A stretch of DNA of 63,325 bases, counting the filler, from Stramenopiles sp. TOSAG23-3 (lineage: Eukaryota), in assembly GCA_900128585.1 (NCBI GenBank). It is 7 parts of 7 records of this genome, joined end to end, with 100 filler letters (N's around TTAATTAATTAA, not from the genome) between each part and the next. Parts side by side here need not be neighbours in the genome. Positions count along the whole stretch, not along the records: positions 14,425 to 28,732 come from LT642574.1; 6 more parts are not named here. One strand, 5' to 3'. Below the pieces are notes generated by a model that was not told the DNA's origin, searched no databases, and saw only the letters and a list, made by a program, of their open reading frames with translations. Both the position numbers and the translations under genes were made by a program. How positions within the stretch are numbered: the first letter of the stretch is position 1; each line of letters begins with the position of its first letter. This document shows positions 1-63,325 of the stretch, in pieces.

Positions 1-11415: not shown

Positions 11416-14142
11416 ATGGACACTTACAACCGTTCGCCGTCATTGGACACGCCGTCGCCGTCGCCGAGCTTTGGGCGCGGGATATCCCTTCGGTCGGTTC
11501 CTAACGAGGCGGGTTATACACAACTCGAGGGGGACGACATCGAGGCGGCGCACAATGGTGACGGTGCAGCCGCGAAGGAGGACGGCGACGGCGCCGTGCA
11601 AGGGAACAAGCTGAACATGTACTTTGGAGTCTTCCAGCCTTGCATGTTGAACATTTTCGGGGCCATCCTTTTTCTTCGGCTTCCCTGGGCGATCGGGAAG
11701 ACGGGGTGGCTAGGGGTCATCTCGATGTTTCTGCTTGCCGGGGTGACGGTGACCCTGACGACGTGCAGCATCGCCGCGATCAGCACGAACGGGAGGGTGA
11801 GGGGGGGCGGAGCGTACTTTATGATATCCCGTTCTCTCGGGGCCGAGTTTGGCGGGTCTGTCGGGATCGTCTACTACTTGGCGGCGGCCGTGGGGGTGAC
11901 GTTCTACCTGACGGCCTTTGCGGAAAGCTTTTGTTCGTTTGGAATAGCCGGTTTTGACGAGATGGGGGAAGAGCAGCAAGGCTGGACCCAGTTTGCGGTC
12001 GGGTCCGTCACCCTGATCGTGCTCTTCGTCCAGGCGAACGTCGGGGCAAGCTTCTTCCTGAAGTTCAACACGCTCATCTTCGCCATCTTGGTCGCCAGCA
12101 TCATTATCGGGGGGGTCAGCTTTATCGGCGCGGCGGGGACCAAACCAGAAGTGCCGGACTTTGTAGGCCCAAACTGGGACACGTTCGGCCGGAATCGTTG
12201 GCTGGTCCCAGACTACACTACGTACTTTGAGGTGTTCATCGTGATCTTCCCCGCCGTCACTGGGATCATGGCGGGGGCGAACTACAGCGGGGACCTGGCC
12301 GATCCTGGGGGCTCGATTGGCCCGGGGACGCTCTACGCCATCATGTGCTCCCTCTCCATCTACATGGTCCTGACGTTGATCATCGGGGCGTCCGTCGAAA
12401 AGGACACGCTGGTGGGCAACCTGACCATTTTTCAGGACTGCTCGTACTCTGAAGGGATGATCATCGCGGGAATTGTCATGTCCACGCTTTCGAGCGCCCT
12501 GGGGTCGCTGGTCGGGAGCGCGAGAGTAATGCAAGCGCTGGCCCGCGACAACCTGATGGCGTGGCTGAGCGTGTTCTCGTACGGGTCCAAAAAGGGCGAC
12601 GAGCCGAGGGTTGCGCTGGTCCTGACGTACTTGATCGCCCAGCTCGCCCTGCTGGACAAGAGCTTGAACTCGATCTCAAAGGTCATCAGCAACTTTTACT
12701 TGCTCGTGTATTTCTTCATTAACTTCGCGTGCTTTGTCCTCCGGGTGACCGGGGCCCCCAATTTTCGGCCAGAGTTCAGGTACTTCTCTTGGCACACGGC
12801 GGCGGGGGGGGCAGCGCTGACGGCGTTTATCATGTTCATATCCTCCCCGTCCTACGCCCTAATCTCCATCGCCGTCATCGTACTGCTGGCAGTCTTGGTG
12901 CATTACATCGCTCCGGTCGTCCCGTGGGGGGACGTGACCCAGGTCGTCATCTACCATCAAGTCAGGAAGTACTTGCTGCGTCTGGACGTTCGAAAAGAGC
13001 ACCCCAAGTTCTGGCGGCCCTCGATCATGCTGGCGCTCGACAGGCCGCACCTTTCCCTCAACCTGATCGATGTGTCGAACGACCTCAAAAAGGGCGGCCT
13101 GCTGATCATTGGAAACGTGATCCGGGGAACCCCGGATGCCAATGTCGCGGCCGCGTCCAGGACTCTTCGGCAGTCCTGGTACAACTACATTGGCCAGGCC
13201 AAAGTGAAGGCATTCTTTGAGCTTTGCGTGGCCCCGTCCTGCCGCGTTGGGTTCAACAACCTGATGCTCTCGGCCGGCCTGGGTGGCATGAAAGTTAACA
13301 CCGTCATTCTTCAATGCTTCTCCCCCCGCCCCGAGCAGGGGGGGGCGAACGGTCCAAAGCGCCTCAAGGACACTTTGCGGCGCAGTGTGTCGAACCCGTA
13401 TCAGCGGGCGCAGCTGTTTGAACAAATGGAGCGTTGCAAGGACGTGTTGAACACGATCGAGAAGACGTTGGACAACTGCGACGATTCGCACATACAGAAC
13501 GAGGGGGAGTACGTGAACATAGTCAACGACTGCATACTCTTCAAGCAGAACGTTCTGATCGCGAAAGGGTTCGATGAAATCGACAAGGAGTCGATAATCT
13601 CCTTCAACCGGCGGGCGAAGCGGATGGGCCTGGAGCAGGAGTACATGACCATCGACGTGTGGGCCCACGCAAGCCGTAGCAACGGGGACTGGGACAACAT
13701 CCGGGGGAACTTTAGCCTGGCGCTTCAACTGGCGCACGGGCTTCAACGCCAAGGGGTTTGGAAAACCCACACCACCTTGAGGGCGGTGGTGGCAGTAGAA
13801 ATCGACCAAGGCGCCGACGCATCGTTGCAGGAGGGCGCCATCTCGGGCGTCCACGATCGCTTGGCGTTGCTGTTGAAAACCATCCGGGTGTTTGCCACGC
13901 TTACAGTTTTTGCGATCGAAGGTGCGGGCACCGGCACGATAGAGAGGGACTTTAACGACGTGGTAGAAAAGCAGTCCCGCACGACCGCTATAAGCTTTCT
14001 TCCCATGCCCGCGTTGCCAGGACACAACGGTCAGGCGGAAAGCGTTGAGTTCATCAGAAAATTAGACGATTTGACCAAAGACCTACCCCCCACGCTTTTG
14101 GTTTTGAGTGCCAACCAGGCCACCATGTCGGTTGAATTATAA
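11416..14142 (+). CDS. Cation-chloride cotransporter (SLC12/CCC family, SLC12A9-like)
   Basis: GVFQPCMLNIFGAILFLRL, AISTNGRVRGGGAYFMISRSLGAEFGG, FPAVTGIMAGANYSGDL, PNFRPEF, LLRLDVRKEHPKFWRP, NDLKKGGL, GLGGMK; likely start MDTYN at 11416. Confidence 0.95.
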   Translation: MDTYNRSPSLDTPSPSPSFGRGISLRSVPNEAGYTQLEGDDIEAAHNGDGAAAKEDGDGAVQGNKLNMYFGVFQPCMLNIFGAILFLRLPWAIGKTGWLGVISMFLLAGVTVTLTTCSIAAISTNGRVRGGGAYFMISRSLGAEFGGSVGIVYYLAAAVGVTFYLTAFAESFCSFGIAGFDEMGEEQQGWTQFAVGSVTLIVLFVQANVGASFFLKFNTLIFAILVASIIIGGVSFIGAAGTKPEVPDFVGPNWDTFGRNRWLVPDYTTYFEVFIVIFPAVTGIMAGANYSGDLADPGGSIGPGTLYAIMCSLSIYMVLTLIIGASVEKDTLVGNLTIFQDCSYSEGMIIAGIVMSTLSSALGSLVGSARVMQALARDNLMAWLSVFSYGSKKGDEPRVALVLTYLIAQLALLDKSLNSISKVISNFYLLVYFFINFACFVLRVTGAPNFRPEFRYFSWHTAAGGAALTAFIMFISSPSYALISIAVIVLLAVLVHYIAPVVPWGDVTQVVIYHQVRKYLLRLDVRKEHPKFWRPSIMLALDRPHLSLNLIDVSNDLKKGGLLIIGNVIRGTPDANVAAASRTLRQSWYNYIGQAKVKAFFELCVAPSCRVGFNNLMLSAGLGGMKVNTVILQCFSPRPEQGGANGPKRLKDTLRRSVSNPYQRAQLFEQMERCKDVLNTIEKTLDNCDDSHIQNEGEYVNIVNDCILFKQNVLIAKGFDEIDKESIISFNRRAKRMGLEQEYMTIDVWAHASRSNGDWDNIRGNFSLALQLAHGLQRQGVWKTHTTLRAVVAVEIDQGADASLQEGAISGVHDRLALLLKTIRVFATLTVFAIEGAGTGTIERDFNDVVEKQSRTTAISFLPMPALPGHNGQAESVEFIRKLDDLTKDLPPTLLVLSANQATMSVEL

Positions 14143-14285
14143 AAATAAAGAGAGAGAGAGAGGGGGGGGTTACTCAACAACAACAACAAAATAATAAACC
14201 AAAAGTTGCGTTTTAGTTATTTATAGTATGATAAGGTGACACTAACAATGCTGTCGTCCATTCTCCTTCTTTTTCATTCTTCTTC

Positions 14286-14324
<39 letters not shown>

Positions 14325-14424
14325 NNNNNNNNNNNNNNNNNNNNNNNNNNNNNNNNNNNNNNNNNNNNTTAATTAATTAANNNNNNNNNNNNNNNNNNNN
14401 NNNNNNNNNNNNNNNNNNNNNNNN
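14325..14424. other. Artificial contig linker N44-TTAATTAATTAA-N44
   Basis: Six-frame-stop spacer; identical copies at 28733, 43128, 57520, 59456 and 61391. Confidence 0.98.
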
Positions 14425-14425
14425 T

Positions 14426-14497
<72 letters not shown>

Positions 14498-14602
14498 TCG
14501 TTCGTTCGTTCTTTTTTCGTTCGTTCTTTTTTCGTTCGTTCTTTTTTCTTTCTTTCTTTCTTTCTTCTTCTTTTTCTTCTTTCTTCTTATTCTTCTTCTT
14601 CT
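14425..14602. repeat. (TTTC)n/(TTCG)n microsatellite at contig start
   Basis: Directly visible. Confidence 0.9.
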
Positions 14603-14919
14603 TTTAAAAAATTAAAATATTAATTATTTTATCATCATCATATCATCATCATTTTCATTCTTCTTCCTTCACATTCTCCTGCTTCTTCTTCAACAAAAAA
14701 ACTAAATAAAAAAAACTAGTAGAGACGACTAAAAACAATACAAAGAGAATGGAAATGTATGATTATATGTCTTCTCATATGTGGGATAGATTTTTACAAT
14801 TTTTATCATTTTTCACTTTTGGCTTTTTTTTTTGTGTGTGTTTGTTTTCTGCATTCTAGTTTCTTTTTCTTGTTCGTACCACACCAGAAAAGAGGTAAGG
14901 GGGTTAGACAACGGCCGAC

Positions 14920-16350
14920 ATGGCAAGCTTAGCCGCGGAGGATCTGTCGAAACTGCAAATTGACGGGGAGAAGGCGGGCGGTAGGATGACGGCGGAAGAA
15001 ATTGCAGCGACCGTGCGGGCCGAGAACGTTACGGGCGATCCGAACGATGTCATGGAGCCGGACACGGCCGTCATTGGGGTGGTCCTTTGCCCGAAGAAGA
15101 AGGTGTCCCAGCTCCCGAAGACCACCGAGGAGCGGGATATACCCACGCTCCTCGACAAGTATAGAACGGAACTGGCCGCGCTCAAGGCCGAGTGCAAGGA
15201 CGTCTTGCCGGACGGCTCGGCGGGGCCGATCGCGGTGCCCCCGAAATCCTCTTTTGACATTGCCTATGATGACATTTTTCTCCTCCGCTATCTCTTGTCC
15301 CGCCGGGGAAACGTCCGGCAAGCGGCGGCGTCCGTGCGAAAGTGCATCGCGTGGCGGAAGCAGGCGGACATTCGGGAGCAAGTCCTGAAGCCGGTGGCCG
15401 AGGGGTGGTGGCACGACTCGGACGTGAAGAAGCGCCTAGACCGGCACCTGGTGTTCTGTCCGTTCTCCTGCCTTGTCGACGGGGGGGCGCTGATATACAT
15501 ACGCGATGGGATAGGGACGGGGAACCTGGTTTTTGAAAGCGTTAGCAAAGAGGAGTTTATGCAGTACGGGATGATTGCCCGAGAGTACTGCTTCCGTTGG
15601 ATCGACCGCGAAACCAGGCGGCTGAACCGGATCGTCAAGTCCATGTACTTGATGGACATGAAGAAGATGAGCCTGTCGAACATGCCAGACAGCCGGCTCC
15701 GGGAGTCCTACTCTGCCATAGCGCACGTCTCCAATTTTGCCTACCCCCAGCTGGTCTCCAAGTACATCGTTGTGAACGCGCCGTACTTCATCTCCTGGCT
15801 CATGGGCCTGTTCAAACCGATCGTCCCGACCAGCATGTACGAGAAGATCGAGCTGCACTCCGGGGCGTTCGGCCCGTCGGAGTTTGCGAAAGAATGGTTG
15901 CATGAAAGGTACATCCCCGAGTACATTGGGGGGGTGTACCCGGACGCCAGGCTCCCCGCCCAGCTGACGGGTGAGCTTGTCGTCCATGGCGAGCAAGACG
16001 GCATGGTCACGATCAACGTCCCGAGTAGAGACAAGAGAGACCTAGAAATCAGCGTCCCCAAGGCCAAGGCGGTCCTGAAGTACGAGTTTAGCCCGATCAA
16101 CAAAGGCATCGAGCTGATTGCCAAGTTCTACCCAGGCCAAAGCGCGATGACCAGACTAGACAATGGCGGGAAACCCGTAGACGGCGAGGTTCTCTTGCAA
16201 CAGCCCCTGCGCATCCAACAAACGAATGGGCTGTACCGAGGGGAATGGAAAATAGACCAAACGGGGATCGTTGTGGTGACCTTGAACAATTCCTACAGCA
16301 TTTTTACGTCAAAGACCGTCAAATACAATTTGGATTTGAAGGTGTTGTGA
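14920..16350 (+). CDS. SEC14-like CRAL-TRIO lipid-binding protein with C-terminal GOLD domain
   Basis: DDIFLLRYL (CRAL-TRIO N), YPQLVSKYIVVNAPYFISWL, YIPEYIGG, and a C-terminal GOLD strand GIVVVTLNNSYSIFTSKTVKY. Confidence 0.9.
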   Translation: MASLAAEDLSKLQIDGEKAGGRMTAEEIAATVRAENVTGDPNDVMEPDTAVIGVVLCPKKKVSQLPKTTEERDIPTLLDKYRTELAALKAECKDVLPDGSAGPIAVPPKSSFDIAYDDIFLLRYLLSRRGNVRQAAASVRKCIAWRKQADIREQVLKPVAEGWWHDSDVKKRLDRHLVFCPFSCLVDGGALIYIRDGIGTGNLVFESVSKEEFMQYGMIAREYCFRWIDRETRRLNRIVKSMYLMDMKKMSLSNMPDSRLRESYSAIAHVSNFAYPQLVSKYIVVNAPYFISWLMGLFKPIVPTSMYEKIELHSGAFGPSEFAKEWLHERYIPEYIGGVYPDARLPAQLTGELVVHGEQDGMVTINVPSRDKRDLEISVPKAKAVLKYEFSPINKGIELIAKFYPGQSAMTRLDNGGKPVDGEVLLQQPLRIQQTNGLYRGEWKIDQTGIVVVTLNNSYSIFTSKTVKYNLDLKVL

Positions 16351-17000
16351 GTGGAAGCAAATGGGAAGGGGGGGGCAAGGGGGTGATCCCTGGCTCTATT
16401 GTGTGCGATGCTTTTCATGTAGTATATAATAAAAGTCTTCCAAGACGCACGTCGCGTGTCTCACACAATCTGAGTGAAATCGAAAATAAAGTTTAAAAAC
16501 AAATTTAACTTCTTCTAGGTTTTTAAATTTTTGTTATTCTTCTATTCTACTATACCGTAGTAACTAAATAGCAACTAGTAAATATATTAGTTTAATCCAA
16601 TGCTCTGTAATGTTAATTATTTTTTAATTTAATTTTGAATGGTAACCAGTAGTCCCAAATTTTTCAATGATTTGTTGTTCTTCGTCATTCGTTCTTTTAA
16701 GTGACCTGGGTGGGTGCTTAAAACCGTAGTACCAAGGTACAGCACTACGAAGAGTGAACCACACAGGTAAAAATGGTTTTATTACTCCTCGTCTTCTTTC
16801 TTTTTTTTAGCTCCTTTTCAGACTGAAAAAACTAGACGACTAACTGAAAAAACAGTTCTGAAATCATGAATCATGAATTCAGCATCGATCACATACCAAG
16901 GTATACAGTCAATCGTCATCATCACCAGAGAATGATGAGTAAAAAAAGATTATTAAAAAAAAATAAAAATTTAAGAAATAATATGAAAAACAAATTAAAT

Positions 17001-17072
17001 GAGGAAGTTGATTACGATTCATATGCAAGCAATGTCGATTTAGATATCGCTCCGGATAGTTCATGGTCTGCA
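17001..17072 (+). pseudogene. Decayed coding relic (EEVDYDSYASNV...DSSWS), homologous to 42486-42775
   Basis: Colinear, gap-free codon alignment with 42689-42757. Confidence 0.5.
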
Positions 17073-17100
17073 CTATAAAAAAAAATGCTTGTTTTAATAT

Positions 17101-17368
17101 TATGCTTTAAGACTCTCAAGAAATATGAGATATATCTTATCATACCACAAGAGTTTAGAGAGAGATGAGTTGGAAGTACATGAACAAGAACACATTGGCT
17201 GTTATTTACATGAACAAAAGGAGCAGATTCATTTTCGCGGTACACGAGGAAGATAAATTTTAATTTAATACTCTCTTATATAACGCAGTAGTACATGAAT
17301 TTTAATTCTAAGGTACTTAAATAATAGCCAATTTTTTGTTTTTTAATAACACAGCCAATTTTTTGTTT
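17101..17368. repeat. Dispersed repeat family copy with an inverted pair of the ATAACAGCCAATTTT module (MITE-like)
   Basis: Reverse copy AACAAGAACACATTGGCTGTTATTT at 17183-17207; forward copies at 17321 and 17346; reverse TTAAGACTCTCA module at ~17107. Confidence 0.7.
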
Positions 17369-17482
17369 TAAGAAATATAGAATCTTTAAGAATTATAAGA
17401 GAACACACTCTCCATGATACGAATCATATGTACTAGTACGAATTTCGTAAAAGCAAAATGTGCAAATGGCAGCTTTTTGGCC

Positions 17483-18877
17483 TTACTCGTCGTCCAAATC
17501 AATAACCTCCTCGTCGTCCTCTTCGTCGTCGCCGTATTCATTCTCTTCGTATTCGTATTCTTCTTGCTCGTCCTCGTCGACTCCTTGGGCAAAGTTTTTG
17601 GCCGCCTCGCGCTCCATTTCCTCGCGGCGCTCTGCCTCACGCTGTCGCTGGAGCTCTGCCTCATCCACCTCGTCCGGTTGTTTTGCCTTGCTGTTTGCCT
17701 CTTGTGACGCGCGCTGTTGCTTGGCAAGGTGCTCGCGTTTTAAGCGCGCTCGGCGGTCTTTGCGGGACTCGCCCTCGGGGGGGGCGTCCTTTTTTTTCTG
17801 CTTCTTCTTTCGGGCGGAAGACTTTCTCTTCGTGGCCTTCATGAGGATAGAAACTTCCCCGTCGATCAATTTCATAGGCTTATACGCTGACGCATCGAAC
17901 ACCGTCGTGTCTCGCAATTCCGTCAGCATGGTATTGGGGTCCGGCGGCTGCCCCGCCACACTAATCTCCTTGTATGCCAGAGCATTTTTCTTCGGCTTTT
18001 TCCCTGCCGCCGCAGCGTCCTCAGCGTTCGCGGACACCCGTTTCATGCCCACAATGAGCGCGTCGCCCTTCGCCAGCGGGTTTTCCTTTAAAAACTCAAA
18101 CTTTAGAAAAGATTTCTTCTTCTTTTTGTCTCCCTTTCCTGACCCTGAGAGAGCGATCTTATACTTTCTTACGTTGACCGTGCAAAAGCGAAGCAGGCGG
18201 TGGCGTGTCATGAGGGACGCCAAAACGTGCTTGTTCTGATCGGACAGCGTCCCGTTAACCGCAAGGACGACCGCGCCGTTCTTCTTCTTCACGCACCGTT
18301 GGAACGACACATCGTTCGTTATTTTCCCGTAGGTGAGCTTCACCTTGTCTTTCGTGTACGCCAGCAAGCCCTCCTTCACCGCTTTGTCCCCAATGTACGT
18401 GGACGGGACGAGGTGGGGCTTCGCACCGTTGACGAAGACGAGTGCCACGTGGCTCGTTTTCTTCGCTGCCTTGGACATTTTGAACTTTTCCAAGGTGGAT
18501 TTTCCACTGGGCAGTTTTGCGTTGCAATCTAAGATCCCAGTCCGAAAATCCCTGGAATACCGCACGGTATCTGCCACTTCCCGGAACACACTGTGCACTG
18601 CTGTGGCCCCGTCGTTGCACAGCACCAGCCACGGCTGCCCCGAGAAAAAGACGTCCTTCAACTGCTTGATATTGTCAACCGAAAGCTTGGCGTACGGTGC
18701 TGTAAAGAAGCTGTACACCACCCACGCGAACTGCAGCACCCCCAAACCAAGTATGCCTAGAAAAATAACGGAGAGACGTTTCTTCGATTTTTGAAAAGCA
18801 GTCTCCTCCTCGAACCCTGATTTCTTTCTCTCCGCCGACGACCGCCGGGAGTCCTGCCGCTTGATTTTGGAAGGCAT
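17483..18877 (-). CDS. Membrane-anchored thioredoxin-fold-like protein with charged C-terminal tail
   Basis: One N-terminal TM (LSVIFLGILGLGVLQFAWVV); VFFSGQPWLVLC...GILDC Trx-like strands without CxxC; acidic tail; likely start MPSKIK at 18877. Confidence 0.75.
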   Translation of the reverse strand: MPSKIKRQDSRRSSAERKKSGFEEETAFQKSKKRLSVIFLGILGLGVLQFAWVVYSFFTAPYAKLSVDNIKQLKDVFFSGQPWLVLCNDGATAVHSVFREVADTVRYSRDFRTGILDCNAKLPSGKSTLEKFKMSKAAKKTSHVALVFVNGAKPHLVPSTYIGDKAVKEGLLAYTKDKVKLTYGKITNDVSFQRCVKKKNGAVVLAVNGTLSDQNKHVLASLMTRHRLLRFCTVNVRKYKIALSGSGKGDKKKKKSFLKFEFLKENPLAKGDALIVGMKRVSANAEDAAAAGKKPKKNALAYKEISVAGQPPDPNTMLTELRDTTVFDASAYKPMKLIDGEVSILMKATKRKSSARKKKQKKKDAPPEGESRKDRRARLKREHLAKQQRASQEANSKAKQPDEVDEAELQRQREAERREEMEREAAKNFAQGVDEDEQEEYEYEENEYGDDEEDDEEVIDLDDE

Positions 18878-19916
18878 GGCAAACAAATCAAATCAAAACA
18901 GCCACACCTGAACTTCCGCCCGCCTTGTATAAACGTGTCGGTCGTTGTAGCGCCCCTACGTACCACGAAATCCAAAAAAAAAATACCTCACCCGAGGTAA
19001 CTTGGTAACTTTTCCGATGAAAAAAATACAAAACAGAAGGGTAAAGAAATGTAAAAAATGCAAAGGGAACACCCCCTCGACGCATAGTGGAAGAAATGGA
19101 AAGATTATACTGTATTATAAAATAGATTCGATTCGATTGGATGGGATTGGAATGAATGGTAGGATGGACGTGAATAGCTGAGTACCAGGTAGTACCGGTA
19201 CCTGGTAGTATAAGTACATCATCATCATCAATATTTAATTATTATTATTATTGGCCTTTTACTACTTTATTTTTTTATTATTTTTTATTTATTATTATTA
19301 GACTAATTATCATCATATTATTATTATTTATTATTTACATTAATAGAAAACGTGACTATGATATGATAATATTTGTTTATATTTATGTGATATAATATTC
19401 TATAATCCAATAATAATAATAATAATTCCAATTTAATTAAATTCAAATGAGAAACTAAAAGAAAAGAAGAAGAAGAAGACAACATGTTGTTTTATAAAAT
19501 GTTGTCAGATTTATTATATTATTATTAGTATTATTTATTATAGTTGTTGTGAATGAAATAGAAAAAATAGAAATAGAAAAAATAAAAGTTCCTTCTTCTA
19601 TCTTCATGTTATTATAATACTGTACCAACAACCAACACAGGGAATTTTTATAACTAGTCAAATAATACATCAAAATACAAGGAGGAGGAGGGGACGGAGA
19701 ATAATAATTTTTAATAAATAAATAATAAAAAAAAATATATTATTATACTACTCCATTTCAAAATTCAATTTCAAAAAAAACAATGGAAATTGAAATTGAT
19801 GGGTGAAAGAAAGAAAGAAAGAAAGAAAAAGATGGAGACGGAATGGTTCCTCTTCTTTTTAATCTATGAGTTGGAGGATTTAGATTGTACAGACAGTAGA
19901 AGAAAAAACCCTTAAA

Positions 19917-21899
19917 ATGTCTTCTGGTGGTTTAGATTTTGATAGTTTAGAAGCTAAGATAGCGTCCGCGTCGCGCCTTGGCGCACGGTTCGGGGAGGAG
20001 GACGTGCAAAGCACGGGGGGCAGTTCGAGCGCGATGGAAAGTACGGATGGTGGGGGTGGGAGAAAAACGCTCGCAGGGGGAGGGGGGGGTCAGCGTGGGG
20101 GTACTGAGACGGCGGCCCAGCAGAAAGAAGACGGGGAAGGCTACTCCTCTGCGTGGACCGATGACAACGAGTCCGAAGGCGCCACGGGCCAGAGCCGACG
20201 GGCCCTCCCGCCGCGCCCCTCGAGTTCCAGGAAAAGAACGTCGCCGCACGTAACATTTTCCATGGAGCCAGCGACCACCATGGGCAGCAGTAAGTTTGTA
20301 GACGATGATGAGTCGGAGGACGAGCTGTCGTCTTCGTCGTCCTCGTCACTGTCCAGCGAGGAGAGCGATGATGAGCCGAGCGAGCCAAGGTTCACCAGTG
20401 CCAGCCGAGAGGGAAAGTACTACAGCGACAACAGCAGCTTGGACAGCTCCTCGGAGGAGGAAGCGTATTCTCCGTTCAAATTAAAGATAGACTTTACGGA
20501 AATTATAGCATTGGGTCTGCCCGCGCGCCAAACCTTGGGGGAAAATTTGGGGGTCTGGAGGGCCAATTACAACATGATGGGGTACATCTCCAAACCCATG
20601 CGAAGGTTCATCGCGAAGCATGACTTGAGCGCCGACGTCGCAAAAATGTTGTTGAAAGCCCCCGACGTAGAAAGCAGGCTAATGCCCCACCTTGGGCTAA
20701 GCCCAGAGAAGCGGAAGGCCCTGTCTCCCGCGGCGGAATTGCGGGAAAGTGGGACGGTCGAAAAGTTCAAAAGCCCCGTGCAACCCTCGCCCCAATCGCC
20801 GGGGGGGGCTCCCCCCGCCCCCGCTCCCGCCAACGCGTTCACGGCAGCGAGCGGGAAACTGCTGCACAGGGTCGACGCCATGATCCAGAAGGAAGAGCGC
20901 GCGCTGGAAAAAATAGAAAGGAAGAGTCCGGTCAAGCCCAAGGCGGGCGCGACCGATAGGAATCCAGCCAAGCAGAAGGCGCAAGGGAAGAAGGCTGCAC
21001 GGTCGGGTGTGGTGAGCATCCCATACGTTGCCGGTGCGATCCCCAACAGTACCAAGAGCTTGGACGATATCCTCGGCGTGGCCGACCTCGCAACGGGGCA
21101 GACCGTGGAGGAGCGCGCGGTCGTCAAAAAGCGACGGAGGCGGAAGAAGAAGGGCGTGCGAAAGGGGGCCGACAGCATGCTGTACCAACGGACGACCCTC
21201 TGGAAACAGGAACTGCTCGACAAGCGAAAGGCAGAGAAGGCGCGAAAAGATTCGAAGAACGAAATAGAGTTTCAGCAGTTGCGGGAGCAGTACAAGGTCA
21301 TGGGAAATTTTGACGGGGAAAAATTCTTCAAATCTCAGCAGGCGTGGGCGAACCGTGTCGAAAGCGTACGGAGAAAGAAGAAGGAAGAAAGCGACTCTTT
21401 GAAAATGGCAGAGTGCGATTTCGATCGCTACCACAAGAATTTTTCCCGAGCTGGGACGAAAGGCGGGGAGAGCATTTACGAACGGCGCATGCGATGGAAA
21501 GCGGAGAGAAAGAAGTTTTTGAAAGATCAGCAAGAAGCGGAAGAGAAAAAATTAGAGAAAGAATGTACTTTCAAACCAAAATTGAAGAATCGAAAGTACC
21601 GCGCGGCCCTTGCGGCAGCCTCGAAGAAACGGCGGGGGAAAGACGGAAAACCAAATGCCAACAAGGAAAACGTTGTCTCCACTAAAAATAAAACCGCGAA
21701 ATTAAAGGGTGCGCGCGGAAGGAAAACGAAGCGCACGGTCGCCGAGACCCCGAAAGCAAAGGCGGGGGGAGATGCGGAGGATATCTTTGCTTTGGCAGAC
21801 CAACTGCTCTCGAAGTCTGCAAAGTGGGCCGCCAAATCGGAACGGGAACGGAAGGAATTGGACCTGTTTACCGTGAACATTCAGCGATTGTTCAGCTGA
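19917..21899 (+). CDS. Low-complexity, basic coiled-coil protein (possibly ciliary/microtubule-binding)
   Basis: 660-aa ORF; Ser/acidic N-half; SIYERRMRW...EKECTFKPKL motif of the ECTF-x-P type seen in microtubule-associated ciliary proteins. Confidence 0.75.
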   Translation: MSSGGLDFDSLEAKIASASRLGARFGEEDVQSTGGSSSAMESTDGGGGRKTLAGGGGGQRGGTETAAQQKEDGEGYSSAWTDDNESEGATGQSRRALPPRPSSSRKRTSPHVTFSMEPATTMGSSKFVDDDESEDELSSSSSSSLSSEESDDEPSEPRFTSASREGKYYSDNSSLDSSSEEEAYSPFKLKIDFTEIIALGLPARQTLGENLGVWRANYNMMGYISKPMRRFIAKHDLSADVAKMLLKAPDVESRLMPHLGLSPEKRKALSPAAELRESGTVEKFKSPVQPSPQSPGGAPPAPAPANAFTAASGKLLHRVDAMIQKEERALEKIERKSPVKPKAGATDRNPAKQKAQGKKAARSGVVSIPYVAGAIPNSTKSLDDILGVADLATGQTVEERAVVKKRRRRKKKGVRKGADSMLYQRTTLWKQELLDKRKAEKARKDSKNEIEFQQLREQYKVMGNFDGEKFFKSQQAWANRVESVRRKKKEESDSLKMAECDFDRYHKNFSRAGTKGGESIYERRMRWKAERKKFLKDQQEAEEKKLEKECTFKPKLKNRKYRAALAAASKKRRGKDGKPNANKENVVSTKNKTAKLKGARGRKTKRTVAETPKAKAGGDAEDIFALADQLLSKSAKWAAKSERERKELDLFTVNIQRLFS

Positions 21900-22316
21900 C
21901 AGTCTCAGCGTCAGGTTTGATAAATTATTAAGGTTCTCTGTTATTAATAAAATATTAACAAAAATTAACACTTCAAAATACAGTGATAAATTTTTAATTA
22001 TCATACTTTTTATTTAAATAATTTAAAAGTCTTATTTTATATCTAAGAAGTATTTAATAAACGATAAAATATACTATATTAGGAACACAGCATCAGTATT
22101 AATAATAATAAAGCCCTCAGCAGCAGTAATTTCTTTAAATTTTAAAAGTACGAGGAGGCAAAGAAGGATTGAAGAACGAAGTACCACGCGCCTTTACCAG
22201 TATTAAAATTCCATATTAAAAATACCAGGTAAGTTGTAAGAATGTAAATTTACGGTACATAGTGTTTACTTTTAGGGCCTCGGGTTTCTTCCCCACTGCC
22301 TGGCTTAACACGCTTT

Positions 22317-23180
22317 TTATTCCAACTCCTTCAAAATCTTCTCCTGGTCTTCCGACAACTCCCCTTCCTTCAGGCTTGCGATTTTCGCTTCTTTTTCTAG
22401 CTTGGATTTCTTCGCTGTTTCGGCTTTGAACTGCTCCTTTAAAATGTCCACGCTGTTTTGGATTCGGTCCAAGTTTTCGTGGGTTGGAGCTCCTTTAAAT
22501 TGCTTGCCAAGGCGTTCCTTTTCGTGGACAATGCCCGCCCGTTCGTCCCTCAACTCCGCGATTCGGTAGTCGACGCGCTTGCGTGCAGTCTCGTAATCTA
22601 TTCTGTTTTTCTCGAGCTTGTCTTCCATGTCGAATTTTGCGCCTTCTACGGTGCGCAAGTACTCGTGGTTTGCAATTTGCAGGGAGACGTTGTACGTCGC
22701 CTCGCGCTCCTGCGCTTTGGTCATGTTTTTGACGCCCAAGGTTTGGAGGGCCGCCTGCAATTCCTGCGCCTTGGAGCTGCTTTCTTTCAATAGTTTTTCT
22801 GCCCTCTCAACCTTCACCTGGTTCTCGTACTTGTCTTTCTCCGCCCTTGCCAAGGCCTCTTCTAGGGCATGGACTACGTTGTCCTGGGATTTGACGTGCA
22901 TCTTGGCTACTGCCATCATTTGCTGCAAGTCCGAGGTGTTAAGCTTCAGGGCCTGCACCTCGCTTCCCGCGTACGGGGGCAAGTACGGCATCTCCGGCTT
23001 CTCTCGCAGTTCTCGCAGCTCTGCTTTCAGCTCACGCTCCAGTTGGCCAAGGAAACCGTCCAGAAAATCCTCCCCCCCGAGTTCTGTCTTCACAGGCGAG
23101 GACGACCTGACCGACGTGGCATACGAGCAACTTAAACTAATAACACCAACTAGTGCAACACCAAAGTACAAAGTTCGCAT
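22317..23180 (-). CDS. Secreted coiled-coil protein
   Basis: 287 aa; signal peptide MRTLYFGVALVGVISLSCSYA; heptad-rich body. Confidence 0.8.
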   Translation of the reverse strand: MRTLYFGVALVGVISLSCSYATSVRSSSPVKTELGGEDFLDGFLGQLERELKAELRELREKPEMPYLPPYAGSEVQALKLNTSDLQQMMAVAKMHVKSQDNVVHALEEALARAEKDKYENQVKVERAEKLLKESSSKAQELQAALQTLGVKNMTKAQEREATYNVSLQIANHEYLRTVEGAKFDMEDKLEKNRIDYETARKRVDYRIAELRDERAGIVHEKERLGKQFKGAPTHENLDRIQNSVDILKEQFKAETAKKSKLEKEAKIASLKEGELSEDQEKILKELE

Positions 23181-24165
23181 GGTGTTTGTTTCGTTCCGTT
23201 CCGTCTACGTCTTTCTTTTTTGTGCAGGCTTTGCTCTAAATTACAAACACACAAAACTGAAACCAAATGGATCCGCGTGTACACAGACTATATTTTTCCT
23301 CTTCTCCCCTTTTTCTTAGAGTAACCTTTCTTTCTTTCTTTCTTTCTTCCATTCATTCAACCCGAAACCCTTTCATTCATTCACTCACTCGCTCGCTCAC
23401 TCACTCACTCATTCATTCACTCACTCACTCACTTTATCCCATAAAAAGGAAGGTTATAAATAGAGGCATCATATAAAATATAATTAAATACAATAATATA
23501 GAAGTAACATTGTAATTCTATCCTTTCATGTATAGTCCGATTCCCCTATCTAAATTATACATAATATGTATTTACAATTGTAGACTTAAACTCCAGGAGG
23601 AAGGAAGGAATATAAGAAGGAATTTAAATAAGAAGTTCTTATTCTTACTCCCCTCTTTTTTTAATCATTTCAAAGGAAAAGGAAGGTCAAATGACGCCTC
23701 ATTTATATATGAGAATATAGAATTAGTATTAGGATTAGGGTTATATTATTAGAAGAAGTACGAGGAGTATTATAAGAAGTAGCTATAGCCATACCTCTAT
23801 ACGTCGCTTCGCTCTCCTTGCTTCATTTTTAAAAGGAGCGAGAAGCAAGACGTAGAAGACGAGACACCATTACGAGCCTGCCTCATAGTGTGAAGGGGCC
23901 AGCTGGCCAGGGCCGTTATTTTCCCTCATCATTAATTCTATTAATGTGGACATATTAATTAATAATTATTAATAATAAATTAATAATCAATATCCATATA
24001 TCACACATATCACACATCACACACATCACCAATCACCACTACAATTCATCATACAATCATCATATAATAATAATTATAATATTGAAAACGCAACCGCGAG
24101 ACGGAAAGAATGCATTGAGAGACTGGAGGTGAGTTGAAGCCACCTTATCGACGTTTGCCAACAAC

Positions 24166-27100
24166 ATGGAAAAACAAAAAAAAGGACTGCCGAAGCGTGA
24201 CGAGGCTAGGGAACCGATGGACCTTACTGGTGGTCTTGGAGCCGGAGGCGATGAATTAATTATTTTGGAAGCGCGCTACGGTTGGACGCAAGATCTTTGG
24301 AATGCTAAACAATTGGCCACCACGGCACTTTCCGGATTTAAGGACGTAACTGCCATTGTGCAGGCAGACGTATCGAACAACGAGTTGCGTTTGGACCCAA
24401 AGGAAGATCCTACTTGGTACGAGAAGCATTTTGACTTTGGCATTTTTCATTATGTCGGCGGGGTTCGGCGGCTAGGGGTACGGTATAAGTTTGGGAAAGA
24501 AGGTGCGGAGGAGGTGTTCATGTCCAAGACACGTCATAAGAGACATGGCAACTGCAGTATCCCCTTAGTCTTTATCAGTGCTCGTACTGTTGTTGGTGGT
24601 GTTGGTGGTAACAAGGGGACCGAAGTTGCGACCCTTGCGCAAGAAAAAGAGAGCGAGGCCATGGTGGCCACGAGGACCGCCCTTGAGAAGCTCCAAATGA
24701 ACAACATGTCGGAGCTCGTCGATACGATCCTCTCTGATACAGGCTCAAACGAACAACGCATAATGTTCATGACAACGACGCATGTAGAACTTTTCCAGGT
24801 CTCCATGGTGCCTCAGCTGCTTGATGCGTTTGAGATAATTGGTACACCATCAGTGGTCATCAACGCCAGAGACGCGTGGTGCTGGCGAGAGCACAATAAG
24901 ACACACAAGTTTTTCGAGGGCTGCGATGCCATGGACGCGAGTGAGAGCAAGACCCTTCAGCACCAGGTACAACTCTTTGTAACTGAAGTACTCATGCCTA
25001 TCATTGTGGAGAACAATGCGTTGGTTATTTGCCGGGGCAATTCACAAGATGGACTCGCTATGGCACTGGGCAATGCATTTGCGAAGCTGCGCCCGACAAA
25101 TGCCATGATGCAATCTGGCAAGCGCCCACGGCTACTTGCACTAATCGATGCTGCTGTCATCAACGCTGCTAGCCGTAGAAAAGGCACTGAGATTTATAGG
25201 GTAGCACGAGCGTGCGATAAGAGCACTCGCGGTAGTACCACACAAGGCTGGAACTGCTTCTCAGACCCTAAATTTAAGCATGTAGCCGAGGATTGGCCAG
25301 ATCACCATAGACACTACGACTTGATCCCCGGGGCGACAGACATCTTGGTGACGCGAACTGAGCCTACTCTCTTGAAGAATTCGCTCGTTCAGTTCTTCAG
25401 TAGTGGATTTGGCCAGGTTCCATGCATCAACATTCAAGCTGCAGGTTTAGAATACCCCGGGATGGATGGGTTATTAGACGTGATAAACCGTCGATCACCA
25501 ATTCTCCTCCTTGACTCGCGTCTGCGCGGACGTTTTCCGCGTGCCAAGGGCTTCGAGCCTAATCAGCAAAAAGATGAGCGAATCGAACCCGATGTACATG
25601 ATCCTGATTGGTGGAAACCACAAAACAGTCGCCATTCTCCGAGTGAGCTCACGAAATCTTTTTACGAGCGGCTCAATGGAAGGCAAGGACCCCCCGTAAC
25701 TGTTGCCGAGGCGATGGACGAAATTATTCGCGGACATTGCGAGCTTCTCCTAGGAACACATGGCGCAGCGCAGATTCTTTATGAAACACACAGCGATGCA
25801 CAGCCGCTCAAGCGGGGGTATGAGAAACAATTTGACCACCATATGATTGGTATTATTGCACTTGTCAACCAGGTACTTTCTGGCAAGGGTCGGTGCCTTG
25901 CGGGAGAACGAGCTCATGTTGCAGATTTGTTTCATACAAAGCATAACAAAAAGAAGAATATGGCGAAGAAACGGGACAAATATTCAAGCACCTCGCGTGA
26001 CATCAGCAAAACTTCGGTGATGCCGATCGGACAAGTTGTCGACGAATGTCAACAATGGCCAGATGGAATACCGAAGAATCACATCAATATACTGCCAATT
26101 GGGGCAGCAATTGCAGAGCTTTCTACACCAAAAATGGAGCCGACAAACATGAAGGTGCCCACAGAATTGCCCTCCGAGGTTGCGAAGGCTGCGGCATGCG
26201 ATCCCACGTTCACACAATTAATTAACTGGCTATCTGCACTCGATCAAGTGGTAGTAGGGCACGACGACGAGATTTTGACGGGCACTATAAAGAAAGTTTG
26301 GCAGCAGGAAAAGCTTCATGAGCATTGCATGGGAGGATTGTACGATGTCCTTTTTGACGGTGCCGAGAAAGAGGAGATTCGAGTGCCCAGGCGATTCACT
26401 CACGGGGGTTCTCAGATCCTGTATCCGGTCGTCGACTCTGTTTGCGACAAATCGCTCGGGGGTGGAGAATTCCTCGCCAATGAAAAACTTGAGGTTGGAA
26501 TGCGAGTCTATGGTCGGTCAAGGAGCACGGTTATGGCACGCTTGAAAACCCTTGCGAGCTGGCGGACAGCAGAATTCAAATCCGGTGACTCTGAAGATGA
26601 CGCTAAGTGGATGCAATTACACTGCCTGCTCAAGGAGGCTTCTCGTTTCGGCGGACCCTTTGGGGGCGCAAACGGCTCCTCGCAACTGATTAAATCTGGG
26701 AGTTTGTTCCATCTCACCGAAGTCAAGCGTGTCCTTGACGAACATTTTGACCATCTCGACCGGCTCCCGACCTGCTGCACGCTGCAGGAGCTCAAAGTGA
26801 TTCGTGAAACTTGGAACGTCATTGACACTGCAGAGAAGGGGGCAAATCGTGCCAAGGCGGAGACGAAGCTCGCGTTCAAGATGAGTCTTCTACTTGGAAC
26901 TGCCATTGCCAGTCTCTCAGTGATCGCTCCTATGTACCCGGATATCAAGGACTTGGGGCCAGCAATTGTCGGATTATCTTTGATTTCCTCGCTCGTTACA
27001 AGCTTCGTAATTTATAGAAATCCAAAGCAGCGATGGGAGCAACTGCGAGCAGCTGCGCTTCTCTTGGAAAGTGAGGTATGGCAGTTCCGCACACGGACTT

Positions 27101-27861
27101 GCAGTTATGGCACAAGCCTCGACATTGCGAAATATGGAACGCCGAAAGATAGACTTTGTAGGGTTCTCAACGAGATGCGAGTCGTGGTTTTGGAAAAAGC
27201 CGGTGTGAAGCAGACGACTTTCTTACACGAAAACGCCAAAGAAAGTATGGCCGCGAACATTTTCAAGCACGGACAGTACGATTTTATGGGTCTTGATCAA
27301 AAGGTGACAAACGGAAAGAAAGATAATAAGGAACCGAACGACGAGGAGGCAAAGTCACGTTTGTTGCTCCGCTCGTTTGACACTCACCACTCCCCACTGG
27401 AAGCGGATGCATATGTTACGCTTCGGTTGGATCACTTTATTCGCTTCTACCAGCGACGGCTTCCTCACAACTATAGAAACCGCACTATTGTGCACATGCT
27501 GCTGGTGCTGGGTACGTTGGTAAATGCACTGCTCGCCTTTATTGGCCAGGTTCCGTGGGTTGCTTTAGTGACAGTCATCTCGAGCGGGGTGACTTCCTGG
27601 AGCGAGTTTGCCGGGAGTGAGAAGAAATTAGAACGTTACTCTTCAGGCATTACCACGCTGAAGAACCTCAAGATGTACTGGGAGAGCCTAGACCAGACGT
27701 CTCGTGCAAATACACAATCTATTGACCACCTAGTTAAAATGACGGAGGATATCATTGGTGGAGAGAGCCGGGCATGGCTTGCGACGAGTCAAAGTGCAAA
27801 ATCTCTTGCTGAACCAGTTGGAGAGCAATCGAGCGGTGTTGAGAACAAAAAGCGTGTTTGA
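24166..27861 (+). CDS. SLOG(LSDAT/TRPM-like) + tandem SLATT 2TM effector-domain protein with N-terminal DUF3395-like domain
   Basis: ELIILEARYG...DVTAIVQ...LGVRYKF (DUF3395-like); PSVVIN...IVENNALVICRG...LIPGATDILV...VPCINIQAAG...PILLLD (SLOG-like); 2TM+PKQRWEQLRAAALLLESEVWQFRTR; Y..LRL...FY.RR+2TM+LERYSS..W (DUF4231/SLATT-like). Confidence 0.75.
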   Translation: MEKQKKGLPKRDEAREPMDLTGGLGAGGDELIILEARYGWTQDLWNAKQLATTALSGFKDVTAIVQADVSNNELRLDPKEDPTWYEKHFDFGIFHYVGGVRRLGVRYKFGKEGAEEVFMSKTRHKRHGNCSIPLVFISARTVVGGVGGNKGTEVATLAQEKESEAMVATRTALEKLQMNNMSELVDTILSDTGSNEQRIMFMTTTHVELFQVSMVPQLLDAFEIIGTPSVVINARDAWCWREHNKTHKFFEGCDAMDASESKTLQHQVQLFVTEVLMPIIVENNALVICRGNSQDGLAMALGNAFAKLRPTNAMMQSGKRPRLLALIDAAVINAASRRKGTEIYRVARACDKSTRGSTTQGWNCFSDPKFKHVAEDWPDHHRHYDLIPGATDILVTRTEPTLLKNSLVQFFSSGFGQVPCINIQAAGLEYPGMDGLLDVINRRSPILLLDSRLRGRFPRAKGFEPNQQKDERIEPDVHDPDWWKPQNSRHSPSELTKSFYERLNGRQGPPVTVAEAMDEIIRGHCELLLGTHGAAQILYETHSDAQPLKRGYEKQFDHHMIGIIALVNQVLSGKGRCLAGERAHVADLFHTKHNKKKNMAKKRDKYSSTSRDISKTSVMPIGQVVDECQQWPDGIPKNHINILPIGAAIAELSTPKMEPTNMKVPTELPSEVAKAAACDPTFTQLINWLSALDQVVVGHDDEILTGTIKKVWQQEKLHEHCMGGLYDVLFDGAEKEEIRVPRRFTHGGSQILYPVVDSVCDKSLGGGEFLANEKLEVGMRVYGRSRSTVMARLKTLASWRTAEFKSGDSEDDAKWMQLHCLLKEASRFGGPFGGANGSSQLIKSGSLFHLTEVKRVLDEHFDHLDRLPTCCTLQELKVIRETWNVIDTAEKGANRAKAETKLAFKMSLLLGTAIASLSVIAPMYPDIKDLGPAIVGLSLISSLVTSFVIYRNPKQRWEQLRAAALLLESEVWQFRTRTCSYGTSLDIAKYGTPKDRLCRVLNEMRVVVLEKAGVKQTTFLHENAKESMAANIFKHGQYDFMGLDQKVTNGKKDNKEPNDEEAKSRLLLRSFDTHHSPLEADAYVTLRLDHFIRFYQRRLPHNYRNRTIVHMLLVLGTLVNALLAFIGQVPWVALVTVISSGVTSWSEFAGSEKKLERYSSGITTLKNLKMYWESLDQTSRANTQSIDHLVKMTEDIIGGESRAWLATSQSAKSLAEPVGEQSSGVENKKRV

Positions 27862-28230
27862 TGACTCATTCCTTGGTTACCCTGTAGTACTGCACACCAC
27901 TATCCTCGAACGAATGATAAATAATGTAAAAAATTAAGGAACTGCAAAACGTAAATTGTGATGATAGTGGTGTATCATACAATTTATATATTAATATTAT
28001 AATTTTAATAATTCTCTTACTTAAATAATTTAAAGATTTTATTAATACGTACTACGATTCGCATACGAAATATACACACATGTATGAGTTTGCTACAGCG
28101 AACACACTACGAGTTCGCCCGTTGCACGCACGCTTAAAGAAGGGCGAGACTTTTGGAGAAAATAATTTTAAACGCCAATATTATAATTTAAGAATATATC
28201 ATACTATATAAGATCAAACTAAAAAATCGA

Positions 28231-28288
28231 GATAGGATTAGGGTTGGATTTGAAGTTAGTATTTGATTTAAAATGAGAGTCTTAAAAC
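28231..28288 (+). repeat. Dispersed repeat family copy GATAGGATTAGGGTTGGATTTGAAGT...AAAATGAGAGTCTTAAAAC
   Basis: Closely similar reverse-complement copy at 46991-47055; partial copy at 3266-3403. Confidence 0.85.
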
Positions 28289-28442
28289 GGAGGAAAAATA
28301 TCTCGCCGGTTCCTACATGTCTAAGACACGTAGAAGTGGTGAAATACGTATCCTCCGCCTCCGGCGCCGAACAGGCTCAAGATGATGATCAGAGCAATGA
28401 TTCCACCATCGAGTACGAAAGTTAGTACGTTCTGTTTTAAAA

Positions 28443-28732
28443 TTAAAAGACGAACGCCAACAAAAACACTGCAGGCAGGCACATCATTAGGCTCGCGTAC
28501 AGCGTTGTTGCGGACGACAAGTTGTTAGGTTCCACAAAGTTTTCGCTTGGCGATGGTGATACCGAGTCTGGAGTGGATGATGGCGATGGTGATGCCGCAC
28601 TAGGACTCTGGGAGCTACTGGACGTCGGACAGGCAGCGCCAGAGGTCACAAACGCCCCGCTGAGGTCACACGTCTTGGTCACGTTCGCGAACGACCCGGC
28701 GTTGCCGTTGGTGCAGGTGTAAATGATGGACC
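28443..28732 (-). CDS. 3' fragment of a cell-surface protein (CCP/Sushi-like module, Ser/Pro stalk, GPI-anchor signal)
   Basis: Open from the contig edge: SIIYTCTNG...KTCDLSGAF...CP, Ser/Pro-rich linker, LSSA omega-like site, hydrophobic tail. Confidence 0.7.
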
Positions 28733-28832
28733 NNNNNNNNNNNNNNNNNNNNNNNNNNNNNNNNNNNNNNNNNNNNTTAATTAATTAANNNNNNNNNNNN
28801 NNNNNNNNNNNNNNNNNNNNNNNNNNNNNNNN
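28733..28832. other. Artificial contig linker
   Basis: N44-TTAATTAATTAA-N44. Confidence 0.98.
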
Positions 28833-28865
28833 TCCTCCTCCTCGACATCTAGCCGGAAACGATTC

Positions 28866-31800
28866 ATGTCCCCGGTGCCGTCCCTGACGGCGAAGCATAG
28901 AACTCCGTCGGGGGTCGCAGAGGCACCGTGGTCTTGCATCTTGTGCCGCCACAAAAACAAAGCGCTGGGGCGCGCGACGGGCAATAGAGTGTGCGCCAAC
29001 TGCCGCATCGCGCTGGGTAGGAATGCGTCGTTGAAAAGCAAAAACTGTGGTCTGGAACACCTTGGGAAAGAAGGCAGCCTTGTATTTGACGGTATAATCT
29101 TCGATCCAAGGTTGTGGGGAACTAAGGCGCGAATGCACTCGGGGTGGCCCCAGGCGTGGGAAATATTGCGTGCCCAGGGCTGGTCCTTGGGTTTGAAAGC
29201 GAACCAAAAAATCCAGGCCCCGTTTAGATACGATGGCGAGTTTCAAATTCCAGAAAGCAGGGAGGCGCGGGGCTTTAAATCCGTGCGTGACGCGGTAGAG
29301 TATATTTTTGAGCATGGGTTAAAGATCCCGAACTTCGTCCAGTACGATGGAGTCTTTGTGTCTTTGAAGGAGTCGTGGCACGTAACCCTGAAGACGTTGC
29401 GAGTGGAGCTTGGCTGGTCCATTTCGAACAAAAATACGAACAAAACCCTAACCTACGTAGAACCAAGAAAGGTTGGTGTGCGAGACCTGCAAACGAGATT
29501 TTCCAGCGAAATTGCGGTTCTGACCCATTTGATTGTCAACGGCAAGGCGAGAGACCACGAGAGCGATACGGGATCCGACAGCGACGAGGAGCAGGAGCCG
29601 CCTCCGTCCCCCGATGACCAACATTCCCCTAGTAACCAAACCCTCGCTATTTACCACGCGACGGCAGGTCAGTCCTGGAAAGACGCATGGTACCTGTTGA
29701 AAGAGGCGGGCTGGAGAAGTTGCGCTGGCGGGGCGTTGTCCAAGACGATGTTTGTGGCGCCCGGCTTTTCTCCGACAGGGAGACGCGCAGGGGTAATGGG
29801 TGTAAATATGTTTCGATCGAAAGAGAAGTTACTGATGCACGTTAACCTGACCTTAAAAAAGTTCGGTAACCATGTTGCGAAATCCGTTCCTGCCGACTAC
29901 AGCGATATTGACGTAACCCTGGGGTTTAGGACAGCGTGGCGAAAACTTCGAGCCATGGGCTGGCAGCAGAGGCCTCTCGATTACGTTGCAGGGGGCTCTC
30001 GATTACGGGGTATGATGTACATGCGCCCCATGGAGCATCTCGGCAAAATTGAAATTGAAGGCCTGAATGTATTTAAGAGTCCGGGCGATGTCTTAAGGCA
30101 CATCACCTCCGAGAGGGCGAAATCTGCGAACGGTACGGCCGGGGAACGCGAAGGGGTGGGCGAGAGGGGGAGCGAGGAGGAGGAGAGAGAGAGCAGTATC
30201 AATGACGAGGAAGAGGACAGCGACGATGGGTCGGACGACGGCTTTGTCCCAGTCCCAGACTACAGCATATTGGACTTGGACGCGCCTTTCCGTGACATAT
30301 GGTACTTGCTGAAGCAGGCGGGCTGGAGTTACTGTCGAGGAGACGACGTGTACTCATTTTTCTATCTGAGACCGGGGATCCACAAGAAAACCGAAGGTGT
30401 CATGGGCAAAACGATGTTCCGAAATCACGCGGAAGTCAAAGCTGCCATTCGCCAAATACTGGCAGGAAAAAAAGTCAACGTTACCCCAAAAGTTTTGCTC
30501 CATATGAGCAGACGGCGTGGACAGCACGCCCCAAAAAATATAGGGAAAGCAAATGGCGTTTCTTCTGGAGAGAAGAAATGCATCAGCAGCGCAAAAACGA
30601 AGGCTGGGCCGTCAGGCCAGGGGGGCGGGGCGGCAGCGAAGAAACTGAATCCCAAAGCCTTGAGACAGAAGAAGGCGGAAGAACAAAAAGCCTTGAAGGC
30701 CTTGCAGCGGAAGAAGGCGAAAGAAGAAAAAGCCTTGCAGCGGAAGAAAAGAGAAGAAGAAAAAGCCTTGAAGGCCTTGCAACGGAAGAAGATTGAAGAA
30801 GAGAAGGCCTTGAAACGGAAGAAAAGAGAAGAAGAAAAGGCCTTAAAACAAAAGAAGATAGAAGAAGAAAAAGCGTTGGAGGAGAAGAAAATCGAAGAAG
30901 AGAAGGCCTTGAGACTAAAGAAAATAGCGGAAGAAAAGGCGAAGCAAACACAGAAAAAAATTGAATGGGGAAATGCATGGCATCTGTTGAAACAAGCAGG
31001 TTGGACCCATTGCTCTGGCGACCTCGTCTACCCGTACTACTATCTTAAGGAGGGCGTGAAAAAATCCACCGGCGTGTTTGGGGTGGACAAATTCAGGACA
31101 CCAGGGGAGGTATTGGAACACTGCCGAAAGAATGACATCGACGTTTTCTCACGAAGAAGCCCGTCATTTTCAAAAAAGGCGGCACGAAAAAAAAATGTGG
31201 TGATAGTGACTAAGAAGAAAAAGAAGGGCCGTAAAAAAAAGGGCCACAAACTCAACTTGAACGGCGATTGGAATGATATATGGCACTTGTTGAAGCAGGC
31301 GGACTGGGGCTACGTAAAGGGCGACCAGTTCACTTCGTACTTTTTCACAAAGCCCGGGGTGGCGAAAAAGAGCGAAGGCGTGCTTGGGGAGACGATGTTT
31401 CGAACTCCCGATGACGTGATTAAGCATTGCAAAGAAATAGGAATGCATAACCAACCTTTGGACATGGAATCGTCAGAGGACGAAGTAGAAATCGTTGAAG
31501 TGAAGCGCCCGGCCCCGAAGAAGAAGAAGCGCAAATTTGCGGACAGCGGGAAATCGAAAGCGTTAAAATCCATGCACACGCTCTTCCGCAAGGAAGTAGA
31601 CATCGATGGCAACTGGAGGGATTTGTGGGAAGATTTAGTGCACGCAGGTTGGAAATGGCGCGCAGGGGTGGGAGACTTCAAGTACATGTATTTCTCCCCG
31701 GGGGCAAACGCAGAAACAGCGAAGCTAGGGGTCGATATGTTTGTATCCGAGCGCGACGTTATTGAATACCTGCGAGCAGAACTTACTAAACTCGCAGAAG

Positions 31801-33800
31801 CCTCGGAAACGGCAGACGATGATGCGTACCACCAGCCGGTCAGTTCCGTTAACAGTGTGCTAGACTTGAACGCCGCCTGGGTCGACATATGGTACCTGCT
31901 TCGGCAAGCGGGCTGGGGGTGGTCGAGTGGGGACAAATTTCACTCGTACTACTACCTGAAACCGGATGTTTTGAACAAACGATCCGGAAGGCTCGGCATC
32001 GACATGTTTACATCGGGGGCTGAAGTGATCGCCCATTTGAAAAAGAACAACCCAGCTTATGCCATTCGGGACAGCACTGCTATCGATGCCATAGTTCCCG
32101 CCACGCCTTCCGTTGCCCCCTACCTTGTCGCATCGATCAACGCTGGCAGTTTTCCAGCCGATGTGATAAATGCAAGCTCGATCGACGACCCCGTGAATTT
32201 CTTGTGCTCAAAATGGCCAGGGCGATCGGAAACCATCCAAAGCCTTTCTTCGTTGGTCGGCGAGCCGTCCGACTGGGCCCAGCCTCTGACGCTTGTTTAT
32301 GGAGGGCCTGCGACGGGGAAAACCCTTTTAGTCAACGACTTCTTTCGCGCTTCTGGCGTTCTTCATGCCGTGGTCGATTGCATGCATATTCATAAGCCTC
32401 AAGAACTTTTTGAGATCACATTAAATCAGATACAAAGCGCGCTGCGGGGAAACAGGGGTGGCAGTAATAGCAACGGGAACGACCAAGACGCTGGGTGGGA
32501 TAGCGATGGTGGGGAGGAGACCATTGCCATGAATGCAACTACCGCACCGCAGAAAGAGGCTGCTGCTTCAAACGCGAACAGCGGGCGCGATCCAGCAGAT
32601 GAAACCATGCCGGACGATGTCGCTGAGGACATGGAGGCCTACAATGGCACAGACTCGCCTGTCCGGAAAAGACGCTGCAACACAATGACCCTGTTTTCCA
32701 AGCACTTGGTAGACCTTTTGCAAACGGACATGGCCTGCTACTTGATTTTTGATAATGCAGATCGGCTGCATGGGCTTGGTCGCGGCTTACTGCCAAGCAT
32801 TGTGAGGCTCCAGGAGTTGACCTCTCGAAACATTGGGGTGGTGTTTATTACACAAAATGCGTGGGAAGACTTCAGCGACCATACGTGCGGCGCCATTCCA
32901 GTTAACCTTCATATCCCCGGCAACTCGTCGACTCAGATAGTAGAGTTAGTGAGCGAGTATTGTCCTGCCCACGATGACCCGGAGTTCTTTCGAAGTTTCG
33001 TGTACCACATCCATAGTGTTTTCCGCTCGATGGTGAATGACGTGCGTGAATTGCGGTACGTCGTGCAGCTGCTCTACCCTGTTTTCCGAAAGGTTGTTGC
33101 GGAGGAGGAAAATAAATCACGCGCGACGGCCGCTCGGGGTAACCTTTCCTCGGCGTCCCTTCCAACGAACGGTGTTGATCGAGCCGTTGTGACAATTGCG
33201 CAGCGCCGAATGCAGCCGGCATATCGTCTGGCCCAACAACGACTCCTGTTGCACGACATAACTGCTGAGGAAATATACAACGAGATATCCAGCACCTGCG
33301 TTTCTTCCTCTCGCGCAGACCTAATTGCCCAAGAAGGGGGAAGGCGAGCGCAGACATTGTCCACTGCCGTAGAATTGCCCATGATGACAAAATTTATTCT
33401 AATTGCAGCTTACCTCTCGTCGCACAACCCTGCGGATACGGACATGAAATTATTTACGCACTATCGCAGTGGAAGAAGGAGAAAGAGCCGCAGCCACGAA
33501 GGAAACAATCGGGCAAAAAACGATAAACTGCGCCGACCCAAAGTGTTCCCTTCTGAGCGCATGTTTGCTATCTTTATCAGCCTGGTCACGGAAATGTTGG
33601 GAACCAAGGAGGCTGAGCGAGCGACTACCATTGATCTGTATGCGCAGGTCGCGTCGTTGGTCCGATTGAATTTGCTGGCTCAGCAGTCCGATCCAACAAA
33701 CTTGGACCAAATTAAATTGATTTGTAACGTGGATCTTGAAATTATTCACGTGGTCAGTCGTCAAATTAAACTGAATCTGTCCCGGTACTTGCAATCGTAA
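28866..33800 (+). CDS. ORC5: Origin recognition complex subunit 5 with ~1100-aa N-terminal extension (RanBP2-like Zn finger + 9 GW repeats); may be 5'-truncated by the contig edge
   Basis: C-terminal ~530 aa: WPGRSETI, Walker A GGPATGKT, LIFDNADRL, ELPMMTKFILIAAYLSSHNP..D..LF, PKVFPSERMFAIF, QVASLVRLNLL, CNV...LSRYL. Confidence 0.9.
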   Translation: MSPVPSLTAKHRTPSGVAEAPWSCILCRHKNKALGRATGNRVCANCRIALGRNASLKSKNCGLEHLGKEGSLVFDGIIFDPRLWGTKARMHSGWPQAWEILRAQGWSLGLKANQKIQAPFRYDGEFQIPESREARGFKSVRDAVEYIFEHGLKIPNFVQYDGVFVSLKESWHVTLKTLRVELGWSISNKNTNKTLTYVEPRKVGVRDLQTRFSSEIAVLTHLIVNGKARDHESDTGSDSDEEQEPPPSPDDQHSPSNQTLAIYHATAGQSWKDAWYLLKEAGWRSCAGGALSKTMFVAPGFSPTGRRAGVMGVNMFRSKEKLLMHVNLTLKKFGNHVAKSVPADYSDIDVTLGFRTAWRKLRAMGWQQRPLDYVAGGSRLRGMMYMRPMEHLGKIEIEGLNVFKSPGDVLRHITSERAKSANGTAGEREGVGERGSEEEERESSINDEEEDSDDGSDDGFVPVPDYSILDLDAPFRDIWYLLKQAGWSYCRGDDVYSFFYLRPGIHKKTEGVMGKTMFRNHAEVKAAIRQILAGKKVNVTPKVLLHMSRRRGQHAPKNIGKANGVSSGEKKCISSAKTKAGPSGQGGGAAAKKLNPKALRQKKAEEQKALKALQRKKAKEEKALQRKKREEEKALKALQRKKIEEEKALKRKKREEEKALKQKKIEEEKALEEKKIEEEKALRLKKIAEEKAKQTQKKIEWGNAWHLLKQAGWTHCSGDLVYPYYYLKEGVKKSTGVFGVDKFRTPGEVLEHCRKNDIDVFSRRSPSFSKKAARKKNVVIVTKKKKKGRKKKGHKLNLNGDWNDIWHLLKQADWGYVKGDQFTSYFFTKPGVAKKSEGVLGETMFRTPDDVIKHCKEIGMHNQPLDMESSEDEVEIVEVKRPAPKKKKRKFADSGKSKALKSMHTLFRKEVDIDGNWRDLWEDLVHAGWKWRAGVGDFKYMYFSPGANAETAKLGVDMFVSERDVIEYLRAELTKLAEASETADDDAYHQPVSSVNSVLDLNAAWVDIWYLLRQAGWGWSSGDKFHSYYYLKPDVLNKRSGRLGIDMFTSGAEVIAHLKKNNPAYAIRDSTAIDAIVPATPSVAPYLVASINAGSFPADVINASSIDDPVNFLCSKWPGRSETIQSLSSLVGEPSDWAQPLTLVYGGPATGKTLLVNDFFRASGVLHAVVDCMHIHKPQELFEITLNQIQSALRGNRGGSNSNGNDQDAGWDSDGGEETIAMNATTAPQKEAAASNANSGRDPADETMPDDVAEDMEAYNGTDSPVRKRRCNTMTLFSKHLVDLLQTDMACYLIFDNADRLHGLGRGLLPSIVRLQELTSRNIGVVFITQNAWEDFSDHTCGAIPVNLHIPGNSSTQIVELVSEYCPAHDDPEFFRSFVYHIHSVFRSMVNDVRELRYVVQLLYPVFRKVVAEEENKSRATAARGNLSSASLPTNGVDRAVVTIAQRRMQPAYRLAQQRLLLHDITAEEIYNEISSTCVSSSRADLIAQEGGRRAQTLSTAVELPMMTKFILIAAYLSSHNPADTDMKLFTHYRSGRRRKSRSHEGNNRAKNDKLRRPKVFPSERMFAIFISLVTEMLGTKEAERATTIDLYAQVASLVRLNLLAQQSDPTNLDQIKLICNVDLEIIHVVSRQIKLNLSRYLQS

Positions 33801-33887
33801 AAGCAAAATTAGGGACCGACACGGGTGTTGGGGCTTTTTAAAATAATTTATCTTGCAGGAGGAAAATTTGAGAATAAGAATTCGACG

Positions 33888-34053
33888 AAAATGAGAGATA
33901 ACAGCCAATTTTCTTGTTTTAATGAGAGATAAGTTATCAAATAAAAAAAACAATGCCAACTTGGTACTTCGTACATACTACGTGTTATATTTATTCTGTA
34001 GAAGGTACGTTAATGATAAGTTTAAATATGATAACAGCCAATTTTCTTGTTTT
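33888..34053 (+). repeat. Two copies of the ATAACAGCCAATTTTCTTGTTTT module downstream of ORC5
   Basis: Exact copies at 33898 and 34031; AAAATGAGAG adjacent to the first. Confidence 0.85.
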
Positions 34054-35044
34054 ATTATTATAGAAGTTGATAAATAAAACTTATGAATAGTATACAAAGT
34101 TTGGGTCCTCACTTCTTTGTTGTGTGGTGTAAATCTCTAATATGGCACAGCGTTGGATCAATAAGCAGTTGCTTTTTTATTTTAGCAACCCCCTGGCAAA
34201 AAGTTACTATTCTGCTGCGGGGGGTCCTCCGACTACAATTCTAATTGGATTGTAGTTATATAATCCGGGCGGTTTGATATGATAGACCGGACACTACTTT
34301 TACGAGGAATTTATTAGACTATTGTCTTATACTATACCCGTCGTATTACCATGCGCGCTTCAGGGTCGGTTTCATTTTCTAGGCTTTAATGTGCACTCGT
34401 AATGGACGGAAAAAAAGAAGAAGAAGGAAAAAACTGGATTTAAAAAAAGAGGGGGGGATGTCCGCCACTGTGAGCAGCTACGCGTAGTCGTCAATAATAA
34501 CAATGGGAAAAAAATACCGGACAGGCCAACGAATGGATGCTAGATTTTGTCTTTTCCTAGTACATTTAGTACGTGGGAATGGTAGTGTGAAGTGGAATGT
34601 CATCATTTTTAGTATGCTTTGTGCTTATCTATAACGCATATGATGTCAAATATCCAGGATGTTAATGTTGAGTAGATGATATTTGATACAAACTTCTTTA
34701 CTTATAGCTCTGAAGTATATGCTTGTGTGTAGTGTCTAAGATACCAAGTACATTGGTGCTTGACGGCTTCGGTGTGTGCGATGAAAAACCTTAACGTGTT
34801 GTACATTCATTTGTGTTTTGCTCTACAATTCATCCGATCGGGTAAGTACAATATTTAATATATTGGGAAATCGCAACTGTATACTCAGAGGTCGTTAATT
34901 GACGACAATTGCAATTGTAAATACACCCTGAAATGCGACTACGGACAAATAGTCAAAAGAGAACGGGAACGAGGATAGAAGGGCGTGTTTTTTGCCATTA
35001 TAGCTGAAGAGAACAGAGAACAGAGAACACCCTTAGATAGAATA

Positions 35045-36943
35045 ATGTACATAGTGAGGCAGAGGCGGCTGTATAGCTTCCTGTTCTTGGTTTTGCTGAT
35101 CCAAGTAGAACTCTTTCAAGTGCACAATGCTGTAAACGTACGGTCTTTTCTGCAGAGAGGGGTCAGAGTTGATAATCATTTCCCTTCGTTCTTGGAAATG
35201 AGTGAGGCGGAAAAGGTTGATCTTCTACTTGAGCAGTGGCGCGTGGCAAAAGAAGGCTTCCAGTCCTTAGGGGTAGCAGAAATGATACGAAAAAATGCGG
35301 AAGAAGACGCTGTGGCGATTGGGAATATATCTCTGGCCAACGGCGAAAAAAACGACGAAGAGAGTGATAAAACAACAACGGCCGTGTGCGATTGTATGGC
35401 AAACGAACTTCTTTTTAAAATAACCAATGGGGTTATTCCATACCAACCCAACAGCTGCTCTTCCTGGCGTCCGGGTGCCATCATCCTTAAGAAGCACGTT
35501 AAGAGGCACAAGAAATGTTATAAATTTGATGCTGGGCATGATGCCGTCACATCCCTAACGTCTCTGCACTACAAAAGGAGCAGTGGCGAATGGTTCTGGA
35601 CACCCCATCAACCGCGCCATCATCTAAAGTATCATAAACGCTGGTTCAAAGACCCTAAGATATGGATGCGCACAAACACTCTTTCCGTAAAACCTGGCTT
35701 GTTGTGGGTACTACAGAACCTGCGAATGAAGAACATAGACCGTGAAAATAAATATTTGATCAAGCTTTTGGAAGATTTTCCTCCGAAAAAAGGGTTCAAT
35801 GTAGTCCCGGACGGTTCAAACCAGGATGCCGATGCCAAATATAATCTGGAACTGTGCAGGAAGAGAAATGAGGTGATCTCTGCTGAAGCAATGTGCCGCG
35901 TGAAAAGGTCTGGGTGCATGAGGCGCATTATATCGCGATATTTTCAATACGCTGATATGAAAACGCACGCGTTGGCCAAGTTTAAAGACGATCATCGCAG
36001 GCTATTGGATTATTTGGGATTTGGGCTGGACATGCTAGGTCTGCTCGAACCTATAGGGTTCGTGTTTGACCTGCTAAGCTCTGGCTTGTCATTCATTCGG
36101 AGGAAGTGGATCGAAGGTGTCCTTTCTCTTTTTTGCGCAATTCCTGGTGTCGGACTCACCATTTTCCCGTTGAAGAGAATGGAAGTGACCGTAGGACCCT
36201 TGGGCAAGGCATTGGGAATCATCTTGGACGGATCTAGAAGCTTCTTTGACGAGGTTGCTCGTATGGCAAAACGAGGCATACAGCATGCAAAAAAGTGGTT
36301 TATGAAAACATTAAACAGTTTTGAAATTATAGGAAAAGTCATCAAAGCGCTTGTGAAGGCCAAATCAATTTTTATCAAAGCAATAAATAAGGGAGTGAAG
36401 ACATTTGTTTCAAAACCCAATCGAAACATTATCTCCACTACGATCTCTAGCGCCGTCAAAAATTTGAAAAAACATACGGAAAAACTCATGAAACTTATGT
36501 GCTCAACGCGATCAAAGATTTTCAAACCGTACTTGATCATTGGTGGATTCGGTACGTTGATGGAATTTACAAATATTCCTTTGGTAAAAGGAAGTGGCGA
36601 ATGGATGGTAGCTTATTCCCCATGCCTTGCTTTTCAGTGCTCGAAAGAACTCGAAGACTTTTATCAGTGCGCCGTCCAGTTCGGATTTGAAAGTTTCAAA
36701 AAGACGCTTTTATATGTAGAACCGAAGTTACTAGACACATTCGGCGCGCATACAAATAATTTATTTAGTACCTTGAAGCATGAACTGGAGCGTGAGGAGA
36801 ATGATGGTGATGACACGTCTGGTGTCGACGTATCAAAAGATGATGTCCAACTGATAAAATCTTTCAAAGACGTCAACAAATGCAATGCTGATACTGCATT
36901 GCACAGCGGCCAGGAGGAGGCCGAAGAAGGAGTTTTTAAGTAA
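35045..36943 (+). CDS. Secreted/membrane protein with a pre-toxin TG (PT-TG)-like hydrophobic hairpin
   Basis: Signal-like LYSFLFLVLLIQV after ATG 35045; LDMLGLLEPIGFVFDLLSSGLSFIRRKWIEGVLSLFCAIPGVG at ~36026-36155; AT-rich codon usage. Confidence 0.7.
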   Translation: MYIVRQRRLYSFLFLVLLIQVELFQVHNAVNVRSFLQRGVRVDNHFPSFLEMSEAEKVDLLLEQWRVAKEGFQSLGVAEMIRKNAEEDAVAIGNISLANGEKNDEESDKTTTAVCDCMANELLFKITNGVIPYQPNSCSSWRPGAIILKKHVKRHKKCYKFDAGHDAVTSLTSLHYKRSSGEWFWTPHQPRHHLKYHKRWFKDPKIWMRTNTLSVKPGLLWVLQNLRMKNIDRENKYLIKLLEDFPPKKGFNVVPDGSNQDADAKYNLELCRKRNEVISAEAMCRVKRSGCMRRIISRYFQYADMKTHALAKFKDDHRRLLDYLGFGLDMLGLLEPIGFVFDLLSSGLSFIRRKWIEGVLSLFCAIPGVGLTIFPLKRMEVTVGPLGKALGIILDGSRSFFDEVARMAKRGIQHAKKWFMKTLNSFEIIGKVIKALVKAKSIFIKAINKGVKTFVSKPNRNIISTTISSAVKNLKKHTEKLMKLMCSTRSKIFKPYLIIGGFGTLMEFTNIPLVKGSGEWMVAYSPCLAFQCSKELEDFYQCAVQFGFESFKKTLLYVEPKLLDTFGAHTNNLFSTLKHELEREENDGDDTSGVDVSKDDVQLIKSFKDVNKCNADTALHSGQEEAEEGVFK

Positions 36944-37798
36944 AAAAAACAAAATGCATAGTACGTTTTGCGTGTTCAATTTAGTTCTTAAAAAATAAGG
37001 GTTTTTTGAAAAAAAATATAGATGGTATCACAACCGAGTTTTAATGGTCTCGTCGGCGTTCTTGATTGGTGGTTTACATGATGATTGTTTGGCCCGTTTT
37101 TCTTGTTTGCACTTGGGGCACTTTATTCCATCTCTCGCCCATTCCTTAATCCGTTGCTCCAACATTTCGTTAATGTGTTGAGCATTTCCATCCAACTGGC
37201 GAAGAAGGAGACGAGAGAAGAAATTGGGCCTTCCTACGATTTATTAGGATTCTCATGGTGCGCGGGTAACTTTTGCGCCAGTGGGCAGCAGGATGAGAGG
37301 CAATTAATCGATTTTGCAGTTTCAAAAGCGTTTCATACAATTGAAATGGAATGTTTTACCATGATTGATAGAGCTTGTATGGCTATGAAGAAAACAAAGG
37401 AGGAATTTTCAAAGTTACTAGTTGGCGAGTAATTCATAATTTTAAGTTTGGTTGTCATTGTACTGATGGTTTTGGCCCCATGGTAAAGCCCAGTTAGTAG
37501 TAGACGTAGGCATAGAACTGATACGTAAACATGGTGTGTATTACTGGTTAAAAATTTGATTAAATGTTTAAACAATAAGTTGAAAGACAGGCTCTCTTTT
37601 GAAAATCGCAGTGAAAGGGAACATCTTGTTTAATATTTTATTTATAGGGTGAAGTAAGTTTTTATTTTGTTGTTTTTCAAAAATGTAAACGGAACTCCTC
37701 AGTAATAAAATTTTAAGAAGAAATGAGAGTACAAAATTGTAAGACCCTAAGTTTACCTAAACATAGCAAATAGACCATTAGACGCACGAACTACCTCA

Positions 37799-39907
37799 TC
37801 AATTTCCCGCGGCGGACGTGATGATAGAGTCGTCTACCTCGTTCGCCAAGGTCACTTTCAGGGACGGGTTGGCTTCCATTGCCCGTCGAATCGCAAAGTC
37901 CGCGTTCGCGTTCCGCCCCCAAGCCCTGCGACTGACGCCGTTGTTGACGTCCCAAAACAGCATTGACGCAGCGCGCTTTCCGGCTGCTTCGCTTCCGTCC
38001 AGGACCAGGCCAAACCCTCCGTTCATTACTTCGCCCCAACCTACCCCGCCCCCATTGTGAATCGCGACCCAGGTCGCCCCGCGAAAGCTGTCTCCAATAA
38101 CATTTTGCACCGCCATGTCGGCGGTGAAACTGCTCCCGTCCGACACGTTGGACGTTTCCCTGAACGGACTGTCGGTCCCGCTTACGTCGTGGTGGTCCCT
38201 GCTTATGACGATTGGGGCGCTAATCTCGCCCTTGGCGATAGCTTCGTTGAAGCCCTTGGCGATGGCCGCGCGGCCTTCGCCGTCGGCGTACAGAATGCGT
38301 GCCTGCGAGCCCACGACGAGCTGGTTTTCTTCCGCCTGGCGAATCCACTTCATGTTGTCGTCCAACTGCGCTTTCACCCGGGGCGGGGCAACTTCCCGTA
38401 TCTTCTTCATGACCTGCTCTGCGATCAAATCGGTCTTTCGAAGATCGATGGCGCTCCCAGACGTGCAAACCCAGCGAAACGGGCCAAAACCGAGGGAAAA
38501 TATGTCGCCCATGATGTCCTGGACGTAGGAAGGGTAGCGGAACGTCTTGCCATCGTTCTCCACGTCCCCTGGAAGCCCCACCTCGGCCCCGGCCCGGCTG
38601 GCTTCCAGAAGGAACGAGTTCCCATAATCCCAAAACTTCATCCCCCGGGCCGTCAGTTTGTTGACCGCGGTGACGTGCCTCCGCAAGGTTTCCTGCACGA
38701 GGCCTTTGAACTTTGGCGGATCAGCCACCATGACCCTCCGGGCCTCTTGGAAGGAAAGTTGTACGGGGTAGTACCCACCGTTGAACGGGTTGTGCAGGGA
38801 GGTTTGGTCGGATCCAAGGTCCACGAGTAGTTCGTCCTCGACCGCGAGCTGCTCCCAGAGTGAAACCACGTTTCCCAGAAATCCGATCGCGGTGGCCTCC
38901 TTCCTTTTCCTGGCTGCCTTGATTCGCTCGACGCAATCAGCCACCGTCCGGGAGACTTCTTTGATCCATCCCTGGTTGTACCGCTTCATCAGCGCCGACT
39001 CGTCCACCTCCGCAATCACCCCCACGGCCCCGGCAATGATGGCCGCCTTTCCCTGTGCCCCGCTCATCCCCCCCAGCCCGGCGGTGACAAAGACCTTGCC
39101 CGCCAAGTCCCCGGAGCCCAAGTACTTTCGCCCCGCGTTGAGGACGGTAATGGTCGTCCCGTGGACTATTCCCTGCGGGCCGATGTAGCAGTAACTCCCG
39201 GCGGTCATTTGGCCGTACTGGCTGACCCCCGTGGCGAACATGGTTTGAAGGTTTTCCTGGGAACTGTAGTTCGGGATTACCATCCCGTTGGTCACCACGA
39301 CCCTTGGGGCATTCTCACTGCTTGGAAACAGGCCCATTGGGTGCCCACTGTACATGGACAGCGTCTGCTCTTCCGTCATTTCGCTCAAATATTTCATCGT
39401 CAAGTGGTACTGCGCCCAGTTTTGGAACACCGACCCGTTGCCCCCGTACGTAATCAACTCGTGGGGGAATTGGGCGACCGCAGGGTCTAAGTTGTTTTGG
39501 ATCATCAGCATGATGGACGCGGCCTGCCGGGAGCGGGCTGGGTATGCGCTTAACGGGTGCGCCTTCATGTTGTACTGCGTCGGTCTGAATCGGTACATGA
39601 AAATGTGCCCGTACGTGCGCAGCTCCTCCGCGAACTCGGGCGCCAAAACGCTGTGAAACTCTGCGGGGAAATACCGCAGGGCGTTCCGGAGGGCAAGCTT
39701 CTTTTCGCCCGGAGTCAACTTTACCTGAAACACTGGCGCATGGGGAACGGCGGCGTCGCGACTCTGCGGGTCTGGCAACGGGTATAACGGTATTCCATTG
39801 GCCAGGTAGCTCAAATCGCCTTCCCCCGTAATCGTCCTTTGCCGCTTCAACAACCGGGGCGACTGCTCTTCGCTTTGAACTTCAACTGTGGTGGCTACGG
39901 AACTCAT
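37799..39907 (-). CDS. UROC1: Urocanate hydratase (eukaryotic long form)
   Basis: NNLDPAVAQFPHELITYGGNG, YGQMTAGSYCYIGPQGIVHGT, GLGGMSGAQ, SDQTSLHNP, LGFGPFRWVC, SRDHHDVSGTDSPFRET, HNGGGVGWG. Confidence 0.98.
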   Translation of the reverse strand: MSSVATTVEVQSEEQSPRLLKRQRTITGEGDLSYLANGIPLYPLPDPQSRDAAVPHAPVFQVKLTPGEKKLALRNALRYFPAEFHSVLAPEFAEELRTYGHIFMYRFRPTQYNMKAHPLSAYPARSRQAASIMLMIQNNLDPAVAQFPHELITYGGNGSVFQNWAQYHLTMKYLSEMTEEQTLSMYSGHPMGLFPSSENAPRVVVTNGMVIPNYSSQENLQTMFATGVSQYGQMTAGSYCYIGPQGIVHGTTITVLNAGRKYLGSGDLAGKVFVTAGLGGMSGAQGKAAIIAGAVGVIAEVDESALMKRYNQGWIKEVSRTVADCVERIKAARKRKEATAIGFLGNVVSLWEQLAVEDELLVDLGSDQTSLHNPFNGGYYPVQLSFQEARRVMVADPPKFKGLVQETLRRHVTAVNKLTARGMKFWDYGNSFLLEASRAGAEVGLPGDVENDGKTFRYPSYVQDIMGDIFSLGFGPFRWVCTSGSAIDLRKTDLIAEQVMKKIREVAPPRVKAQLDDNMKWIRQAEENQLVVGSQARILYADGEGRAAIAKGFNEAIAKGEISAPIVISRDHHDVSGTDSPFRETSNVSDGSSFTADMAVQNVIGDSFRGATWVAIHNGGGVGWGEVMNGGFGLVLDGSEAAGKRAASMLFWDVNNGVSRRAWGRNANADFAIRRAMEANPSLKVTLANEVDDSIITSAAGN

Positions 39908-41005
39908 GGTCGTCTGTATGTATGTCTGTCTGTCCGCCCGTCTGTGTTCGCAGTGTGAATTAATTGCGTAAGTGTGTAAAGTATATTTGTCATACCAGAG
40001 AGCTGAATTCTGTTCGAATAATTATGGTTCGTTTCTTATCATCCACATGTTAATAATTATGATTTTTTATTAGGATAGAGGAGAATATTATAATAATATT
40101 TTAACTAAATATAAAATATAATAAAAATATTATTTTATGTTGTCCAGCAGCAGCAGCAGCACGATTTTGGATTTTTTTTTTTCTAAATTTTCCACACTTC
40201 TTCTTCTCTTCTTAAAATTATATAAATTATTTATAGTCGTATAATATGAGGACTCCTCGTATATTTTGATATAATATTGATACAGCAGGAGCAAAATATA
40301 AATTTAAAAAAAGAAGAACGAAGAAGAAGATTCCACGGGGGATTATTATTAAATAATTTTTTGTCTTTTTTCGTCCATTGTGGTACGGTGTACGTAGGGG
40401 TGTAGTATTAATATAATAATATCGGGTACAGGCTAACAAGAAGAAGAATGAGAATGAGAATGAGAATGAGATAGAAAAGAAAAAAGAGGAGGATGAAAAT
40501 TCGGTCACCGGCAAACCAATAAATTATTAGTCATATTATTTATATCCATGCTTGTCCTACTGTATTTAGTCGTCGTCTTTTATTATAGTTGAATATATTC
40601 CTTAGAATTCCCTTCTTCTACTTCTACTTCTTCTTCTTTCTTTTTTTCTTCTTTCTTTTTTTCTTCTTCTTCTTCTTTCTTCATCTTCATCTTCTGTGAT
40701 CTGTGATGGATTACATTGGATTGAAGTTACTGTTGTAGTATTTAATAGTTCTTTCTATAATAATTATTATACTGTTCATTCACCTCCTTGTAAAAAAAAA
40801 GATACCACCAAGTATAATAATATTCTTCTTCTTCTATTAAAATATATATTTCTCCTTTATTGTATTAGAGTAAAGTAAAAGATATTTCAGCAATTGTCAA
40901 GGAAAGAGAATAGAGACAGTTTGGAAAGGAAGAATACGCGCCGAGAGAACCTCTTCTCTTTCTTTTTGTTCTTACGTGCACATATTTCTACGGACACCAA
41001 CCACC

Positions 41006-42304
41006 ATGCCTCACCCTTCGCTTCTGGTGCACAACATTGACAGTCTGTACACCTTGGACCCGAACAACCCCTCAGCAGAGACGCCGGGCGCGCCCCTTGG
41101 GCTTGTGGAGAACGCCTCCATTGGGTTTCGTGATGGAAAGGTAGTTTTTATCGGAAAGTCGGATAGTTCAGAGGCGCAGGAGGCGAAGAACTCGGCAGAG
41201 CAAATTATCGATGGGGCCGGGTTGGTCGGGCTCCCGGGCCTGGTGGACTGCCACACGCACAGTGTCTGGGCGGGGTCTCGGGCTGACGAGTTTGCCCGCC
41301 GCCTGGCTGGGGCAAAGTACGAAGACATTGCAAAGGCGGGGGGGGGGATTCTCTCGACCGTGGAGCACACCCGGAACGCGAGCCTGGACCAGTTGACGGC
41401 AAACTGCCGGGGGAGGCTGTCGAACATGAGGCGAAAGGGCGTGACGACGGTAGAGATCAAGAGCGGGTACGGCCTTAACCCGGACGCGGAGGCGAAAATG
41501 TTGAGGGCCGCCCGCGCCGCGGGGGAAGCGAACGAAGCGCGCGTCGTGACGACGTTCTTGGGGGCGCACGCACTTCCCAAAGAGTTCCGGGACGATAGAA
41601 AGAAGTACGTGCAGCAAGTCATCAATGACCAGCTCCCTGTGATCGCCAAGTACGGCCTGGCGGACAACGTGGACGTCTTCTGCGACTCGATCGGGTTTAC
41701 CCTGGAAGAATCGAGGGACATACTCACGGCTGGCCAGCGGGCAGGGTTGAAAGTGAAGGCCCACGCGGAGCAAATAGCGCACACGGGCTGTGCGTCTTTA
41801 GTCGCAGAGTTGGGCGGCATCTCGGCCGACCATTTAGAGCGCTGCACGGACGAAGACATCGCAGCCATGAAAGACAAGGACGTCGTGGCCGTCTGCCTGC
41901 CCGGGGCGCAAATGTACCTGCACGATTCCCCCCCTCCCATACAGCAGTTCCGGGCTGCTGGGGTGAAAATGGCCGTTGCGACCGACCTCAACCCAGGATC
42001 GTCGCCCATTCATGATCTTTGGACCACGGCAACCTTGGCCTGCGTATTGCAGGGCATGACGATCGACGAAGCGGTGCAGGGCATTACGAGGAACGCCGGC
42101 TACGCAATCGGTCGCCCCGACGTTGGGTGGTTGGGGGTAGACGGCCAAAGCGTCGCCGATTTGGCGCTCTTCAGCACGCAGCCAGGAGACCCGTCCACGG
42201 CGGCGAGCCTAGTCCAAAACATTGGTGGCCACACGACAGAGGTTGTCATTCGGGATGGGAAGGTTGTTTTTGATGCGGCGGATAACAAGAGAAGGAGACG
42301 TTGA
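41006..42304 (+). CDS. hutI: Imidazolonepropionase (amidohydrolase)
   Basis: PGLVDCHTH, GGGILSTV..TR, GVTTVEIKSGYGL, TFLGAH, DVFCD, HAEQ, SADHLE, ATDLNPGSSP; start MPHPS at 41006. Confidence 0.97.
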   Translation: MPHPSLLVHNIDSLYTLDPNNPSAETPGAPLGLVENASIGFRDGKVVFIGKSDSSEAQEAKNSAEQIIDGAGLVGLPGLVDCHTHSVWAGSRADEFARRLAGAKYEDIAKAGGGILSTVEHTRNASLDQLTANCRGRLSNMRRKGVTTVEIKSGYGLNPDAEAKMLRAARAAGEANEARVVTTFLGAHALPKEFRDDRKKYVQQVINDQLPVIAKYGLADNVDVFCDSIGFTLEESRDILTAGQRAGLKVKAHAEQIAHTGCASLVAELGGISADHLERCTDEDIAAMKDKDVVAVCLPGAQMYLHDSPPPIQQFRAAGVKMAVATDLNPGSSPIHDLWTTATLACVLQGMTIDEAVQGITRNAGYAIGRPDVGWLGVDGQSVADLALFSTQPGDPSTAASLVQNIGGHTTEVVIRDGKVVFDAADNKRRRR

Positions 42305-42485
42305 TCCCGGAATCGGGCAGTAGCGTGCTCGAACTTTTTTAATTAAGTAATTCTTGCATATCGTACATCTACACCAAGGCACTCTTAACTCTTAATACAT
42401 TCTCATCTATCATATGAAAACATTCACGCCGCTGCTTGGAAAACCACAGAAGTAATGATTCGTCTATACGAGTGAGATATCGGAT

Positions 42486-42775
42486 GAGGAAGTTGATTAT
42501 AATGGGTCTTTTGACATCGACGCAATTCCATACACTGATTCGGATCATGCATGGAGTACACATGAAAATGATAGTCAAGGCTAAGTGACAAGGGTATATT
42601 GATTATGACTCTAAAACATAACAGTTGTTGGAGATCAGTTCGTAGTTAACCATTCAATATATGAATATGATACAAACTTTTAAATGTTTAAGTTGATTAT
42701 GGGTGATATGGAAGCAGTGTTAATCCATCTACTGATTCAGATCATAAATGGAGTACATGGGAGAATGATAGTTAA
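42486..42775 (+). pseudogene. Tandemly duplicated (~200-bp period) decayed coding relic (VDY...TDSDH.WST.END S)
   Basis: 42486-42583 and 42689-42775 share GTTGATTAT and ACTGATTC.GATCAT..ATGGAGTACA...GA.AATGATAGT; in-frame stops in the second copy. Confidence 0.55.
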
Positions 42776-42847
42776 GTTCGCAGTTCATGAAGGAATGCAA
42801 ACCTAGAATGTCTAAATCTAGATTTCAGTTCGCGGTACATTAATTTT

Positions 42848-42880
42848 AATTACTTACATAACAGCCAATTTTCTTGTTTT
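42848..42880 (+). repeat. Dispersed repeat module AATTACTTACATAACAGCCAATTTTCTTGTTTT
   Basis: Matches the copies at 3351, 33898, 34031 and 46946. Confidence 0.85.
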
Positions 42881-43127
42881 AATGTTTACATAATTTAATA
42901 ATAAAATATATCCATCGATCCTATTGTATTCCCATATTATTATTCTTATATTTGTTACTTAAACTCTTCACCCCCCCCCCCTTTTTTTTTGTTGTAGAAG
43001 AAGAATTTTAAAATTATTTCGATTATATCCATTATTAGTGTCGTCTCTATATTATTAATTTATTACTTCTTACATGACGTTTATGTTTTATGGTCGATAA
43101 TGCTACTGGCCAAACATCAGGGGGGGG

Positions 43128-43227
43128 NNNNNNNNNNNNNNNNNNNNNNNNNNNNNNNNNNNNNNNNNNNNTTAATTAATTAANNNNNNNNNNNNNNNNN
43201 NNNNNNNNNNNNNNNNNNNNNNNNNNN
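43128..43227. other. Artificial contig linker
   Basis: N44-TTAATTAATTAA-N44. Confidence 0.98.
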
Positions 43228-43677
43228 CCTTCTATAAATTGTACGGTGTTTACACACGCGATAATTAATGGGGAAAGAGCCGAACTCTATACCACCATTC
43301 CATCGAGAATAGTAAATGTAAATTGGACTACATATATTGATATTGGCCTTCTCCTCGTCATTTGACGAATGTGATGTGTAGGTAGACTTTTGTTGAGGCA
43401 ACCATCATTTTTTATTCTCATAGTATCTTAATTACTAGTCTACTACTACCACCAAGGAACCTAGGAACCAGGTATTATACCTGGTATTTATGTAGTACAG
43501 GTAGCAGGTACCGTACCAACCTGTAGTCCCCCCCCATTAATTAATATCTTCTTTTTTTCTTCAATCTTCTCCACCACTCTGCTGTGATTACGTAGATTTG
43601 CTTAATTTTATTTCTTCAGCACAATGCGTTATTTTATTATTACATTATGCTCCAGCCGCCTCCTCCAGCCTTCCATT

Positions 43678-45120
43678 TTAGAACTCTTCGGGGGATACTT
43701 TTCGGCCGACATTTCTTAAGTGTTTGTTGTTGCCTATTGTAATGGAAGCTTCGCCCAATTCTTCAATTGTAAAGTCGCGATGATACAGACTACCTGGATC
43801 AACGCTCATATGGTTGTTCCAAAAATCGTGTCCTTCTTTCCATGTGCGACCTCCATACTTTCTCGACAGTCGCCGAACACGCAGGTAAATTAATACCTGC
43901 GCCATTAGACAGGTCGCCACTATAATACAAAGCGCAACTATGTCAAACGTGGCAGCGGTCTCTGGTGATACCATATGGATACGGTACGATATGCAATGAA
44001 ACGTCGCGATCAGGAACATGCTGCCTAATGCAGCGTTGAGAGAGTGATCCACATTATGTAAGTACGGTGTTGGGGGAAGCCGTTCCATTACAGTCCACTG
44101 GATGGCAAACGAGGTCAGAAACATGGCAAGAACAGTTTCCATTCGATCCCCTAAATCACCCGGCTCCATTGCGTAGCTCAACAAGGACACCAACACAATT
44201 GCACATGTTGGAACTTGGGCTTTCCAAAAGAAAAATGTCGGGTTTCTCTGTAAGTGTATGCTGAAAAAGTAATCGCGATACCCTTGGTTCTTTATGTTTG
44301 GGCTCGTGTGTCGGCCCAACCCATAGCTGAGTCCATTCAACATGTACTCACCTTTCTTGTGATATATATCACAAAATATATTCATGGGTTTTCCAGTTCT
44401 GTCTTTGTGTTCTAGCACTAAAATAATGTCCTTGTCGTTCTCCAAACGCTGTTCGTTACTACAACACAAGAACCCGTCCAAGCGAACTGAATCATAGGGA
44501 AAATTCTTAAGGCGATGGTAGTCATTGTCCAAATTGACTTCAAGGGGCAAAAACGGCAAGTCATATTGCAACCAACCATCTTGTTCTTTTGGATCTTTGA
44601 ATGTGGGCACGGAATCAACCTGATCCTTGTTTATTTTTAAAGTTCCCGAAAAAAGCTCCGGCTTCCAAATATCCTTTGGTACTTTTTTCTTCCCAAAGTT
44701 GACCAAACGGTGGTCTTGCCAGTATAAAGATATTTTGAGATTCATAACGAGCATTTCATAACCATCGATATTTTTCACTTGCCATCCCAACAAATGGAGC
44801 AAGACACTTATTTTTGTGGGTTTGTCGAAGACTGCATCTGGCCGTTCAGAATACACGGGGTTCTCCGTATTTATAATATCGTATTTTTTTCTTTCTGCTG
44901 GGTCTGACAACGTGTGGTACGCTTCTGCTATTTTAGTGAAATCAACTGTTACGTCATCTGTTGACGCGCCACCTTTTTGCTTATCAGGATGGAATTTTTT
45001 GGCCAACTTGTGATACGAATCCTTGATATCTTTCTCAGTTGCAGATGCAGAAACACCCAACATTTTGTAATAGTTCACCCGTTCCTGTGTTTTGTTTTTC
45101 TTCTCCGCTTTTGCCGACAT
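43678..45120 (-). CDS. J-domain (DnaJ) fused to a Cys-less pentameric ligand-gated ion channel subunit
   Basis: NYYKMLGV...KKFHPDK...IAEAYHTLSDPAERKKYD (J-domain); WQDHRL, IWKPEL, NFPYD, RNPTFFFW, LGDRM, LPPTPYL..D and 4 TM helices (pLGIC). Confidence 0.85.
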   Translation of the reverse strand: MSAKAEKKNKTQERVNYYKMLGVSASATEKDIKDSYHKLAKKFHPDKQKGGASTDDVTVDFTKIAEAYHTLSDPAERKKYDIINTENPVYSERPDAVFDKPTKISVLLHLLGWQVKNIDGYEMLVMNLKISLYWQDHRLVNFGKKKVPKDIWKPELFSGTLKINKDQVDSVPTFKDPKEQDGWLQYDLPFLPLEVNLDNDYHRLKNFPYDSVRLDGFLCCSNEQRLENDKDIILVLEHKDRTGKPMNIFCDIYHKKGEYMLNGLSYGLGRHTSPNIKNQGYRDYFFSIHLQRNPTFFFWKAQVPTCAIVLVSLLSYAMEPGDLGDRMETVLAMFLTSFAIQWTVMERLPPTPYLHNVDHSLNAALGSMFLIATFHCISYRIHMVSPETAATFDIVALCIIVATCLMAQVLIYLRVRRLSRKYGGRTWKEGHDFWNNHMSVDPGSLYHRDFTIEELGEASITIGNNKHLRNVGRKVSPEEF

Positions 45121-45975
45121 TGCCCCTGCTTTTTGAACAACTGTATCTACGTCTTCGTTTCGTTGAATAGTGCTCTTTTAGATTATGTAAACGGAATATT
45201 TTCAGAAATCCAATCACGTTAATAAAAAAAGAAAGTGTGTCGTTTGGTTGACAATGTAAAGTATTCGAATGGCTATAAGAGTATAAAGTCGCCATCTGTA
45301 TCCATACACGAGGTATAGAAAAGGATCAATTTGATTTATTATTATTATATTATTAATGTCGTCATCATCATCCACCATGTGTAATAAATATCATCATCAT
45401 CATCATAATAATAATTTTTTTATTTTTTTTTGATGACGGACGACGACGACGACGACGATGATGATGATGCAATTGTTCAGAGAAAAATGACACTGAATGT
45501 TATGCTGTGTTATGTATTTTATTATTATACCTTGGTATTAATATAATAATAAGAACAGGAAGAACTAAAAATAATATTAATAATTATTAATAGTCTAATA
45601 ATAATTTTTTAGCTAATTATTATTTGTTGTTCCATCATCTCTCTCCTCCCTCTCTCCTTCTTCTCTTATTTCTCTTCTCTTCTTGCCCTCTTCTTCTTCC
45701 TCATCATCATTAGTAATATAAAAAATATAAAGGCCGCCCCCCCAAAAAAATAATATCTTTTCTCTGTGTGTGGTGTGTGGAGGAGGAGAGGATTATACTA
45801 ATATATACACAAAGGATATGTATTTTATCCTCGTTTGTTTTCAAGTTCATTTTATAGTTCAATAGACGTTCCTATATATATGTGAACGTTTATGAAACAG
45901 CTACATATTTTCGTTTTAGTGCTTGCTTAATGTTGTTTAAACATATCTTTTTTTGAATAAATTACCGTCACATAG

Positions 45976-46896
45976 ATGAAGTTCAACTACCTTCTCGCGG
46001 CTGCCGGTCTGTCCGTGATTGTACAGGCAAACGTTCCGGCGGTAAAACTGAACAATGGGGTCATGATGCCAGCAATAGCTGCGGGGACGTGGCAGTTCTC
46101 CCCGGCGGTTGCACAGCAATCGGTGCACGACGCGTTTGCGGCAGGTTTCACACACATCGACACCGCGCACGATTACGACAACCAAGGCGGCGTGGGGAAA
46201 GCGCTCTCTGGGAGGACGCGAGATACCTATTTCTTGACCACCAAAGTACCCGGTTGCGGTTTACAAGGAATCAGCAAAGCGCACTGCGCCGCCGACACAA
46301 CTAAGGCTATCGAGGAAGATCTGAAACAGCTAGGTCTGGACTCTCTGGACCTTCTCTTGATCCATTTTCCACCCGTTGGAGGATGCTCTTCGGTGCTGAA
46401 CAACTGCGAGGCCATCCAATCGCAGTGGGCCGCGCTCGAAGCAGCGTACGCACAGAAAAAGACGAAAGCAATTGGCGTGTCGAACTTTTGTATCAGCTGC
46501 TTTGAGTGCTTGAAGAAAACGATGAAAATCACACCCGCCGTTAACCAAGTTCAGTACCATGTTGGAATGGGCCCGGACCCTGGTGGTTTAAAATCTTACT
46601 GCACCGATTTGGGAGTGCACATGCAAGCGTATTCACCATTGGGGAACAACGCATCTGCTCTTATTGATGGGCCAGTGCTTGGCAACATTGGGAAGAGCCA
46701 CAACAAAAGTGCTGTTCAGGTCGCGTTGCAATGGATTTGGTCGAATGGCGTCCCCGTCGTGACAAAATCAACGAAACCGGTCCACCTGCAGGAAGACTTG
46801 GATATATTTGACTGGACCACTACTGCAGCCGAGAAAAAAGTGTTAGATTCACAAACCAAACCTACCGGAAAGCCGTCTTTTATGTGCTCCTCGTGA
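45976..46896 (+). CDS. Aldo-keto reductase with signal peptide
   Basis: LNNGVMMP, HIDTAHDY, FLTTK, DLLLIHFP, AIGVSNF, PAVNQV, AYSPLG, QVALQW; N-terminal MKFNYLLAAAGLSVIVQA. Confidence 0.95.
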   Translation: MKFNYLLAAAGLSVIVQANVPAVKLNNGVMMPAIAAGTWQFSPAVAQQSVHDAFAAGFTHIDTAHDYDNQGGVGKALSGRTRDTYFLTTKVPGCGLQGISKAHCAADTTKAIEEDLKQLGLDSLDLLLIHFPPVGGCSSVLNNCEAIQSQWAALEAAYAQKKTKAIGVSNFCISCFECLKKTMKITPAVNQVQYHVGMGPDPGGLKSYCTDLGVHMQAYSPLGNNASALIDGPVLGNIGKSHNKSAVQVALQWIWSNGVPVVTKSTKPVHLQEDLDIFDWTTTAAEKKVLDSQTKPTGKPSFMCSS

Positions 46897-46932
46897 GGGA
46901 AGAATTAAATTTACCAAAAGTATATAAATAAT

Positions 46933-47058
46933 ATTACTTATAAAAATAACAGCCAATTTTCTCTTGTTTTAAAAAAAAATAGTATGTTGTGTTTTAAGAC
47001 TCTCATTTTATTTAAATCAATAAATTACTATTTCAATTCCAACCCTAATCCTATCTTG
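46933..47058. repeat. Dispersed repeat family copy (forward CAGCCAATTTT module plus reverse-complement TAGGATTAGGG...GAGAGTCTTAAAA module)
   Basis: 46991-47055 closely matches the reverse complement of 28231-28288. Confidence 0.85.
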
Positions 47059-47785
47059 ATGTTGTAATTTGATTTTTTAATTTCTTGTTTTTATAAATAA
47101 TATATAAAGAAAACCAAAAAATCGCCTCGTCTTTCTTCTTCTAATTGTAATAGTTATTGTTTTCTAATAACTTCTGAAAAAAGAAGAAGAAGAAAAAGAA
47201 AAAGAAAGAAGGGGGAAGGAAAAACTCTCGGAAATCCAAATCCAAATGGATTAAATATCTTCGTTATTATTATTTAAAAATTATCTATGGTCCTAGTATC
47301 GAACACTGTACTACTAATTATTGTACTCTTTGTTTTATAATCAGACCTATCAACGCGCATTTCCTCAGTCGACACAAGAAACCGTTATTCATCAAAATCC
47401 TCTTCTTCTTTTGAAATCAACAAAAAAAAATAATTACACAGTAAATTAATATAATATTATTATACTGAAAAAACGAACCTCTGTCTGATGAGGACAACAA
47501 CAACAACCAGGGGAGCACGAAGAAGTTTGTCATAGTAGTTTTCATTGATTTTGTACTACCTGGAAGTGCGGAAGAAAGCAGAACAACCCAAAAAATTACA
47601 AACAAACAGAAATGCAATGCGAGACTGGTAAAACAATAAACCACTTTCAAACTCTTCTGCTTAAAAAGGGCAACCTGGATTGGCATTAACCAGTCCACCT
47701 GAAACTGCCGAACAATTTTTCCAAGGGAAGGCCAGGTTTTGTTTACTTTCTTGGTTTTGTTCATACTTGGGTCCCGTCACGAAGG

Positions 47786-48139
47786 ATGGCGTCAAACCAG
47801 GATATAGAGAATCTCGACATCTCGGCAGAAGACATGGAGTTGCTGGCGGAAGTGATTGATATTCGCCTCGAGCAACAGATGAGGGAAAGGGACGCGGAAT
47901 TACTTGAAATGCAGGCCAGTATGAACAAATTTATGACGACCGTAAAGAAGTTATCCGTTGCTAGCGAGCACGTCGCCCTGTCGCGCAAGAAGCCCTATGG
48001 GAAGGACACTTCGCGGCATAACCACCGCCGCGCAAAACCAGCGGACGAGAGAAGAAAACACACGGGGCATTCAAACACAGCACCAAAAACTGTACAAATT
48101 TCACAAGAATCTCAATTCGCTGGTCGGGATCATACTTGA
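47786..48139 (+). CDS. Small coiled-coil hypothetical protein
   Basis: 117-aa ATG-initiated ORF with coding-like GC content. Confidence 0.55.
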   Translation: MASNQDIENLDISAEDMELLAEVIDIRLEQQMRERDAELLEMQASMNKFMTTVKKLSVASEHVALSRKKPYGKDTSRHNHRRAKPADERRKHTGHSNTAPKTVQISQESQFAGRDHT

Positions 48140-48263
48140 TCTATTTTGCCAGATGCATTAGCTTAAATAAAATTTATAAAAAAACCAAAATATATATAGT
48201 ATGTTTAAATTTATAAAATATTATTATATCTTACTCTTTAGGATACTTAGCTTAATACACGCA

Positions 48264-48321
48264 ATAGAGAGTGAACTACTACGCCAGCGCGCATAGAGAG
48301 TGAACTACTACGCCAGCGCGC
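48264..48321. repeat. Perfect 29-bp tandem duplication ATAGAGAGTGAACTACTACGCCAGCGCGC x2
   Basis: Directly visible. Confidence 0.95.
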
Positions 48322-48397
48322 CCCGGGTTTCAAAAAAACGTTGAAGCATGGTCTAAATATTAGGACGGATGCTTAACTATTGCCCTCTTGCTTATTT

Positions 48398-49348
48398 TCA
48401 GCCCACGCTTTTGACAACTTTGACGCTCAAACTGAGGTTTACATCGCTCTCGAAAAAGTCTGATATGCGCTTTTCGGAGGCCGCTCTGACTTTGCGCAGG
48501 ACACTCCCATTTTTCCCCAGAACGATTCGTTTCATAGATGCGCTTGGAACACATAGGGCCTGTTCAACCATCATCACACTATCCCCTTGTACACCGACGC
48601 GATCTCGCTCCTCCCACACCACGGTTTGCTGAACAATCCGGTAGGGCACCTCTTTCTGGTAAGTTTTGAACAATTGGTCTCTGATAAGCTCAGAGGCTAT
48701 TTTTTCGTCCGTCATGTCCGTTAGGTCATCCTCGTCGTAGTGCCACTCCCCTGGTTTTGCCATACGAAGGATGCTTTCCTTCAGTACCTGCAAACCGCCG
48801 TCATCGCCGCCGAGGCCACTGTTGTGAGAAGGCGAGGTGACGGCGGAAACATAATGGGTTTCCAGCGGGCCGTTGTAATTGTCGGACGTGAGGGCGTCGA
48901 TTAATTGGTCAGTAATTGGCAGCAGTGTCTTCTTCTGCTTGACAAGATCAACTTTGTTCAGGACTAGCAGCATGTCCAATTCACGAGCAGCACACATGTC
49001 CCGAACCTTGGCTATGGTCCGCAGACGCCGTTCCGTCAGTTGCGCGGCGGCATCTACAAGGAGCAAGACCCCATTGGTCGAGGTATCGTCGATACTGTCG
49101 GACGCGTCTTTGACCAGCTGCCTGTGGTACCGTTTGTTATCACTCTGTTCTATAATGCCCGGGGTGTCCACAAAGATGACCTGGGTGTCCCCCTCTGTGA
49201 ACACTGCCCGGTGGCGCTCTCTCGTTGTATTGTACTTTGGCGAAACGGCAGCAATTCTCTGGCTGACCGGGAAGAAACGGTTCATCAACGTGCTCTTGCC
49301 CGCGTTGGGCGCCCCCACGATCGCCAGCTGCACCAGCCGCTCTATCAT
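48398..49348 (-). CDS. era: Era-family GTPase (G domain + KH)
   Basis: AIVGAPNAGKSTL, VSPKYNTTR, QVIFVDTPG, LNKVD, ELIRDQLF..YQKEVPY, IVLGKNGSVL; first ATG at 49348. Confidence 0.93.
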   Translation of the reverse strand: MIERLVQLAIVGAPNAGKSTLMNRFFPVSQRIAAVSPKYNTTRERHRAVFTEGDTQVIFVDTPGIIEQSDNKRYHRQLVKDASDSIDDTSTNGVLLLVDAAAQLTERRLRTIAKVRDMCAARELDMLLVLNKVDLVKQKKTLLPITDQLIDALTSDNYNGPLETHYVSAVTSPSHNSGLGGDDGGLQVLKESILRMAKPGEWHYDEDDLTDMTDEKIASELIRDQLFKTYQKEVPYRIVQQTVVWEERDRVGVQGDSVMMVEQALCVPSASMKRIVLGKNGSVLRKVRAASEKRISDFFESDVNLSLSVKVVKSVG

Positions 49349-50093
49349 TTTTGTCAGTATAACCTTCACAAGAAGAACACAGGCAACCCGAAAATATAAT
49401 TCTATGTACACCCCAACGAACCTCTCTACCCCAAATGCTCGATCATCAACGAATAAAACTATTTTATTAAATTTAGTCAATACGCACGCACCTTGGAGAA
49501 CATAAAAAAACGCTTTTATTCACAAGTTTAAATGAACTTATACCGGCGGCGTGGCGCGCGGCGCGCTTCTTGTTTTTTTCTTTCCCTTCTTCTTCTTCTT
49601 CTTCTTTCTTCTTCTATCTATAAAATAATAATATTATTTTTTATTTTTTTCCCTTCTTCATTCTTCTTCTAATATTCTTCTAAAACATAATAACAATAAT
49701 AAAATACCGAAGAAAAAAAAAATGATATTTATTATAATAAGCGAGCAGCAAGCAAGAAGAAGAAGAAGAGGAGAATAGTATAATAATAATAATAGTATTT
49801 TTAATTAATAATAAATAATAATAAAAATATAAAAAAAATGATGATGTTTTTTTTTATTTTTGTTATTGTGTTAGTTAGTCGGTCTATAGTTCTTCTGTTT
49901 TTTTCATTTTTGATTCTTTGTTCAATTGGGAACGATAAGATGGCGATGGAGGCGGACGGATGGTTATTAAAAATTCATTTGTTGATGGAGGCGGAGCAAA
50001 TTATAATGCTCATACGCCACACAAGGACCTCCTGCACCCTGTTCGTTCGCGGCTATAAGAAGAATAGATTTATGTCACGCTTCGAGAGCGAGC

Positions 50094-51113
50094 ATGGAAC
50101 CCCGTAATAGTTATAGTTGGCTTTTCGTCGTGTTCTTTCTTGAACTGTGCGTCGTTTTCTGTGCATATGGTTATAAGGACCCGTCTCACACCCCGCTGAA
50201 CGAATGGCCCATGATTCAAGCGCACGATGCTGCGACGACTTACCTGGAGTCTGGTCTCATCAATCGTTGGGCGAAAACACAGCAGGACGGAGGTTTGGCA
50301 GGAATGTTAGAGTGTGGGGCACGGAGTTTCGATTGGAGACCTCACCTCTTAAAAAATGGAACCTTAGTAATGCACCATTCAGTTGATATCATTGACCATT
50401 CCATGTCCGATGCTATGGACGAAATATTAGAATGGTCAGGCAAGCGTTCGCTGGACAAGAATGCCAACGATTTGGTAGTTTTGGGGATAAACGATTGTAC
50501 CAGCGATGCAAAGGAGGACTGCCTGGACGCAGTGTCTAAACTGTTGGCCGAGAAAAACATATCGTACGTTGGGAACTGTTCATTCGTGGCGTGGGCACAT
50601 GAAACCGTGACAAGCGCAATCGAGCGGTATGCACTTCCCCCGAAGGGTCATGGTGCCCCCGTCATGGCAATAAATTCGTGCTGGAACATGGACTACACAT
50701 GCCCAGAGTGTGCATGCACGGGCTTTGGGTCGAAGGGTGCTAGAAGCACGCAAGGGGGAGCGCCGGACCACATTGAGTACACTTGCTACACCGATTCCCC
50801 GACGAAAGCTTTCCCGTTGAACAGGATGTTCGGCTACCTGCAAAAGACAATTGACAACGGCCCTCCAAGTTCAGGAATGTTCTACTCTTTGCAGGCACTC
50901 TGGGAAGAAACTGCAGACTCGGTCATTGTCGGCGGGCTGCACGGCAGTTCGCTGTTGGACGATGAAGTGAAATCGGGCTTTAACCACCTTTTGGTTGAAC
51001 GGATGCAGAATGGCAAAATGAACGTTACCAGTGCAAATTTTCTAGAAATCAACAACGTCTGTCATGGCGGTCAAGAATTAATCGATACCTTTCGAAAAAT
51101 GGCACGCCTTTAA
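50094..51113 (+). CDS. Secreted PI-PLC X-domain-like phosphodiesterase
   Basis: Signal peptide; PLNEWPMIQAHDA, AKTQ, LECGARSFDWRP, MHH pattern of PLC-like TIM-barrel phosphodiesterases. Confidence 0.75.
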   Translation: MEPRNSYSWLFVVFFLELCVVFCAYGYKDPSHTPLNEWPMIQAHDAATTYLESGLINRWAKTQQDGGLAGMLECGARSFDWRPHLLKNGTLVMHHSVDIIDHSMSDAMDEILEWSGKRSLDKNANDLVVLGINDCTSDAKEDCLDAVSKLLAEKNISYVGNCSFVAWAHETVTSAIERYALPPKGHGAPVMAINSCWNMDYTCPECACTGFGSKGARSTQGGAPDHIEYTCYTDSPTKAFPLNRMFGYLQKTIDNGPPSSGMFYSLQALWEETADSVIVGGLHGSSLLDDEVKSGFNHLLVERMQNGKMNVTSANFLEINNVCHGGQELIDTFRKMARL

Positions 51114-51652
51114 TGAATGAATTTATTAATGAATAGTCCGCCGTCCCTAAATTATTGTAAATGTTTTTCTTGTATTTTTGTGAACCCTAGGTGATTAAAA
51201 AGAGAAGTAGGATTCTTTACTACACATATTATACCGTATTAATACCTATATAATAATTATATTGTAGTTTAAAACATATTTCAAGTATATAAAAAATAAT
51301 ACATTATTAGTTATGTACTTAAAACACTGTTTAAATAGTCTTTCTAATTTAAAAGGGAGAAGAAGTCAAAATAAAAGAAGGACACTTAACTTTTTTTAAT
51401 TAGAAAAAGAGGGGGGCTTTTAAGTCCATTTAAAATGAGGCTAAATTACATAGGAATAGAAAGGAATAATTGATAAAAAATATGAGAGAATATATGTTCA
51501 CATTTCTATTGGATAATTAAAGGGTGTGTGTGTGTGTGTGGGGGGGGGGGGAAGAGAGAGAAAAGAATTGTTGCAGAGACGACAGAGAGACCATTTGTCT
51601 TCTTGTATATTTGTATTCGACGGTTCTTCTTTTTGTGTACCACAGATTAGCA

Positions 51653-53009
51653 ATGAAGCGTAGAGGATTACTGCTGGCCGCTGCTGCAACGGCATGCTTT
51701 AGTGGTGTTTCTGCAATTGATCCAGGGGAGGGCCATGTTGCTCCGCCAATGGGGGAAAACGCATTGCCATCGACTAGCTTTGTGCCCCATGTAGCAATGG
51801 ATGGTGCAAGGTCAAATGGTAGGCCTCCCCGCGTCGGCCCACGGAAACAGCAAAATTTTGCACCCGACGGCGGGCGGGGCCGCAAAAGAGCCCCCCTCCG
51901 CCGCAGAAGAAGTGCCGGAGAAGCCACATACCCACACGCCCGAAGAAGACGCTAGCAAGCAGAACAAAGCCATGCTGAACAGCAAAGGGGAAGGGGCGGA
52001 AGAGAAGCCCCATGTCCATACCCCGGAAGAGGATGCAAAAGCCGAGAACAAACAAATGCTTCGAGGCGGTGGCGCGGAAGAGAAGCCTGCACTGCTCGAG
52101 CTGGAACCCCCAGTAAGCGACTCCGTCGCACACCCGATGCCCCACAACAATGGGCTTCCCCCCCACTCGTTTATTCCTGGGTCGGGGGCTCACTCGGGCC
52201 TTCCACATTGGCAATCTCACGAGCACCCGCACGCCCAAGGACACCTTGGTGTGCCGCATTTGCCCAGTGCGTCCCACGGGATTACCCACAACTTGAACAA
52301 GAAGAGTGGGCACGGGCATCATGGGGAAAAAGGTAAGGGTGAAAGTGCGGAGGAACAGGAGGAGGATGCAAAAGCCCCCGCCGAAGCTGGCGAAAGCGCC
52401 AATACGGAGAAGCAGGAAAGCGACGAGGCTGAAAAACCGTCGCCCGACAGTAAGGGGGAAGAATCCTTCATTGAGAAAAAGAGCCAAAACCCCGAAGCGG
52501 CAGAGGAGGCGGCGGGGCAGAATGAACGGACAAAGTTGCCGCCACACTACCTTCGCGGCAATGGCATCACCGGCGAGACTGTGATTCCAGGGGCCACGAA
52601 CTTGGAAGTTTCGACCCCCCCGCAAGGCATTCCACCCCCGAACTACATTTCCGGTGCCGGTATTGCTGGTAGTGTTCCCATTATTGGGCACCAGCAAAGC
52701 GGGATACCGCAAAAAGTCACATTTTTAGAGGAACAATCCAAGGACCCAGATGCCATGAAACCCGAGGATGGCGGGCTCACCAACCCACCGGAGGAGCAGT
52801 TTGAGCACCCCCCGAACGGCGGGCTCCCCGCATGGAGCGCCCACGAGCACCCGTACCAAAACGGGTTTGTCCCCGGCAAGCACAACTCGGACATTCATAT
52901 GAACGCGCACTCTGTGTTCGTGCCTCTTTCCTCACACCCTCCTGCGGCGGAGCATGCACATTTGGCCGACAATTTACCCCACAACGGAATGATGCCGGGA
53001 CGATTGTAA
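51653..53009 (+). CDS. Secreted His/Pro/Gly-rich repetitive protein with a +1 frame discontinuity near 51795-51823
   Basis: Signal peptide MKRRGLLLAAAATACFSGVSA in one frame (ATG 51653); 402-aa body in another frame; shared GLP..SF/HEHP repeats on both sides. Confidence 0.7.
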
Positions 53010-53169
53010 CTAAAGCGCCGGTGCCGTTAGATTTGTCACAACCCGTAGTTAGAGTGTTGGTAAATGCAAAATATATTTGTGCTCTAAGTCGTAAATATTA
53101 AATTGTTCTGTAAAAGAAAATTATTTTATAAAGAAGCAGTGCTGAACGAGGCATGTTTAATTTAATAAT

Positions 53170-54822
53170 TTACAAACCCCACGTCTTCTCCCACCATTCC
53201 ACGGGATGGGAAGCGTTTGCTTTTGTTGCAGAAGCTGCAGCATCAATGTATCGTGTGTCTACACCACCCGATTGGTTGAACATAATCGTCAGTTCTGCGA
53301 TCCACTGGCGCTGCGCATTGTTCGTATTTGGGCAGGCGAGAAGGTCCCGGATGGTCTCAAGGACACGGTAAAGGGAATTCGACGGAGACCAATTCTCGAG
53401 TATGTCAATGCACACAGATCCCGTATCGCTCACATTGCAATGGTACACTGGCGTTTCAAATTTGATACTCGGTTTCACCATGGGGTAGCTTTGCGACAGA
53501 CGAATGCTCAAGACAAAAACGCCACCTTCAAATGGTGTGCCCTTCGGTCCTTCGATCAAAGCGTTCATCAAATGCAGGTTGTCCTGGTCCGGATAAATGT
53601 GAATTCCATCTCCTTTTGTATCACGCTTTGCAATGTTCGTCAGTTCCTTCATTACCCTTTTGCTAACTTTTGGTCCGAGTGATTTCGATGTCGCCCCGGC
53701 CAAGACAGCAGACGGAGTCATCACTTTCGCCGAGGCCTGTGGTTTTCTCACGATTGAAGATGCTTTTGTTGTAATTGATTGTGCCTGAATGCTGCCGAAA
53801 CCTCCCGCGGGAGCCTCCCTCATCACGAACGGGGGCTTGTCGTTACCCCCACGCCTAGCCCGAAGACTCACTACGGCTTCGGACTCCATCAATTCGAAAC
53901 CTTCAGCGAGTGTCTTTATCTGGAAAACGTTGCCTTCGGTAGCCGAAACAATCTTCAATAAGTTGTTGTCGGGGCTGTCGCCCACAATTATTGCGTCCAC
54001 AACTGCTCCAATTTTATTTGCCGCATTCAGCGCCTCCATAGGACGGACGCCCTGGTTATTTTGACCGTCAGTAAGGACGAGCACTCGAAGGTCTGTTTCT
54101 GGGGATTGTTGAAACGTTGGTTCAAGCAGCTGACACGCTTCAACAATAGCGCTGTAAATGGATGTGCCTCCTCGCTTCTCCATGTCATCAACAATCGCTT
54201 CAAAGCTATCCAGCGATGTAGTCAGGCCCAACATCGTTTCTATCTGATCGTCAAATTGAATCAAACCTAGCTCGTGTTTTCCTTTTCCCAAAGTTTCCGT
54301 ACGGTCCCTGTACGCGTAAAAGACGTTTTTAACTGCTTCCATCCTTGATCGTCTCTCAACGATTTTGCTGAGCGCGTTGGCGTTTCCATCGTCATTCCAA
54401 GATTTCTGCTCGGAAAACTGTGCCCCCATAGATCCCGAATGGTCAATGCATATCGCGACGCACTCCTGTACACCCAGCGCTTCCTTTTGTTCATCGGGGT
54501 TGCTGATGGTGGAAAATGAATGCCCCGCAGCGGGTGGGGGTGGCGGCGGGGAGCAAACGTCGAGGAGAGCCTGCAGCGCCTTTTTCTTCGGAATTAGCTT
54601 TAAATCAGAAACAGCCTCTTCTGCTATTTCTTTGTCGACAAGTTTTAGGTCTTCCATAGAGGACGCGCCAAGTTTTTCTATTACCTTTAATGCGTCTTCT
54701 GTACCAACAAAGCCAGCAAGGTACTCTTGCGCGTCGGAGGTACGCGTCGGTCCTGGTGCTGAACCTGGAGTGCCCGATGGCGATATGACTTCCCAAGTGG
54801 CGTCGTTCGCTGATGCTGCCAT
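53170..54822 (-). CDS. SAM-like + vWA + ubiquitin-conjugating (E2) fusion protein
   Basis: MIDAS DHSGSM, LVLTDGQ (vWA); KRVMKEL, IEGPKGTPFEGGVF, YHCNVSDTGSVCIDILENWSP (UBC with catalytic Cys). Confidence 0.9.
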   Translation of the reverse strand: MAASANDATWEVISPSGTPGSAPGPTRTSDAQEYLAGFVGTEDALKVIEKLGASSMEDLKLVDKEIAEEAVSDLKLIPKKKALQALLDVCSPPPPPPAAGHSFSTISNPDEQKEALGVQECVAICIDHSGSMGAQFSEQKSWNDDGNANALSKIVERRSRMEAVKNVFYAYRDRTETLGKGKHELGLIQFDDQIETMLGLTTSLDSFEAIVDDMEKRGGTSIYSAIVEACQLLEPTFQQSPETDLRVLVLTDGQNNQGVRPMEALNAANKIGAVVDAIIVGDSPDNNLLKIVSATEGNVFQIKTLAEGFELMESEAVVSLRARRGGNDKPPFVMREAPAGGFGSIQAQSITTKASSIVRKPQASAKVMTPSAVLAGATSKSLGPKVSKRVMKELTNIAKRDTKGDGIHIYPDQDNLHLMNALIEGPKGTPFEGGVFVLSIRLSQSYPMVKPSIKFETPVYHCNVSDTGSVCIDILENWSPSNSLYRVLETIRDLLACPNTNNAQRQWIAELTIMFNQSGGVDTRYIDAAASATKANASHPVEWWEKTWGL

Positions 54823-55502
54823 TTTGTACGCTGTAAAATCTCGTTTCTGAAAAGTTTTGGAACGTTGTATTCTTTGTTAAATATAAACGTTCTGAAAGTT
54901 TTTTTACTGTCGTATTTCTTTATTTTCGTTTGGTATTTTATTTCTTTTGCTCTTTCTTTTCTTCTTTGAATTTTTATTTCGTTTGTTTCTTTTCTCGTAC
55001 TTATATAATATTTATTAATTATTTTAATAATTGATGGGTGGGCTACGGGGTACTACGGGTGCCTACTAGTAGAACAACAAATAATAAATAAAAAAATTAT
55101 TGTATCGTGGTGCGTGATCTCTCCTCATGTGGTGGGTGTCCTCCTTCCTCCTACCTTGTTTTATCATTTTTTTTTCACCTTCTTCTTCTTCTTCTTTTCT
55201 TATTTTATTATCATTTTTTACTAATTATTATTTAATAAATTAATAATAATACTTCAATGGTATTTATATAATAATAATTACGTTTTTTGAATGTGTCTAT
55301 TCGGTACCGGTACTACCTGTATTAATAATACCAGGTGTGCTTTAGTACGGTATTAATACCGGTACCGTACCGTACCTGTGGTACCGTATAATATTATTTC
55401 AGCTCCTCCTCCTTCCTCTCTGCTGTATTGGTATTATATTAAGATGTAAAAAGAAGAAGTTTTTACTTTTACTTCTTTCGTTTTTTATTACTGTTCTTTC
55501 TG

Positions 55503-57519
55503 CTAAGCAGGATTACTACTCCTCGGTTTTGCATAGCGCTTCACGAACTCTTTAAACTTCCTGTCTCTCTTATTGTTCCCCAAATCACCCCCTAACTGAT
55601 AGCAGAAGCACACTCTCTGCAGTATTGCATCCCCTGTGCGAACGCAACGACTGTGTTGCCCGTAGCTATTCGCTCTTGCGACGTTGTCCAAGTTAATATC
55701 GTTCGGGGCCCTCATCGTGGCGGTCCAACGCGCCGCTTTCATCCATTTCGTCAACCCACTGCCACGAAGGCCCAGTTTAAACCTCGCCGTTTGTGTCCTA
55801 TTTTTCAGAAAGGGGTAATTAAAAAAGGTGGCAGTTACGACGAAAAATTTCAAACCCTTTCTGCATGCATAGCCTTCGCTTACGGCACCTTTGTTCCCGT
55901 GGATGTAGTAATTGACCAGTTCTTCCATTATTCCAGCCGCGCGCGATTTAATGACAGCACCGGACGAAGCATGGAAAGCTTTCAAAAATGGCGGAAAGGA
56001 CAGCTTATCGGAGGGCTTCACCTCTTTTTCCATCCGCGTGCAATAGGTATCGGGCACACCATGGTCACGACAGGAATGGTGGCTGGCGTAAGATGCTTCA
56101 AACATGGAAAAGGGGGTGTCCTTGGTGATGCTGTCCGTCATTCGTTTTCGGGCTTGCCGCGTGCTTTTCTGATATTGATTCCTCTTCGCGCTGCCCGACC
56201 TCGGTCTCATGTTTCTGATCGCGTTGTCTTCGTCGAACTCTGGGCCACCACAGAACCAATCGTATGACCGTTTGTTCGTTGTGCTGATGTAGAAACTGCA
56301 AGAATGGACGAGTAAACCCATCAGTTTATGAATGTCTCTGTGGGATGTTAAAGCGCGCTTGGCGTTCTCAACAAACATTTGACTGGCCAATGGGTATTGC
56401 TGCTTGAAGCCCTCTGGGAGGTGCACGAAAGAAAACGGTTGAGACCACGAGCGATGTTTCATGCCATGGTCGCTTTGAACTACAACAAGGTACTTGTCAA
56501 GGGCCCCCAAAGCCTCTAAATACTCCACCGTGTGTTTTAATTCATCAAAGAACACCTTGAATGGGTAGTTTGCGTCGTGAGTTAAACACGAAAGATAGAA
56601 TAAAAATAAATCGCCGTTCGGGTAAAGCTGAACGAGATTTCTGACCCAGGCAAATGCATGGTTTGCACTAGACCCATTCAATCGTTTGTTGCAAAATTTG
56701 TAAAGGTCTACGCCGTCGCGTTCCAGAAGACTGTTCAGCGAAAAATCGACTATTGGTGTATGTGCGAAGCGCAGCCCTCTGCTTGTCCCATCGAACGTAA
56801 ACGTCCCATAATGTTTGCCGCAGTCTTCGGCAAAGGCCGTGACGTACGGAGAAAACTCTGGCGGGCAGCCTCCCGGTCTGCTGCAAGCCCGCAGATTTTG
56901 ACCCGCGAAGAATTTCGCCTTCGTTTCGCTCTTAAAATTATCAAAAATAAACGACAGACCATGGTTGTTTTCCCAAATGTCAGACATGAGGCGGCTATAA
57001 GACCACCCCGTGAGCAGGGGAAGAACATTTGGGAGGCTGTTTGAACCCATGCGATTGAATTGTTCCATCGCAACAAACTGCTTGGACTCCATCCAGTCTT
57101 TCACTGAAATTCCTGGTGCTGCAAACTGCTTCAACATGTACGTTTCGGCAACGTTATCCGACAAGAGCAAAAGGACCCCTGGCCTGTGCATCGTATCAGG
57201 GTCAACGTTCCGAGTCACACGCAAAAACTCGCCTAATCGAATTTGTTTCGGGAGACGTGAACTCCTTGAATGCCCCCACGACGCACGTAGATACTGCTCG
57301 TTCGTTAAGTTTGGGCGCACTTTACTGCACATACCAATTGCATCGTTTCTCACGAAGGTCGGCACGAAAGCAGGGGGAACGCTGGTTTTATTTTCGTGGC
57401 GGTTCGTCGCTCGATACCCGACAATCCTCTTTGGGCGCTTCTGGAAGTAAAAATTGATATTAATTGCCACGTGAAAGCCCACGCACAAAAGAATCAAGCC
57501 AATCAAGCCGAGGAACGAT
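55503..57519 (-). CDS. DUF229-like alkaline-phosphatase/sulfatase superfamily membrane protein, 5'-truncated
   Basis: FNRMGSNSLPNVLPLLTG, YVTAFAED, THD, VVVQSDHG, N...LTSHRDIH, SCRDHGVPDTYC. Confidence 0.75.
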
Positions 57520-57619
57520 NNNNNNNNNNNNNNNNNNNNNNNNNNNNNNNNNNNNNNNNNNNNTTAATTAATTAANNNNNNNNNNNNNNNNNNNNNNNNN
57601 NNNNNNNNNNNNNNNNNNN
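57520..57619. other. Artificial contig linker
   Basis: N44-TTAATTAATTAA-N44. Confidence 0.98.
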
Positions 57620-57620
57620 A

Positions 57621-59381
57621 GAAGTAGATTCCACGAGGGCAGAGAGACTGGCCGCTAGCTTGGAACAGTCAGGTATGATGGGAAATATTTTGGATTCTGC
57701 TTCTGCGAAAAAAATCAAATCCCAAAAAAGCTCTTCGTCTGCAACACAAACCTCAGAATCGGATTTTGCGTCAAATTCAAAAAGTAGGAACGGAATCATC
57801 GAGCAAGATTCCGCCAGCACGAAACGTTCAAAGCGGGTGTCGATGGCGGCAGATGTTTATGGAACAGACACCCCAAAGAACTCTGATGTGGTTCCCGAAA
57901 TAGAAGACCCGGTTGTTGTTCAAGAGATGAATCGCAGAAAAAATAGTGAACAGTCCGGAAATGGAAGGCGGCAAAGAATGAAGCGAAGGCGCGGGACCGT
58001 TTTTAGTAAAAGTAAACGTTCCCTTGGAAATGAAGATCCAATTGGAATGTCTGTTATGCTTTGGGTCCAAAATGGAAAGAGGCGCCCAAAGAAACCAAAA
58101 GTAGTCACCCTGAAAACATTGATGCAAATGATCGACGAATTGATACATGCGAAAACAACACAAGGTTTTCATCTCGACAGCAACGGGCTGCCTATCCACG
58201 AGCCCTTTCCGGAGTTTATCCGTGACTGCTATTTAATTAAATATGGAAAGAATGACAAGGCGCATGTGTTGACATTGAAGAGGATGGAACAACTGGCGGC
58301 TTCAATTGAGTACCACCATGACGCACATCCTCGCGTTCGAAACTTTGCTAGAGCTTGTGGAATAAATACGTGCTGTCGTGGAGGAATTTGTGGGTGCATG
58401 GTTCCGGAACTGGACATATCTGAAGAAGAGACTGGGTCGAAGAAAAAATGGAAAATAAGAAAGAGCATACGGTTCGCCCCAAGCTTTGGCGACATTTATA
58501 TTGAAGGCGTTCTTCAAGGCTTCAAATTAAGCAGAACAGTTACAAATGATGAAGGAGAGGTAGTCAAAGGTACCAGTGCAGAAGGGAAATTTAGTAACGA
58601 GAACTCTTCTAGCGTAGACAACCTTATCAAACTACTCGCAAATGACGGAAAAGAAAGCAAGGCAACTTTAGTCTTTCAATCACGAATGATGAACTTTGCA
58701 GCAGACACTATTCCCGGCTTAAAGGACGATGGGGAAATGATAGAACGAATCAGGAAATCCTTCTCTCATACGACTGGATATAAAATTGACGGGGCTGGAA
58801 AAGAAAAAATCGATCTAGATGCAGCACTAGAAATAATTTTAGGCACAAAAATAGCAGAAGAAAAACAAATGCACATTGCGGAAATGAAAAAGGCGGTGTT
58901 GAAGATTGAAAAGCTCGTAATTGGGAGGCGGGCAAGGCGGCATGCACACTATTTATCAACAAACATAAGGCTTGTACTAGAGAGAGAAGCTCTGAAAGGG
59001 TTGTACACGGCAAATGACTTGGGTGCTGATGGTTGCCATTCACTTTCTGAGTTTTCTGACATGATGGCTGCCATTGACCCCTCTCTATCTCCCTCAAAAA
59101 TAAATGACATTTTTATGGAAGAAGTTCTTTACTTAAAAGAGAAAAAACGACAGTTAGATGGATATGATGACGAAGACGACCAAGAAGAGAAGGCATACGA
59201 GGACAATGACGATGTCGACCTGGCAAGTGAATTTAGTGACAGCGAGGAAAGTGGGGAGCTCAAAGATGGAAGTTCGGGCGAAGACGACTCCATGGCTATT
59301 TCAAGCGAGGCGTTTGTGCAATTGATATGGCGTTTAGGATACATTCTAAATAGCGCAACAAAGAAGTGGAAGAAGGAGTAG
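57621..59381 (+). CDS. 5'-truncated protein with TSNAXIP1-like helical region, IQ-like and EF-hand-like motifs
   Basis: Frame open from the contig edge; LMQMIDELIHAK...FPEFI...YG...HPRVRNFAR; AVLKIEKLVIGRRARR; DLGADGCHSLSEF. Confidence 0.65.
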   Translation, partial: EVDSTRAERLAASLEQSGMMGNILDSASAKKIKSQKSSSSATQTSESDFASNSKSRNGIIEQDSASTKRSKRVSMAADVYGTDTPKNSDVVPEIEDPVVVQEMNRRKNSEQSGNGRRQRMKRRRGTVFSKSKRSLGNEDPIGMSVMLWVQNGKRRPKKPKVVTLKTLMQMIDELIHAKTTQGFHLDSNGLPIHEPFPEFIRDCYLIKYGKNDKAHVLTLKRMEQLAASIEYHHDAHPRVRNFARACGINTCCRGGICGCMVPELDISEEETGSKKKWKIRKSIRFAPSFGDIYIEGVLQGFKLSRTVTNDEGEVVKGTSAEGKFSNENSSSVDNLIKLLANDGKESKATLVFQSRMMNFAADTIPGLKDDGEMIERIRKSFSHTTGYKIDGAGKEKIDLDAALEIILGTKIAEEKQMHIAEMKKAVLKIEKLVIGRRARRHAHYLSTNIRLVLEREALKGLYTANDLGADGCHSLSEFSDMMAAIDPSLSPSKINDIFMEEVLYLKEKKRQLDGYDDEDDQEEKAYEDNDDVDLASEFSDSEESGELKDGSSGEDDSMAISSEAFVQLIWRLGYILNSATKKWKKE

Positions 59382-59455
59382 GCATGCAACAAAGAGGCAA
59401 TTACGCATTTTGGTTTCTTTTGTTAAATTATTATATGAACTACCATTCGTATTCC

Positions 59456-59555
59456 NNNNNNNNNNNNNNNNNNNNNNNNNNNNNNNNNNNNNNNNNNNNT
59501 TAATTAATTAANNNNNNNNNNNNNNNNNNNNNNNNNNNNNNNNNNNNNNNNNNNN
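59456..59555. other. Artificial contig linker
   Basis: N44-TTAATTAATTAA-N44. Confidence 0.98.
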
Positions 59556-60327
59556 TCTCCTCGCCCCACCACGGCGCTTCCATGCTTGCATTCGAGAACG
59601 CAACTGTGTCATCCCCGAAAGATGCGTCCATGTAACCCTCTGCATGATTTTGGGCGTGAAAGCTGAGGCGGGCACAAATGAAGTTCATCAGCGATCCTAT
59701 CGTAACCCTTCCCACACCGTCAGATGCCCCAGGCAACCCCAAAACGCCATCAAGGACGCAGCGCCACATTCGCCATTTCGACCAAGCTGTTTGGTAGGAA
59801 GCGGTTGAACTAATGCAGGCGGTGGAGATGCCCGGAGACCCCCGCGTCCCATGCCTGACCACTTGGTTCATCGACCCGCTGTAACACGTGTCGGTGATCC
59901 AAACGAGCCGCCCTTCTCTCGGGAACGCGTCGAGGACGCAGGAAAGAAACTCCTTCCCAGTTATGTGAGTATCGTACGCGCTCATGCGGTACGTCAATGG
60001 GTCGCCCGAAACTTGAAGGCTGCCGTGGGATCCGTAGAATATTAGAAGGGTGTCCCCAGATGATGACGCGGTGGCCATCTCTTGCGCAGCTGAAAGGACC
60101 ATTTCGCGCGTTCCTTCTGCGTCACGAAGGACTCTCACGTTCTCACGCGGGACGCCGCGCTCGTTGCACAGTGCTTCCGCGAGCGGCACCTCCAAGCGTG
60201 CAGACGCGTCCCACGGAGTGCCGCCGTTTCCTTCGTAAGCGTTAAAGCCGACGAGGAGCGCGCGAAACGACGCTGGATTAGCTCCCATGATACGGGAGTC
60301 GCGCGGACCTTGGGCAAGTGTGGCCAT
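59556..60327 (-). CDS. Caspase-like peptidase (C14/clan CD), 3'-truncated
   Basis: RALLVGFNAY, VRVLRDAEGTR, GDTLLIFYGSHG (His), WITDTCYSG (Cys). Confidence 0.8.
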
Positions 60328-61058
60328 AATAGTGAATGTCACCTGCGAATTCTGCAACGCCCTTTAAGGTCAATTATCAGGAGAAGCTGGCATTTGCTAA
60401 TCAACTTAACAGTTGAAAGTTCCACCCAAAGAAGAGTCCTTACCACCGTCTGGTCCGATTTATAATGGAAAACGAACCCAAGTTCGAAATTGACGGAAAT
60501 CTGAGTCAATTGCTGACAAAATATTTATTTTTTTGTATTTTTTTTTCTAAACTAATATAGTTAGTAGTCCGGTAGAGGGTACCGTAGAGGATAGAGGATA
60601 GAGGAGTGGGAATGAAGGGGGATAATAATTTTAAAATTACATCCCTCCTTTTTTGTTAATGACGAGAATTACTTTGGTAGGTATTAATAAATTAGTATAT
60701 AGAAATAGGCCTCTCATCCCAGGAGGCGTCCCCGAAGAAGAAGGGTCATTTATACACAGAATATAATACAGCTTTCTATAAATAATAAAATAAAAAAAGG
60801 GAGAAAAAAACACGAAAAAAAAACTAATTTTTTTTAAAATAATAAATTGACCCCAAAAAGCGGACCAAATATGTAAATAGCTCTTAGATTTAAGTGGGTA
60901 TTTTGCAAAAAAAGGTCGTGGACAAAAAAAGAGGGAGGTAGTAATACCCCTGCCTGGGAAGAATGAGTAATTTAAAAAAAACAACAACTATATTCTATGA
61001 GTGAGATCCTGAATCTCGTGGCCTAAACTAATTTACGCCAGTGTGACAACATCATGCC

Positions 61059-61390
61059 TCAATGTGGAACTTGAGCCTGGGAATCCCAGAAATCACACTG
61101 AGATTGGTAGAGATATTTCTGGACATCCAGAGGCCAATCCATGTTCATGTTCAGCTCTGTTGTCGAATTGTACTCCGGCCAGTCCAAAAAGGATTCTTCC
61201 TTGCTCCGCTGAGAGACCCCATTCACATCGCCCGTCTTGGCAAGGTTTGACCAGTAGAACTGGAAGGCGCTGTTCATTTTTTTCTCGTCCTCGTTGAAGG
61301 CGTTGAAAGGCAGCTGGTTGCCAAAGACAAAGCTTAACTCACTGCTGTGGTAATTTCCAAGTAGGTCGTACTGGGGGAAGTTTTTCGTCG
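61059..61390 (-). CDS. C-terminal fragment of a type-B carboxylesterase/lipase
   Basis: Open from the contig edge: LGNYHSSELSFVFG (catalytic His), YWSNLAKTGDVN, WPEY, CDFWD. Confidence 0.88.
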
Positions 61391-61490
61391 NNNNNNNNNN
61401 NNNNNNNNNNNNNNNNNNNNNNNNNNNNNNNNNNTTAATTAATTAANNNNNNNNNNNNNNNNNNNNNNNNNNNNNNNNNNNNNNNNNNNN
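61391..61490. other. Artificial contig linker
   Basis: N44-TTAATTAATTAA-N44. Confidence 0.98.
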
Positions 61491-62509
61491 CCTCTGTGAC
61501 CAAGTACAAACTTGGAAACCGTGTAGAAGCTAAGTGTAGCAACTGGACGAAATGGTTCTCAGGGAATATCACACAGGTAAACAGTGATGGGACTTACAAT
61601 ATCAGCTTTGAAGACGGGGACAAGGTCAAGAACATGAATCCAGAGCAAATACGGTTCCCTGCTGAGGCTCCCGCTGCGATATACAAGCATGGTGCCCGCG
61701 TTCAAGCAAAGTGCAGAGGCTGGACGAAACACTTCCCAGGGAACGTAACCAGTGTCAATGAAGACGGTACGTACAACATCTCATTCGAAGACGGCGACAA
61801 GAAAAAGAATGTAAAGGCCAGCGAAATGATTCCAGGAGAAGAAATTAAAAGAGACACCCCGAAAGCGAAAAAGAAGAAGAAGAAGAAGATGACGTATAAA
61901 GTTGGGGATACGGTAGAAGCGAAGGCTACCGGGTGGAAGCAGTACTATCTCGGAAGGGTTGAGGCCGTCGATTGCTATGAAGGGCACTACACCATCAAAT
62001 TCGAAGATGGGGAAGTGAAATCAAACGTAGAAGAATTCCAAGTCCGAAAATTCCTGACAGAAACTTACAAAGTGAGCGATATTGTTGATGTAAAATGCGT
62101 GGGGTGGTCTAAGCACTACCGCGGCGAAATCGTTCTCGTGAACCCTAACAGAAGCTACAACATTAAGTTCGAAGACGGTGAACTTAAGAGAGGTGTTCGC
62201 CCCATTGAAGTTCGAGGGTTAGCATCAGACAAGGAAGTGGAAAGCATGTCTGAAAAAACTGAAGAGAGGCTGAAAGTTTGGTCCAAGGATGAAAAACTGG
62301 TAGGTGATTTCATAAGCAAAGTGATCGATATGGTTGGCGACGAAGATTTCATCCCTTGCCAAGTCTTCCGGGCAATCCTGTCCGAAGACGCTGGGTTCCC
62401 TATGGAGGATGGTGAATTTGCCGAACTAACTTCTAGATTCGGAGACGCGAAGGGGGACAACATCAACTGCGTGGACTTTGTTGAGTATGTGCAGTTAGCC
62501 GGGTCGTAG
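61491..62509 (+). CDS. 5'-truncated protein with four Tudor/Agenet-like repeats and a C-terminal EF-hand pair
   Basis: 4x YK.G..V.AK...W...[FY].G....V...G.Y.I.FEDG; C-terminal FGDAKGDNINCVDFV. Confidence 0.8.
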
Positions 62510-63018
62510 TTCAACTTTAAAAAGAGACGGGGAGAATGGTCTATTATTTTGTAAAAAATGCCACTCAGAGCACGTTGAAGTTGCGCCCGGTCAAGGACTG
62601 TATTTGGTAAACTTAGTAATATAAAAATATTAATTTTATAAAAATGAAATTTTGTATATATGACCGTATTATTGTACATTATATTGAAACACAAAACATG
62701 AAGGAAAATGGAAGACGAATTATTTTTTGGATTTTGTAATACAGTAGTGTAATATATCAGCTGCTATCATCAATAGCTCATATTTATTAGTTTTTTTCTT
62801 CTACTTGATCTGTATTTATTGTTATAGCAATACCCGTAATAATACTGTTACTATTTTCTGATCTGAACCTCGTAAAACACAAAAACAACCGAAATGTTTT
62901 TTTATAACAGGATCACAACATTTAATAACAGGAAGGGACTGTAACTGTTGTGTTCTCTAAAACTGAATAGTCCTAATAATAGACAAATTACATGGTGTGT
63001 TGTGTTCAGTGTCTCTTT

Positions 63019-63080
63019 CTTCTTCTCTGCTTCTTCTCTGCTTCTTCTCTGCTTCTTCTCTGCTTCTTCTCTGCTTCTCT
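63019..63080. repeat. 11-bp minisatellite (CTTCTTCTCTG)n
   Basis: Directly visible, ~5 copies. Confidence 0.9.
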
Positions 63081-63325
63081 CGCCGTCGTTCATCATCCAT
63101 CATCATCACAGAAAAAAAAAGAAAAAAAGAAGAACGAAAGAAGAAGAAAAAAATAGTATTATTATATAATTAATAATAATAATGACAATAAAACGGGGAC
63201 GGATAGAAGAAGAAAAAAGAAGAAGAAGAAGAAGAAAAAACTACTATACGAGTAGTAATTAATAATAAAAAAAAGACAAAGTATGATTCGATCCGATTAA
63301 TCATTCATATGATGTTTCTTTTCTC

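Follow-up and report, generated by a model that had tools for sequence, protein, structure and literature searches.

A 1231-residue stramenopile protein with a predicted LSDAT-type SLOG domain and two SLATT hairpins: a candidate ligand-gated membrane conductance

Results

The window analyzed here (63,325 nucleotides from Stramenopiles sp. TOSAG23-3) encodes a 1231-aa protein, which profile matches and structure models together predict to be a eukaryotic member of the LSDAT(SLOG)-DUF4231-SLATT_1 family (Table 1). In the modeled layout, a cytosolic part comprising a beta module and a SLOG domain resembling the MHR1/2 region of TRPM channels is followed by a linker of ~340 aa and by four helices in the membrane. 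We regard it as somewhat probable that this family member acts as a ligand-gated SLATT conductance. The family of SLOG-SLATT-SLATT proteins is uncharacterized but already visible in domain databases. The analysis supports the architecture proposed in the initial annotation (a DUF3395-like module, an LSDAT-type SLOG domain and two SLATT hairpins, all in one eukaryotic protein), with the SLOG domain supported by predicted fold only; among the profiles named there, SLATT_1 and DUF4231 match confidently, DUF3395 stays under its cut-off and those of LSDAT do not match.

Table 1. Features of the 1231-aa protein and its gene (positions in the window)
Feature	Position	Strand	Remarks
Whole ORF, no intron signal	24166..27861	+	1231 aa + stop, ATG start
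N-terminal beta module	24238..24552	+	Residues 25-129 by our own HMM; core motif L.I.EARYGW
LSDAT-type SLOG domain (predicted)	24622..25758	+	Residues ~153-531: leading helix, core, trailing helices
Linker, fold unassigned	25759..26781	+	Residues 532-872, ~340 aa
First SLATT module (DUF4231, PF14015)	26782..27114	+	Pfam residues 887-983
Second SLATT module (SLATT_1, PF18181/NF033634)	27412..27777	+	Residues 1083-1204

SLATT modules and linker

Both C-terminal SLATT profiles score above their curated cut-offs: Pfam reports DUF4231 with 42.4 bits (cut-off 24.7) and SLATT_1 with 52.6 bits (cut-off 26.3) over the full profile (1-122), and NCBIfam reports the latter with 78.2 bits (cut-off 41). DUF4231 and SLATT_1 each lie over a two-helix transmembrane hairpin, and the four hydrophobic helices of the protein are all inside these modules. 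In the first module, hydropathy and the AF2 model place TM1 at residues 902-920 (nt 26869-26925) and TM2 at residues 931-949 (nt 26956-27012), the latter followed by a helix with the pattern RW.QLR.AAL.LESE.W.FRTR; the pLDDT blocks are mostly 80-94. In the second module, TM3 (residues 1108-1126, nt 27487-27543) coincides with a hydropathy peak and TM4 spans residues ~1129-1149 (nt 27550-27612), after which the motif W.EF...KKL.RYS is found; here AF2 modeled helices at ~1080-1126 and 1129-1149, with pLDDT blocks of 84-95 across the core. The two hairpins and the signatures with which they had initially been described could be located, namely W..LRAAA..LESEVW.FR at residues 957-975 (nt 27034-27090), Y...RL....FY..R at residues 1083-1098 (nt 27412-27459) and ERY....W at residues 1155-1172 (nt 27628-27681).

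Conservation in the family is highest in the SLATT helices and the juxtamembrane motifs (39 invariant columns in 5 sequences), which argues for an active membrane function. Among solved structures, Foldseek found none similar to the hairpin region at E<=1e-3, and the best VIA matches were generic helical bundles (Z 8.8). Pfam searches detected no ion-transport family in the 1231-aa protein at E<=10, and in those parts of the literature that we could consult, pore formation by SLATT modules is a prediction throughout. The linker that precedes the hairpins matches no Pfam family (residues 532-872) and contains a few family-conserved motifs; in the AF2 model, pLDDT stays <50 almost throughout model residues 1-386 (~480-865 of the protein).

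Sensor domain

The middle region shows no match to LSDAT_euk (PF18139) or LSDAT_prok (PF18171) at E<=10 in Pfam searches with the 1231-aa protein, none of the 26 members of the sensor-domain alignment matches either profile at this threshold, and a family profile of the domain retrieved no PDB chain at E<=10. The AF2 model of residues 140-560 (mean pLDDT 71.2, core blocks about 80-95) has an alpha/beta core of Rossmann-like type that spans residues ~185-449 (nt ~24718-25512), close to the SLOG region proposed from the sequence (~24740-25520). Foldseek returned 136 matches to this model at E<=1e-3, and all 48 matches listed are TRPM channels (best E 1.4e-7); likewise, all 50 entries listed by VIA are TRPM N-terminal regions (Z 15.7-17.7). 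In an unbiased structural scan of 48,161 chains, 14 reached Z>=8, with TRPM structures (MHR1/2) at ranks 1-8 (Z 14.5-17.8; best match: Z 17.8, rmsd 4.6 A, 240 residues aligned). Over both VIA searches, the top alignments reach Z 17.7-17.8 and extend over 239-240 residues. Rank 9 is taken by 9nw3_6A, a 256-aa central-pair chain of the ciliary tip (Z 13.1), after which follow LOG, YpsA, YgdH, DprA and the SLOG domain of ThsA, these SLOG families scoring Z 5.6-8.9. The language-model look-alikes of residues 150-545 all belong to LSDAT_prok/LSDAT_euk clusters (0.87-0.88), which we treat as a lead only. According to the consulted part of a published report (PMC13143021), TRPM MHR1-2 belongs to the LSDAT family of SLOG domains, and an ADP-ribose site is located there in zebrafish TRPM2. 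The assignment of the middle region to LSDAT-type SLOG domains, with TRPM MHR1/2 as the nearest structural match, is supported as a predicted fold only, without profile support.

The conserved residues of the domain are partly retained. The 1231-aa protein keeps D450 (14/14 family sequences), R454 (12/14), D385 (18/20) and G291 (20/26), as well as the further pocket-side residues G389, S451 and R452. Of the loop that follows the central strand, only one Gly is conserved in much of the family. Behind the first strand, the family carries the motif T-N-x-Q-A (N204 in 18/22, Q206 in 20/22 and A207 in 19/22 sequences), which reads T-T-x-H-V in the 1231-aa protein, and position 295, a Cys in 21 of the 26 family sequences, is an Asp. 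Because the T-N-x-Q-A motif and C295 are replaced, the predicted pocket may be altered or inactive. The LSDAT fold does not always gate a channel, since SPIKE1, which consists of an LSDAT domain without a membrane part, serves a purely structural role in the ciliary tip of Tetrahymena, according to the portions of the literature consulted.

N-terminal module

The DUF3395-like beta module that had been suspected at ~24250-24520 corresponds to a remote match of Pfam DnaJ-like_C11_C (PF11875, formerly DUF3395) on residues 31-115 (nt 24256-24510). The score is 16.1 bits (E 0.01) for the whole protein and 21 bits (E 3.1e-4) for the first 145 aa alone, both under the cut-off of 27.1 bits; among 27 module-bearing proteins, 15 match PF11875 at E<=1, the best with 1.5e-7. 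By sequence similarity, the module is probably a remote relative of DnaJ-like_C11_C/DUF3395. It is also found on RING, U-box, ankyrin and lectin proteins, with one weak match to an ADP-ribosyltransferase, and on none of the 30 other LSDAT-DUF4231-SLATT_1 family proteins examined.

Gene, locus and relatives

The frame is open over 3.7 kb with 0 internal stops, and its start codon is supported by P0002, a 170-aa fragment from a public library (93% identity) that shares the same first residues. RNA-library contigs from three marine runs in three different studies lie inside the ORF, mostly at identities of at least 95-99% and without joints. The codons had been described as less GC-biased than those of the neighboring genes; this holds on its own contig piece, where its GC3 of 0.527 is the lowest of five ORFs (others 0.66-0.78), but not across the window, where 4 of the 21 other long ORFs have still lower values. 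A CRAL/TRIO gene lies on the same piece, where GC-rich ORFs alternate with AT-rich spacers, as elsewhere in the window. The window consists of contigs chained by N44-TTAATTAATTAA-N44 spacers, so the genes outside 14425-28732, including the downstream ORC5, are not proven neighbors.

Relatives with the same core are about 800-1400 aa long and mostly eukaryotic, with Haptophyta the commonest, and some carry LSDAT_prok. The look-alikes of the whole protein (0.91-0.93) are SLATT_1+DUF4231 clusters of mostly eukaryotic origin, in which LSDAT_prok is present in 64% of 58 members of one and 16% of 50 members of another. DUF4231 and/or SLATT_1 follow the same middle domain in 8 of 20 library matches scanned, and four further relatives match the C-terminal part (E 4e-33 to 2.8e-39). 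The N-terminal modules vary: WW, zf-C2HC or the beta module precedes the SLOG domain, or SPRY replaces it. A housekeeping-like distribution, which would have weakened a role in immunity, was not observed, since the family has numerous divergent members that differ in their N-terminal modules. Seawater DNA and RNA libraries from 13 studies contain related sequences; a motif scan retrieved no close prokaryotic locus, and no close viral relatives were retrieved. Weak structural matches were obtained to SLATT proteins of the giant viruses Klosneuvirus (E 1.1e-2, prob 0.99) and Fadolivirus (prob 0.97).

Analysis of the immunity context detected none of the defense families of PADLOC-DB 2.0 at E<=10, and no TIR, SMODS, cGAS-like or other signal-generating gene among the 21 other ORFs of the window that were scanned. 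In prokaryotes, SLATT modules are effectors of defense systems according to the consulted portions of the literature, and the accessible part of one preprint reports that a SLATT gene is required for both defense and toxicity of DRT10 in E. coli (10.64898/2026.04.29.721553). As far as its text was available, a preprint describes a SLATT-domain gene of Gephyrocapsa huxleyi whose regulation changes direction depending on whether a compound blocking viral lysis is present; this gene may be neither an orthologue nor one with a SLOG domain.

Discussion

By analogy to TRPM2 and ThsA, which respond to ADP-ribose-like compounds, the SLOG domain would bind a small, probably nucleotide-derived ligand. 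Binding could be relayed via the linker and the conserved juxtamembrane helices, whereupon the SLATT hairpins of several subunits may open an ion-conducting channel or pore. The beta module, which occurs also on E3-ligase, ankyrin and lectin proteins of similar organisms, would most likely recruit or regulate the protein through a partner. As to the output, we lean slightly toward a membrane permeability change triggered by stress or infection over routine signaling.

The alternatives differ mainly in what the sensor and the membrane part are taken to do. It is possible, if rather unlikely, that the protein is a physiological, non-lethal channel of the TRPM type, in which the SLOG domain would sense a metabolite or second messenger and so adjust the flow of ions through the plasma membrane or an organellar one in ordinary signaling. 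The nearest solved folds, the ligand-sensing MHR1/2 regions, agree with such a role, as do the location among ordinary nuclear genes on the contig, a GC3 inside the range of the window and the RNA-library contigs, which are compatible with routine expression; however, no TRP or other ion-transport domain is present, the membrane part is of the SLATT type, tied only to conflict systems in the consulted parts of the literature, and the family shows a patchy, divergent distribution instead of one-to-one conservation. A dedicated effector of antiviral defense or programmed cell death, in which a nucleotide alarm made during giant-virus infection would open a lethal pore, is a special case of the preferred explanation, and we consider it unlikely in this strict form. 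The prokaryotic role of SLATT effectors (in the sources as far as consulted) speaks for it, together with the many divergent members with swapped N-terminal modules, a pattern common in conflict genes, the sharing of the beta module with RING, U-box, ankyrin and lectin proteins and its weak ADP-ribosyltransferase match, the response of the Gephyrocapsa huxleyi gene described in part of a preprint, and the weak giant-virus matches. The lack of PADLOC families and of TIR, SMODS or cyclase genes in the window speaks against it; neighborhood weighs little in eukaryotes and the window is made of separate contigs; the uncertain orthology and SLOG content of the Gephyrocapsa huxleyi gene also lower its value.

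The replaced residues (N204, Q206, A207 and C295) could instead mean that the SLOG-like domain no longer binds a small ligand, leaving a scaffold or receptor that is anchored in the membrane and controlled by the proteins which its N-terminal module and linker contact. The structural role of SPIKE1 in the consulted literature, the match to the ciliary-tip chain 9nw3_6A, which may or may not be SPIKE1, and the interaction-type N-terminal modules of the relatives (WW, SPRY, zinc finger) point the same way; nonetheless, D385, G389, D450, S451, R452 and R454 are retained and conservation peaks in the SLATT helices and juxtamembrane motifs, and we regard a scaffold as improbable. That the gene is an artifact (contig from a contaminating bacterium, pseudogene or mis-assembly) is very improbable: short spacer-joined contigs do resemble a binned or single-cell assembly, but the frame is intact, the contig piece carries the CRAL/TRIO gene and the ORF and spacer composition typical of the window, matching contigs occur in independent marine DNA and RNA runs, and the look-alike clusters are mostly eukaryotic, with no prokaryotic locus retrieved by the motif scan.

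As a far bolder and doubtful extension, we speculate that marine protists might possess a bacterial-style immunity, in which infection, for instance by giant viruses, would raise a NAD- or nucleotide-derived alarm to which LSDAT-SLATT-SLATT pores respond by opening. Pores, E3 ligases, lectins and ADP-ribosyltransferase-like enzymes would then be linked in a single network by the 'ARYGW' module as their common adaptor, and the family would stand, as a living intermediate, between the SLOG-SLATT effectors of bacteria and the TRPM channels of animals. Should the preferred mechanism be true, the family would be a eukaryotic counterpart of the bacterial sensor-pore design and, because the same sensor fold is paired with a quite different membrane module, a natural comparator for the origin of the ligand-sensing N-terminus of TRPM. 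The single-polypeptide, intron-free construct suits direct tests of the predicted SLATT conductance, and for marine ecology the protein is a candidate component of the stress or virus response in abundant protists.

Comparison with known systems

The 2TM SLATT modules of DRT10/UG17 RT-SLATT and of phage-carried TIR-SLATT pairs are covered by the same profiles as those of the 1231-aa protein, as far as these systems are described in the consulted parts of the sources. These stand-alone or operon-encoded effectors are short and belong to other subfamilies (e.g. SLATT_5), with the sensor or signal generator encoded by a separate gene, whereas the 1231-aa protein has its sensor fused to a tandem of two different SLATT modules. 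The SLOG domain of ThsA from Thoeris, a precedent for the binding of a cyclic ADP-ribose isomer, has the same superfamily fold but is a distant match (Z 6.0 and 5.6), and its effector is a SIR2 NADase instead of a membrane module. DNAJC11 shows remote profile similarity to the N-terminal module through its C-terminal domain (PF11875); the 1231-aa protein lacks a J domain and is a membrane protein with the module at its N-terminal end, and the modules of relatives are joined to RING, U-box, ankyrin or lectin domains.

TRPM channels, such as the ADP-ribose-gated TRPM2, are the best structural match, with ~240-260 residues aligned on TRPM ~16-400, and share the layout in which a SLOG domain in the cytosol precedes a membrane conductance, the latter being predicted in the 1231-aa protein. 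However, sequence identity in the sensor domain is 10-14%, and two SLATT hairpins take the place of the six-helix TRP ion-channel domain, with neither TRP box nor NUDT9-H present. Burroughs and colleagues reportedly predicted fusions of SLOG sensors to SLATT effectors in 2015, and the core of the LSDAT_prok-DUF4231-SLATT_1 proteins agrees in its three parts and their order with that of the 1231-aa protein, which differs in a sensor too divergent for either LSDAT profile, in its additional DnaJC11-C-like module at the N-terminus and in its eukaryotic host.

Gene and genomic context

The initial annotation claimed a single ORF of 1231 aa for the SLOG-SLATT-SLATT protein, and this was confirmed: the frame starts with ATG and runs uninterrupted through 1231 codons (see table), and its first residues are those of a 93%-identical fragment in the public library. 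The products of the other window ORFs (SLC12, CRAL/TRIO, ORC5, urocanase, CFAP69, a DnaJ protein and a VWA-UBC fusion) indicate that the window is eukaryotic. It consists of seven pieces (four of ~14.3 kb and three of ~1.8 kb), parted by six identical spacers, and thus represents a chain of separate contigs, in which gene adjacency across spacers is not real and statements about neighbours are valid within one piece. The piece that carries the gene also contains a CRAL/TRIO gene and three ORFs without a Pfam family. A tblastn search with nine family or module proteins reported the SLOG-SLATT-SLATT locus as the sole match and hence no second copy of the gene in the window.

The codon usage of the gene had been described as less GC-biased than that of its neighbours. 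This holds for its own piece, where its GC3 of 0.527 is the lowest (0.66-0.78 in the other four ORFs), but the value lies inside the range of the window (0.42-0.855), with 4 of 21 ORFs below it, and gives no sign of a recent transfer of the gene.

Elsewhere in the window, an ORC5-like protein combines the AAA_16 and ORC5_C domains with a ~1100-aa N-terminal extension, which comprises many ~70-aa repeats ('W..W.LLK.AGW...G......Y..PG') and a Lys/Glu-rich repeat block, and in which no Pfam family was found. The ORC5 gene begins just past a spacer, and its 5' end may be cut. Another single ORF encodes a fusion of von Willebrand A and ubiquitin-conjugating (E2) domains. A run of 69 N's lies within a (GAA)n simple repeat, unlike the contig spacers.

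Coordinates of features in the SLOG-SLATT-SLATT protein and elsewhere in the window
Feature	Window position	Strand	Residues
SLOG-SLATT-SLATT ORF	24166-27861	+	1-1231
Beta module ('ARYGW')	24238-24552	+	25-129
Sensor domain (SLOG-like)		+	~153-531
Linker		+	532-872
DUF4231 (first SLATT module)		+	887-983
SLATT_1 (second SLATT module)		+	1083-1204
Hydropathy maxima		+	902-920, 931-949, 1108-1126
Fourth membrane helix (AlphaFold2 model)		+	~1129-1149
SLATT signature motifs		+	957-975, 1083-1098, 1155-1172
Contig piece with the gene	14425-28732
Spacers N44-TTAATTAATTAA-N44	14325-14424, 28733-28832, 43128-43227, 57520-57619, 59456-59555, 61391-61490
ORC5-like protein	28866-33800	+
AAA_16 and ORC5_C of ORC5-like protein		+	~1116-1642
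VWA-E2 fusion	53170-54822	-
69-N run in (GAA)n repeat	8143-8211

Membrane part

The Pfam search identified DUF4231 (42.4 bits vs. a cut-off of 24.7) and SLATT_1 (52.6 bits vs. 26.3), the latter also recognized by NCBIfam (78.2 bits vs. 41), with SLATT_3 narrowly below the Pfam threshold on the first SLATT module. The AlphaFold2 model of residues 480-1231 revealed two helical hairpins over the SLATT modules, modelled at a block pLDDT of mostly 80-95; besides the three hydropathy maxima, it contains a fourth membrane helix. Profiles, hydropathy and model agree on the two C-terminal 2-TM SLATT hairpins that had been proposed, and all SLATT signature motifs named in the initial annotation were located, in what are the best-conserved stretches of the protein family. 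W957, R975 and R977 are invariant, and a W-E-F motif (residues 1145-1147) lies behind the fourth membrane helix. Judged by its sequence, the protein is a member of both SLATT_1 and DUF4231. With two hairpins, the C-terminus comes to lie on the same side of the membrane as the large N-terminal part; this side is most simply the cytosol, as the N-terminus has no signal peptide-like features.

The model of the hairpin region retrieved no Foldseek match in the PDB at E<=1e-3; a likeness to the alpha-pore toxins SmhB/AhlB was rejected, the top rows (E 0.04-0.16, rmsd >30 A) not being evidence. The best wide VIA Z for the C-terminal model was 8.8, to designed helical bundles. Matches of the hairpin region in the viral structure library were weak, though of high probability (E 0.011-0.097, prob 0.90-0.99), and include SLATT-annotated giant-virus proteins from Klosneuvirus KNV1 and Fadolivirus as well as, among the unnamed rows, one from Tupanvirus; we regard these giant-virus matches of a predicted structure as leads. 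A three-copy homo-oligomer model of residues 873-1205 obtained a score of 0.00, which speaks neither for nor against an oligomer.

Putative sensor domain

No LSDAT or other SLOG profile from Pfam matched the protein at E<=10, none of the 26 aligned members of the sensor-domain family matched an LSDAT/SLOG profile, and the sequence profile of this family found no PDB chain at E<=10. Residues 140-560 were aligned with 25 library relatives and then folded, which yielded a model with a mean pLDDT of 71.2 and a pTM of 0.70 (alpha/beta core blocks about 80-95). Foldseek reported 136 PDB matches for this model at E<=1e-3 (best 1.4e-7), and all 48 listed rows (ranks 1-50) are TRPM channels; upon VIA re-alignment Z was 15.7-17.7 across all 50 listed entries, with positions 28-392 of the model superimposed on TRPM residues ~16-400. 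In a scan independent of Foldseek, 14 of 48,161 representative chains reached Z>=8. Ranks 1-8 were occupied by TRPM2/5/7/8 (Z 14.5-17.8) and rank 9 by 9nw3_6A, a chain of 256 aa in a central-pair entry of the ciliary tip (Z 13.1, alignment over 208 residues), while the lower ranks (LOG, 8.9; TT1465; YpsA; YgdH; MCP; DprA, 6.6 and 6.4; ThsA SLOG domain, 6.0 and 5.6) together span much of the SLOG superfamily. The feature search of the Atlas with residues 150-545 returned only LSDAT_prok/LSDAT_euk clusters (scores 0.87-0.88), which serve as a lead only.

According to PMC13143021, TRPM MHR1-2 is a SLOG domain of the LSDAT family and harbours an ADP-ribose site in zebrafish TRPM2. It is the best structural match, so the assignment of the middle region to SLOG/LSDAT in the initial annotation holds for the predicted fold, but not as sequence-profile membership. 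By its modelled structure, though not by profile, the protein belongs to the LSDAT clade. A preprint describes SPIKE1, a 'spike' protein with an LSDAT domain, in the Tetrahymena ciliary tip; if 9nw3_6A is SPIKE1, the fold would have a structural, microtubule-associated role as well.

Strand-end positions conserved in the family are mostly retained in this protein, including G291 (20/26), D385 (18/20), G389 (17/20), D450 (14/14), S451 and R452 (9/14 each) and R454 (12/14). The family motif T-N-x-Q-A that follows the first strand (N in 18/22, Q in 20/22, A in 19/22) reads T-T-x-H-V here, and position 295, occupied by Cys in 21 of 26 family sequences, is Asp. The linker (residues ~480-865) shows pLDDT <50 in the C-terminal model, too low to read a fold or a likeness to MHR3/4 from it.

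N-terminal beta module

The N-terminal module (residues ~25-129, motif L.I.EARYGW) matches 26 other library proteins; in the window gene and the library proteins P0011-P0054 the module reads 'L.I.EARYGW...KDVT..V...V.NNEL..NP'. A DUF3395-like module had been claimed at this site. Its remote likeness to PF11875 (DnaJ-like_C11_C, the old DUF3395) stands, since 15 of the 27 module proteins match at E<=1 (best 1.5e-7), but the first 145 aa of the protein itself score 21 bits, below the cut-off of 27.1; from its sequence, the module appears to be a remote relative of the DNAJC11 C-terminal domain, not a proven member. In library proteins it adjoins ankyrin repeats, RING, U-box, F5/8-C and ricin lectin domains, as well as a weak ADP-ribosyltransferase match, which characterizes it as a promiscuous domain of presumably protist proteins.

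The beta module is absent from all 30 other proteins that have SLOG-like or SLATT parts; they exhibit WW or zf-C2HC ahead of the SLOG-like domain, or nothing recognized. P0056, a 788-aa library protein similar to the window gene in the C-terminal part only, possesses SPRY (234-354) followed by DUF4231 and SLATT_1, with no detectable SLOG-like region and no room for one, which indicates that different front domains can precede the tandem SLATT module. With its WW, zf-C2HC, SPRY and beta module fronts, the family is characterized by N-terminal interaction modules that differ between members.

Relatives and distribution

When residues 1-845 were compared with all 1.84 billion representatives, 53 matches at E<=1e-3 were obtained. 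Of the 20 matches scanned for domains, 8 share the middle domain and carry DUF4231 and/or SLATT_1 after it; these 8 are 949-1394 aa long. Residues 860-1231 identified four more proteins (788-1051 aa, E 4e-33 to 2.8e-39). The word-indexed homologue search found no match with the whole protein and one, P0055, with the family alignment. The Atlas clusters nearest to the whole protein (0.91-0.93, 50-93 members) contain SLATT_1 and DUF4231; LSDAT_prok is also annotated in two of them, on 16% and 64% of the members, respectively. According to the cluster labels, from which alone the taxonomy of the relatives is taken, they are 50-80% Eukaryota, Haptophyta being commonest in three of four and Pseudomonadota in the fourth. 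Together, clusters and library relatives show that the three-domain core is already in public databases, partly annotated.

Searches with a single peptide pattern confirmed none of 8 matches in IMG/VR viral contigs and, with a tighter alignment, none of 6 in prokaryotic genome contigs; both are weak negatives. Sequence belonging to the gene occurs in 20 of the 24 public runs listed (13 studies; marine or seawater metagenomes, six of them RNA libraries). Contigs from three RNA runs lie inside the ORF without a splice joint, which is compatible with an expressed, intron-free gene but suggests rather than proves transcription, since RNA libraries can contain DNA; their gap upstream of 24372 is no finding. 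The 26 listed population differences (10 synonymous, 16 non-synonymous) are no measure of selection, because a good number of them fall close to contig ends (depth <5) or in a single divergent contig.

Proposed mechanism and role

From the domain identities and topology established here we infer ligand sensing, relay and conductance as the probable activities. The cytosolic SLOG domain would sense a small ligand, probably derived from a nucleotide. The linker (340 aa) and amphipathic helices that are conserved at the flanks of each hairpin would relay the signal, and several subunits might jointly open a conductance. Pore formation by SLATT domains is itself presented as a prediction in the texts consulted; the experimental anchor is a preprint (10.64898/2026.04.29.721553) which reports that the bacterial DRT10 system depends on a SLATT gene for both defence and toxicity.

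Such a protein could act in biological conflict, by answering infection or stress with cell death or dormancy. The SLATT pedigree and the N-terminal modules that vary across the family speak for this role, as do, weakly, the giant-virus SLATT look-alikes, and virus-related expression that a preprint reports for a SLATT gene of the coccolithophore G. huxleyi. However, PADLOC gave no match, and no gene for a signal-making enzyme was found among the window ORFs. Alternatively, the same sensing and conductance could serve an ordinary, TRPM-like signalling role.

Comparison with known systems

The LSDAT-SLATT kind to which the protein belongs is already known, so far only as a prediction. Its founding paper is Burroughs et al. 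2015 (NAR 43:10633). A full-text literature search listed no paper on eukaryotic LSDAT-SLATT fusions, which Burroughs et al. 2015 may already include. The protein is chiefly valuable for testing SLATT conductance in a compact system and as a comparator for the origin of TRPM. It is not a TRPM channel, as it has no TRP pore domain, but a logic similar to that of TRPM channels is proposed for it, and in the mechanism put forward here it would work like a bacterial LSDAT-SLATT sensor-effector fusion.
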